Assembly (NCBI GenBank): GCA_018238825.1 | Contig: JABCSP010000002.1 | Span: 1 to 34,416 of the forward strand | DNA from: Candidatus Thorarchaeota archaeon | GTDB lineage: Archaea > Asgardarchaeota > Thorarchaeia > Thorarchaeales > Thorarchaeaceae | Direction: 5' to 3' | Length of the DNA stretch: 34,416 nucleotides | Shown here: piece by piece, positions 1-34,416 of the stretch | Layout: each line of letters begins with the position of its first letter | How positions within the stretch are numbered: the stretch's first letter is position 1 | The notes under the pieces: generated by a model | Seen by the model: the letters and a program-made list of their open reading frames with translations, nothing else | Database searches by the model: none | Told to the model about the DNA's origin: nothing | Position numbers and translations under genes: made by a program

Positions 1-703
1 CTGCTCTTGTTGCCAAGTTTACAGCTCCAACTAGATTCATTGCAGCATCTGATGATGGACGGTCAGATGATCTTTGAGACCCTACAAGAACAACAGGGAC
101 TGGGAGATTTTGAAGTGCAAAGGATAGGGCTGCAGAAGTGAATCCAAGTGTGTCAGTGCCATGAGCGATTACAACACCATCAGTACCGGTCTTTATCTCA
201 GAGGCAACTTTACGAGCAATTTTCGTCCAATCAGTTGGTGCAATGTTCTCAGATAGTACACTCATAATCACTTTTGCATGAACATTGGCATAATTTCTGA
301 GTTCGGGGACCGTATCATAGAGATCTTGTGCAGAAAGTGCTGGATTTACTGCACCGGTGCGATAATCGACTTTGCTAGCAATAGTACCGCCTGTACTCAA
401 AATAGAAACCCTGGGTAAGTTCTTTTTCTCCATAGATTCCTCAACCTTTGTAGTTCGTTTTCGAGCGCCACCTTTGATTCGGCGAATGGTAGATTCTTGA
501 TTTAGTCGAAGTCCAATGTTGTAACCACTATCAAGTTTGATAATGATATGAACAGCATCACTGCCAACCTGACTTCGGGGCATAAGAACCCCAGTGAATT
601 CTTCTCCATCCTTTGTGATACTGATTGTATCACCAACCTGTATCTTTGACAGAGATAGCTTCTCCAGAACCAGACCACTATAACCCGAATCATCTAGACT
701 CAA
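1..703 (-). CDS. gatD: Glutamyl-tRNA(Gln) amidotransferase subunit D (GatD); 3' part of the gene lies beyond the window edge
   Basis: Absent from the ORF track because it has a TTG start and runs off the window. My minus-strand translation from TTG at 703 reads SLDDSGYSGLVLEKLSLSKIQVGDTISITKDGEEFTGVLMP...NLPRVSILSTGGTIASKVDYRTGAV...VVIAHGTDTLGFTSAALSF...VLVGSQRSSDRPSSDA. This is a GatD-type N-terminal domain followed by asparaginase TGGTIA and HGTDT motifs. The frame has no stop down to position 1. A GGTGAGG Shine-Dalgarno-like sequence lies about 8 nt upstream of the TTG. Confidence 0.85.
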   Translation of the reverse strand, partial: MSLDDSGYSGLVLEKLSLSKIQVGDTISITKDGEEFTGVLMPRSQVGSDAVHIIIKLDSGYNIGLRLNQESTIRRIKGGARKRTTKVEESMEKKNLPRVSILSTGGTIASKVDYRTGAVNPALSAQDLYDTVPELRNYANVHAKVIMSVLSENIAPTDWTKIARKVASEIKTGTDGVVIAHGTDTLGFTSAALSFALQNLPVPVVLVGSQRSSDRPSSDAAMNLVGAVNLATRA

Positions 704-777
704 TTAATTCCTCACCTTCGAGTTATGGCTCAAAGATGAAAGCTATGTCATAAAGGCTTCGTCAGATATGGTAGAAT

Positions 778-1341
778 CTATATAATTCCAAAAATAACCA
801 ATAATCCAAATAGTATGAAGATAATCCCGACTACTCGTTTAACAGCTTTAATCGGAATTCGTTCAGCTATACTCTCACCAGCAAGAACTGCAATTGAGTT
901 TATGATGAAGAAACCGATGATAGCTCCTATGAAAATCATGAGTGGGAATGCTGATTGAGCTGCGAGTGCGAGTGTTGCTATCTGACTTTTATCCCCAAGT
1001 TCAGCTAGTAAAACAAGAGAGAACATCCCAAAGAGTGTTCCTGGATTGTCGCATGTATCTACAGTTTCTGAATCTGATTTAACCAATGTGAAAATACCCA
1101 GAGTCAAGAACAAGAATCCAGATACATATGTTATGATTTCTACAGGTAATGTTGTAGACAAAATGAAACCAATGATGACTGCAATGACAGAAGATGTAGC
1201 AAGAGCTATCATAGTGGCAAGAAGTACCAGCTTGGGCTGACGATATTGAGCACTCAAACACATAACGGTGAGCATAGTTTTGTCACCTAATTCCATCAGT
1301 AAAATCAAACCCGCAGATGAAATCAGTGCTTGGAGTGGCAT
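778..1341 (-). CDS. GDT1/UPF0016 (TMEM165-like) family membrane cation transporter
   Basis: 187-aa polytopic membrane protein with the two signature E-x-G-D-K-[TS] motifs (MELGDKT and AELGDKS) in its two halves. Confidence 0.85.
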   Translation of the reverse strand: MPLQALISSAGLILLMELGDKTMLTVMCLSAQYRQPKLVLLATMIALATSSVIAVIIGFILSTTLPVEIITYVSGFLFLTLGIFTLVKSDSETVDTCDNPGTLFGMFSLVLLAELGDKSQIATLALAAQSAFPLMIFIGAIIGFFIINSIAVLAGESIAERIPIKAVKRVVGIIFILFGLLVIFGII

Positions 1342-1400
1342 AATGTAGCATGCATCCCATTCTTGTTTTAGAAGTTAGCATAAGGTCTCATACTGGTGTG

Positions 1401-1522
1401 TGGTGCGGGAGGCGAGCTTCGAACTCGCGGACTCCTACGAGAGCGGATAGCTTCTCTACATGACCCCGTAATTTCATGTGATCTTAAGTCCGCCGCCTTT
1501 GACCTGGCTTGGCTACTCCCGC
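1401..1522 (-). tRNA. tRNA-Leu(UAA) with a 34-nt intron at the canonical 37/38 position; CCA encoded
   Basis: The reverse complement folds as acceptor GCGGGAG/CTCCCGC, anticodon stem GCGGA/TCCGC, loop CUUAAGA, long variable arm and T arm GCGAG-TTCGAAG-CTCGC, ending ACCA. The intron is at 1449-1482 and contains an ACATGA/TCATGT helix. Confidence 0.85.
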
Positions 1523-1577
1523 AGATATTGCCAGTCAGCAGGGACTTGCTTATCTATATTGTAGGTGTCTAGGAAGA

Positions 1578-1687
1578 TGGTGGGCCGCGCCGGATTTGAA
1601 CCAGCGACCTTCGATTCCAATGAGCTCAAGGCTCGTTTGGATTCTCGGTGTAAGCGAGACATCATAGCCGGGCTAGACTAGCGGCCC
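1578..1687 (-). tRNA. tRNA-Val(UAC) with a ~32-nt insertion (putative non-canonical intron) between anticodon stem and variable loop; CCA encoded
   Basis: The reverse complement folds as acceptor GGGCCGC/GCGGCCC, an intact anticodon arm TCTCG-CTTACAC-CGAGA and T arm GCTGG-TTCAAAT-CCGGC, ending ACCA. The 32 nt at 1611-1642 (ATCCAAACGAGCCTTGAGCTCATTGGAATCGA) sit after the anticodon stem and can self-pair (ATCCAA/TTGGAAT, GAGC/GCTC). Confidence 0.7.
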
Positions 1688-1724
1688 CTAAGTTCAGGCT
1701 CTAGATAATACAATAAAAAGTTGC

Positions 1725-2414
1725 TTACCTGTGATATCCAGTGATGTGTACTTCTTGACGTGAGTCAGCTAAGTGAATGCTTTGAACTTCTTCGAAGCCA
1801 AAATTGGTAACTGATTCTAATAACTGTAATACAATAGTAGGATTGTCTGTTTTAAAGGCAGCAACAAGACAACCGCCTTTCTTTAATAGTCCAGAAAACC
1901 GCGAAATCAGTTTCAGAGTCCCATCTTTATCAGTGGTAACATCAACAAGAAGAAGATCAAGACTACCTTCATCGATTATTACTGAAGGGTCAATAGTGAA
2001 TGCATCATCGAAGAGTACAGAAATTTGAGAATGAGATTCAGCTAGTTTGATTAAGTCTTCTGAAAATCTTCGAGCGATTTCGATTCCAATTGCTGTTGCA
2101 CCTTTATCATTAAGATATGAAAGAAAACCACCGGCTGAACTGCCAATATCAAGAGCTATGCATGGATTTGTTACAAGATTACCTTCTAGCAACTCATCAA
2201 TTTCTTTGAGTTTATGATATCCCATTGGCATATCTACATAATCTGATGAAAATTTGATGTCTTCTTTTCCGCTTACCTTTGTTGAAGGTTTGCACGGTTT
2301 CCCATTAACAGTGACCAGGCCTTCTTTGATAGCCCTCTTAGCAACTTGTCGTGATGAAGAATGACCGTTTTCGACTAGCCATACATCAAGCCTAGGCATT
2401 AAGACTCGCCTCAA
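1725..2414 (-). CDS. TlyA-like rRNA 2'-O-methyltransferase (N-terminal S4 domain + FtsJ-type SAM methyltransferase)
   Basis: S4-like N-terminus (RLDVWLVENGHSSSRQVAKRAIKEGLVTVNGK) followed by the SAM motif ALDIGSSAGGFLSYL. The real start may be the second Met at 2399. Confidence 0.75.
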   Translation of the reverse strand: MRRVLMPRLDVWLVENGHSSSRQVAKRAIKEGLVTVNGKPCKPSTKVSGKEDIKFSSDYVDMPMGYHKLKEIDELLEGNLVTNPCIALDIGSSAGGFLSYLNDKGATAIGIEIARRFSEDLIKLAESHSQISVLFDDAFTIDPSVIIDEGSLDLLLVDVTTDKDGTLKLISRFSGLLKKGGCLVAAFKTDNPTIVLQLLESVTNFGFEEVQSIHLADSRQEVHITGYHR

Positions 2415-3156
2415 TCTCCTTTGGAATGAATAGATGCATAGGGATGCCCCTTAGTTTTGGTCCAATTGCTGCAATAATTCCTGATGCACGGGTACTTCTT
2501 TTACATTGTAATGCATGCTCGAACTTCCCAAGTTCTTCAAACTCGTAGATATCTTCTAGATGATGTGACTTCCTCAGCGCGATTTCAATCATATTATAAT
2601 CAGCGCCGAACACCAGAAGTCTTTCATGATCGTCGTGTAGCCATTCTTCGAAACGAGTCAAGGTATCCTGTCCTAGTTCGCCTTCTATCTTGTTAGATTT
2701 TCTATCAACACTGGTTATTTTCACATCAACTGGGAAGTTATCAACAAGAACTAGTGATTTTGCAATGGTCCGCAATGGTTTCTTAATGCTAAACTGGTCT
2801 CGGAGACGATGAAGAGGAATTAAGACATCAACCCTCTTTGGACCTGTAGCTGCAATGTCCACATAGAGACCGTATCCAACCTTTCCTACTTCTAAGAAAG
2901 ACCCAGGAACATTGGCACCTTCTTTCACATTCTCAAGACGTACTGATGCACCATATTCCTTGACTAGGTAATTAATTGCAAATTCTGAATCTTGTCCTTC
3001 AAAACTCAGCGAGAGATGTCCTCTCTGGTCTGTTCTAAAACGCGCCAAACGAACATCCAACTCACCTATCATCGAAGTGACATCAGATTTTACTACATCA
3101 AGTAGGTATTTCCGTTTTTTTCCATACGCTCTTGAAAATAGGGTTACTGTCTTCAA
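2392..3156 (-). CDS. Conserved hypothetical protein with a central S1/OB-like segment (possibly the archaeal family often found next to tfe)
   Basis: 254-aa ORF tightly packed between the tfe and tlyA-like genes. The segment GSFLEVGKVGYGLYVDI resembles an S1/OB motif. I recognise no catalytic motif. Confidence 0.6.
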   Translation of the reverse strand: MKTVTLFSRAYGKKRKYLLDVVKSDVTSMIGELDVRLARFRTDQRGHLSLSFEGQDSEFAINYLVKEYGASVRLENVKEGANVPGSFLEVGKVGYGLYVDIAATGPKRVDVLIPLHRLRDQFSIKKPLRTIAKSLVLVDNFPVDVKITSVDRKSNKIEGELGQDTLTRFEEWLHDDHERLLVFGADYNMIEIALRKSHHLEDIYEFEELGKFEHALQCKRSTRASGIIAAIGPKLRGIPMHLFIPKEIEASLNA

Positions 3157-3235
3157 TTTGGAGCCTCTTTCTTTTGTTTCATACGTATTGCTAAGTACCT
3201 TTTGTAAGAAATGGGGTGTATCAAAATTAGTTGGT

Positions 3236-3757
3236 CTATGATAATGCTTCGAGATCAGCTTTGAGTTCCTCTACGCGTTTTCTGAGAAATGAGATAGCTT
3301 TAGCATTGTCAACAAACTCAAGCTGTCCATTGCAGGTTGGACATCTAAATGACAAATTCATAGCTTCTTCAAAAGGAACTGGTGAAGAATCACGGTTTAC
3401 GCAAGAATACAGATCATTATTACTTTCATGTTCGAGTCTTTGTTCAAGTAGATTCAGCACCATTCGTTTCTTTCGATTGACTAGAGCCTGAGCTTTCTTT
3501 GGGTCAATTTTCCAGTAATAAAGAAACCATCCCGTATTCACATCACGAATTCTTCGATATGAAGCAAGATGATTGTCATGAAGTTTGTATAAAATCCTAC
3601 GGACAATATTCAGCTTAAGGTCAGTTTTTGTGGCAATCTCTTCATCGGTTGTTTCTTCTGCATTTACAAGAACTGTAGAAACGTCAACACCTTCTTTTCC
3701 TGAAATCTCTTCTACTACTAGACGAAAGAGATCATGATTGAAGTTAGTATGTACCAT
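3236..3757 (-). CDS. tfe: Transcription factor E (TFE alpha, TFIIE-alpha homolog)
   Basis: Winged-helix region (TDEEIATKTDLKLNIVRRILYKLHDNHLASYRRIRDVNTGWFLYYWKI) plus a C-terminal zinc-ribbon remnant (CPTCNGQLEF). Length is 173 aa. Confidence 0.85.
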   Translation of the reverse strand: MVHTNFNHDLFRLVVEEISGKEGVDVSTVLVNAEETTDEEIATKTDLKLNIVRRILYKLHDNHLASYRRIRDVNTGWFLYYWKIDPKKAQALVNRKKRMVLNLLEQRLEHESNNDLYSCVNRDSSPVPFEEAMNLSFRCPTCNGQLEFVDNAKAISFLRKRVEELKADLEALS

Positions 3758-3939
3758 TTGACGAAATCACCCAGTGTAATAGATGGCCAGTCGACTGAAA
3801 TCTATATCACAGTCAAAATATCCGCAGTCGAAATGTGTTATATTAGTATATACTACTGCACTCTATATAAGCCATGTTCTTGTATTCAGTGAGCTCAAAC
3901 ACCAATATTAGTGTCATACTTTAGCTGATTTCACTGTGT

Positions 3940-4551
3940 TTATTCGTCATCCCGACGTGCCTTCTGTGACATCTTCTTTTTGACAATTACTCTATCGCCA
4001 AGCGTGGGTCCTGCAGCACCAAGTTGAGTTTTACCTACCTTTATTGGAACTGTCCCAAGGGGTTCAAGTAATGAGATTTCTAATTCACGTTCGAGACCTC
4101 GGATTGTTTTCTCAGTAGGTTTTTGACGTCCAGACTCTACAGATTTCAGTGTCGAAATACTCTCGCCGATTTTTTGCGCTAATTCGTCTTGGCTCATGTT
4201 CTTTTTCTGCCGTGCAGATCGAATAGTTTTTGCATATTCTTCGATGAGTTCCATATTATCAAGACGTATACCAGAAGCCTTCCGAGGTTTAGGTCTGGGT
4301 CTTGGTTTTGATACTGGAGATGATTGGTGCATACGTGGTGCTGTCTGGGGTTCTGGTGATCCCATCCAAGATGCACGGTGCCTTGGTTGAGAAGTTGATT
4401 TTTGGGTTGATTCACTGGAAGAATGTCCAAATTTCGATGCACATTCAGGGCAAACAAGCATTGATGCTCCTTCAATCACGACATCTCTGCCGCGACTTTT
4501 CATGCTTCTGCCACATAATTCACAACTAGGCAAGTAAATTCCCTCTTTCAA
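3940..4551 (-). CDS. mbf1: Archaeal multiprotein-bridging-factor-1-type regulator (N-terminal zinc ribbon + C-terminal Cro/C1 HTH)
   Basis: CELCG...CPEC zinc ribbon, then a Ser/Pro/Lys-rich linker, then an XRE-type HTH (IRSARQKKNMSQDELAQKIGESISTLKSVESGRQKP). TTG start. Confidence 0.8.
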   Translation of the reverse strand: MKEGIYLPSCELCGRSMKSRGRDVVIEGASMLVCPECASKFGHSSSESTQKSTSQPRHRASWMGSPEPQTAPRMHQSSPVSKPRPRPKPRKASGIRLDNMELIEEYAKTIRSARQKKNMSQDELAQKIGESISTLKSVESGRQKPTEKTIRGLERELEISLLEPLGTVPIKVGKTQLGAAGPTLGDRVIVKKKMSQKARRDDE

Positions 4552-4574
4552 TTGATGAATACTGAACAGGGATT

Positions 4575-4582
4575 GATAAAGA
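4575..4582 (-). promoter_or_regulatory. TATA-like box (TCTTTATC on the minus strand) about 24-31 nt upstream of the mbf1 start; suggests a leaderless or short-leader mRNA
   Basis: Matches the recurring upstream pattern of this window (A/G-C-C/T-TTT-W-AT) also seen before gatD, rps10, glmS and pan. Confidence 0.35.
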
Positions 4583-4946
4583 TTTCAGTTGAACCGAAAC
4601 AAAGTACATTGGAAGATTTCAAAACCTATTGTATGTTGTAGGTTACTAAATCATTCTATTTGGAGGTGAGGGGAACACTTTCCGAGGGCGACCGCGTTTT
4701 CTTGGCATTACATACTCCTGTAGGAAATATTAACTCTTATTTCTTGCGGGTACTTTGAACTCACTACTATTGACAATATCCGTTTCTCCTTTGAAATAGC
4801 GCCATTATTTTCATATCAAACATTCATCTAATTAATTAGCTTGGTAACTTTATATATCGTTCTACAGAGTTATTGTACGAGTACATAACCAATCTTGGGA
4901 ACAAGAAAGGGAGTGAACTCGACTGGCTCAAGAGATGGGTCAGAAC

Positions 4947-4954
4947 TTTATATA
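4947..4954 (+). promoter_or_regulatory. TATA box TTTATATA upstream of the likely real tnpB start (ATG 4965 or 4971)
   Basis: A consensus archaeal TATA sequence lies inside the first codons of the ORF-track model (start 4935). This argues for the downstream ATGs and a leaderless transcript. Confidence 0.4.
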
Positions 4955-4964
4955 TCGCAGGCGA

Positions 4965-6636
4965 ATGATAATGGCACAATCCAAGGGTGTTACAATCTCG
5001 GTAAAGGTCCCAATCAATTGGGCATCTATGACCGAGAGGACTAAGCAGAAGCTTAGTCAGACCGTTGGACGAGACTCAAGAATCATCCGTGCATATCTTG
5101 GTATTATTGAACAACATGAAGACGAGTTGTTAACAGGCAAGAACAAAGATAAAATTGATGACACCAATCTATCGAAATTGACGATGACCTCAAAAAAGGT
5201 CAAGTCGGGAGACGAACAAAGAACTAGTGTTCTGCATGACTTCAAGGTTCGTTTTCCACGAATCTCTCAAAACGAAATGACAGATTGTAGAAAGACCTCT
5301 GTTGCACATTATGAAAGCTATCTAAAACTAAAGAAAAATGGTAGAAAGGTTTCACGACCATCTTCCATTAGTTCCAGCAGGAGAATCCCACGTTGGACTT
5401 TTACAAGGATGTTTAGGATAGTTAAGAGTGAAACAACTGTATTAAACTGGTGGTTGGATATTAGAAACTCACTTGACTCTGTACAAGAGGGTCGACCAAT
5501 CCACGATCGGACTCTAATTCCCCTCAAAATGTCCCCCTTTCATCTTAACCAAATTGGTCGGGGTGAGGTAAAGGCATTACAATTATTCACTGATAAGGAG
5601 AAGAAATGGTGGGTAACATTTGCTGTCCGGCTTACCAACATTGAAGTTCAAGAGAATACTCTCCCAATCGCGATTCTTGGTATTGAGAAGGCTGCTTGTT
5701 CATCTCTTCTTACTCCTGAGAAGACAAGAGAGGTCCGATACTTCCTTCAGACAGATAAGGTAACGGTCATTAAGAAGTACGACAGGCTTGTTGCTGACCT
5801 CCAGAGAGAGATGAATACTCGGAGAAACAATGGACAATCATACAATAGGGTTGCTGAGAAACTTCGTCGATTACGTGCGAAACGAGAGTGTGTTGCTAAG
5901 GAGTATGATAGGGTTCTTGTCCGTCAAATTCTTGACTATGTTGAAGAACTATCCAAGAAATACACACTCTATGTTGCCATTGGTCGCCTGAAAAAATATC
6001 CGAATACGTGCAAGAAAAGGAAACTACCGGGGGCGAAGGTTTCGAGGAATGATACACTCCTGAGCCTTTGCTCGAATAACAAACAGTCTGAAGCATGGAC
6101 TTGCTCAGCAAGGTTGGAAGGTCGATGGAAAGGATGCTCGATTCCGAGCTGTTCCTGAAGGATGGACCTCCATCATGTGCTGGAAGTGTGGTGCTAAAGG
6201 GAAGAGACCTAGGCAGAACTATTTCCATTGTCCATCTTGTGGTCTCAAGCTGAATGCTGATAGAAATGGTAGTATCAATATTGCTGCACGTATGCTTACG
6301 CTCACAAAGTCACTGCACTCTGTGAGAGGACTAGGTTTGTGGACTAGGGCCTTGGATAAGACTCGACGTGCGCCACTGAAAGCCCGAAAGAAGAAATCTT
6401 CTTCCAAAGGGAAGTCCTTATTCTCTAAAAAGGAACTTACATCAGGTTCCGGAGAGTCCGCGGCTGTTCACTTTGTCCAATCGGACCTTGTCAGTTTCAG
6501 TGATGGAACTGGTAAGAGTGATAATGATCCTGCCGTGGTAAATACTGTGGAAACGCTCACTGTCGTTGGATGTGATGTGCCAACATCAGTACAGGAGAAA
6601 GAAGCCAAGACTTCAGGAGGGATTCCATCCCGATGA
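4965..6636 (+). pseudogene. tnpB: TnpB (IS605 OrfB-type RNA-guided nuclease family) disrupted by a +1 frameshift in an A6 run (5991-5996) and an in-frame TGA (6061-6063)
   Basis: Joining the frames gives ...LYVAIGRLK|NIRIRARKGNYRGRRFRGMIHS*AFARITNSLKHGLAQQGWKVDGKDARFRAVPEGWTSIMCWKCGAKGKRPRQNYFHCPSCGLKLNADRNGSINIA. This is the typical TnpB C-terminal half with a CxxC...CxxC zinc ribbon and RuvC-III ADRNGS. The TGA occupies the position where TnpBs normally have Trp (HSW.F). Confidence 0.8.
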
Positions 6637-6662
6637 ATGTCGACAAAGCTCTTGCTAAGTTT

Positions 6663-6682
6663 AGCATTTTTTCGAAAATGCT
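6663..6682 (+). other. Perfect 8-bp stem / TTCG-loop hairpin (AGCATTTT-TTCG-AAAATGCT) 27 nt after the tnpB stop
   Basis: Read directly from the sequence. Candidate IS right-end, omega-RNA or terminator structure. Confidence 0.5.
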
Positions 6683-6879
6683 GGATGGTGGCGACACTGG
6701 CAGGAGAAGGGTGGAACACGGAAGTATCTTCCAGTTGATGGTTCACTCACCACATTGAAAGCTACAGATTAGTGATAAAGATTACCGCGCGCGTACATAC
6801 TAATTCTAATCTGAAAAATTAGACCATCAAAGTAAGCCTTAAATCGTTACCAGAGAATCAAGTCCTGAGGTGCCACTTA

Positions 6880-8082
6880 TTGCCAGGGACTACTGATACA
6901 AAGAACGAAGGTAGTATTGATGATTCAGCCTATTTACAAAATACCAGGCACTTGGAACGACGTCTTCGTGCACTAGAAACTGAGAAACAGATACTACAAG
7001 CAGAACGTAGTCGGCTTGAGAAAGAAACTCAGACTCTTAGAACAGAGTTGGAGAAACTTCGCCAATCACCTCTCATAACAGCAACCATCATTGAAATACT
7101 TGAGGACGGTAGAGCTATTGTGAAAAGTTCAACCGGTCCTAATTTTGTTGTACATGTGGCAGCATCAATACAGAAAGACAAGCTACAGCCAGGTGCACTT
7201 GTAGCTTTGAACCAGAGATCATTTGCAATTACTCAGGAGCTTCCACCTTCACGGGATCCCATAATTAGAGCTATGGAGATTGAAGAGGCACCCGAAATTT
7301 CCTATGCAGATATTGGTGGTCTCAGACAGCAATTACTAGAAATCAGAGAAACGGTAGAACTTCCATTACTGGAACCGGAATTGTTCGAAAAAGTTGGGAT
7401 TGAACCACCGAAAGGTGTATTGTTAACAGGTCTTCCAGGTACTGGTAAAACCTTGTGCGCACGAGCTGTTGCACATGAAACAAATGCCACCTTTATCAGA
7501 GTGATTGGATCAGAACTTGTACAGAAATTTATTGGTGAAGGTGCAAGACTGGTTAGAGAAATATTCATGCTTGCAAAGGAAAAAGCCCCAGCAATCATAT
7601 TTATTGATGAGCTTGATGCTGTGGGATCACACAGACTTGATATTGCAACATCAGGTGATAGAGAAGTACAAAGAACACTCATGCAACTTCTTAGTGAATT
7701 AGATGGCTTCGATACTAGGGGGCAAGTTGCAGTCTTAGGAGCAACAAACCGTCCTGATATTTTGGATCCTGCATTACTAAGACCTGGTCGATTCGATAGG
7801 CTTATTGAGTTTCCATTACCAGATGAAGATAGTAGAAAAGAGATTTTTAAGATTCATACTCGCGGGATGAACATAAAAGAAGATATTGACTTCAGTTCTC
7901 TTCTTGCTGTAACAAAGGATACAACTGGAGCAGATATCAAAAGTATCTGTACTGAGGCAGGAATGTTTGCAATAAGAGATAAGCGAATGAGTATTACTCG
8001 AGAAGACTTCAAGAAGGCAATAGCAAAAGTGCAAGAGAGGGGTGGTGGACGTAGTGATGTCCCCGGAGCAATCTATTGTTAG
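6880..8082 (+). CDS. pan: Proteasome-activating nucleotidase (PAN, Rpt-like AAA+ ATPase)
   Basis: N-terminal coiled coil, OB segment, Walker A GLPGTGKT, Walker B IIFIDELD, and a C-terminal hydrophobic-Tyr-X tail (IYC). TTG start. Confidence 0.92.
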
Positions 8083-8107
8083 TTCTTTATAGCTATTGTG
8101 ATCCATC

Positions 8108-8950
8108 ATGAGATATCGAGATTTCCTTAAGACCAAGTTAAAGAATCAATTACCTGATGGCATAACGCTTCCATCTGGTTTTCATGTCGTAGGACATGTT
8201 GCCCTAGTACATCTAAATTCTTCACTTCAAGATTATTCATCTTTAATTGGTGAAGCAACGCTAACTTTCGATGCTCGAATTAGATCAGTTGCAGTTAGAA
8301 CTGGGCCTACTAGTGGAGAGGTCCGTCGTCCTTTCTATGAGGTGGTTGCTGGCGATTGTAATACAGTTACTACACACATAGAAAATGGAGTTCATTTCAG
8401 ACTGGATCCGATTAGAATAACATTCTCTGGTGGAAATAAAAGAGAGAGAATAGATATTGTAAATAGAATTGAAACAGGAGAAAAAGTTGTAGACATGTTT
8501 TCATGCGTTGGACAATTCGCACTTCAAATCGCAAAGTCTACTGATGCTATAATCATTGCAATTGAAATCAATCCAGAAGCGTATCAGTTCCTTCTTGAAA
8601 ATATTCAGCTCAATGACCTTGATAATCGAGTCACTGCCATACTAGGAGATTGCCGGGATGTACACCCTGTCAACTATGCAAATCGTGTCATCATGGGATA
8701 TTTGCATAATACTGAGTTGTATCTCCCATATGCATTAGATACTTTGACACAAGATGGAGGTGTTATCCATATGCATATGGCAATTCAAAAAAACATCGTG
8801 AAGAAATCTATCATAGAAATAAAAGAGATTTGTAAGAGAAAAGGATTCGACTCTCAAATACAAATTCGTAAGATTAAGAATTATTCTCCAGGTGTTGACC
8901 ATGTTGTATTCGATATTGGTGTAGTCCGTAATCGTTTTATCCCAAGATGA
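8108..8950 (+). CDS. Trm5/Taw2 (Met-10+ like) family tRNA modification enzyme
   Basis: GFHVVGHVALVHL and the SAM-binding VVDMFSCVGQFALQIAK motifs. The 280-aa size fits the Taw2/Trm5 short forms. Confidence 0.75.
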   Translation: MRYRDFLKTKLKNQLPDGITLPSGFHVVGHVALVHLNSSLQDYSSLIGEATLTFDARIRSVAVRTGPTSGEVRRPFYEVVAGDCNTVTTHIENGVHFRLDPIRITFSGGNKRERIDIVNRIETGEKVVDMFSCVGQFALQIAKSTDAIIIAIEINPEAYQFLLENIQLNDLDNRVTAILGDCRDVHPVNYANRVIMGYLHNTELYLPYALDTLTQDGGVIHMHMAIQKNIVKKSIIEIKEICKRKGFDSQIQIRKIKNYSPGVDHVVFDIGVVRNRFIPR

Positions 8951-9017
8951 TTGAAGAATCGTAATGGTAGACATTAGGTCATACTATTATGAACACAAGT
9001 TACAATGATGTGAGTTT

Positions 9018-9416
9018 ATGGGATTTAGAGGTATGTCACCAAAGCAAATGGCTCGAATGATGAAGAAAATGGGAATCGAGCAGAAAGATTTGGAGGGTGT
9101 GAAAGAAGTAATCATCCGGTTTGCTGATAAGGAATGGGTGATCTCAAACCCCCAAGTCACCGCTATCAAACAATCAGGAGCAGAAACATATCAGATAGGA
9201 GGTACGAAGACGGAGCGTGCAACGTCAGGAACAGCAACATCACCATCTTCAGATACGGATACTAAAGAGGAAATAGCAGCTCCGGAGATTGAGATTCCAA
9301 TGGAGGATGCAGCTCTTGTGGCGGGTCAGACTGGTGTCGATATTGACACAGCAAAACAAGCGTTGAAAGAAACTGAAGGGGATTTAGCGGCAGCCATTTT
9401 GAAACTACGAAGATAG
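9018..9416 (+). CDS. nac: Nascent polypeptide-associated complex protein (archaeal NAC alpha, NAC + UBA domains)
   Basis: SPKQMARMMKKMGIEQKDLEGVKEVII... NAC domain and a C-terminal UBA-like EDAALVAGQTGVDIDTAKQALKETEGDLAAAILKL. Confidence 0.88.
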   Translation: MGFRGMSPKQMARMMKKMGIEQKDLEGVKEVIIRFADKEWVISNPQVTAIKQSGAETYQIGGTKTERATSGTATSPSSDTDTKEEIAAPEIEIPMEDAALVAGQTGVDIDTAKQALKETEGDLAAAILKLRR

Positions 9417-9424
9417 ATTATGAT

Positions 9425-9442
9425 TGTATTATTAGTAATACA
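9425..9442. terminator. Hairpin TGTATTA-TTAG-TAATACA between convergent nac and atpD
   Basis: 7-bp perfect stem with a 4-nt loop, in the 32-nt gap between two convergent stop codons. Member of the GTATTACA-type motif family. Confidence 0.35.
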
Positions 9443-9448
9443 GTTTCC

Positions 9449-10084
9449 TTAGTCTTCCTCAGCTGTGATCCAATCACGTACCATTTTCAGTCGAACAAAA
9501 TCTTCTCGTTCGCGCTCTTCTAGTGCAAGCTTCACAAAACGTACAGTGGCATCAAGTCTTGGAATAACTACTGTTTCAAGAGCAGAAACACGTCTTTTTG
9601 TTCTTTCAATTTCTAGTGCAAGTCGTTTCACTGTTGATTCGATTTCAGCAAGTCTAACTATAGCCTTTAGCGCTTCTTTGAATTTCTCACTCATCACATC
9701 AAATTTCGTACTTGAATCTGAAAGTGAATAAGGAAGTTCTGAACTGTGTTGCTCAACGGATAATACTGGAACCCTAACACCCATCATTGATCTCGTTGAG
9801 ATTTTTAGATCTGCTTCAAACTTACTGGCGTAAGCAAATTCAATTACTCTAGCAGGGCCCATAATCATTTTAGCTTGGGTCAACGCTGAAAATGATTCAG
9901 TCAAAGATTTGTCAACTTTTTCTCGAGCCTCTTTGATTTCAGCTATTGTATTGAAAAATTCCATTATTAATGAGTCACGTTTCTCTCGAAGAAGATCATG
10001 ACCTCTCTCAGCAAGCTTCATTCTGTTCTTGAGTGCAAGAAGCTCCATTCGAGTGGTCTTAGTACCTGGAAGAATCTTACTCAT
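9449..10084 (-). CDS. atpD: A/V-type ATP synthase subunit D
   Basis: N-terminus TRMELLALKNRMKLAERGHDLLREKRDSLIMEF and a 211-aa coiled-coil architecture typical of subunit D. Confidence 0.88.
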   Translation of the reverse strand: MSKILPGTKTTRMELLALKNRMKLAERGHDLLREKRDSLIMEFFNTIAEIKEAREKVDKSLTESFSALTQAKMIMGPARVIEFAYASKFEADLKISTRSMMGVRVPVLSVEQHSSELPYSLSDSSTKFDVMSEKFKEALKAIVRLAEIESTVKRLALEIERTKRRVSALETVVIPRLDATVRFVKLALEEREREDFVRLKMVRDWITAEED

Positions 10085-10131
10085 GTATAATCACTTCGGC
10101 AGACCTATTGTGAGAAAGTGAGATTTCAGTC

Positions 10132-10410
10132 CTAGTAGAATGTGAAAGCTAAAGCACTAATAACTATGCCAATGGTGCAGACAATGAGCCAGTCTCTCAG
10201 ATATTTCTGGACTAGTTTTGGTTTCTCATCAATCTGACCAGTGATTATCAATGTAGTGAGTGAGATGAAGAGAAAAGCGAACGGCAAAGCTACAGTTGCA
10301 TTTGTCAGACTGACATCAGTAATCATGATAATTGCAGCTAGACCACCGAAGATTAGGAATGATAGAATCATCAAAGAGTTCATGATATGCTTAATCCGTT
10401 CAACATCCAT
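10132..10410 (-). CDS. Small membrane protein (3 predicted TM helices), unknown function
   Basis: 92-aa hydrophobic ORF. It lacks ATPase c/K-subunit motifs. Confidence 0.5.
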   Translation of the reverse strand: MDVERIKHIMNSLMILSFLIFGGLAAIIMITDVSLTNATVALPFAFLFISLTTLIITGQIDEKPKLVQKYLRDWLIVCTIGIVISALAFTFY

Positions 10411-10534
10411 ATCGGATAGCTCCTAAGAGGGCTCATGACCATATTACTGGTCAAGGTACCAGCCGGTTCATTCTATTCAAAAAGGTTTTGTATCATCAGT
10501 GTGGATAATAGTAAATTGGGAAGTTTTTACCACA

Positions 10535-10545
10535 CTTTTTATATC
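10535..10545 (+). promoter_or_regulatory. TATA-like box CTTTTTATATC upstream of the AAA+ ATPase gene
   Basis: Its position predicts a transcript start near 10565-10572, which gives a structured leader of about 50 nt. Confidence 0.35.
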
Positions 10546-10566
10546 GGAATTGTCCTCTGAGAAACT

Positions 10567-10610
10567 GTATTACAATAAGTACTTGTGATACAAATTTATC
10601 TAGAAATTTG
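10567..10610 (+). promoter_or_regulatory. Two adjacent hairpins in the leader of the AAA+ ATPase gene
   Basis: GTATTACAA-taagtac-TTGTGATAC (9 pairs including one G-U) and CAAATTT-atctag-AAATTTG (7 bp). They are followed immediately by GAGGT and the ATG at 10622. Confidence 0.4.
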
Positions 10611-10621
10611 AGGTACATAAA

Positions 10622-11602
10622 ATGACAATTGCTATCCATGAGAGCGCATTGATTCGTCACTTTAACACTCGCAAAGAAGTCCTTCGAGCATGGGAAGAAA
10701 GGATAGGTTGCAGATTCTCACCCTTTCGTGGTTTTAAAATGCCAGATAGTCGTTTGTACATAGAAGATAGTGACTTCTTAGATTCCATTGTTGATTTGAT
10801 TATCACAAATGAAAGGCATGTCTTCATTCGTGGTCCTGTTGGATCAGGTAAGAGCACTCTAATGCTTTTGGCACTAAGAGACTTGCCTACGTTGGCTGAT
10901 CGAAGAGGAAACAAATTTGTCACTGGCTATGTAGGAATGACAGGTCTCTACGAGAAACAGATGGCTGCAGCTATTGCTGATTCTTTGAGAGTGAAGTACA
11001 AGAGGTCCTGGGAATCTACTCAGATTATAGATGCTGTGGCAAAAGAGAGTCTTCGAAGATATATAGAAGAAAAGAGTCGCACAGCACTCTTCATTGAAGA
11101 TGTTGCAGATAATCAAGAGGCCGCATTCCACAAACTTCGGTTTCTTGCAGACTTACCAACTGAAGAGATGGTTGATACTTTTGGTAAAGCACAGACTCTT
11201 GATGAACCAATTGTCACTTTGGTAATGTCTGGAACATTGATGTATTGGAATGCAATGCTATCCTTCTTACCACAAATCGCAGATCGTACAGAACCTCTTG
11301 ATGTCCCATCACTCAATAATGCAAAAGCTAAGGAATTTGTGGGGAGAAGAATAGCTTATGCTCAAGGACGAATTGATACCTTTGATCCAGATACATATGA
11401 TGTATACCCATTCAGTGATGATTCGATTAATGTAATTAATACTGCAGCAAGAGGAAATCCTCGTGATATTAGAATGCTAGCGCGAGGTTGTCAACAAGTG
11501 GCAGCAGAGAATTTTAGGAAGAATAGTGATCCCACCGTGGACAAAAAAATAGCATCGCTTGTTTGTCAAGCATATGCAACTATACTCGGGGAGGTTCAAT
11601 AA
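10622..11602 (+). CDS. AAA+ ATPase with Orc1/Cdc6- or ExeA/TniB-like motif order, no C-terminal winged helix
   Basis: Walker A GPVGSGKST, Walker B ALFIEDVAD, sensor-1-like VTLVMSGT and sensor-2-like ARGNPRDIRMLARG. The protein ends about 40 aa after sensor 2. Confidence 0.7.
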   Translation: MTIAIHESALIRHFNTRKEVLRAWEERIGCRFSPFRGFKMPDSRLYIEDSDFLDSIVDLIITNERHVFIRGPVGSGKSTLMLLALRDLPTLADRRGNKFVTGYVGMTGLYEKQMAAAIADSLRVKYKRSWESTQIIDAVAKESLRRYIEEKSRTALFIEDVADNQEAAFHKLRFLADLPTEEMVDTFGKAQTLDEPIVTLVMSGTLMYWNAMLSFLPQIADRTEPLDVPSLNNAKAKEFVGRRIAYAQGRIDTFDPDTYDVYPFSDDSINVINTAARGNPRDIRMLARGCQQVAAENFRKNSDPTVDKKIASLVCQAYATILGEVQ

Positions 11603-11603
11603 T

Positions 11604-11894
11604 ATGAGTCTACTTGGAAAATACAGACGAGATGAAGCAGACAAAGATGATGAAACAACAACGGTTCAACGAGAACCACATGAACCCACTAAGACTAGTG
11701 AACTCCATTCAGCAGTACCTAACAAAGAGCGAAAGAGTCCTATTGTTTCATTTTCCATTCCAACAGACCTTCGATCTTGTCTTCAGGCTATCAGGAAAAC
11801 TAAAGCAATCAACCTGAGTTTGTGGGTTGAGCATCAGCTCCGTGATGCAATTTCTAAAGAGTTCCCACAAATTGCTGAAGAATATTTAGAATAA
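11604..11894 (+). CDS. Ribbon-helix-helix (CopG/Arc/MetJ-like) DNA-binding protein with a charged, disordered N-terminal tail
   Basis: The C-terminal IVSFSIPTDLRSCLQAIRKTKAINLSLWVEHQLRDAISKEF fits a beta-strand plus two helices. The ATG lies 1 nt after the ATPase stop and is preceded by GGGGAGGT (11588-11595). I discarded the ORF-track N-terminal extension from 11559. Confidence 0.65.
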   Translation: MSLLGKYRRDEADKDDETTTVQREPHEPTKTSELHSAVPNKERKSPIVSFSIPTDLRSCLQAIRKTKAINLSLWVEHQLRDAISKEFPQIAEEYLE

Positions 11895-11900
11895 ACAGAC

Positions 11901-11920
11901 TTGTAATATTAGTATTACAA
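11901..11920. terminator. Hairpin TTGTAATA-TTAG-TATTACAA between the convergent RHH gene and acdA
   Basis: 8-bp perfect stem with the same TTAG loop as the hairpin at 9425-9442. Confidence 0.35.
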
Positions 11921-13312
11921 TTAGGGATTCTGGTGGACTTCAGCATACTCGGCTATTCGCATCATACAAAGTGCCGCAAGAGAAGGATCATCAAAACATG
12001 GAATCCTATTCATCTCTAAGAGATCTTTACCAGGTTTTCCAACATCGCCTGCCAGCCAAACACCAACGACCGGTTTATCTATAGCAGCCATGCGTACTCC
12101 TTCCAATGTACCTGCTGCATGTTCTGTCTGAGTCATGCCTGCAAATGTTGGAACGGCGCATATTACAAGTAACATGTCTACATTAGAATCTTTCAAGAGA
12201 AGTTCTGTAGCAATTCGATATTCTCTTCTTCCACCACTGGCTACAACATCTATTGGATTCCTGACTGAAGCCATAGGCGGAAGAACCTGGCTGAGTTCAT
12301 GACGTGTTTCTTGTTCAAAGATTGCAATTTTCAATCCCAAGTCTGATGCTGCATCTGTCGCCAACACACCTGCTCCACCTGTATTACTAATAATACCAAT
12401 ACTACGACCCCTTGGGAGTGGCTGGTAATCAAATAATTTACAGACCTCAAATAGAGTATCAAGTGTTGGAGCAGTAACACAACCTGCTTGACGAAGCATT
12501 CCGTCAAACACTTTGGCAGATCCAGCAAGAGATCCAGTATGTGACTGAGTTGCACGTCCTCCTGCCTCGCTCCTTCCACCTTTTAACACAACCACAGGTT
12601 TCTTACCGGCCGCTCTCTGAAGTGCTTCAAACAGTTCTCGTCCCTTATTCACACCTTCAATATATGCAGCAATTACGGTTGATTTAGAATCCTGTCTAAA
12701 ATAGTCTAACATCTCAACAATTCCTACATCAGCCGAATTACCAACACTGGCAAACTTACTCATTCCAATTCTCTTGGTCCTTGTTGTGTAGATAGTCATT
12801 CCTCCAAGAGCGCCGCTCTGCGAAACGAAGGCAATATTGCCGCGTTCGGGCATCATTGTGAAAGTTCCATTGAATAATCTGCTATTAGAAACACCTACAC
12901 AGTTTGGTCCAATGATTCGAATATCTGATTCTTTGGCAGCTATAGCCAACTCATTTTCAAGCACTGTTCCCTCGGCCCCAGTTTCGCTGAATCCACCTGA
13001 AATTATTACAGCATTTCTTGCACCTGCTTTCTTTATCTCGGGCATTAAAGATGCACAATATTTTGCTCCCACTGCAACAATCACTAAATCGACTGGTTCA
13101 GGTATTGCAGAAAGATTTGGATATGCTTTGGTTCCAAGCACATGATCCCGACTATGAGTTATTGGAAATATTTCAACTTCAGATGCTAGTAGATTCATCA
13201 ATATAGAATTACCTAGCTTTCTATAATCTGCAGAAGCTCCAATCAGGGCTATACGTTTAGGATTGAAGAATGGATCAATGTCTTTGAATAAATCAGCATC
13301 TGAACCGGTCAT
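11921..13312 (-). CDS. acdA: ADP-forming acetyl-CoA (acyl-CoA) synthetase, alpha subunit
   Basis: CoA-binding N-terminus (RIALIGASADYRKLGN) plus succinyl-CoA-synthetase-like flavodoxin domains (SQSGALG, HTGSLAG). Length is 463 aa. Confidence 0.85.
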   Translation of the reverse strand: MTGSDADLFKDIDPFFNPKRIALIGASADYRKLGNSILMNLLASEVEIFPITHSRDHVLGTKAYPNLSAIPEPVDLVIVAVGAKYCASLMPEIKKAGARNAVIISGGFSETGAEGTVLENELAIAAKESDIRIIGPNCVGVSNSRLFNGTFTMMPERGNIAFVSQSGALGGMTIYTTRTKRIGMSKFASVGNSADVGIVEMLDYFRQDSKSTVIAAYIEGVNKGRELFEALQRAAGKKPVVVLKGGRSEAGGRATQSHTGSLAGSAKVFDGMLRQAGCVTAPTLDTLFEVCKLFDYQPLPRGRSIGIISNTGGAGVLATDAASDLGLKIAIFEQETRHELSQVLPPMASVRNPIDVVASGGRREYRIATELLLKDSNVDMLLVICAVPTFAGMTQTEHAAGTLEGVRMAAIDKPVVGVWLAGDVGKPGKDLLEMNRIPCFDDPSLAALCMMRIAEYAEVHQNP

Positions 13313-13369
13313 AGTCCCACGCCAGCTGTGAACTTGATTTATGTCTGCCGTGTAAGAGTATTATTTGTA

Positions 13370-14614
13370 TTACAAGTAATATTTTTCTTTTTCCTTCCAA
13401 ATTTCTTTGTACAATCGTTTTAGACGTCCAATATTTGTACACGCTGTTGATTCGATTGCATTCCTGACAACATACTTGGTTTCAAAACATCTCTTACTAA
13501 CATTCTTGATAGCACGTATAGTGGTATTTTCTATTTCGTGGTTCTTAGTTTCACAAAGAAGATCCACAAGAGCTGATGCCGCTGATTCATTATAGAAATT
13601 ACCAAGAGCTGTGATAGAAGTTGTAGCAATGCGTGTGTCTTTGGATTGGGCAAGCTCTTCAAGTAGTAGAATGGATTCAGAGGTCCTAACTCTGATATGT
13701 GCATTTACGCATGTTAATACCTTCCGGAAATTAGTACTTGATGAGTGCTTCTCATAGTTATCCAATGATTCTTCGAGTATAGATTTGAGTGGATGGTACG
13801 AGTACATGCTAGCCAATGAGCACATGGTTTCAATATCGTGATTGATAGTTGACGTTAGTAGAGTTTGATATAGCAAGTTAGATGGATGAGTTATTGGTTT
13901 CATCTTAGTTTCAGCAATTGGTATTTCTTGGTGTATTACAGATATTACGATATCAAAAGTTTCGGAATCAATCTTTGTTCCTTTGATTCCCAGTTGTGAG
14001 AGTGTCTGCCTACCTTTTTCACAGAACCAGAGAGGTAGAACATTGATTTTATCACCATGTTTCTCAAGTGACAAACTAGCAACTTCTTCATGTTGTATCT
14101 TTTCAAGCAAATTTACCATATCCATTGAAATTGAATTCTCACGATATGCTTGATCAAAGAATAGAGTGTCCCCTGATTCAATCTGTTTGATAGCCAGTGA
14201 TTCACACTCTGTATGAAATGATTTTGAAGCATCAATCAGGGAATCTTCATTCTCCAATCTGGAAAGGATTTCTTCTGTTGTTACAGGAATTGGTTCAAAT
14301 CCATTACACTCTAGGATAGTGAATACTGTTTCTCGATACTTCAAATCTTCAATCAAGGTTTTACTAGGACCTGCTCCGATGGGAAGTATGTATGGAAGTG
14401 CTCTTGCCTTGGATAAGTGCTTGAGTGCTTCTGACCATCCCCGATCTTGTTCTATTTGAGAAAGTAGATCTTTCAAGTCACGGTATCTTCGTTCTCCTGT
14501 GGCATCAACTATCATTTGAGTGAGCTGCAATTCCTCAGATTGTTTGACGCGTTCCTTAACTGCAAGAAGTATTGATTCACGATTTTTGTCTTTAGCCAAA
14601 TGAGAACCTCTCAT
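13370..14614 (-). CDS. Hypothetical protein with C-terminal HEAT/armadillo-like repeats
   Basis: 414-aa ORF. The C-terminal RIATTSITALGNFYNESAASALVDLLCETKNHEIENTTIRAIKNV looks HEAT-like. No other motif recognised. Confidence 0.55.
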   Translation of the reverse strand: MRGSHLAKDKNRESILLAVKERVKQSEELQLTQMIVDATGERRYRDLKDLLSQIEQDRGWSEALKHLSKARALPYILPIGAGPSKTLIEDLKYRETVFTILECNGFEPIPVTTEEILSRLENEDSLIDASKSFHTECESLAIKQIESGDTLFFDQAYRENSISMDMVNLLEKIQHEEVASLSLEKHGDKINVLPLWFCEKGRQTLSQLGIKGTKIDSETFDIVISVIHQEIPIAETKMKPITHPSNLLYQTLLTSTINHDIETMCSLASMYSYHPLKSILEESLDNYEKHSSSTNFRKVLTCVNAHIRVRTSESILLLEELAQSKDTRIATTSITALGNFYNESAASALVDLLCETKNHEIENTTIRAIKNVSKRCFETKYVVRNAIESTACTNIGRLKRLYKEIWKEKEKYYL

Positions 14615-15067
14615 GAATTATACAATACACAGACTATCTATTTTTTAGATTTGATATTGATACGATTAAATCTATGTGATTATTCTAATTGTATTTCGTG
14701 TATTACGATTATTAGAGAATTGGCACAAATACAAGTTCCGGTATCAAAAATACCTGTTCTAAGATTAGAACTATGTACAAATGTTTCTATCATATGGATG
14801 AGTGTGTCGTAACACTAGAAGATAGACTGATGTCATTGAATCGCCTTTCGCACTGACGATTCAGGTACCTTCATTGTCATCTCTATCTCCTCAAGATCTC
14901 CAAGATGATTTATGACCGCTTGAGTGCACTGGTGCTGAACTACGATTCCTTGTTTCAGTTCTGCTTCTTTGTACGACACGCTCGCGCAGTTTCTTTTTTT
15001 CTGCTCAATAATATATGAGTGAGAGTTCTAACAAGTAAGCATACCAGTAATACAGGTGATTCTTGAT

Positions 15068-15619
15068 TCATTCATCATTTGGTTTCTTTCGTGAGAGTTC
15101 AGACTTCAGTACTAGTGCTGATGAAAGCTCTTCCAAAAATGACATGATTGTTTTTTCTGTAACTGCAACACTCTCAAGATCTTCTTGAGTTAATTCGGTC
15201 TTTCCCGCTAGGATATCTCGAATTCTTCTATAGTCTCCAATTCGTGTGGCTACTACTTCAAAAGGTCTAAACACTGTGGAATCAAACAATCCTAGGTATG
15301 CAAGAAGTAACATTGTGTACAGACATCGCGTGACATTTCTTCGTGCCTGGTTTAGAGTTCTATTGAAAGCACCTCTTGATACTCCTCGAGATTTGGTTCC
15401 AGGTCGAGAACGATATGATGCCTTATCTTCATAGGTGATATGAGATCCAAGATTGTCTTCAACCACAAGGTCAATCAATAGTGTTTCTAGTTGAGCTGAA
15501 CTTAGAGTCGATCCCTCTTGTAGCTTCTTGAGTATTGGTTCTTTCAATACTTGCTTTGTTCCAGATGTGAGGCTCCTGATAGCTTTTCTATTGGATTGGT
15601 CGGTGGTTTTCTCAACCAT
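15068..15619 (-). CDS. Hypothetical protein, possible Tfx/sigma-70-region-4-like HTH
   Basis: 183-aa ORF. The segment VSRGAFNRTLNQARRNV resembles the recognition-helix region of LuxR/Tfx-type HTHs. The call is weak. Confidence 0.45.
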   Translation of the reverse strand: MVEKTTDQSNRKAIRSLTSGTKQVLKEPILKKLQEGSTLSSAQLETLLIDLVVEDNLGSHITYEDKASYRSRPGTKSRGVSRGAFNRTLNQARRNVTRCLYTMLLLAYLGLFDSTVFRPFEVVATRIGDYRRIRDILAGKTELTQEDLESVAVTEKTIMSFLEELSSALVLKSELSRKKPNDE

Positions 15620-15807
15620 AACACGGTCTCCGTTAAGTTACACGCACATATCTCAAGATTGGCTGGAAGTACACATTAGATTGCTTAGAAGGCGTTTACT
15701 TCATACTTCATTCTGTATACTTGTGCGGATACACTTTTGTATACGGAGAACTCAAGGTAATAAGTGTTCAACTGTGATACTTGTATTACAATAGAATAGT
15801 GTGGTTA

Positions 15808-16224
15808 TTAGCGGTTTGATAAAGTCCATTCGGATTCGGGCGTCATTACTACAAATCCCAAGATAAGGTTCCCACGGACTTCATCAAATTTGTACACACC
15901 AAAGAGATGTTTTCCAGAAATATTGATCCATTCTATCCTTCCTCGGAGGAGGTAATGATTGAACAGTACTCGGCAGTGCTTTCGAACAGATGCAAAGAGA
16001 TTCTTGTATCGTCTCCTCTGTGATGGACGAATACCCCATCTTGAGAGAATGAAACGATTAGCTAGATTGTTGCTAGATATCAAAACAGATTTTCTTCCCT
16101 TTCCCTCAGGCGTTGATGAATTTAGGAGTGTATCTTTCAAACAGTCAGGAATTGAATCTAAAACTGATGCGGTTGCCTCCGGTTCTCGGGTGATTGATTT
16201 GGTGGTGTGTGTACTATTTGTCAA
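15808..16224 (-). CDS. Hypothetical protein
   Basis: 138-aa ORF with no recognisable motif. It is divergent from hypF. Confidence 0.4.
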   Translation of the reverse strand: MTNSTHTTKSITREPEATASVLDSIPDCLKDTLLNSSTPEGKGRKSVLISSNNLANRFILSRWGIRPSQRRRYKNLFASVRKHCRVLFNHYLLRGRIEWINISGKHLFGVYKFDEVRGNLILGFVVMTPESEWTLSNR

Positions 16225-16250
16225 GCCTGTTCAATGATTAATTCTTACCT

Positions 16251-16264
16251 GTCCTTAAGAGGAC
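16251..16264. promoter_or_regulatory. Perfect palindrome GTCCTTAAGAGGAC abutting a TATA-like CCTATAAT upstream of hypF
   Basis: Read directly from the sequence. It lies in the 105-bp divergent intergenic region, about 65 nt upstream of the hypF GTG. Confidence 0.35.
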
Positions 16265-16329
16265 CTATAATTGCCACTTCACTGGATTAATATTAACAAC
16301 AATTCTCAACGTTTAGAGGAGCCAAGATT

Positions 16330-18687
16330 GTGAAGAGGAAAGCGGTAATCCATGTGACTGGGATTGTTCAAGGAGTAGGATTCAGACCTTTTGTCTATCG
16401 CGTTGCCAAATCTCATTCATTGGTTGGATATGTCCTCAATCTTGGAGATGCAGGTGTTGAGATAGTAGTTGAAGGTAAAGAGAAACAGGTCCAAGAACTA
16501 ATCAACAGTATCAAGAACGATTTGCCCTCAATTTCACGGATAGATACACTTGATATCGAGTGGACACATGCAGAAGGTGCCTTTTCAGATTTTCTGATCC
16601 ATAAGTCATCTACCGTACGTAATGATGATGCAATTCCAGTTTTACCCCCGGATATTGCAATATGTAATGATTGTATAACAGACTTGTTCAATCCTAAATC
16701 TAGATGGTATCATTATGGATTCACATCATGTGCTGCCTGCGGACCAAGATACTCTACCATAACGGATCTTCCGTATGATAGGCCTAACACTACAATGATC
16801 GATTTTCCTCTGTGTGATACTTGTAATACAGGTTATACAAATCCATTGGATAGGCGGTACCATGCACAGACCACAGCTTGTGATTCATGTGGACCTAGAT
16901 ATCGTCTTGTGGACAAGGGAGGAAAAGAATTCACAGATAGGGACCCAATAGAAACTGTTGCAGGACTAATTGATAACGGTGCTACTGTTGCTCTTCAAGG
17001 AATTGGCGGAACACACATTGCCACCAAGACAAGTGATTCAGGACCAATAGAAATTCTACGAGAGAGAAAGAAAAGGTTTCAGAGACCCTTTGCATTAATG
17101 GTGAAGGATTTGGATATACTCAAGACTCTTGTTGATATCAATCAGCTTGAGGAACGGATCCTAACATCTTGGCGTAGACCTATTGTTTTAGCCCCTAGAA
17201 GAACCCTTGATTCTAGTGTATTACCATTAATACAAGAATCTGTTCTTGATTTGATTGCCCCGGGGCTCGATAGTATAGGTGTTATGCTACCATACGCACC
17301 AATGCATCACCTTCTCTTCAAGTATTCCGACGAGCCTGCATTAGTAATGACGAGTGCCAATCCTACTGGAATGCCTATGTATATTAATCCAGGAACTATC
17401 ATGAAAGAGCTGGGTAATATTGTTGATTATTTCTTGGTTCATAATAGAAAGATTCACCAACGTGCAGATGATTCTGTTGTGAAACTTACAGATAAGGAAA
17501 ATCCAGTATTCATTAGACGCGCAAGAGGATATGTTCCAGAGCCACTTGTATTCAATGGACCATGGAAGTCAATCAAAGTGTTGGGCGTAGGTCCGGAAGA
17601 GAAAGTAACAGGAGCACTATCAAAATCTGGTCGAGTGTACATGACGCAGTACATAGGTGATACTGATCAAGTAGAGAATATTGAGTTTCTAACACAAGCT
17701 ATCGATCACATGAAGCATCTCTTGGATATTTCAAAACTTGATGGAGTTGCTTGTGATTTACACCCCGAATTTCTGAGCACAGATATGGCAGAACGAATCG
17801 CATCTGAAAACGATATTCCACTCTTTCGTGTGCAACATCATCATGCACATCTATCTTCTCTGATGGTAGATACTTTGATACCAATTAATAATCGTATTGT
17901 TTGTATTACAGCAGATGGCTATGGATATGGGGAGGATGGAGATGCTTGGGGTGGTGAGATTCTTGTTGGAGGTTTCAGAAACTATGAACGCAAGGGCGGA
18001 TTGATGGTACATGATTATACTGGTGGAGATCTATCTGCTGTTTACTCATCAAGAGCTTTTCTCGGAATAGTGGATAAAGAGATAGGGAATGAAAAGATTC
18101 TCCAATTCCTGAGCTCGGCTGAAGTGTCCCCAGGACAGAAAGTTACAGCGGATATGTTAGAGATTCTCATTAAAGCGAGTGAAAGAAAAATAAATACTGT
18201 AAAGAGTTCAAGCACTGGAAGAGTTCTTGATGCTATTGCAGTCGCATTGGGTATTTGTACTCAAAATTCGTATGATGGTGAATGTCCAATGAAACTTGAA
18301 GCAGTAGCTCGAAAATCGGAATTCCAACTCAAGACAGAATTCGTCAAATCTGACTATGGTCCGGTCTTAGATACAACACAGTTACTACTACAGATAATAG
18401 AACATAGAGAGAAAGGAATGAGTCGTTCAGAGTTAGCATATGCAGCTCAATGGTCAATTGGTCAAAGTTTAGCAGAGATTGCATGTGAAGTTGCTCAAGA
18501 TAAAGGGATACTTCATGTTGGATTTTCAGGAGGCGTAGCAGTCAATCGGATTATAACAAAAGCTGTTGCTGATCAAGTTCGAAAGAATAATCTCATGCCC
18601 ATTCTTCATTCATTAGTTCCACCTGGTGATGGCGGAATTTCCGTTGGTCAAGTTGCAACAGCTGTGGCCAGGCTAACTGAGGAATAG
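16330..18687 (+). CDS. hypF: [NiFe]-hydrogenase maturation carbamoyltransferase HypF
   Basis: Acylphosphatase domain, two CxxC...CxxCGPRY zinc-finger pairs, a YrdC-like domain and a Kae1-like domain. Length is 785 aa. GTG start with an upstream GGAG. Confidence 0.93.
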   Translation: MKRKAVIHVTGIVQGVGFRPFVYRVAKSHSLVGYVLNLGDAGVEIVVEGKEKQVQELINSIKNDLPSISRIDTLDIEWTHAEGAFSDFLIHKSSTVRNDDAIPVLPPDIAICNDCITDLFNPKSRWYHYGFTSCAACGPRYSTITDLPYDRPNTTMIDFPLCDTCNTGYTNPLDRRYHAQTTACDSCGPRYRLVDKGGKEFTDRDPIETVAGLIDNGATVALQGIGGTHIATKTSDSGPIEILRERKKRFQRPFALMVKDLDILKTLVDINQLEERILTSWRRPIVLAPRRTLDSSVLPLIQESVLDLIAPGLDSIGVMLPYAPMHHLLFKYSDEPALVMTSANPTGMPMYINPGTIMKELGNIVDYFLVHNRKIHQRADDSVVKLTDKENPVFIRRARGYVPEPLVFNGPWKSIKVLGVGPEEKVTGALSKSGRVYMTQYIGDTDQVENIEFLTQAIDHMKHLLDISKLDGVACDLHPEFLSTDMAERIASENDIPLFRVQHHHAHLSSLMVDTLIPINNRIVCITADGYGYGEDGDAWGGEILVGGFRNYERKGGLMVHDYTGGDLSAVYSSRAFLGIVDKEIGNEKILQFLSSAEVSPGQKVTADMLEILIKASERKINTVKSSSTGRVLDAIAVALGICTQNSYDGECPMKLEAVARKSEFQLKTEFVKSDYGPVLDTTQLLLQIIEHREKGMSRSELAYAAQWSIGQSLAEIACEVAQDKGILHVGFSGGVAVNRIITKAVADQVRKNNLMPILHSLVPPGDGGISVGQVATAVARLTEE

Positions 18688-18710
18688 TAGTAATACAAAT
18701 AATACGATTA

Positions 18711-19325
18711 TTAGATACTACTTCTCACTCTTTCTAATCCAATTTCAGCAGCGGTGGTATTAGTTTTCTCAAATTTTTTCGGGAAAGCTTCACGGATTGT
18801 TTGCATTGCTGAATCTTTACTAATTGGTACAAGATTGGTTCCAATTATTCCACCAAACATCACCATGTTCAGGGCCCGTGGGTTTCCTGCCTCTACTGCA
18901 ATTTTATGAGCGTTTATCTCAATGATTTTATCTGTGAATTTCTTGATGGATGCTAATATCTCCTTATGATCTGGATATTCAGCTTTTCCCATAGAAACAG
19001 CAACAGGATATTGAACATGTGAGCTCATTAGCACATAACCACCCTTCTTCACAAGATGAATCTCTCTTAGTGTTTCAACAGGTTCAAAGCCTACAAGAAG
19101 ATCTGCTGCACCTGCATCAATGATTGGTCCTTTCGCGTCGTCACCAATTCTAACCGTGCAGACTACATGACCGCCCCTCTGAGCCATCCCATGGATTTCT
19201 CCAACTCTCACATTCAGTCCTTCATGCAAGGCGGCCTTAGCAAGAAGCTCAGCAAGTGTAAGAACTCCTTGTCCACCTACTCCTGATATCGCAATATTTA
19301 CTGTATTACTAGTATTACTAGGCAT
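18711..19325 (-). CDS. iorB: Indolepyruvate:ferredoxin oxidoreductase beta subunit
   Basis: GVGGQGVLT motif, 204 aa. Its ATG directly abuts the iorA stop codon. Confidence 0.88.
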   Translation of the reverse strand: MPSNTSNTVNIAISGVGGQGVLTLAELLAKAALHEGLNVRVGEIHGMAQRGGHVVCTVRIGDDAKGPIIDAGAADLLVGFEPVETLREIHLVKKGGYVLMSSHVQYPVAVSMGKAEYPDHKEILASIKKFTDKIIEINAHKIAVEAGNPRALNMVMFGGIIGTNLVPISKDSAMQTIREAFPKKFEKTNTTAAEIGLERVRSSI

Positions 19326-21218
19326 CTATTCAACCTCCCTCTTAATTGCTCCCTGTGGACAAACAGAAACACAAGTTCCGCAGAGATTGCATTGTGTCTC
19401 ATCGATTACAGCCTTCTCTGTTTCTGGATCCATATACATAGCTGGACAAGATAGTCGATTGAGACAACGCTTGCAAGCAGTACATGCTTCCTGATCAACG
19501 TAATATTTTGGTGGAGTTTCACCTGCACGTCGGCGGTCAGCTGCTGTCAACAGAGCACATGCTTCCTTAGAAACCAACACAGCAGGACTATGATTCTCCC
19601 TTGCCCATTTGACCATCTCTCTTACTTCACCAACAAGACCTGCAATTGAATCGAAAGGATTGATTGTCTTGACATATTTTACACCGAGACCCTTGCATAC
19701 TTCTTCGATATCTAGTGGTGTAACTTCTTTGCGCATTCCTGTAATTCCAGTTCCAGGATGAGGTTGATGACCTGTCATTGCTGTTGTTCGATTATCCAAT
19801 ATTACCAAACAAATTCGGTGTTGGTTATAGACTGCGTTGACTATACCTGGAAGTCCGGATGCGAAGAAAGTACCATCACCAATTGATGCAACAATGTCTT
19901 GATCAGTAACTTCTGCAAGTCCACAAGCTGTAGTTATTGAAGACCCCATATCAAATAGAATGTCTGCAGTTTCAAGAGGTGGTGCTATACTCAGAGTATA
20001 ACATCCAATATCGGATGGATAGATGGCTTTCCCACGTGTCGCTGCACGAATTGCATAGTATGATGCTCGATGTGGACAACCTGCGCATAATAGAGGTGGT
20101 CTGGGTGGTAAATCGAGAACTGCATCAGATCTCTTATCGATATCTTCCCAGTTAATAGGTGTATTACAATCTTGAACCTTGCACAAAGCTTCCATAACAA
20201 TTCGTGGGCTGTATTCACCAGCACGAGAGAAGAAACCCTGCTCTTTACCTAAGATTTCCACTGTTATTTTTTCCAGATGTGCTAGGCGCCTTGCGTGTGT
20301 TTCTAGATACGGTTCAAGCTCTTCAACTATCACGACTCTCTTGTGTTTTTTCAGAAGCTCAATTATTTTCTTCTCTGGGATTGGATGTGTGATTCCAAGT
20401 TTCAAAACTTCTGCTGAGAGATTCATTTCTAAAAGAGCTTCTTTCACATAATTGTATGCTACTCCGCTTGTTATGATTCCCAGGTCTCCTTCACCCTCGG
20501 TGAAGTTCAATGGACTAGTTTCCGAAACCTCACGGGCTTTCTCAATCTGTTCAAGTAACCATTGGTGTTGGACTCTTGCTACGGATGGTATTGGAACAAA
20601 TCTGAAAGGATCTTTCTCAAACACTACCTTATCAGGAAGAGTTGGTATTGGTCCAAATTCAATAGGTGCTCTGGTATGATTAACTCGTGTTGTCGTTCTG
20701 AATAGAACTGGTAACTCGAATTGTTCTGAGAAGTCATATGCTTCAAGCAACATTGACTTGGCTTCTATAGGATCGCTAGGTTCCATCATAGGCATATTGC
20801 CCATCAGTGCGTAGTATCTACTGTCATTCTCATTTTGTGAGCTCCACATACTGGGATCATCTGCAACAACAATGACCATTCCTGCACGAACTCCAACATA
20901 TGCAAGAGAGAAGAACGGATCTGCAGCAACATTGAGACCCGGTCCTTTACAGACCATCATTGATCGAACACCGGCGACTGCTGCAGCACCAGCAACTTCG
21001 AGTGAAACCTTTTCATTTGTACTGAATTCAAAGTAAAAATTTGGAATTTTTGGAGCCATGAATGTAAGATTATTCCCGATTTCACTACTGGGTGTGCCAG
21101 GATAGAGTGCAACTAACCTGACTCCAGCCTCAACTACTCCCCGAGCAATAGCTTCGTTTGCAAGCAAGAGTACTTTCTTTCCTGGAGTGTCTTCAAGTAA
21201 TTCTAGAGGTTTTGCCAA
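19326..21218 (-). CDS. iorA: Indolepyruvate:ferredoxin oxidoreductase alpha subunit (TPP-binding, C-terminal 2x[4Fe-4S])
   Basis: TPP motif GDGTFF...N and a C-terminal CTACKRC...CP / CNLCGTCVSVCP. Length is 630 aa. TTG start with GGAGG upstream. Confidence 0.9.
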   Translation of the reverse strand: MAKPLELLEDTPGKKVLLLANEAIARGVVEAGVRLVALYPGTPSSEIGNNLTFMAPKIPNFYFEFSTNEKVSLEVAGAAAVAGVRSMMVCKGPGLNVAADPFFSLAYVGVRAGMVIVVADDPSMWSSQNENDSRYYALMGNMPMMEPSDPIEAKSMLLEAYDFSEQFELPVLFRTTTRVNHTRAPIEFGPIPTLPDKVVFEKDPFRFVPIPSVARVQHQWLLEQIEKAREVSETSPLNFTEGEGDLGIITSGVAYNYVKEALLEMNLSAEVLKLGITHPIPEKKIIELLKKHKRVVIVEELEPYLETHARRLAHLEKITVEILGKEQGFFSRAGEYSPRIVMEALCKVQDCNTPINWEDIDKRSDAVLDLPPRPPLLCAGCPHRASYYAIRAATRGKAIYPSDIGCYTLSIAPPLETADILFDMGSSITTACGLAEVTDQDIVASIGDGTFFASGLPGIVNAVYNQHRICLVILDNRTTAMTGHQPHPGTGITGMRKEVTPLDIEEVCKGLGVKYVKTINPFDSIAGLVGEVREMVKWARENHSPAVLVSKEACALLTAADRRRAGETPPKYYVDQEACTACKRCLNRLSCPAMYMDPETEKAVIDETQCNLCGTCVSVCPQGAIKREVE

Positions 21219-21311
21219 TCACAGATCCTCCATGTTCTAGCGTATGTCGACGAGCATCATTTAGTTGTGTAATAGTCTTGTGGTAATGGAAATGAGTGAT
21301 AGTGATATTTC

Positions 21312-21323
21312 GAACACGTGTTC
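21312..21323. promoter_or_regulatory. Palindromic box GAACACGTGTTC (copy 1; extended 15-mer GAACACGTGTTCCAA)
   Basis: Perfect 12-bp palindrome, one of four copies that share the +strand CAA extension. Confidence 0.6.
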
Positions 21324-21383
21324 CAAACTTTTGCTCACAATGATCTCAAGTATTAGTTGTATTACATTTCTACTTCGTTATTA

Positions 21384-21395
21384 GAACACGTGTTC
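21384..21395. promoter_or_regulatory. Palindromic box GAACACGTGTTC (copy 2), 13 nt left of the left ORB-like box
   Basis: Read directly from the sequence. Confidence 0.6.
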
Positions 21396-21408
21396 CAATA
21401 CCCATCAG

Positions 21409-21575
21409 ACCCCTTTGTTTCCACTAGAGAATATCAAACATTTATCTATTAAATTCGCAAACGGTAAGTATAAATAGCTGTTTTAGCAGCTCTTATTTAT
21501 CTCCATTTTTATTATACATTATTGATCGCTCGAAATCACTACATTTTTCCTTTTTTGCAGTGGAAATGAAGGGGT
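21409..21575. other. Candidate replication-origin core: inverted ORB-like boxes (21409-21427 reverse, 21557-21575 forward) flanking a 129-bp A/T-rich spacer
   Basis: The reverse complement of the left box is CTAGTGGAAACAAAGGGGT. The right box is GCAGTGGAAATGAAGGGGT. The spacer has 34 G/C in 129 nt by my count. Confidence 0.5.
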
Positions 21576-21631
21576 GTTATCCAGATATTGCCAGAAACTT
21601 ATTGATATTCATGTTGGGATAATAGTAACTA

Positions 21632-21643
21632 GAACACGTGTTC
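21632..21643. promoter_or_regulatory. Palindromic box GAACACGTGTTC (copy 3), 56 nt right of the right ORB-like box
   Basis: Read directly from the sequence. Confidence 0.6.
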
Positions 21644-21664
21644 CAAATATCAATGGAATAGACT

Positions 21665-21955
21665 TTACAAAATCTCTTGAACAATCTCATACACTCTAAG
21701 ACTAAGAATATCTTTGTAGATTGAAAATAGACTTTCAAACAACATTCGTGATTCTTCTGGTACTAGAATAGCTGAATCTGCAACAGCTTTGGATCCCACA
21801 CACTCATCTAAGAGACCTGGTTTTCTTTTCTCCTTGATACCTGATTTTGTTTTCCAGGTGTAAGTATACCCATAGAGCTCTTTGGTAAATGCCACGCGAC
21901 GTGCATTGGTACGTCTTGCTTCTTTACAATCATATAGGTAGAGATACGACGACAT
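21665..21955 (-). CDS. Small basic hypothetical protein (96 aa from ATG 21955; alternative starts at 21981 and 22015)
   Basis: MSSYLYLYDCKEARRTNARRVAFTKELYGY...SAILVPEESRMLFESLF. No family recognised with confidence. The variant palindrome lies just upstream of the gene or over its alternative ATG. Confidence 0.5.
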   Translation of the reverse strand: MSSYLYLYDCKEARRTNARRVAFTKELYGYTYTWKTKSGIKEKRKPGLLDECVGSKAVADSAILVPEESRMLFESLFSIYKDILSLRVYEIVQEIL

Positions 21956-21974
21956 TCTCCAGACACCAATCAAA

Positions 21975-21986
21975 GAACACATGTTC
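21975..21986. promoter_or_regulatory. Variant palindromic box GAACACATGTTC (copy 4, followed by CAA) in the 5' region of the small ORF
   Basis: One mismatch to the other three copies, in the same orientation. Confidence 0.5.
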
Positions 21987-22113
21987 CAAGATTTCAACTT
22001 GTGTAATACAATCAATACATCTGTGGCCTACAGGAAAGGTTAAAGCGTAGGTGTCTTGGCCTCGCTCTCAGCACACCATCACTCCTATTGGGGAATAATC
22101 GGAGGAAAAATAG

Positions 22114-23415
22114 TTGAATCGCATTGGTCTACGAAAGGAAGAAAAAGCGTTTGAAACGAGAATTGCACTCATACCTGAACATGTGAAATCACTATCCGAT
22201 AAACATGGCATTAAATTTGTGATTGAACCCAGCAATCAACGTGCATTCACAGAAGAAGAATTCGAAAGTGTTGGTGCTACAGCTAACCCTCTGAAGGGAA
22301 GTGGTGTCCCCGTAGTCCTCGGTATCAAAGAGATGCCCATAGATTTCTTTGAAAAAGATGTGGTCTATTTCTTTTTCAGTCATACAATCAAGGGTCAGAA
22401 GTACAATATGCCCATGCTTAGACACATAATGGCAACTGGATCTACATTAGTTGACTATGAACGAGTAGTAGATGACAAGGGGCGGCGCTTGATTTTCTTT
22501 GGTAATTGGGCCGGAATGGCTGGTATATCAGATACATTTCGTGTACTTGGAAACCGTTTAGAAGTTGAAGGTATTCAACCCAATCCATTCAATGGAATGC
22601 GGACAACACTTGAGCTCAAGGGACTTGAAGCTGTGAAAGAAGAATTCAAGATCCTTGGAAAACGAATCCAAGAGCAAGGAATTCCTGAAGAACTTGCACC
22701 ATTTGTTGTGGGTTTTGCAGGATATGGCAATGTATCTCGCGGAGCTCAAGAGCTCTTTGATTTACTACCCCATGAAGTAGTTGAACCAGAAAATCTTCAA
22801 GATCTGGAACCAAAACGTAACTTGTTGTACAAATGTGTCTTCAAAGAAGAAGATATGGTAGAACCTAAAGACCTGTCAAACAAGTTTGAACTACAGGACT
22901 ACTACAAAACAGGAAAGGCAGGTTACAACGGTGTGTTTCATAATTATGTTCAGTATCTTACAGTTATTATGAACTGTATTTACTGGACGAACAAATATCC
23001 TCGGCTAATATCAAAGGATTTCATTCGTGAACATTGGAAAGAAGAATCCCGTAAACTTCGTGCAATAGGTGACATCTCTTGTGATGTGGGTGGTGCTATT
23101 GAGTTCACACTCGATTGTACAACTCCTGCTGATCCTGCATTTGTCTATCTCATCAACGAAGATCGAGCCGAACTTGGTGTAAAAGGCAATGGTCCAGTAA
23201 TCATGGCTGTCGATAATCTACCATGTGAACTTCCACGCGAAGCATCTGCTTCATTTGGAGAAACCTTACTCGATTTCATACCTGCACTTGCCAAGGCAGA
23301 TTTCAAAGCGTCTTTCGAAGAACTGGACTTACCACGGGAAATCAAAGATGCTGTCATTGTATATCGAGGCGAACTAACAAAGAATTACGAATATCTCAAT
23401 CAATACCTGAAATAG
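22114..23415 (+). CDS. Lysine-ketoglutarate reductase-like enzyme (saccharopine dehydrogenase, L-lysine-forming; homolog of the AASS N-terminal LKR domain)
   Basis: Blocks match my memory of human AASS in the same order: FFSHTIKGQKYNMPML, GNVSRGAQELFDLLPHEVVEPENL, DISCDVGGAIEF and VDNLPCELPREAS. TTG start with GGAGG upstream. Confidence 0.8.
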   Translation: MNRIGLRKEEKAFETRIALIPEHVKSLSDKHGIKFVIEPSNQRAFTEEEFESVGATANPLKGSGVPVVLGIKEMPIDFFEKDVVYFFFSHTIKGQKYNMPMLRHIMATGSTLVDYERVVDDKGRRLIFFGNWAGMAGISDTFRVLGNRLEVEGIQPNPFNGMRTTLELKGLEAVKEEFKILGKRIQEQGIPEELAPFVVGFAGYGNVSRGAQELFDLLPHEVVEPENLQDLEPKRNLLYKCVFKEEDMVEPKDLSNKFELQDYYKTGKAGYNGVFHNYVQYLTVIMNCIYWTNKYPRLISKDFIREHWKEESRKLRAIGDISCDVGGAIEFTLDCTTPADPAFVYLINEDRAELGVKGNGPVIMAVDNLPCELPREASASFGETLLDFIPALAKADFKASFEELDLPREIKDAVIVYRGELTKNYEYLNQYLK

Positions 23416-23428
23416 GGAGACATTAAAG

Positions 23429-24745
23429 ATGAAGAAAGTGCTATGTTTGGGCGCCGGGCTTGTAGCTCGTCCGTTTATCCATTATCTTAGTGAACATGGC
23501 TTCCATGTAGTGGTTGCCAGTAGGACCAAAAGTAAAGCTGAAAGTTTGATAGAAGGCTGTGCGAATGCTGAAGCTGTTGCTTTCAATATCGCTACAGACG
23601 ATAAGCTTCTTGAAGACTTGACCACCAAAGTTGATCTTGTTTGCTCTTTGCTTCCTTACACATTCCATGTCAAGGCTGCCAAAGTCGCAATCAAACACAA
23701 GAAGTCATTCTGCACCACATCATACATTTCAGATGAGATGAAAGCATTAGAAAATGAAGCAAAGAATGCAGGAATCATACTCTTGAATGAGTGTGGAGTT
23801 GATCCTGGCATTGATCATATGAGTGCCATGCAGATAATTGATCATGTGCATAACAACAATGGCAAAATTGTTAGTTTCACATCTTTCACAGGCGGTCTTC
23901 CTGCACCTGATGCGAATGATAACCCCTATGGATACAAACTCTCTTGGAGTCCTCGAGGAGTATTACTTGCTGGAAGAAATAATGCACACTTTCTACGTGA
24001 TGGAAAAGAGGTTAAAATCCTAGGAGCTGATTTGTTTCAGAACTGTGAACCCATGGAAGTTCCCGGAATGGGTACATTCGAGGGTTATCCGAACCGAGAT
24101 AGTATGTCCTACATCGACATCTACAACATAAAAGAAACTAAAACAATGCTCAGAGGAACCTTCAGGAATACCGGATGGTGTGAAACTCTCGATAAAATTG
24201 CAGATTTAGGTCTACTCGATATAGAAGAACGGTCTCTAAGTGGTATGACTTATGCTGATGTAATGAGAGAATTGACATCAGCTGGAAAAGGTGATCTCAA
24301 AGAGGCGGTTGCAAAATTCTGTAAAATTGGTACGGACAGCATGGTTATTTCGCGGTTTGAGTGGCTTGGATTATTTGAAGAAAGAGAGATAGATTCCAAA
24401 GTAAACACACGACTTGATGCACTATGTACTCTCTTTGAGGAGAAAATGAACTATGCACCTGGAGAGCGTGATATGATTGTCATGCACCACGAGTTCATTG
24501 CTGAATATCCCGATAAGAAACAGAAGATAACATCAACAATGGTTGATTATGGCATTCCCAATGGAGATAGTTCCATGTCAAGAACAGTTGCACTTCCTGT
24601 TGCCATTGCTAGCAGGATGATACTCGAAGGTCGAATCAATCTCACCGGTGTTCATCGTCCTATCATTCCTGAAATCTATGAGCCGATTTTAGAAGAACTT
24701 GCTGCACTAAATATTTCCCTTGAAGAACGCACTTTCGACTTGTAA
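23429..24745 (+). CDS. Saccharopine dehydrogenase (L-glutamate-forming; homolog of the AASS C-terminal SDH domain / LYS9)
   Basis: Rossmann N-terminus KKVLCLGAGLVARP, then LLPYTFH, GVDPGIDHM, GGLPAP, YKLSWSPRGVL, EGYPNRDS and LRGTFR. Confidence 0.85.
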   Translation: MKKVLCLGAGLVARPFIHYLSEHGFHVVVASRTKSKAESLIEGCANAEAVAFNIATDDKLLEDLTTKVDLVCSLLPYTFHVKAAKVAIKHKKSFCTTSYISDEMKALENEAKNAGIILLNECGVDPGIDHMSAMQIIDHVHNNNGKIVSFTSFTGGLPAPDANDNPYGYKLSWSPRGVLLAGRNNAHFLRDGKEVKILGADLFQNCEPMEVPGMGTFEGYPNRDSMSYIDIYNIKETKTMLRGTFRNTGWCETLDKIADLGLLDIEERSLSGMTYADVMRELTSAGKGDLKEAVAKFCKIGTDSMVISRFEWLGLFEEREIDSKVNTRLDALCTLFEEKMNYAPGERDMIVMHHEFIAEYPDKKQKITSTMVDYGIPNGDSSMSRTVALPVAIASRMILEGRINLTGVHRPIIPEIYEPILEELAALNISLEERTFDL

Positions 24746-24787
24746 TACCATTAATATTGGAAAATTTGTATGCAGAAGAGTATCCAG

Positions 24788-25426
24788 CTAATCCCTGACT
24801 TGCATCTGGATAGCTGCTAAGAGCTCTTCTGCTCTTTCTGTTTCTCTCAAAACTTCTTTAATCTCTGTTTTGAGACGATATGTATACCCTGATCTATTTC
24901 CATAACGTTCAAGGTGTCCTTTACTATGGTTCCACATTCGTGCAAGATAGGTAGAAGCTGTACTCTTTGGAAGATTTTCACTGAATGAATCTTCATAAAT
25001 TTCTGCAACATCAAGAGAAGAGAATTTCCCATGCTTGAAGGATGCGTATATGATCACTTGCATCTTTTCGAAGTTACTCATGGACTCTAATCGGGTTTCA
25101 TCAAAGCCTGTTTCTGAAATTTCATCAACAATTTCTTCAAAGATGCAGCCTGTACTTGTTTCAAGGAATACCTTGAACTTGGCAAACATTTCTTCTATAC
25201 TGCCGCCCTTGACTTGAAAACTAGACTCTTCTCCCATCGTTGCATCTGATACAAGAATCTTGAAATCAAAAGGCGCTTCTGTCAATGATAGGATCTTTTT
25301 GAATCTATCAAGTGCTTCAATAGGGCTCACATACTTGCACTGGAAAATCTCACGAAGCCCTGGAGCTGAACTATATGTGAATTCATAGACATAATTTGTT
25401 CGTTCTCCATCGTTCACATTTTTCAC
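24788..25426 (-). CDS. Hypothetical protein with a C-terminal winged-helix-like domain
   Basis: 212 aa. The C-terminal LPKSTASTYLARMWNHSKGHLERYGNRSGYTYRLK looks like a recognition helix plus a wing. The N-terminal domain is unknown and has no Walker motifs. Confidence 0.55.
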   Translation of the reverse strand: MKNVNDGERTNYVYEFTYSSAPGLREIFQCKYVSPIEALDRFKKILSLTEAPFDFKILVSDATMGEESSFQVKGGSIEEMFAKFKVFLETSTGCIFEEIVDEISETGFDETRLESMSNFEKMQVIIYASFKHGKFSSLDVAEIYEDSFSENLPKSTASTYLARMWNHSKGHLERYGNRSGYTYRLKTEIKEVLRETERAEELLAAIQMQVRD

Positions 25427-25544
25427 CTATCACTAACTATCTTATTCACATCAAGATAGTATTGCCATCCAAATAAGTGTGAGTATGTGAATTGAATATA
25501 CGTAGATAAGAGCTACATAGGACGTCTGCATAGATATAGAACAC

Positions 25545-25563
25545 GTCCCCCTCGTTTTTAGTG
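25545..25563 (-). other. Degenerate ORB-like box (reverse complement CACTAAAAACGAGGGGGAC), inverted relative to the box at 25715
   Basis: 13 of 18 positions match the forward box, including CACT, AAAC and the G-string. GAACACGT (25539-25546) abuts it. Confidence 0.35.
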
Positions 25564-25714
25564 TGCTCACGTCCTGTATAACCTTGTAACGGATAAAAAA
25601 GCATTATGAGGCCTTTATTTACAAAAATAAGGTACTTCTCCAGCCTGTTCACTATTCACTGTTTTATGTAGTGTGTGAATGAGGTAGTAAGCATTTCATA
25701 TGTCCGCTTACTTA

Positions 25715-25738
25715 GTTCCACTGGAAACGGAGGGGTGT
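25715..25738 (+). other. Near-consensus Orc1/Cdc6 origin recognition box GTTCCACTGGAAACGGAGGGGTGT
   Basis: A TTCCA-C-TGGAA dyad is followed by ACGGA and a GGGG string. From memory this is almost identical to the ORB elements described for crenarchaeal and euryarchaeal origins. Confidence 0.6.
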
Positions 25739-25887
25739 GTCTATTCACAAGTATAAGAAGATATATCGAAGCCGATTCTTCTTCAAGAAGCAAGCAAAAG
25801 GCTGTTTTTCCCAGAGTATTCACAATTATGGCGCCATTCACACTAAAACTATGTGAATTTGTGTTTATGAGAAACATGCTTGTGAGT

Positions 25888-26868
25888 TTATATTGGGACT
25901 AAGTAATCAGATGGATTCTCTCCCAGAACTAATTGTTGATAGTTTTCACCTGTTTTACTATCAATTACATTCTCAAATCTACCCCTAGCTCTTACAGACA
26001 TACCACTTGAAACTTGCTCTGTGAATCGCCCTCTATAACTGACAAGTTGTTTGAGCTTTGGAAGATCTAATGATTCCACTTGATATGTACATGGAGTAAA
26101 TATTGAGTTTCGATCTTTAATTACCGAACATTGAACTTCCCTAGTTTTCAAGTTCTCAGTCATGATTTGTCCAAAAATCTCTCTATCATCTTGAGGACGT
26201 TTTACTAATCTAATGAAGAATTGATGTGATTCAAAAACACCTTGCAAGATTTTCGTACTTTCAATCCTATGAAGGAGTTCGTAATGCTCGGTTAAATTAC
26301 CCCATCTAAATAAGACATGAGCATCCAGAAGTTCTCCATCGTAACGCTCTAACCTTGGAATCTTGTCAAATTTCTTTCTTAATCTATTGTAAAATTTCCT
26401 ACATGTGGATTCACCATATACAACTAGGTCAATATCTGATGTTTCTGTTGCGACACCTACAAGTTGGGATCCGGTAACACCTATTTCCGTTCTGTTTATT
26501 CCAGTATTATCAAGTAACAATTCAACTAGATTAGATGTTGCTACAGAAAGTGCCCTCTTATCATTTCGAATCTGGTCCATATGTTCAATGGGATTAAGCA
26601 CTTCTACTATCTTATTTCGTGGAACTGCTTGTAAAACCCTACCATGAGTTTTACTGAACCACAAATATTCTAAGAACCCATTACTGAGATATTCCTCTCG
26701 CTCTCGAAGATTGTAAATCTTCCTAAAACTTGAATCTAAATTTGGTACATACCTTACATAAGCAATAATCCGATCATGGGGATGTACCACTCCTTTTACT
26801 TCAAATATCAGATTATCCGAGGTTTTGATGAAATATCCTTCTACAAGTTTATCTTCCACTCTTATCAC
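25888..26868 (-). CDS. Pol-beta-superfamily nucleotidyltransferase with a C-terminal OB-like domain
   Basis: NTase motif GVTGSQLVGVATETSDIDLVVYG (GS...DxD). The C-terminal region is beta-rich. Length is 326 aa. Confidence 0.65.
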   Translation of the reverse strand: MIRVEDKLVEGYFIKTSDNLIFEVKGVVHPHDRIIAYVRYVPNLDSSFRKIYNLREREEYLSNGFLEYLWFSKTHGRVLQAVPRNKIVEVLNPIEHMDQIRNDKRALSVATSNLVELLLDNTGINRTEIGVTGSQLVGVATETSDIDLVVYGESTCRKFYNRLRKKFDKIPRLERYDGELLDAHVLFRWGNLTEHYELLHRIESTKILQGVFESHQFFIRLVKRPQDDREIFGQIMTENLKTREVQCSVIKDRNSIFTPCTYQVESLDLPKLKQLVSYRGRFTEQVSSGMSVRARGRFENVIDSKTGENYQQLVLGENPSDYLVPI

Positions 26869-26921
26869 CTGGTTAGGATATAGTATGGTATTAAAGCAGT
26901 TTACCCTACAACAATGGTATA

Positions 26922-28136
26922 ATGACAGATTGGTTAGACATCAAATCAGACTTCGGTATTTATGAAGAGAATCCCAATCTTGCATTTTTTGATTCAGCAA
27001 GTACTACACTAGTACCTAAAGTTTCAGTAAAAACAACAACGAATTTTCTTGACAACGTAGTTGTTTCTACTCGCCGTGGAGCACACAAATTCGCAGTGAA
27101 AGGCAGTAGTATTGTTGAGGACACTCGAAAATCCTTAGCAACATTTCTCAAGAGTGAACCATCATCACTTTCTTTCCAAAAATCAATACCCTCAGCTGTT
27201 GCGTCACTAATGTTCGGATATGATTGGAAACATAAAAAGAAACAGAAAGTCATTATCTCCCAAAATGAAGAAAACTCAGTATTTGTTTCAGTACTAAGAG
27301 CTGCTGAAATTCTTGGTCTTGAAGTCACAACAATACCAATTGATAATAATGGTTCTATTTCTTTAGAATCTCTAGAGCAATCAATAGATGACAAAACAGG
27401 AATTGTTGCTATTGGGCATACTCTCCCGGGAATTGGAACTATGAATCCAATACCTGAAGTTGCAGACATAGTTCATGAACATGATGCAATACTATTAACA
27501 GATGCAACAAGATCAATGGGATTGATACAAGAGTTTCCAGTTACTCTTGGGTGCGACGTTCTTCTTTTCTCTGCAAATATCGGTTTCATGGCACCACCAG
27601 GATTAGCTATCCAATGGATATCCCAGACAACAGAGGACAATCATATACCGGGGATACTGGGAGGATTTTCTGTATCTGATGTAACAAAAACAACATATGA
27701 TACTGCTTTTCAACCAGACAAATTTGAATCAGGGTATATCAATGTTCCAGCAATTGCAGGACTTGGTTCTTCAATCGAATATCTCACTGACCTTCACACA
27801 AAGGGTCTATCACATCATATCGCAGATTTATCTAGATATATGAAGAAACGGTTAATGGAGATAGCTAATCTGACACTTTATGGAAATCCAAGTGACACAA
27901 ATACTATTTTTGGTTTCAATCTTGGAGACCCCTCTGAGGTAGGTTGTCATGATATTGCACTATTCTTGGACGAATCTAATATTGCAGTAAGAAGTGGACT
28001 TGTTTGTGCACATCCATTGATTCAATCACTCACAGAAGACGGTCTCATACAAGCATCAATTCATGGATACAATTCAATTAGTGATATTGATCGGCTTGCT
28101 GACACTCTTATTACAATCTCTAAGGAATTACTGTAA
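26922..28136 (+). CDS. Class V aminotransferase / cysteine desulfurase-like protein lacking the PLP-binding lysine
   Basis: Collinear with SufS/NifS (FDSASTTLVP, RRGAHKFA, DATRSMG, VRSGLVCAHP with Cys). The S-x-H-K motif reads FSANIG, with Ile at codon 27579-27581. Confidence 0.7.
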   Translation: MTDWLDIKSDFGIYEENPNLAFFDSASTTLVPKVSVKTTTNFLDNVVVSTRRGAHKFAVKGSSIVEDTRKSLATFLKSEPSSLSFQKSIPSAVASLMFGYDWKHKKKQKVIISQNEENSVFVSVLRAAEILGLEVTTIPIDNNGSISLESLEQSIDDKTGIVAIGHTLPGIGTMNPIPEVADIVHEHDAILLTDATRSMGLIQEFPVTLGCDVLLFSANIGFMAPPGLAIQWISQTTEDNHIPGILGGFSVSDVTKTTYDTAFQPDKFESGYINVPAIAGLGSSIEYLTDLHTKGLSHHIADLSRYMKKRLMEIANLTLYGNPSDTNTIFGFNLGDPSEVGCHDIALFLDESNIAVRSGLVCAHPLIQSLTEDGLIQASIHGYNSISDIDRLADTLITISKELL

Positions 28137-28138
28137 TT

Positions 28139-28405
28139 TTATATCAATGCAAAACTTGGGGGAAAGAATACAAAGTACTGAACAGTGATTGCTAGGAGTA
28201 TTCCACTAAACACTAACCCCTTTCCTCTTTTTTGATTCACTTCAGTGAACCATAGAATCGCACCTATCAAAACAACAATGAATGACGAAACATTCCCAAT
28301 AAAGATTAGAAAATCCCAAATCTCAGCAAAATATCCTGCGATCAAGTTTGTAAAGTCTACAAGTGGGCTTAGAATCTGGAAGAACATACACTTTTCCTCA
28401 TACAA
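28139..28405 (-). CDS. Small membrane protein, unknown function
   Basis: 88-aa hydrophobic ORF with 2-3 TM helices. Confidence 0.45.
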   Translation of the reverse strand: MYEEKCMFFQILSPLVDFTNLIAGYFAEIWDFLIFIGNVSSFIVVLIGAILWFTEVNQKRGKGLVFSGILLAITVQYFVFFPPSFALI

Positions 28406-28434
28406 TAGTCGTACCTATTGATGATTTAAAGTCC

Positions 28435-30261
28435 TCAAAGAACAGTAACTGACTTTGCAAGATTGCGAGGCATATCTGGATCATACCCTTTTCTTAGTGC
28501 CATATAATAGCTAAATAGTTGGAGAGGTACAATGAACACCATTGTTGAGAACTCTGGTTCAATATCTTCGGGTATTGTAAACACGAATTTTGAGAGACTT
28601 TCTAATTCTGTATCGTCTTTGAGAATTACGGAAACTACAGATGCTCCTCGTGCTTTCATCTCCATAATGTTTCCAATCATTCTACTTCGAGTTTTATCGT
28701 TTGGTGCTACAAAGATTACAGGAAATCCATCTTCAACGAGTGCTATTGGTCCGTGTTTTGACTCGCCCGCAGAGTATGCTTCAGCATGATTGTAAGCTAT
28801 TTCTTTCAACTTCAATGCAGCTTCTTCTGCAGTTGCAATTGACACTCCCCGACCCAAGAAAAGAAGACTTGTTTTATCATAGAGTTCACCAGCAAGTCTT
28901 CTTGATAACTCTTCATTTCTTGAGATAGTTTCAGATACTATTTCAGGTATCCTTTCCAAACATTTTCGTTTAGTTTCAATACTTTTCAAATCTGTGAACC
29001 CAGTTAATTCTCCAAGAGCTAGTGCAATCAAAGCAAGGGACGTAAGCTGAACCATGAAGGTCTTTGTGGCAGCTACTCCAATCTCTGGTCCTGCTTGTGT
29101 CAAAATCGTATGATCTGCAAGACGAGTAATTGAGCTTCCTACAACATTTGATATTGCAACTATTTTGACTCCCCGTTCCTTTGCATACTTGACAGCAGTA
29201 ATAGTGTCAGTAGTTTCTCCAGATTGAGTAATTGCTATGATGCAATCCCTATCTGTCAAAGATCCATATACTGTGTCCGAGAAATCACTGGCGAGTTCGA
29301 ATGTTGGAAGTACTCCTGCAATTGATGCAAACATGTGTCGACCAGCTAAAGCCGAATGACCAGAAGTACCCATGGCCAACATAAAGACCCTATCAGATGA
29401 ATGGATTATCTTTGCAGCCTGTTTGATTATATCCTCCTTGAGTCGTAGCGTGTTCCTTATGGCGTCTGGCTGTTCGTGTATTTCCTTGAGCATAAAATGT
29501 GGATAGCCACTTTTCTGCGCTTGATCTGCAGTCCAGCTAATCTCAATGCTATCCCGTTTAATCTCACTCCCATCTGACAAACTTTCTATTCGTACTTCAT
29601 CACTAGTCAGACACGCAATCTCTCCATCAAGAAGAAGAATCATATCATTTGTCATGGGTAAAAATGCTGGGATATCAGAGGATACATACGAAACATTTTC
29701 CTTTCTACCAATAACTAACGGATTTCCATCGCGAGTACATACAATTTTGTTTTCCTCTTCTTTTGTACTCATTACAACAATTGCATAAGTTCCTTCAATT
29801 CGTTTTGTTACTTCCTTGACTGCTTCTACTAAATCCATACCATCTTTCATATAATCTTCGAGCAAATGAGGAATTATCTCGGTATCAGTTTCAGACCTAA
29901 ACTTGTGACCCTTTGCACTAAGTTCCTTTCGCAGTTCCATGAAGTTTTCAATTACACCATTATGAACTACTGCAATTTCATTCTTACAATCAAAATGCGG
30001 ATGTGAATTCAGCATGGATGGCGCTCCATGGGTTGCCCAACGTGTGTGACCAATGCCTATTGATCCTGGCATCTCATCAAGGTCAAGTTTTCGATGAACT
30101 TCTTCGACTTTCCCCTGGTCTTTCTTAATGTACAATTTGTGCTTTTCAATTGTTGTTACTCCAACAGAATCATAGCCTCTATACTCAAGTCGTTTGAGTG
30201 CTTGATGTATAAATGGAGCAACATCACCACGCTTTTGAACTACACCAATAATACCACACAT
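28435..30261 (-). CDS. glmS: Glutamine--fructose-6-phosphate aminotransferase (isomerizing)
   Basis: N-terminal MCGIIG nucleophile, a glutaminase domain and two SIS domains. Length is 608 aa. Confidence 0.95.
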   Translation of the reverse strand: MCGIIGVVQKRGDVAPFIHQALKRLEYRGYDSVGVTTIEKHKLYIKKDQGKVEEVHRKLDLDEMPGSIGIGHTRWATHGAPSMLNSHPHFDCKNEIAVVHNGVIENFMELRKELSAKGHKFRSETDTEIIPHLLEDYMKDGMDLVEAVKEVTKRIEGTYAIVVMSTKEEENKIVCTRDGNPLVIGRKENVSYVSSDIPAFLPMTNDMILLLDGEIACLTSDEVRIESLSDGSEIKRDSIEISWTADQAQKSGYPHFMLKEIHEQPDAIRNTLRLKEDIIKQAAKIIHSSDRVFMLAMGTSGHSALAGRHMFASIAGVLPTFELASDFSDTVYGSLTDRDCIIAITQSGETTDTITAVKYAKERGVKIVAISNVVGSSITRLADHTILTQAGPEIGVAATKTFMVQLTSLALIALALGELTGFTDLKSIETKRKCLERIPEIVSETISRNEELSRRLAGELYDKTSLLFLGRGVSIATAEEAALKLKEIAYNHAEAYSAGESKHGPIALVEDGFPVIFVAPNDKTRSRMIGNIMEMKARGASVVSVILKDDTELESLSKFVFTIPEDIEPEFSTMVFIVPLQLFSYYMALRKGYDPDMPRNLAKSVTVL

Positions 30262-30344
30262 AAGCTGAATTCCTCAGAGGAGAATACGTAAGACTTGCAC
30301 AATTGTGCAAAAAGGCTTTGTATCATGCGAAAAACGCACTGAGT

Positions 30345-30656
30345 CTATCCAGTTAGTTCAATCTCAATATATACTGAGTCAGGAATTCTAACACGCATTA
30401 TCTGACGAATAGCTCTTTCATCAGCATCAATATCAATGAGTCTTTTATGAACACGCATTTCCCATTTATCCCATGAGCTAGATCCCTGACCACAAGGAGT
30501 CTTTCGTGTGGGAATTACCATCCTACGAGTAGGTAGTGGTATTGGGCCTGCCATTCGGACACCGGTCTTTCGAGTAATTCTCTTAATTTGATTACAGACT
30601 CCATCCAGATGTTCTGTACTCGTACTTGACAATCGAATTCGTGCTCTTTGAGTCAT
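30345..30656 (-). CDS. rps10: 30S ribosomal protein uS10
   Basis: [39 protein letters not shown]...HKRLIDI. Length is 103 aa. Confidence 0.93.
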
Positions 30657-30708
30657 GTATAAATCACTCTCTGCTTTAAGAGGTGTCCAAGGCTACGGAA
30701 ATTGAATC

Positions 30709-30721
30709 GGATAAAAAGCTT
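30709..30721 (-). promoter_or_regulatory. BRE/TATA-like AAGCTTTTTATCC upstream of rps10
   Basis: Lies about 55-65 nt upstream of the ATG at 30656 and matches the recurring upstream pattern of this window. Confidence 0.4.
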
Positions 30722-30789
30722 GTCTTGTGAATGAAATATCACCATTAAATGATAACGTCCATAAGTGTGGCGCTCGCTCCTGATAAAAT

Positions 30790-31596
30790 GTGTTTCAATT
30801 GGAGAATCTAGTGATTGTTAAATTAGGAGGTTCTGTGATCACTCACAAAGAATCGTCACCTCCCGCAGTTAACGAGAAACATCTTAGTCGTATCGTGAAA
30901 GAGCTCGCGGTTCATAATGGCAAGTTGATAATAGTTCTTGGTGGTGGTGCACATGGCCATCAAGCAGCTCATAAACATGGTTTTGGAAATCCTGATGCGT
31001 CTCCCAAACAACTACTTGCAGGAATTCCAGAAATTCGTCATAATATGTCTCTTCTTACATCAAAAGTAGAAAAGGAGTTGAATGTTCAGGGGATTCCCGG
31101 AGTAGTGATTTCCCCTTTCATGTTTGTAACACTACGCGATAATCTGATAGATCACTTCCCAACAAAGATAATCAAAGAAACATTGAACGCTGGCACCGCT
31201 GTGATTATTCATGGGGATGTATGTTTTGATGAAACAAAATCCGTATCTATTCTAAGTGGTGATACAATTGCAAAATATCTTGCAGAACAGCTTAGTCCTA
31301 AAGCTGTTTTCATTGGCACAAATGTAGATGGTGTTATGGATGATAACCCAACAGTGAATCCAAATGCAAACCATATTCCTCTCATCAACAATTCAAACAA
31401 AAATCAGATACTTTCACTAACAGGACCATCTTCCAGTACTGATGTAACTGGAGGAATGACTAAGAAAATCACCGAGCTTCTAAATCTCGCAAGTCAAAAC
31501 GTGGATATTGTAATCTTCAATTTACTTGTTACCGGTCGTTTAACCGCACTATTTGAAAATGATTCTGTAATATGTACTAGAATCCAATTTACCTAG
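30790..31596 (+). CDS. ipk: Isopentenyl phosphate kinase (amino-acid-kinase fold)
   Basis: VIVKLGGSVITHK, LGGGAHGH and the C-terminal TDVTGGM motifs. About 268 aa. The start codon is uncertain (GTG/TTG options). Confidence 0.8.
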   Translation: MFQLENLVIVKLGGSVITHKESSPPAVNEKHLSRIVKELAVHNGKLIIVLGGGAHGHQAAHKHGFGNPDASPKQLLAGIPEIRHNMSLLTSKVEKELNVQGIPGVVISPFMFVTLRDNLIDHFPTKIIKETLNAGTAVIIHGDVCFDETKSVSILSGDTIAKYLAEQLSPKAVFIGTNVDGVMDDNPTVNPNANHIPLINNSNKNQILSLTGPSSSTDVTGGMTKKITELLNLASQNVDIVIFNLLVTGRLTALFENDSVICTRIQFT

Positions 31597-34416
31597 GTCA
31601 CAAGAGCAGAAACATTATCATCCATCGTTTTAATTATCAGATTTCTAGGAGTAACTACACTATCTTCAAGATATTCTGAAGCTGTGAGAATACATACAAC
31701 CTTTGATGATTTACATGTCCTGCAAGCTACATCACTATGTAAATTCAATAAAGTACTCAGCTGCTGCTGATTCGGAAAAATCACATACGAAGTATTGTTT
31801 GCACAGAGATCATAATATCCATGATTACGAGAAACCTTTGAATGATGCTTCTTAAGCTCAATCTCTATAATTTGCGTTGCTGCCTCTTTTAATCTTTTTA
31901 ATATTGATGAGTTAACTATCCACAGACCTTGCTCCATTTCAATGACTTTACTTTCAGCATTAGATCGTAAAGCAATCAATACTTCATCTGCTAAAAGCTC
32001 AGTCAAAGCTCTTCTTCCCTCATCAATAGTTAGAGGAGCTGATCTTCCTTTATGAGATTGGAGCGCAGTAGTTTCAATGAAATCAAGAAGCACTTCCCAC
32101 TTTATTTGACCATTTGATAAATCTACAAAATCTTGAATTAGCCCAAACCATAATCGTATCTGGATGGCTCTGCTTGTTGCAGGACCTATTTCATGCATTG
32201 CACCAATAAGACCCATATCATCATCAACTTCAGCAGCACTCTCATCATGACTATATCTCTGATTCAGATTCTCAATCATTGAATCCAATGAGCTTGGGAA
32301 TGCAGAAACAACACTTACTGCATCAAATTCTTCAAATTTATCTAATAGTTCTCTGAGTTTAGCAGCTGCAACACTTCCCCTGACAACAACAAATAATTCA
32401 CTAATCCCATTTCTGAGCATTTCCATATAATGCCGAATTTTAGTCATGGTAGTTTCCATTGATGAAGCTCTCAAATGCTGAGGTAGAATAACAATAGCTT
32501 TTTCTTCGATAATCATATCGGGCCAATCTGATTGCTTCTTTTTTGTAGTTTTATCCTGTTCTATACCTAATTTATTGGAAATGTATTCTACAATGACCTT
32601 TCGAATGGCTTCTAATCCATTATCAGGAAGTGTAAAGACAAAGCCACCGGGAACCAACGATAGGGCCTCACGTTCAATAGTACCCAACGTGACTAAATCT
32701 CTTATGACTTCTGAAATATCATCTTCCATTACAGTTGGATCAAGTGAAGTCAATAACTCCCGAATCTCTTGTTCTGTTGACATTTCTGCTGAAGCCAAAA
32801 AAGCAACAACGTGATTTCCAAAACGTCCGACTCTATCAAAAACGACAGTCTGTGCCTCTGTTTCAGGAATTTGATTTTCTTTTGGTTGATTTCCCACATC
32901 TTCAATGGAAATTGTATCCTGCCCCAAAACTGGTTCCATCTCAAGAAGCGTTTCATCCTCTAATTCATGCTTTGTTTCTTTTTTATCCAGAATAATTTTG
33001 TCAACAAACGGTTTCGTCGTAATTTCAAAAGTTTCAGAATTAGGAATAGAAACTAAGGCTCGACCACGCTTCATATTCCGTAAGTAAGTTTCTTGTTCTT
33101 CATTTAGAGATAGGAACTTACCTCCAGTTTGATTGTCATAAGGCAGCCGAAATACAATTTTTGTTGCAGTATTTGCAAGAATATTTGATGAGATATTAGG
33201 TCGTGTTGAAACTACAATGACTCCTTGACCTGTAGCACGTTGTAGCAAAACCATTGATTCGCCAGTAGTGACATCAGCAGAGGAGTGTTTGGAATAACTT
33301 TCAGGTACTAAGTTATTTGCTTCTTCAAGAACTACAATATGATGTAAACCTGGAACAATACCCCTTTTCATAGCACCTTCGAAAATTCGTTTAGCAATGA
33401 GATTGTAAAGTATCCGTGCTGAATCCATCCCCCCAATTCTTGCAACATAGCTCAAATCGAGAATAATCCGTTTTTGTAAGAGGCTTGAAATATCGATTGC
33501 TTCGGATCCTCCTCGAAGGATTTCACCAAGTGGTTCTTGAAATAATATCTGAAGACGATTGAGAAGAGCATCCCTAGTCATATGCCCAATACGGTCATTT
33601 GAAGAAATCTCTGTTATCATCTTAGATAATGACTGAACTGAGTTATTCTCTTCAAGAGAATCAGACAGTTTCATCACAGATTCCCTAAGTAATCGCTCCA
33701 TTGCTGGAGATAGTTGTGACGACTCTCCTCCTTTTTCTTTAAGTAATTCTTTCAACATGATGAATGTAGAATATGCAGAACCTTCAGTATTTCCAGTGTT
33801 GGAATCCATAAGATTAATCACAAATGAAGTATCGAGCCCAGGACGTAAGACAGTGATATCACTCGTATTTTGTCCTACTAGTCCTGTATATTCTGACCCT
33901 TTTATGTCAAAAATACACCAAGGTATGTCTGTTTTATCACTAAGTTGAGCAATAAGATGTTTCACTAAAGTTGTTTTTCCTGTACCTGTAGCACCTAAAA
34001 CCGCTACATGTTCTCTAAGCCATTCTACTCTCAATCCAGCACTTGAAAAAGGTCTACCCTCAAAAATAGTATCCCCAACAACAAGATCCTTGCCCAAAGA
34101 TTCATGTGAAGGAATCTGGAATATAGGTGCTGTTTCTGGTCCAATTACTGGTAGATTCCTGACCGGTGTATTGACAAAAGATACAAGTCTACTGACATGT
34201 ATTCTTTGTTTTTTAAGATGGGATTTTGAGAATAATCTAAGAGTAATTCTTCGTGTAATTTTTCTGGTATCTAATCTAAACGAATCATGACCCCCCCATA
34301 TTGAAAGAATCAGTCCTCTAACACCTTCTTCAGTTACAACAATGTCACTAAGCGGGTTTGGTTTTATAACGAAATATACTGTTGAGTCAAACCATCCAAT
34401 ATCATCCTGAATCTCC
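31593..34416 (-). CDS. HerA/FtsK-superfamily (DUF87-like) ATPase with a long C-terminal extension; 5' end beyond the window
   Basis: Walker A LGATGTGKTT, Walker B HHIVVLEEANN and RATGQGVIVVSTRP. The ORF-track model starts at 34097. I translated the same frame without a stop through 34098-34415 (106 more codons, EIQDDIGWFDSTVYFVIKPNPLSD...), so the gene continues past the edge. Confidence 0.8.
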   Translation of the reverse strand, partial: EIQDDIGWFDSTVYFVIKPNPLSDIVVTEEGVRGLILSIWGGHDSFRLDTRKITRRITLRLFSKSHLKKQRIHVSRLVSFVNTPVRNLPVIGPETAPIFQIPSHESLGKDLVVGDTIFEGRPFSSAGLRVEWLREHVAVLGATGTGKTTLVKHLIAQLSDKTDIPWCIFDIKGSEYTGLVGQNTSDITVLRPGLDTSFVINLMDSNTGNTEGSAYSTFIMLKELLKEKGGESSQLSPAMERLLRESVMKLSDSLEENNSVQSLSKMITEISSNDRIGHMTRDALLNRLQILFQEPLGEILRGGSEAIDISSLLQKRIILDLSYVARIGGMDSARILYNLIAKRIFEGAMKRGIVPGLHHIVVLEEANNLVPESYSKHSSADVTTGESMVLLQRATGQGVIVVSTRPNISSNILANTATKIVFRLPYDNQTGGKFLSLNEEQETYLRNMKRGRALVSIPNSETFEITTKPFVDKIILDKKETKHELEDETLLEMEPVLGQDTISIEDVGNQPKENQIPETEAQTVVFDRVGRFGNHVVAFLASAEMSTEQEIRELLTSLDPTVMEDDISEVIRDLVTLGTIEREALSLVPGGFVFTLPDNGLEAIRKVIVEYISNKLGIEQDKTTKKKQSDWPDMIIEEKAIVILPQHLRASSMETTMTKIRHYMEMLRNGISELFVVVRGSVAAAKLRELLDKFEEFDAVSVVSAFPSSLDSMIENLNQRYSHDESAAEVDDDMGLIGAMHEIGPATSRAIQIRLWFGLIQDFVDLSNGQIKWEVLLDFIETTALQSHKGRSAPLTIDEGRRALTELLADEVLIALRSNAESKVIEMEQGLWIVNSSILKRLKEAATQIIEIELKKHHSKVSRNHGYYDLCANNTSYVIFPNQQQLSTLLNLHSDVACRTCKSSKVVCILTASEYLEDSVVTPRNLIIKTMDDNVSALVT

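Follow-up and report, generated by a model that had tools for sequence, protein, structure and literature searches.

A phylum-wide invertible cassette with inverted origin recognition boxes, a candidate replication origin away from orc1/cdc6 in Thorarchaeota

The intergenic cassette beside iorA

The stretch of Thorarchaeota DNA analysed here (34,416 nucleotides, called the window below) contains a non-coding gap of 446 bp at positions 21219–21664, as given in the initial annotation, and the open reading frames inside it are only 41 to 53 aa long and unconserved. The gap separates iorA from a minus-strand gene (21665–21955) for a 96-aa protein, which is conserved, specific to Thorarchaeota and always adjoins the cassette. 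The two inverted boxes described earlier for this gap were found as given, with ACCCCTTTGTTTCCACTAG at 21409–21427 and GCAGTGGAAATGAAGGGGT at 21557–21575. The pattern AGTGGAAANNAAGGGGT matched exactly at 21409–21425 on the minus strand (ORB-L, AGTGGAAACAAAGGGGT) and at 21559–21575 on the plus strand (ORB-R, AGTGGAAATGAAGGGGT, with the extended form TTTGCAGTGGAAATGAAGGGGTGTTAT), and in both boxes the G-string is directed away from the spacer between them. Only one further match with up to three mismatches was present in the 34 kb, at 25720–25736. Both boxes consist of a TCCA-N-TGGAAA-type dyad followed by the G-string, and an origin-region primer sequence from Thermococcus barophilus was identical to ORB-R at 13 of 13 positions (CAGTGGAAATGAA). 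Judged by their letters, the inverted boxes are canonical Orc1/Cdc6 origin recognition boxes (ORBs). A proposed weaker third copy at 21285–21304 did not hold up as an ORB; its letters are present, but they overlap another conserved element upstream of iorA (21266–21290, minus strand, TCCATTACCACAAGACTATTACA), which stays outside the invertible cassette and lacks a conserved G-string. In the alignment of related loci, this element has the minus-strand consensus TCCAnnACCACAAGACTGATACA whichever way the cassette faces.

The AT-rich spacer (21426–21558) is a putative zone of duplex unwinding and helicase loading, with an A+T content of 72–74% and low duplex stability. Its length is 133 bp when counted between the 17-mers and 129 bp between the 19-mers of the initial annotation, whose count of 34 G/C within the 129 bp (73.6% A+T, against 60.2% for the window) was reproduced. 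Only 0.19% of the 129-bp windows were equally AT-rich, and the second least stable 100-bp duplex of the window starts at 21423. Two motifs on the plus strand lie within the spacer, a BRE/TATA-like motif at 21465–21476 (TAAGTATAAATA, consensus AAAGTATAAATA), which was the sole match in the window at one mismatch or fewer, and a second motif at 21497–21509 (TTATCTCCATTTT), about 30 nt downstream of the first, with a degenerate second copy, CTACATTTT, at 21539–21547. Both motifs occupy near-invariant alignment columns. The spacer is not a simple unwinding sequence, because two near-invariant motifs lie inside it.

An 18-bp palindrome, PAL (TTRGAACAYRTGTTCYAA, also written TTAGAACACGTGTTCTAA), brackets the box pair, and another copy lies upstream of the 96-aa gene; these palindromes, the spacer motifs, the inversions of the cassette and the true third ORB had all been overlooked in the initial annotation. 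The shorter palindrome GAACACGTGTTC occurs at 21312, 21384 and 21632, with a one-mismatch copy at 21975. On the iorA side, the outer PAL-a (21309–21326, TTCGAACACGTGTTCCAA) precedes the iorA start by about 94 nt and the inner PAL-b (21381–21398, TTAGAACACGTGTTCCAA) lies 13 nt from ORB-L, while the outer PAL-c (21629–21646, CTAGAACACGTGTTCCAA) is found 21 nt past the stop codon of the 96-aa gene. PAL-d (21972–21989, AAGAACACATGTTCCAAG) precedes the ATG of the 96-aa gene by 20–31 nt, within the 158-bp region that this gene shares with a divergent AlaDH-like gene. A double GTAWTAC motif (21350–21366, GTATTAGTTGTATTACA) lies between PAL-a and PAL-b and forms an inverted repeat with 22002–22018.

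Conservation and recurrent inversion across Thorarchaeota

A non-coding cassette of about 330 bp was found at the same place, with the same synteny and geometry, in all of the 58 species-level Thorarchaeota genomes examined, always between the conserved 96-aa gene and iorA. Wherever a contig reaches these genes, sacDH and alaDH point one way, and the 96-aa gene and iorA, with the cassette between them, point the other way. On the closed chromosome CP070658.1 (2.58 Mb), locus L029 places the cassette at about 1.804–1.812 Mb. The inverted ORB pair around its AT-rich region was present in 59/59 loci (58 related loci and the window), with a spacing of 143–155 bp from start to start, so the earlier identification of the ORBs and of their architecture is fully supported and extends over the phylum. 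The spacer length was kept at 126–138 bp and its A+T content was 6–19 points above the locus mean in every locus. In about 435 kb of related DNA, a single ORB match was detected outside the three conserved positions (L034:7431, two mismatches), a count that sets aside weak two-mismatch matches within the module itself. The initial annotation had left open an origin or a relic of one; this phylum-wide conservation of the ORB architecture rules out the relic and favours a working cis-element, for which origin function is what we infer. It also weighs against a mobile-element relic with MITE-like terminal inverted repeats, or an origin captured from a plasmid or virus. Boxes in inverted orientation at the two ends of an AT-rich core would suit such an element, and captured extrachromosomal origins are known in archaea, but one fixed syntenic position was occupied in 58 species with no second copy in any locus, the composite of PAL and ORB was found in no viral contig, and no integrase or rep gene is adjacent. 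We therefore regard a mobile origin of the cassette as extremely improbable.

The offset of the TATA-like motif from ORB-L was fixed at about 37–42 nt in all loci, whereas the stretches between the spacer motifs were poorly conserved in the alignment. A promoter-like element with a downstream motif at a fixed distance speaks against an origin and could mean a transcription unit, in which a promoter, AAAGTATAAATA, would drive a short non-coding RNA starting near TTATCTCCATTTT, with the boxes serving as structural boundaries in RNA or DNA. Such a unit would account for the distance of about 30 nt between two near-invariant blocks, for the resemblance of the spacer motif to the A/T-rich boxes that precede both tRNA genes of the window and, like any self-contained gene, for independence of orientation. 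The evidence concerning an RNA product points the other way. No Rfam match was obtained in 21150–26000, at gathering thresholds or at E ≤ 1; the covariation score of the box-to-box stem was 0.090, compared with 0.105 after shuffling, with no covariation elsewhere; and the RNAalifold consensus energy was only -4.1 kcal/mol over 245 columns. The boxes varied independently of each other, pairing being seen in 85.8% of cells compared with a mean of 87.1% after shuffling, which by sequence comparison fits the behaviour of protein sites, and a stem formed by the inverted boxes was rejected on these pair counts and on RNAalifold. Archaeal RNA polymerase terminates at T runs such as T5, and a T5 run occurs about 8 nt into the putative transcript. 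Taken together with the poor conservation between the motifs and the identity of the boxes as canonical ORBs, these results make the short transcription unit improbable. A sigma-70 promoter scan was inapplicable to archaea, and the small hairpin that it gave (21476–21491) was not conserved. Two intron-containing tRNAs were detected in the window by Rfam, while ARAGORN found none.

The whole cassette, from PAL to PAL, has been inverted at least five times on the tree built from the flanking genes. The inverted orientation was observed in 13 of the 59 loci with breakpoints in the PALs, and in the sister pair L037 and L039 the breakpoints fall exactly at the PALs. These inversions fit an autonomous cis-element and misfit a promoter dedicated to a neighbouring gene, and they amount to a clean natural experiment showing that orientation does not matter to how the cassette acts. 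A recombinase-flipped promoter that toggles between iorAB and antisense transcription of the 96-aa gene might also be imagined, since a segment bounded by inverted repeats and holding a promoter-like element occurs in both orientations among species with breakpoints at the PALs, as in bacterial fimS- and hin-type invertons. Unlike those switches, the cassette has no adjacent recombinase and no polymorphism within populations, its flips are rare and its content is an ORB pair. Two species-level populations (10 and 6 independent contigs at 99.7–100% identity) each showed a single orientation, no recombinase gene was seen beside the cassette in the window or among the conserved neighbours, the same flanking genes were found in every locus, and only about five flips are estimated over a phylum-level divergence. 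A regulated switch is thus very unlikely, and the cassette behaves like a neutral rearrangement between palindromes.

PAL-d was found in 55/58 related loci, and the double GTAWTAC motif was limited to the lineages with three PALs. The minimal layout, which is apparently ancestral, consists of a PAL, about 12 nt, the ORB pair with its spacer, 20–55 nt and a second PAL. The PAL logo is RGAA-CAYRTG-TTCY, with G as the outer base in 38% of half-sites, and a literature search for the PAL sequence returned nothing relevant. The PALs, and possibly the GTAWTAC motif, may instead be operators of a dimeric transcription factor for an amino-acid catabolism regulon unrelated to replication, which would comprise iorAB, the operon of the AlaDH-like and saccharopine dehydrogenase genes and the 96-aa gene, the origin merely sitting between operators. 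The place of PAL-d in the divergent promoter region, the distance of the window PAL from iorA (similar in L004, in the opposite orientation) and the amino-acid catabolism of the flanking genes all agree with this. The operator of methanogen NrpR is GGAA-N6-TTCC, and RGAA-CACGTG-TTCY shares its 4+6+4 inverted-repeat geometry, has the TTCC arm in most PAL copies and likewise lies near genes of nitrogen and amino-acid metabolism. The largely invariant central CACGTG (CAYRTG in the logo) is, however, not an NrpR feature, and the outer position is R, not G. The minimal arrangement couples the PALs tightly to the ORBs, and all of the 193 PAL matches in the 435 kb of related DNA belonged to the cassette locus, both of which tell against a regulon. 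We consider operator function of the PALs possible but not probable; it bears on the PALs alone and would leave the ORB pair free to be an origin, so that the two likelihoods do not exclude each other.

The outlying ORB3 and the neighbouring proteins

A third ORB with a full dyad, ORB3 (25716–25736, plus strand, TTCCACTGGAAACGGAGGGGT), was found 4.1 kb from the pair, and it was at the same relative position in the alignment of those loci with a flank of sufficient length. It is identical at 19 of 21 positions to the published 22-mer TCTCCACAGGAAACGGAGGGGT, which we take to be the ORB4 duplex of the Aeropyrum pernix ORC1 co-crystal. The box of A. pernix oriC1 is nearly the same, with the G-string directly after the GGAAA-N3-A segment in both, though A. 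pernix belongs to a different phylum and the Thorarchaeota ORB3 stands alone, away from the inverted pair. ORB3 lies within a non-coding region of 461 bp (25427–25887) upstream of a gene for a 212-aa protein. About eight position-conserved TGTGAAT/ATTCACA sites, mostly in inverted pairs, and a palindrome, (A)ATGGCGCCATT, at 25827–25838 were also observed in this region, where no RNA covariation was detected.

The 212-aa hypothetical protein is encoded on the minus strand (24788–25426), directly downstream of the ORB3 region, and is 79–95% identical across Thorarchaeota among the homologs listed and aligned. None of its 305 homologs is annotated, no match was obtained in Pfam, NCBIfam or the PDB, profile searches of PDB and Pfam included, and its AF2 model is of low confidence (pLDDT 60), with meaningless Foldseek matches. 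The 96-aa protein has 168 homologs, all of them hypothetical, with 63–98% identity among the matches listed; sequence searches of Pfam, NCBIfam and the PDB gave no match, and a look-up of the exact sequence gave no record. Its AF2 model (pLDDT 88.9) has a predicted ferredoxin-like or Cas2-like fold with a basic beta-hairpin, and the best Foldseek superpositions were with Cas2, at a TM of about 0.5 and a weak E of about 0.08.

A candidate origin apart from its initiator gene

The initial annotation had remarked that no orc1/cdc6 gene is adjacent, and searches with real Orc1 probes bore this out. No orc1/cdc6 or whiP-like gene was found in the 21 kb of the window to one side of the cassette or in the 13 kb to the other, nor within 4 kb on either side in the 58 related loci. 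Cdc6 domains were absent from all ORFs of the window, and tblastn and HMM searches from three real Orc1 proteins gave no match in the window, in any of the 58 loci or in L110, which has a 175-kb contig. An AAA+ ORF at 10622–11602, together with the overlapping 11559–11894, was examined as a possible Orc1, divergent or split, and rejected, because it matched at the P-loop level only (16 bits against a cutoff of 181 bits). Initiator adjacency is the rule among characterised archaeal origins, and its absence here therefore counts against an origin, although such adjacency is typical and not mechanistically required. The cumulative GC skew over the 34 kb peaks at about 18.5–19 kb, together with a switch of gene strand, and not at the module, and within the window this skew is confounded by gene strand.

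A close parallel in layout was found in oriC1 of Sulfolobus and Saccharolobus, in which two inverted Orc1-1-type ORBs likewise flank an AT-rich region of comparable size with a conserved motif inside the unwinding region. The ORB3-DUE-ORB2 unit of S. islandicus oriC1 measures 130 bp including its ORBs, and Sulfolobus oriC1 has an essential conserved motif, ucm, in the DUE that is bound by a small accessory protein, UBP. The two systems differ in that orc1-1 is immediately adjacent in Sulfolobus, compared with none within 13–21 kb of the Thorarchaeota cassette; in that the Sulfolobus origin lacks palindromes on either side and has not been reported to invert; and in their spacer motifs, which are AAAGTATAAATA and TTATCTCCATTTT in Thorarchaeota and ucm, ATTATACAAAC, in Sulfolobus. 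The ucm consensus was not found in the spacer, and a GTAATACAA-type motif beside the PALs, with a loose likeness at about 7 of 8–10 positions, was too weak to be taken as ucm. The UBP structure was absent from the Foldseek matches of the 96-aa protein.

A metagenome scan with the ORB core returned mostly chance singletons among the matches listed. Three unrelated environmental contigs of low GC content (L059, L132 and L138) have tandem copies of the identical core, CCAGTGGAAATAAAGGGGT, immediately before an orc1/cdc6 gene, and these genes carry the Pfam domains Cdc6_C, Cdc6_lid and AAA_22. These orc1-linked contigs and the oriC of Pyrococcus and Thermococcus have the same ORB core as the cassette, CCAGTGGAAAT(G/A)AA, and in the three contigs it is followed by GGGGT exactly as in Thorarchaeota. 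Their ORBs are intergenic beside cdc6, while those of the cassette lie between the 96-aa gene and iorA.

From this architecture, we consider it somewhat probable that the cassette is a functional chromosomal origin of the oriC1 type (Orc1/Cdc6-ORB), unlinked from its initiator gene and supplied with lineage-specific accessory sites. Orc1/Cdc6 encoded elsewhere would bind ORB-L and ORB-R as polar monomers, the dyad halves (TTCCA-N-TGGAAA) facing the spacer and the G-strings facing outward, and the initiator would load MCM on the length-constrained spacer (about 131 bp and about 70% A+T), where melting would begin. The motifs AAAGTATAAATA and TTATCTCCATTTT would be sites for accessory factors and not passive unwinding sequence, bound either by TBP/TFB or by a sequence-specific nucleoid protein comparable to that of the ucm/UBP system of Sulfolobus oriC1. 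A dimeric factor on the bracketing 18-bp PALs might delimit or insulate the cassette, and it may also occupy the promoter of the 96-aa gene and a site about 95 nt ahead of iorA. If the outer PALs recombined with each other, the whole cassette would flip with its junctions unchanged, because a palindrome is its own inverted repeat, and the five or more flips would have been tolerated because the origin works either way round. ORB3 may belong to the same origin as an outlying box, or it may be a regulatory site that depends on Orc1. Further clusters of ORBs may be present in the genome, for instance beside orc1, and the cassette could be a secondary or dormant origin.

An element that is bound by Orc1/Cdc6 without firing has to be weighed against this candidate origin. 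It might be a dormant origin, or a site through which an Orc1/Cdc6 paralog regulates iorAB, the 96-aa gene or, via ORB3, the 212-aa gene, or takes part in organising the chromosome, with replication starting at another place such as beside an orc1 gene. Haloarchaea are documented to have dormant origins as well as ORB clusters with a regulatory role, ORB3 is a solitary box in a gene's promoter-like upstream region, and neither an initiator gene nearby nor a skew signal at the module was detected in the 34-kb window. Nevertheless, the complete inverted pair, the AT-rich core and the constrained spacing make up the firing unit of characterised origins, this layout has been kept over the whole history of the phylum, and free inversion relative to iorA and the 96-aa gene argues against a promoter-oriented role. 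A bound element that does not fire is, on balance, rather unlikely.

Among prokaryotes, no known group is closer to the eukaryotes than the Asgard archaea. The Asgard replication proteins have been analysed in depth, and no description of Asgard origin cis-elements was found in the searchable literature, a 2026 review included. The cassette provides a concrete, phylum-wide and directly testable candidate origin. Its defined parts are a pair of polar ORBs, a core of constrained length that holds two near-invariant motifs, palindromes on both sides, one more ORB at a distance and two conserved unknown proteins. It would suggest that an origin of the oriC1 type can persist without linkage to orc1/cdc6, so that origin-prediction tools relying on this linkage would miss it. 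A further reading, which we hold to be doubtful, is that the principal Thorarchaeota origin is specified by more than Orc1 and ORBs, with a lineage-specific dimer bound to the PALs and, in addition, a binder of the spacer motifs, either a TBP/TFB-type complex or a ucm/UBP-like protein. If this were true, an Asgard lineage would have parted its origin from the initiator gene and supplemented it with accessory factors that recognise specific sequences, as well as with transcription machinery embedded in the origin, a step toward multi-factor origin specification. Candidates for the PAL-binding dimer would be the 96-aa protein with its basic hairpin or the 212-aa protein, whose gene has ORB3 upstream and whose C-terminal sequence appeared, by eye, to resemble a winged helix-turn-helix.

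Conservation of the inverted box pair upstream of iorA

Both boxes described in the initial annotation were found at exactly the positions claimed, as ACCCCTTTGTTTCCACTAG (21409-21427) and GCAGTGGAAATGAAGGGGT (21557-21575). A pattern search of the window revealed that both are exact matches to AGTGGAAANNAAGGGGT on opposite strands, with the sole other match at ≤3 mismatches in the 34 kb located at 25720-25736. The count of 34 G/C in the 129 bp between the boxes was likewise confirmed, giving 73.6% A+T, whereas the window as a whole has 60.2%; just 0.19% of 129-bp windows reach this A+T content, and the 100-bp duplex starting at 21423 is the second least stable in the window. The pair lies in a gap of 446 bp (21219-21664), which separates iorA (19326-21218, minus strand, with TPP, POR and 4Fe-4S domains) from the next gene, an ORF encoding 96 aa (21665-21955, minus strand) with 168 homologs.

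A total of 58 species-representative Thorarchaeota loci, one of them from the closed chromosome CP070658.1, were retrieved via the 96-aa protein. The gene order was constant wherever contigs reach these genes, with saccharopine-DH and AlaDH-like genes reading in one direction and, divergently, the 96-aa gene, the non-coding module and iorA in the other. With the window included, the inverted pair was observed in 59/59 loci, with start-to-start spacing of 143-155 bp (mode 148-150) and a spacer whose A+T exceeds that of the locus by 6-19 points; the constancy of box pair, spacing and AT-rich spacer led us to reject the alternative that the interval is the relic of an origin. Outside the three conserved positions, an ORB (origin recognition box) match was found at L034:7431 alone (2 mismatches), bar a few 2-mismatch matches within the module. 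The 175-kb Thorarchaeota contig L110, obtained from a metagenome scan with the ORB core, has an identical three-box geometry. A structured RNA was not supported, as Rfam gave no match and covariation was absent; pairing in the box-box stem (85.8% of cells) falls below the mean of shuffled data (87.1%), and RNAalifold gave a consensus energy of -4.1 kcal/mol.

Palindromes and inversion of the cassette

Though correct on the box architecture, the initial annotation missed both the genuine 96-aa neighbour and the palindromes (PALs) around the boxes. The sequence GAACACGTGTTC has three exact copies (21312, 21384 and 21632) and one 1-mismatch copy (21975), with none else as good in the window, and its logo extends to the 18-bp palindrome TTRGAACAYRTGTTCYAA. 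In the 435 kb scanned, 193/193 matches (≤1 mismatch) fall in this zone. Nearly every locus carries a PAL on both sides of the box pair, and 55/58 loci harbor a further one about 20-30 nt 5′ of the 96-aa gene's ATG. A mobile element or viral origin was not supported, given the single fixed site and the occurrence of the PAL and ORB composite in no viral contig searched. The PALs could alternatively be metabolic operators, as RGAA-CAYRTG-TTCY has the same geometry as GGAAN6TTCC, the operator of NrpR, and the neighbouring genes belong to amino-acid catabolism; however, the core, CACGTG, is invariant, and the PALs are tightly tied to the ORBs in the minimal arrangement.

When the modules were re-aligned in one common orientation, they read as PAL, about 10 nt, ORB-L (ACCCCnTTGTTTCCACTAGAAA), about 45 variable nt, the near-invariant AAAGTATAAATA, then GTTT..AGC, followed by the near-invariant TTATCTCCATTTT, an AT-rich stretch, CGC, a second (C)TCCATTTT, ORB-R (TTTCCAGTGGAAATGAAGGGGTGTTAT), 20-55 nt and PAL, with the ORB G-strings facing outward. 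Since near-invariant motifs lie inside it, the spacer is no featureless unwinding element. AAAGTATAAATA looks like an archaeal BRE/TATA and shares the style of the A/T-rich boxes 5′ of the two tRNA genes in the window, and TTATCTCCATTTT begins about where a transcript from such an element would start.

The first alignment showed spacer motifs oppositely oriented between genomes. Scoring of all loci revealed that the cassette is inverted relative to the majority in 13 of them, the window included, and a neighbour-joining tree of iorA and the AlaDH-like protein indicated at least five independent orientation changes. In one sister pair (L037 and L039), the flanking sequences remain collinear (88-91% identity) as far as the PAL on either side, and the inter-PAL segment of about 235 bp aligns in reverse only, at 81%; in three-PAL lineages, the inverted unit spans the outermost PALs. 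A fast-switching inverton was not supported, because each of two populations, sampled on 10 and 6 independent contigs (99.7-100% identity), showed a single orientation. We interpret the inversions as rare recombination between palindrome copies, tolerated because the function of the cassette is independent of its orientation toward iorA and the 96-aa gene. Many metagenomic contigs (L017, L057, L187, L188 and L194-L197) end in or beside the cassette, 28-340 nt past the 96-aa gene, which may reflect assembly breaks at repeated palindromes or an AT-rich core that is poorly covered; some minority inversions may also exist.

The three-PAL lineages, including the window, also carry a double GTAWTAC between the second and third PAL (21350-21366), and this double motif appears again at 22002-22018, beside the PAL upstream of the 96-aa gene. 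The near-palindrome TGTAWTACA is about 3-fold over-represented in the window, with 36 matches (≤1 mismatch) against 10.9 expected and a shuffle maximum of 21, such as those at 1825, 8357, 10566, 13366, 13932, 15782, 16822, 17902, 20160, 21358 and 22002. Several copies are intergenic or at gene boundaries. The motif is a candidate for a binding site used genome-wide, or for an element of promoters or terminators, and it loosely resembles the Sulfolobus motif ucm (TTATACAAA). The 10-mer TTGTGTAATA occurs upstream of iorA (21265-21274) and in the divergent 96-aa/AlaDH-like region (21999-22008), and its presence in both promoter-proximal regions suggests a common regulatory element.

Relation of the boxes to archaeal origins

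The third box, ORB3, with its dyad TTCCACTGGAAACGGAGGGGT (25716-25736, plus strand) is identical at 19 of 21 positions to the 22-mer TCTCCACAGGAAACGGAGGGGT, which we take to be the Aeropyrum pernix ORB4 duplex crystallised with ORC1. This 22-mer served as a binding substrate (PMC5376975). ORB-R shares CAGTGGAAATGAA with an origin-region primer sequence of Thermococcus barophilus (13/13). Most matches listed from the metagenome scan were chance singletons, and three low-GC environmental contigs (L059, L132 and L138; 28-37% GC) were informative. In these, tandem CTCCAGTGGAAATAAAGGGGT copies lie 61-62 bp apart (L059:893-970, L132:1281-1358 and L138:1395-1473), directly 5′ of canonical orc1/cdc6 ORFs with Cdc6_C, Cdc6_lid and AAA_22 domains; the same core thus marks orc1-linked origins in other archaea, and the tandem arrays look like classical examples of them. 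An origin-like appearance is shared by contigs L116 and L117, in which several ORBs surround AT-rich DNA. Judged by sequence, the boxes are canonical ORBs.

The lack of an adjacent orc1/cdc6 gene, which the initial annotation had called unusual, was borne out phylum-wide within 4 kb on either side. Pfam and NCBIfam scans of all substantial window ORFs detected no Cdc6 domains. With tblastn, and with an HMM derived from the genuine Orc1 proteins of L059, L132 and L138, only P-loop noise in a proteasomal ATPase gene was recovered from the window, the 58 loci and L110. The AAA+ ORF at 10622-11602 (plus strand) was rejected as Orc1, as its TIGR02928 match covers the P-loop only (16 bits, where the cutoff is 181), and this 326-aa P-loop ATPase is not Orc1/Cdc6. 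It has weak AAA_16, AAA_22 and NB-ARC matches, and an ORF of 111 aa in a different frame overlaps it (11559-11894, plus strand); the two may represent a frameshifted STAND-like NTPase.

In the closest system, Sulfolobus oriC1, inverted ORB2 and ORB3 enclose the DUE in a unit of 130 bp; inside it lies an essential motif, ucm (ATTATACAAAC), to which UBP, a protein of 111 aa, binds. On paper, the Thorarchaeota cassette would work similarly, but it has no adjacent initiator gene and different internal motifs, and is further distinguished by bracketing palindromes, an inversion history and a distant third ORB. Comparative support for reading the boxes as ORBs and the arrangement as origin architecture is strong, and this part of the original origin claim stands; firing is what we infer, the cassette being rather probably a functional oriC1-type origin. 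The main rival, an Orc1-bound element that does not fire, whether a dormant origin or an Orc1-dependent regulatory site, appears less likely; in silico it looks the same as a firing origin. No description of Asgard origin elements was found in the literature searched.

Neighbouring genes and other features of the window

Among the matches listed, homologs of the 96-aa protein are 63-98% identical, and all named ones are from Candidatus Thorarchaeota, which assigns the window to an Asgard archaeon. Its confident model (pLDDT 88.9) has a beta-alpha-beta-beta...alpha-beta ferredoxin-like fold and a basic hairpin, with Cas2 proteins as the best superpositions (TM ~0.5, rmsd 3.4-3.8 Å, E ~0.08). 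Constant adjacency to the cassette and a PAL at its own promoter make it a candidate accessory factor. However, in one locus (L014:4289-5790), a 442-aa class-I methyltransferase gene lies between the 96-aa gene and the cassette and disrupts neither; the cassette beyond the insertion is intact, with three PALs.

ORB3 lies in a 461-bp gap (25427-25887) 5′ of a gene encoding 212 aa (24788-25426, minus strand). Alignment revealed block-by-block conservation of this gap. Around ORB3, about eight TGTGAAT/ATTCACA sites keep their positions between genomes, and most of them form inverted pairs spaced by about 14 nt; the gap also contains the palindrome AATGGCGCCATT and a conserved block, ATTCACATACTCACACTTATTTGG. 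The window has 19 TGTGAAT copies, eight of them within 25376-25858. For RNA structure in the gap, RNAalifold paired the invariant repeats only (covariation term -0.21). Among the homologs listed or aligned, the 212-aa protein shows 79-95% identity throughout the phylum, exceeding the neighbouring enzymes in conservation; its homologs carry no annotation anywhere, and one is labelled Sifarchaeia. Searches against protein families and PDB gave no match for it, and the AF2 model is of too low quality for use. Its C-terminus looks by eye like a winged helix-turn-helix.

Two tRNA genes on the minus strand (1404-1522 and 1581-1687), found by Rfam and missed by ARAGORN, are long (119 and 107 nt) and therefore presumably intron-containing, in keeping with archaeal DNA. 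The 834-aa HerA/FtsK-like ATPase (31593-34097, minus strand) has its best NCBIfam match, far below cutoff, to CedD, named there as a DNA-translocating ATPase. On the plus strand, an ORF of 407 aa that matches no family (4935-6158) precedes one of 153 aa whose product has a Cas12f1-like TNB domain (6175-6636); together they look like a split or degraded TnpB/IS200-605-type element.

Follow-up and report, generated by a model that had tools for sequence, protein, structure and literature searches.

The window, i.e. the whole 34,416-nucleotide stretch of DNA analysed here, contains a 461-bp gap without a conserved open reading frame (ORF) upstream of a gene encoding a 212-aa protein (Table 1). 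Three small ORFs within the gap (68, 73 and 75 aa) were disrupted by stops or frameshifts in most relatives, in line with the earlier description of the region as ORF-free. As originally proposed, the gap can serve as upstream region for the 212-aa gene alone, since on its other side a gene at 25888-26868(-) ends. Its true start is probably codon 4 (25417), since an ATG occurs there in relatives and GGTGA lies just ahead.

Table 1. Coordinates of features of the gap, the adjoining gene and the companion locus within the window.
Feature	Position	Strand	Remarks
Conserved non-coding module	25427-25887	.	ORB, TGTGAAT array and promoter of the winged-helix gene
212-aa protein gene	24788-25426	-	N-terminal beta-beta-alpha x2 domain, C-terminal winged helix, long terminal helix
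Orc1/Cdc6 recognition box (ORB)	25715-25738	+	TTCCA-C-TGGAA dyad plus G-string; dyad side towards the winged-helix gene
Degenerate ORB-like box	25545-25563	-	Proposed partner of the ORB; lineage-restricted
Heptamer site 1	25852-25858	-	Gene strand (A/G)TTCACA; TTCACA invariant in 13 loci
Heptamer site 2	25836-25842	+	Gene strand TGTGAAT; fused to GGCGCC
GGCGCC palindrome	25830-25835	.	Touches site 2; invariant in Thorarchaeota
Heptamer site 3	25818-25824	+	Gene strand TGTGAA[T/C]
Heptamer site 4	25743-25749	+	At the ORB G-string end; gene strand TGTGAA-N7-ACCCC
Heptamer site 5	25674-25680	-	Gene strand ATTCACA; TTCACA invariant, leading A in 12/13 loci
Heptamer site 6	25654-25660	+	Eighth, degenerate site (ATTCACT); N11-TGGA follows on gene strand
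24-nt block ATTCACATACTCACACTTATTTGG	25469-25492	-	Site 7 (exact heptamer at 25486, -), CTCACA half-site and TATA-like TTATTT
Heptamer site 8	25444-25450	+	Gene strand TGTGAAT; invariant
Companion locus	21219-21664	.	ORB(-) 21411-21430, 124-bp A/T-rich stretch, ORB(+) 21555-21577

The elements that the original prediction had placed in the gap were recovered. The near-consensus ORB reads GTTCCACTGGAAACGGAGGGGTGT, with no other in the window even at 3 mismatches, and the reverse complement of the degenerate box, 151 bp to its left, reads CACTAAAAACGAGGGGGAC. The heptamer ATTCACA/TGTGAAT occurs exactly seven times in 25444-25858 (415 bp), where approximately 0.12 copies are expected (Poisson P = 5e-11), so that the estimate of well below one copy by chance holds. 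The whole window contains 19 copies against 9.7 expected, the excess being entirely local to the gap. An everted heptamer pair flanks the ORB (sites 4 and 5) and an ATTCACA-N9-TGTGAAT inverted repeat lies at 25836-25858, both as described; on the gene strand the latter is formed by sites 1 and 2 as TTCACA-N9-TGTGAAT.

Conservation of the heptamers and ORB was assessed in 15 Thorarchaeota genomes or loci (L001-L015), 13 of which were included in an alignment. The proposed comparison with related genomes placed the heptamers at identical offsets in 15/15 Thorarchaeota genomes, and the 13 aligned loci consisted of islands of invariance alternating with spacers of variable sequence and constant length. 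The ORB, the eight heptamer sites, GGCGCC and the 24-nt block were kept across Thorarchaeota, site 4 being near-invariant (TGTGA.T in 13/13 loci, with one substitution in L013). Site 2 together with GGCGCC forms an invariant TGTGAATGGCGCC in Thorarchaeota. The gene-strand GTGAAT of site 6 was invariant in relatives, with the exact heptamer present in L003, L006-L009, L011 and L012. In the 24-nt block, 22/24 positions were identical in the 13 loci and the other two were kept in at least 90%, although the neighbouring protein falls to 66% identity. The TATA-like element is followed after approximately 26 nt by site 8, where transcription would be expected to start judging from position, and this spacing suggests a promoter role for the 24-nt block.

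Fixed sites, variable spacers of preserved length and no sign of RNA structure are together the signature of DNA-binding sites. It is hardly credible that the gap is instead a structured ncRNA or long structured 5' UTR in which the repeats are conserved stems or loops. Inverted heptamers could pair, and the + strand folded slightly better than shuffled sequences (z = -2.8), whereas the value for the gene strand was -0.8, so single-sequence folding was marginal. RNAalifold detected no covariation in the Thorarchaeota alignment (covariation term -0.08); the well-supported pairs were invariant heptamer against heptamer without compensatory changes. A search of the gap against Rfam gave no match at gathering or E-value threshold. 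Conservation was also confined to short islands, among them a DNA-binding site of known type, the ORB.

The ORB was present at the same place in 15/15 Thorarchaeota loci with 0-3 mismatches to TTCCAGTGGAAACGAAGGGG, and within it ACCCCTyCGTTTCC..TGGA was invariant among the aligned loci. Judged by the ORB core motifs defined in PMC1904270, it comprises a TTCC...GAA dyad core followed by a G-string, both kept in relatives, and is a predicted Orc1/Cdc6 binding site. The degenerate box matched the ORB at 13/19 positions, escaped an ORB scan that tolerated up to 4 mismatches, and was kept in L001-L009 and L015 and lost in L010-L014.

The 212-aa protein had been called winged-helix-like, and structure prediction bore this out. 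An AF2 model from a deeper alignment had a mean pLDDT of 82, with 86-94 in the winged-helix part (residues 120-190), and Foldseek matched it to MarR, PadR, RosR, BlaI and Cdt1-C winged helices at probability ~1 with target-normalised TM-scores of 0.4-0.6; Cdt1-C was among the generic winged-helix matches (E~5e-3). An earlier model from a shallow alignment had a pLDDT of 62, and a Foldseek search with it was uninformative. By sequence, nothing significant was found in Pfam, NCBIfam, PDB or PADLOC, and Pfam Penicillinase_R was matched by 18/40 relatives, mostly under the gathering score. A match to P0127 was rejected as a low-complexity GYR-repeat artefact. The protein was also considered as OapC, an identity that was dismissed because OapC/ArvC belongs to the DUF2072 zinc-ribbon proteins (PMC10927574). 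Conservation within the family peaks in the recognition helix, the most conserved residues (T156, S158, T159, Y160, L161 and R163) all lying in helix 154-167. Plasmid and phage collections contained no relatives of the protein, leaving capture of an extrachromosomal replicon without support.

The winged-helix family comprised 863 matches, which linked the gap to regions beside cdc6/orc1 in other archaea. A profile scan of metagenome contigs made with a narrower alignment yielded only Bathyarchaeia-type loci; in 41/44 metagenomic Bathyarchaeia loci cdc6/orc1 was divergent to the family gene. The same arrangement was seen in L016/L017, L019, L021, L023 and L105/L106; by lineage, it occurs in Bathyarchaeia, Baldrarchaeia and two unassigned lineages. 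In these relatives the homologous module lies in the cdc6-upstream intergenic region, next to the gene for the PolD small subunit. The family locus in Heimdallarchaeota adjoins genes for OapB and a small GTPase, which are origin-associated in haloarchaea (PMC10927574). A homologous ORB(-) was located 200-250 bp upstream of the family gene in 34/41 Bathyarchaeia loci. De novo k-mer enrichment in 41 Bathyarchaeia intergenic regions returned two signals only, the ORB G-string (about 10x) and TGTGAA (7.9x; TTGTGAA 11.5x), with conserved orientation and position. Within 50 bp upstream of the start, TGTGAA occurred 45 times in these 41 regions, directly after a CTATAA box. Per-locus Poisson P values for TGTGAA ranged from 4e-4 to 2.5e-14 in L016, L019, L021, L022, L023 and L105; no enrichment upstream of the family gene was detected at L107, L108, L020 or the truncated L024.

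Details of arrangement were also shared. The TGTGAA-ACCCC junction of site 4 recurred in L016 (N7), L023 (N6) and 10 further Bathyarchaeia loci (N6), and an inverted TGTGAA pair flanks the TATA box in L016 and in Bathyarchaeia. CACACTTATTT from the 24-nt block was found again in L016, which has the same gene order as the window (winged-helix gene, small 97/116-aa gene, ORB-DUE-ORB, IOR). L019 carries ATTCACA-cta-GGCGCC-agacgg-TGTGAAC beside the cdc6 start, and GGCGCC showed no enrichment in Bathyarchaeia. Spacing between sites ranged from 8 to 42 bp across lineages. The gap lies upstream of a gene of the same winged-helix family as the cdc6-side modules of Bathyarchaeia and Asgard archaea, and shares their layout: an ORB(-) precedes the gene by 200-310 bp, a TGTGAA is spaced 6-7 bp from the ORB's G-string end, and more TGTGAA sites follow between ORB and start codon. 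By homology and layout it matches the gene-proximal 'ORB + TGTGAA array' part of an ancestral cdc6-side origin region. An orc1/cdc6 gene was looked for over 25 kb in the window and over 4 kb in Thorarchaeota loci L001-L015 and found in neither, which suggests that in Thorarchaeota the module works detached from cdc6. A 326-aa AAA ATPase encoded at 10622-11602 was examined as a candidate Orc1/Cdc6 and rejected.

The companion locus, the 'first locus' of the original prediction, lies 4 kb from the gap. Its canonical ORB-DUE-ORB unit is bordered by GAACAyGTGTTC palindromes, and in L016 the same unit comes after the winged-helix gene and a 97-aa gene. The stretch between its ORBs (21431-21554) is 73% A+T over 124 bp against a background of 60%, and its least stable 60-mer reaches the 99.9th percentile; this locus is likely the unwinding part of the origin. 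In the gap, the predicted A/T-rich core at 25591-25630 does hold 10 G/C in 40 nt (75% A+T), and a modest A/T peak (alignment columns 321-380) was present in all relatives. The stretch between ORB and degenerate box is, taken whole, only 63.6% A+T, and the 60-mer of lowest stability in the gap, which ranks at the 97th percentile, coincides with the promoter. Across the 34 kb of the window, GC skew mirrors the direction of the genes and gives no origin position.

These data bear on the two-way interpretation first put forward, that the gap is either a second origin-like element or a site of Orc1 type on which sites for a further factor are superimposed as an array. The latter part stands, ORB and heptamers being kept across Thorarchaeota; the former gained no support. 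A second, independently firing replication origin, in which Orc1 bound at the ORB and degenerate box would melt 25591-25630 with the heptamer-binding protein as co-initiator, is clearly unlikely because there is neither a conserved second ORB nor a strong unwinding element. The gap has one conserved ORB rather than two inverted ones, the partner being gone in L010-L014, and no strong A/T-rich duplex-unwinding element (DUE) lies between ORB and degenerate box; in Bathyarchaeia the A/T-rich stretch is found between two cdc6-proximal ORBs and not inside the TGTGAA array. Such an origin would nevertheless accord with the A/T peak, a genuine, invariant ORB with its dyad side to the A/T-richer stretch and the polarity of both companion-locus ORBs, the variable, iteron-like heptamer spacing and the descent of the module from a cdc6-adjacent origin region.

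We therefore consider, with a probability of about 0.6, that the gap, within the replication-origin region of the chromosome, offers two kinds of protein a platform on the DNA. The best reading of the comparative evidence is an origin-associated regulatory or accessory module to which Orc1 is predicted to bind and the winged-helix protein probably binds as well; the locus points to an undescribed origin-associated DNA-binding factor rather than to a second origin. The suggestion that the winged-helix neighbour is this factor gained ground in that the gene family, TGTGAA arrays and ORBs co-travel in most sampled lineages, and it is from this co-occurrence that we infer the link between protein and TGTGAA. 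The protein would bind TGTGAA(T) via its nearly invariant recognition helix (STxSTYLxR) and may repress or tune its own gene, because the TATA-like element and the expected transcription start are enclosed by sites 7 and 8. Orc1 and the winged-helix protein would sit side by side, since only 7 bp separate site 4 from the G-string end of the ORB, the end that the AAA+ domain of Orc1 contacts. Orc1 occupancy could thereby influence expression of the gene and possibly also the activity of the origin. As for the distal sites (1-3 with GGCGCC, and 5-6), they would be what is left of the cdc6-side half of the ancestral region, and they may assemble a higher-order complex. DNA unwinding would take place at the companion locus and not in the gap. 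Thermococcales offer a precedent: around oriC, Cdc6 binds two ORB clusters less than 5 kb apart, and a single long ORB is strongly bound by Cdc6 (PMC1904270).

Assignment of the heptamers to the winged-helix protein has a competitor, which we rate as unlikely, in which another factor, e.g. an Orc1/Cdc6 paralogue or a different origin protein, reads them and the winged-helix gene is a conserved origin neighbour or a target. Co-occurrence would look alike whether the protein binds the sites or its gene is regulated through them, a fixed distance joins one heptamer to the ORB, and the array is absent from some family members. In Heimdallarchaeota (L022) 380-830 bp separate the heptamers from the gene, with a putative DUE in between, and the heptamers are thus not simply promoter operators. 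Non-initiator Orc1-2 is also known to read a short hexamer in Sulfolobus (PMC9738581). Against this, different phyla have kept both the TGTGAA core and the family's recognition helix, and sites flank the family gene's own TATA box in three lineages, the classic layout of an autoregulator.

Very improbable is a datA-like titration or negative-control locus, in which a high-affinity ORB apart from the unwinding element would buffer free initiator and the heptamer protein would modulate access. The gap ORB is more conserved than the DUE-flanking ORBs (0-3 versus 2-4 mismatches), ORB clusters outside the DUE negatively regulate an origin in Haloarcula (PMC4010727), and Thermococcales have a second Cdc6-bound ORB cluster (PMC1904270), but one ORB would be a weak sink and the promoter-bracketing sites would be left unexplained. 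A more far-reaching view, less likely than not, is that Asgard archaea and Bathyarchaeia share in the winged-helix family a so far unrecognised accessory factor or co-initiator that binds the origin, with a bipartite origin in Thorarchaeota. The TGTGAA(T) boxes would then be an iteron-like array acting with Orc1 at oriC; with one box fused to the ORB at fixed distance, it would be the AAA+ side of Orc1 that the protein touches. Cooperation, e.g. by looping, would link the array module at 25.4-25.9 kb with the ORB-DUE-ORB at 21.2-21.7 kb.

How archaeal origins are controlled other than through Orc1/Cdc6 is little understood. Conserved here from Thorarchaeota to Bathyarchaeia are a defined 7-bp box, a 212-aa protein and an ORB with a fixed ORB-box junction. 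Should the protein bind the boxes beside Orc1, it would represent a new class of origin-associated factor in the lineage towards eukaryotes, and would provide a practical oriC marker for Asgard and Bathyarchaeia MAGs. If it is merely an autoregulated transcription factor at the origin, the locus would be a well-defined regulon seed of modest interest.

No earlier description of such a module was found in the searchable literature, although parts of it resemble known systems. The archaeal oriC next to orc1/cdc6 (Pyrococcus, Sulfolobus oriC1, haloarchaeal oriC1) has the same type of ORB, a TTCC...GAA dyad plus G-string, and in Pyrococcus the PolD small-subunit gene lies alongside, as at the homologous modules of relatives. 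The gap differs in having one ORB, no strong DUE, no adjacent cdc6 and a second, more numerous motif, TGTGAAT, which was not found in archaeal oriC literature among searchable papers. The second ORB cluster of Thermococcales, in dp1 (Matsunaga et al. 2007, PMC1904270), likewise gives two ORB loci within about 5 kb, both conserved in relatives and with an unwinding region in one only; here the second locus is intergenic, with a single ORB and mostly sites for another factor, and its Cdc6 binding is predicted. Sulfolobus oriC3 likewise has the gene of a winged-helix initiator, WhiP, beside it, as here a winged-helix gene adjoins an origin-region element that carries presumed sites for its product. 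No relationship of the 212-aa protein to Cdt1/WhiP was detected by sequence or profile; the protein is smaller, with a single winged helix rather than a tandem and a different N-terminal domain, and lacks plasmid or virus relatives; oriC3 is without ORBs, whereas this module retains one.

Autoregulated repressors of the PadR/MarR/BlaI type share the fold, the C-terminal helix and sites overlapping the gene's own core promoter. The window protein differs from them in having no significant sequence membership (Pfam/NCBIfam), and its eight sites over 415 bp, of mixed spacing and orientation, are closer to iterons or DnaA boxes; for a PadR/MarR dimeric operator the observed spacing variation between lineages would be unusual. 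The oriC1-dnaA-oriC2 region of Helicobacter pylori (PMC3479198) is also composed of two initiator-box clusters split by one or more genes, with the DUE in one. It belongs to another domain of life with other initiators and boxes, and in the window the intervening genes include a candidate accessory factor rather than an initiator.

On sequence comparison, the target (Table) is rated as part of an archaeal origin region in which a second motif is conserved and a winged-helix protein is the candidate cognate factor. Searches of the open-access literature yielded no account of origins in Asgard archaea or Bathyarchaeia, none of this protein family and none of TGTGAA as an origin motif. The target matters in that it can be tested directly and bears on the control of replication in Asgard archaea. 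The window is Thorarchaeota (Asgard archaeal) DNA with a G+C content of ~40%, and homologues of its proteins carry Thorarchaeota names in their sources. All statements of the original prediction about the sequence of the target were correct when checked. The Orc1/Cdc6 recognition box (ORB) GTTCCACTGGAAACGGAGGGGTGT at 25715-25738, a standard member of its class, is single in the window even with 3 mismatches allowed. The heptamer ATTCACA/TGTGAAT, for which seven copies had been reported against a chance expectation well below one, is present in 7 copies in 415 bp versus ~0.12 expected (P ~5e-11), and elsewhere in the window its count is that expected by chance only. For the 212-aa gene, the GTG annotated as start (25417-25426) is probably three codons early; in relatives codon 4 is an ATG that follows a Shine-Dalgarno-like GGTGA.

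Scanning of one genome per species yielded 15 Thorarchaeota loci encoding the 212-aa protein (66-97% identity), and comparison with these related genomes favoured the predicted array, heptamer offsets from the gene being identical in all 15. Alignment and an information profile of these loci resolved the target into islands, invariant or nearly so, among spacers that are free to vary in sequence in more distant genomes and nearly constant in length. There is no conserved ORF in the gap, three small ORFs being broken in most relatives, and no Rfam match in the target. Covariation was absent in RNAalifold (term -0.08), where pairs with good support were invariant heptamer against heptamer, and the target fails tests for a non-coding RNA. 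Islands, nearly constant spacer lengths and absence of conserved ORF, covariation and Rfam match fit an array of predicted protein-binding sites in DNA rather than a gene. The inverted degenerate partner box proposed at 25545-25563 is present in the window but is conserved among close relatives only.

Table. Features of the target and its relatives; negative positions are relative to the start codon
Feature	Position	Strand	Description
Target gap	25427-25887		between stop of nucleotidyltransferase-domain gene and start of 212-aa gene
Nucleotidyltransferase-domain gene	25888-26868	minus	its stop borders target gap
212-aa gene	24788-25426	minus	its start borders target gap
Conserved island			TTCACA-N9-TGTGAATGGCGCC-N5-TGTGAA; Thorarchaeota alignment
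Conserved island			TGTGAAT, then ACCCCTyCGTTTCC..TGGA (ORB); Thorarchaeota alignment
Conserved island			TTCACA-N14-GTGAAT-N11-TGGA; Thorarchaeota alignment
Conserved island			24-nt block ATTCACATACTCACACTTATTTGG; Thorarchaeota alignment
Conserved island	~24 nt upstream of annotated start		final TGTGAAT; Thorarchaeota alignment
ORB(-)	about -650		Bathyarchaeia ORB map
A/T-rich stretch	-600 to -510		Bathyarchaeia ORB map
ORB(+)	about -450		Bathyarchaeia ORB map
Third ORB(-)	-250 to -200		in 34/41 Bathyarchaeia loci

The 212-aa protein has no sequence match in Pfam, NCBIfam or PDB, and an exhaustive profile-free search restricted its full-length form to Thorarchaeota; no plasmid or phage relatives were found. 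Its C-terminal half is related to many 130-160-aa proteins, a profile of which retrieved 863 proteins (E<1e-5) with source names Bathyarchaeota, Thorarchaeota, Heimdallarchaeota, Wukongarchaeota and Baldrarchaeia. An AlphaFold2 model from a deeper alignment is confident (mean pLDDT 82; 86-94 over residues 120-190) and consists, in order, of two beta-beta-alpha units, a linker, a winged helix-turn-helix (helices 118-129, 137-148 and 154-167 plus a beta-hairpin wing) and a long terminal helix. The most conserved family residues (T156, S158, T159, Y160, L161 and R163) sit in the third, DNA-reading helix. Foldseek matched winged helices of MarR, PadR, RosR, BlaI/MecI and the Cdt1 C-terminus with probability ~1, and 18 of 40 relatives touch Pfam Penicillinase_R. 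The protein shares its fold with PadR/MarR-type regulators but not sequence membership, and has no relationship to WhiP/Cdt1 past the generic fold.

The closest small relative, P0125, is encoded at locus L016 in the order PolD small subunit, cdc6/orc1 (minus strand), 485-bp intergenic region, winged-helix gene, 97-aa gene, 327-bp intergenic region, and IOR alpha and beta. The 97-aa protein is homologous (40% identity) to the product of window 21665-22015 (~96-aa gene 21665-21955, minus strand), and IOR follows in both, indicating that the two regions are syntenic; Thorarchaeota differ in having two additional genes inserted and no cdc6. The 485-bp region contains one ORB and eight TTCACA/TGTGAA hexamers, of which seven extend to the full heptamer, with a heptamer fused to the G-string end of the ORB and an inverted pair bracketing a TTTAAATA box just upstream of the start codon. 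In the 327-bp region the palindrome-ORB-A/T-rich-ORB-palindrome layout is exactly that of the first locus of the window. In Bathyarchaeia and Baldrarchaeia the winged-helix gene is divergent from cdc6 and adjoins the PolD small subunit gene, cdc6 being divergent across 633-882 bp in 41 of the 44 Bathyarchaeia metagenome loci with sufficient upstream sequence. Heimdallarchaeota locus L022 has a 924-bp gap that contains three or more ORBs and 12 copies of the hexamer TTCACA. OapB (PF09846) and a small GTPase lie on either side of this ORB/heptamer region (319-1311 including flanks), a gene pair (oapAB, now arvAB) that is origin-associated in haloarchaea (PMC10927574). A HerA/DUF87-type large ATPase gene (31593-34097) lies 6 kb from the target and NurA and HerA immediately follow the winged-helix gene in Bathyarchaeia loci L021/L023 (4492-7046), suggesting that repair helicase genes recur by the origin region.

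Unbiased k-mer enrichment of 41 Bathyarchaeia intergenic regions against their own flanks gave just two signals, ACCCCT of the ORB G-string (10.5x) and TGTGAA (181 observed vs 22.8 expected; TTGTGAA 11.5x). The 2-8 TGTGAA copies per region are nearly all on the winged-helix coding strand and form three positional clusters, the last ending <50 bp from the start codon. TGTGAA-N6-ACCCC (ORB C-string) occurs at about -230 in 10 or more of the 41 loci, the junction being N7 in Thorarchaeota and L016. Hexamer enrichment was significant in the window and loci L016, L019, L021, L022, L023 and L105 (P 4e-4 to 2.5e-14) and absent in L107, L108, L020 and the truncated L024. In L107 (3501-5251) the winged-helix gene and cdc6 converge and TGTGAA sites are absent upstream of the former, indicating that gene and motif are not linked in every lineage.

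The target had also been proposed as a second origin-like element, which it probably is not, since it has one conserved ORB and no strong A/T-rich stretch (63.6% A+T on the dyad side of the ORB vs 60% background), and its least stable 60-mer (97th percentile of the window) lies at the promoter. In the first locus (21219-21664) a 124-bp stretch of 73% A+T (99.9th percentile) lies between two ORBs in inverted orientation. The target fails tests for a self-standing origin, and GC skew across 34 kb tracks gene orientation. In Thermococcales a second ORB cluster, lacking an unwinding element (DUE) and a few kb from oriC, is Cdc6-bound in vivo, and Cdc6 binds well to single long ORBs (PMC1904270). 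The target, whose ORB(-) lies at -309 and whose heptamers span -432 to -24, is, judged from sequence, a homologue of the gene-proximal third ORB and TGTGAA array of an ancestral origin region on the cdc6 side. The ORB-DUE-ORB portion of that region corresponds to the first locus, also kept in all Thorarchaeota loci.

The winged-helix protein would read TGTGAA(T). With sites numbered 1-8 from gene-distal to gene-proximal, sites 7 and 8 flank both the TATA-like TTATTT and the expected start site, and an inverted pair lies directly around the TATA box in L016 and Bathyarchaeia, suggesting that the protein should control its own promoter. At site 4, 7 bp off the G-string, it would sit beside the AAA+ side of Orc1 bound to the ORB. 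Sites 1-3, together with GGCGCC, are similar to the cdc6-promoter element of locus L019, and their survival in Thorarchaeota without cdc6 argues for a role past cdc6 transcription. Box spacing and orientation differ between lineages, and at the Heimdallarchaeota locus the boxes are far from the gene; in this they resemble initiator or iteron boxes more than a simple operator, which keeps the origin-factor reading alive.

GGCGCC is not enriched in Bathyarchaeia intergenic regions; the palindrome at 25830-25835, joined to heptamers, is invariant in Thorarchaeota, and in L019 (848-878) GGCGCC is flanked by two inverted heptamers immediately at the start of cdc6. The 11-mer CACACTTATTT (25469-25479, from the 24-nt block) was found among fetched loci only in the window and on the cdc6 side of L016 (3601-3611), there 7 nt ahead of a TGTGAAT tandem. 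Four GAACAyGTGTTC palindromes (21315, 21385, 21632 and 21972) flank both the ORB-DUE-ORB unit of the first locus and the conserved ~96-aa gene of unknown function; in L016 the palindrome-flanked unit, like the 97-aa homologue, comes after the winged-helix gene. This protein and the palindromes may represent a second pairing of protein and motif at the origin. A 326-aa P-loop/STAND-like ATPase (10622-11894; weak AAA_16, AAA_22 and NB-ARC hits) was rejected as Orc1/Cdc6; it is overlapped by a 111-aa ORF in a different frame and could be a frameshift or two-gene unit. Two minus-strand tRNA genes, 1404-1522 (119 nt) and 1581-1687 (107 nt), presumably intron-containing, were missed by ARAGORN and detected by Rfam.
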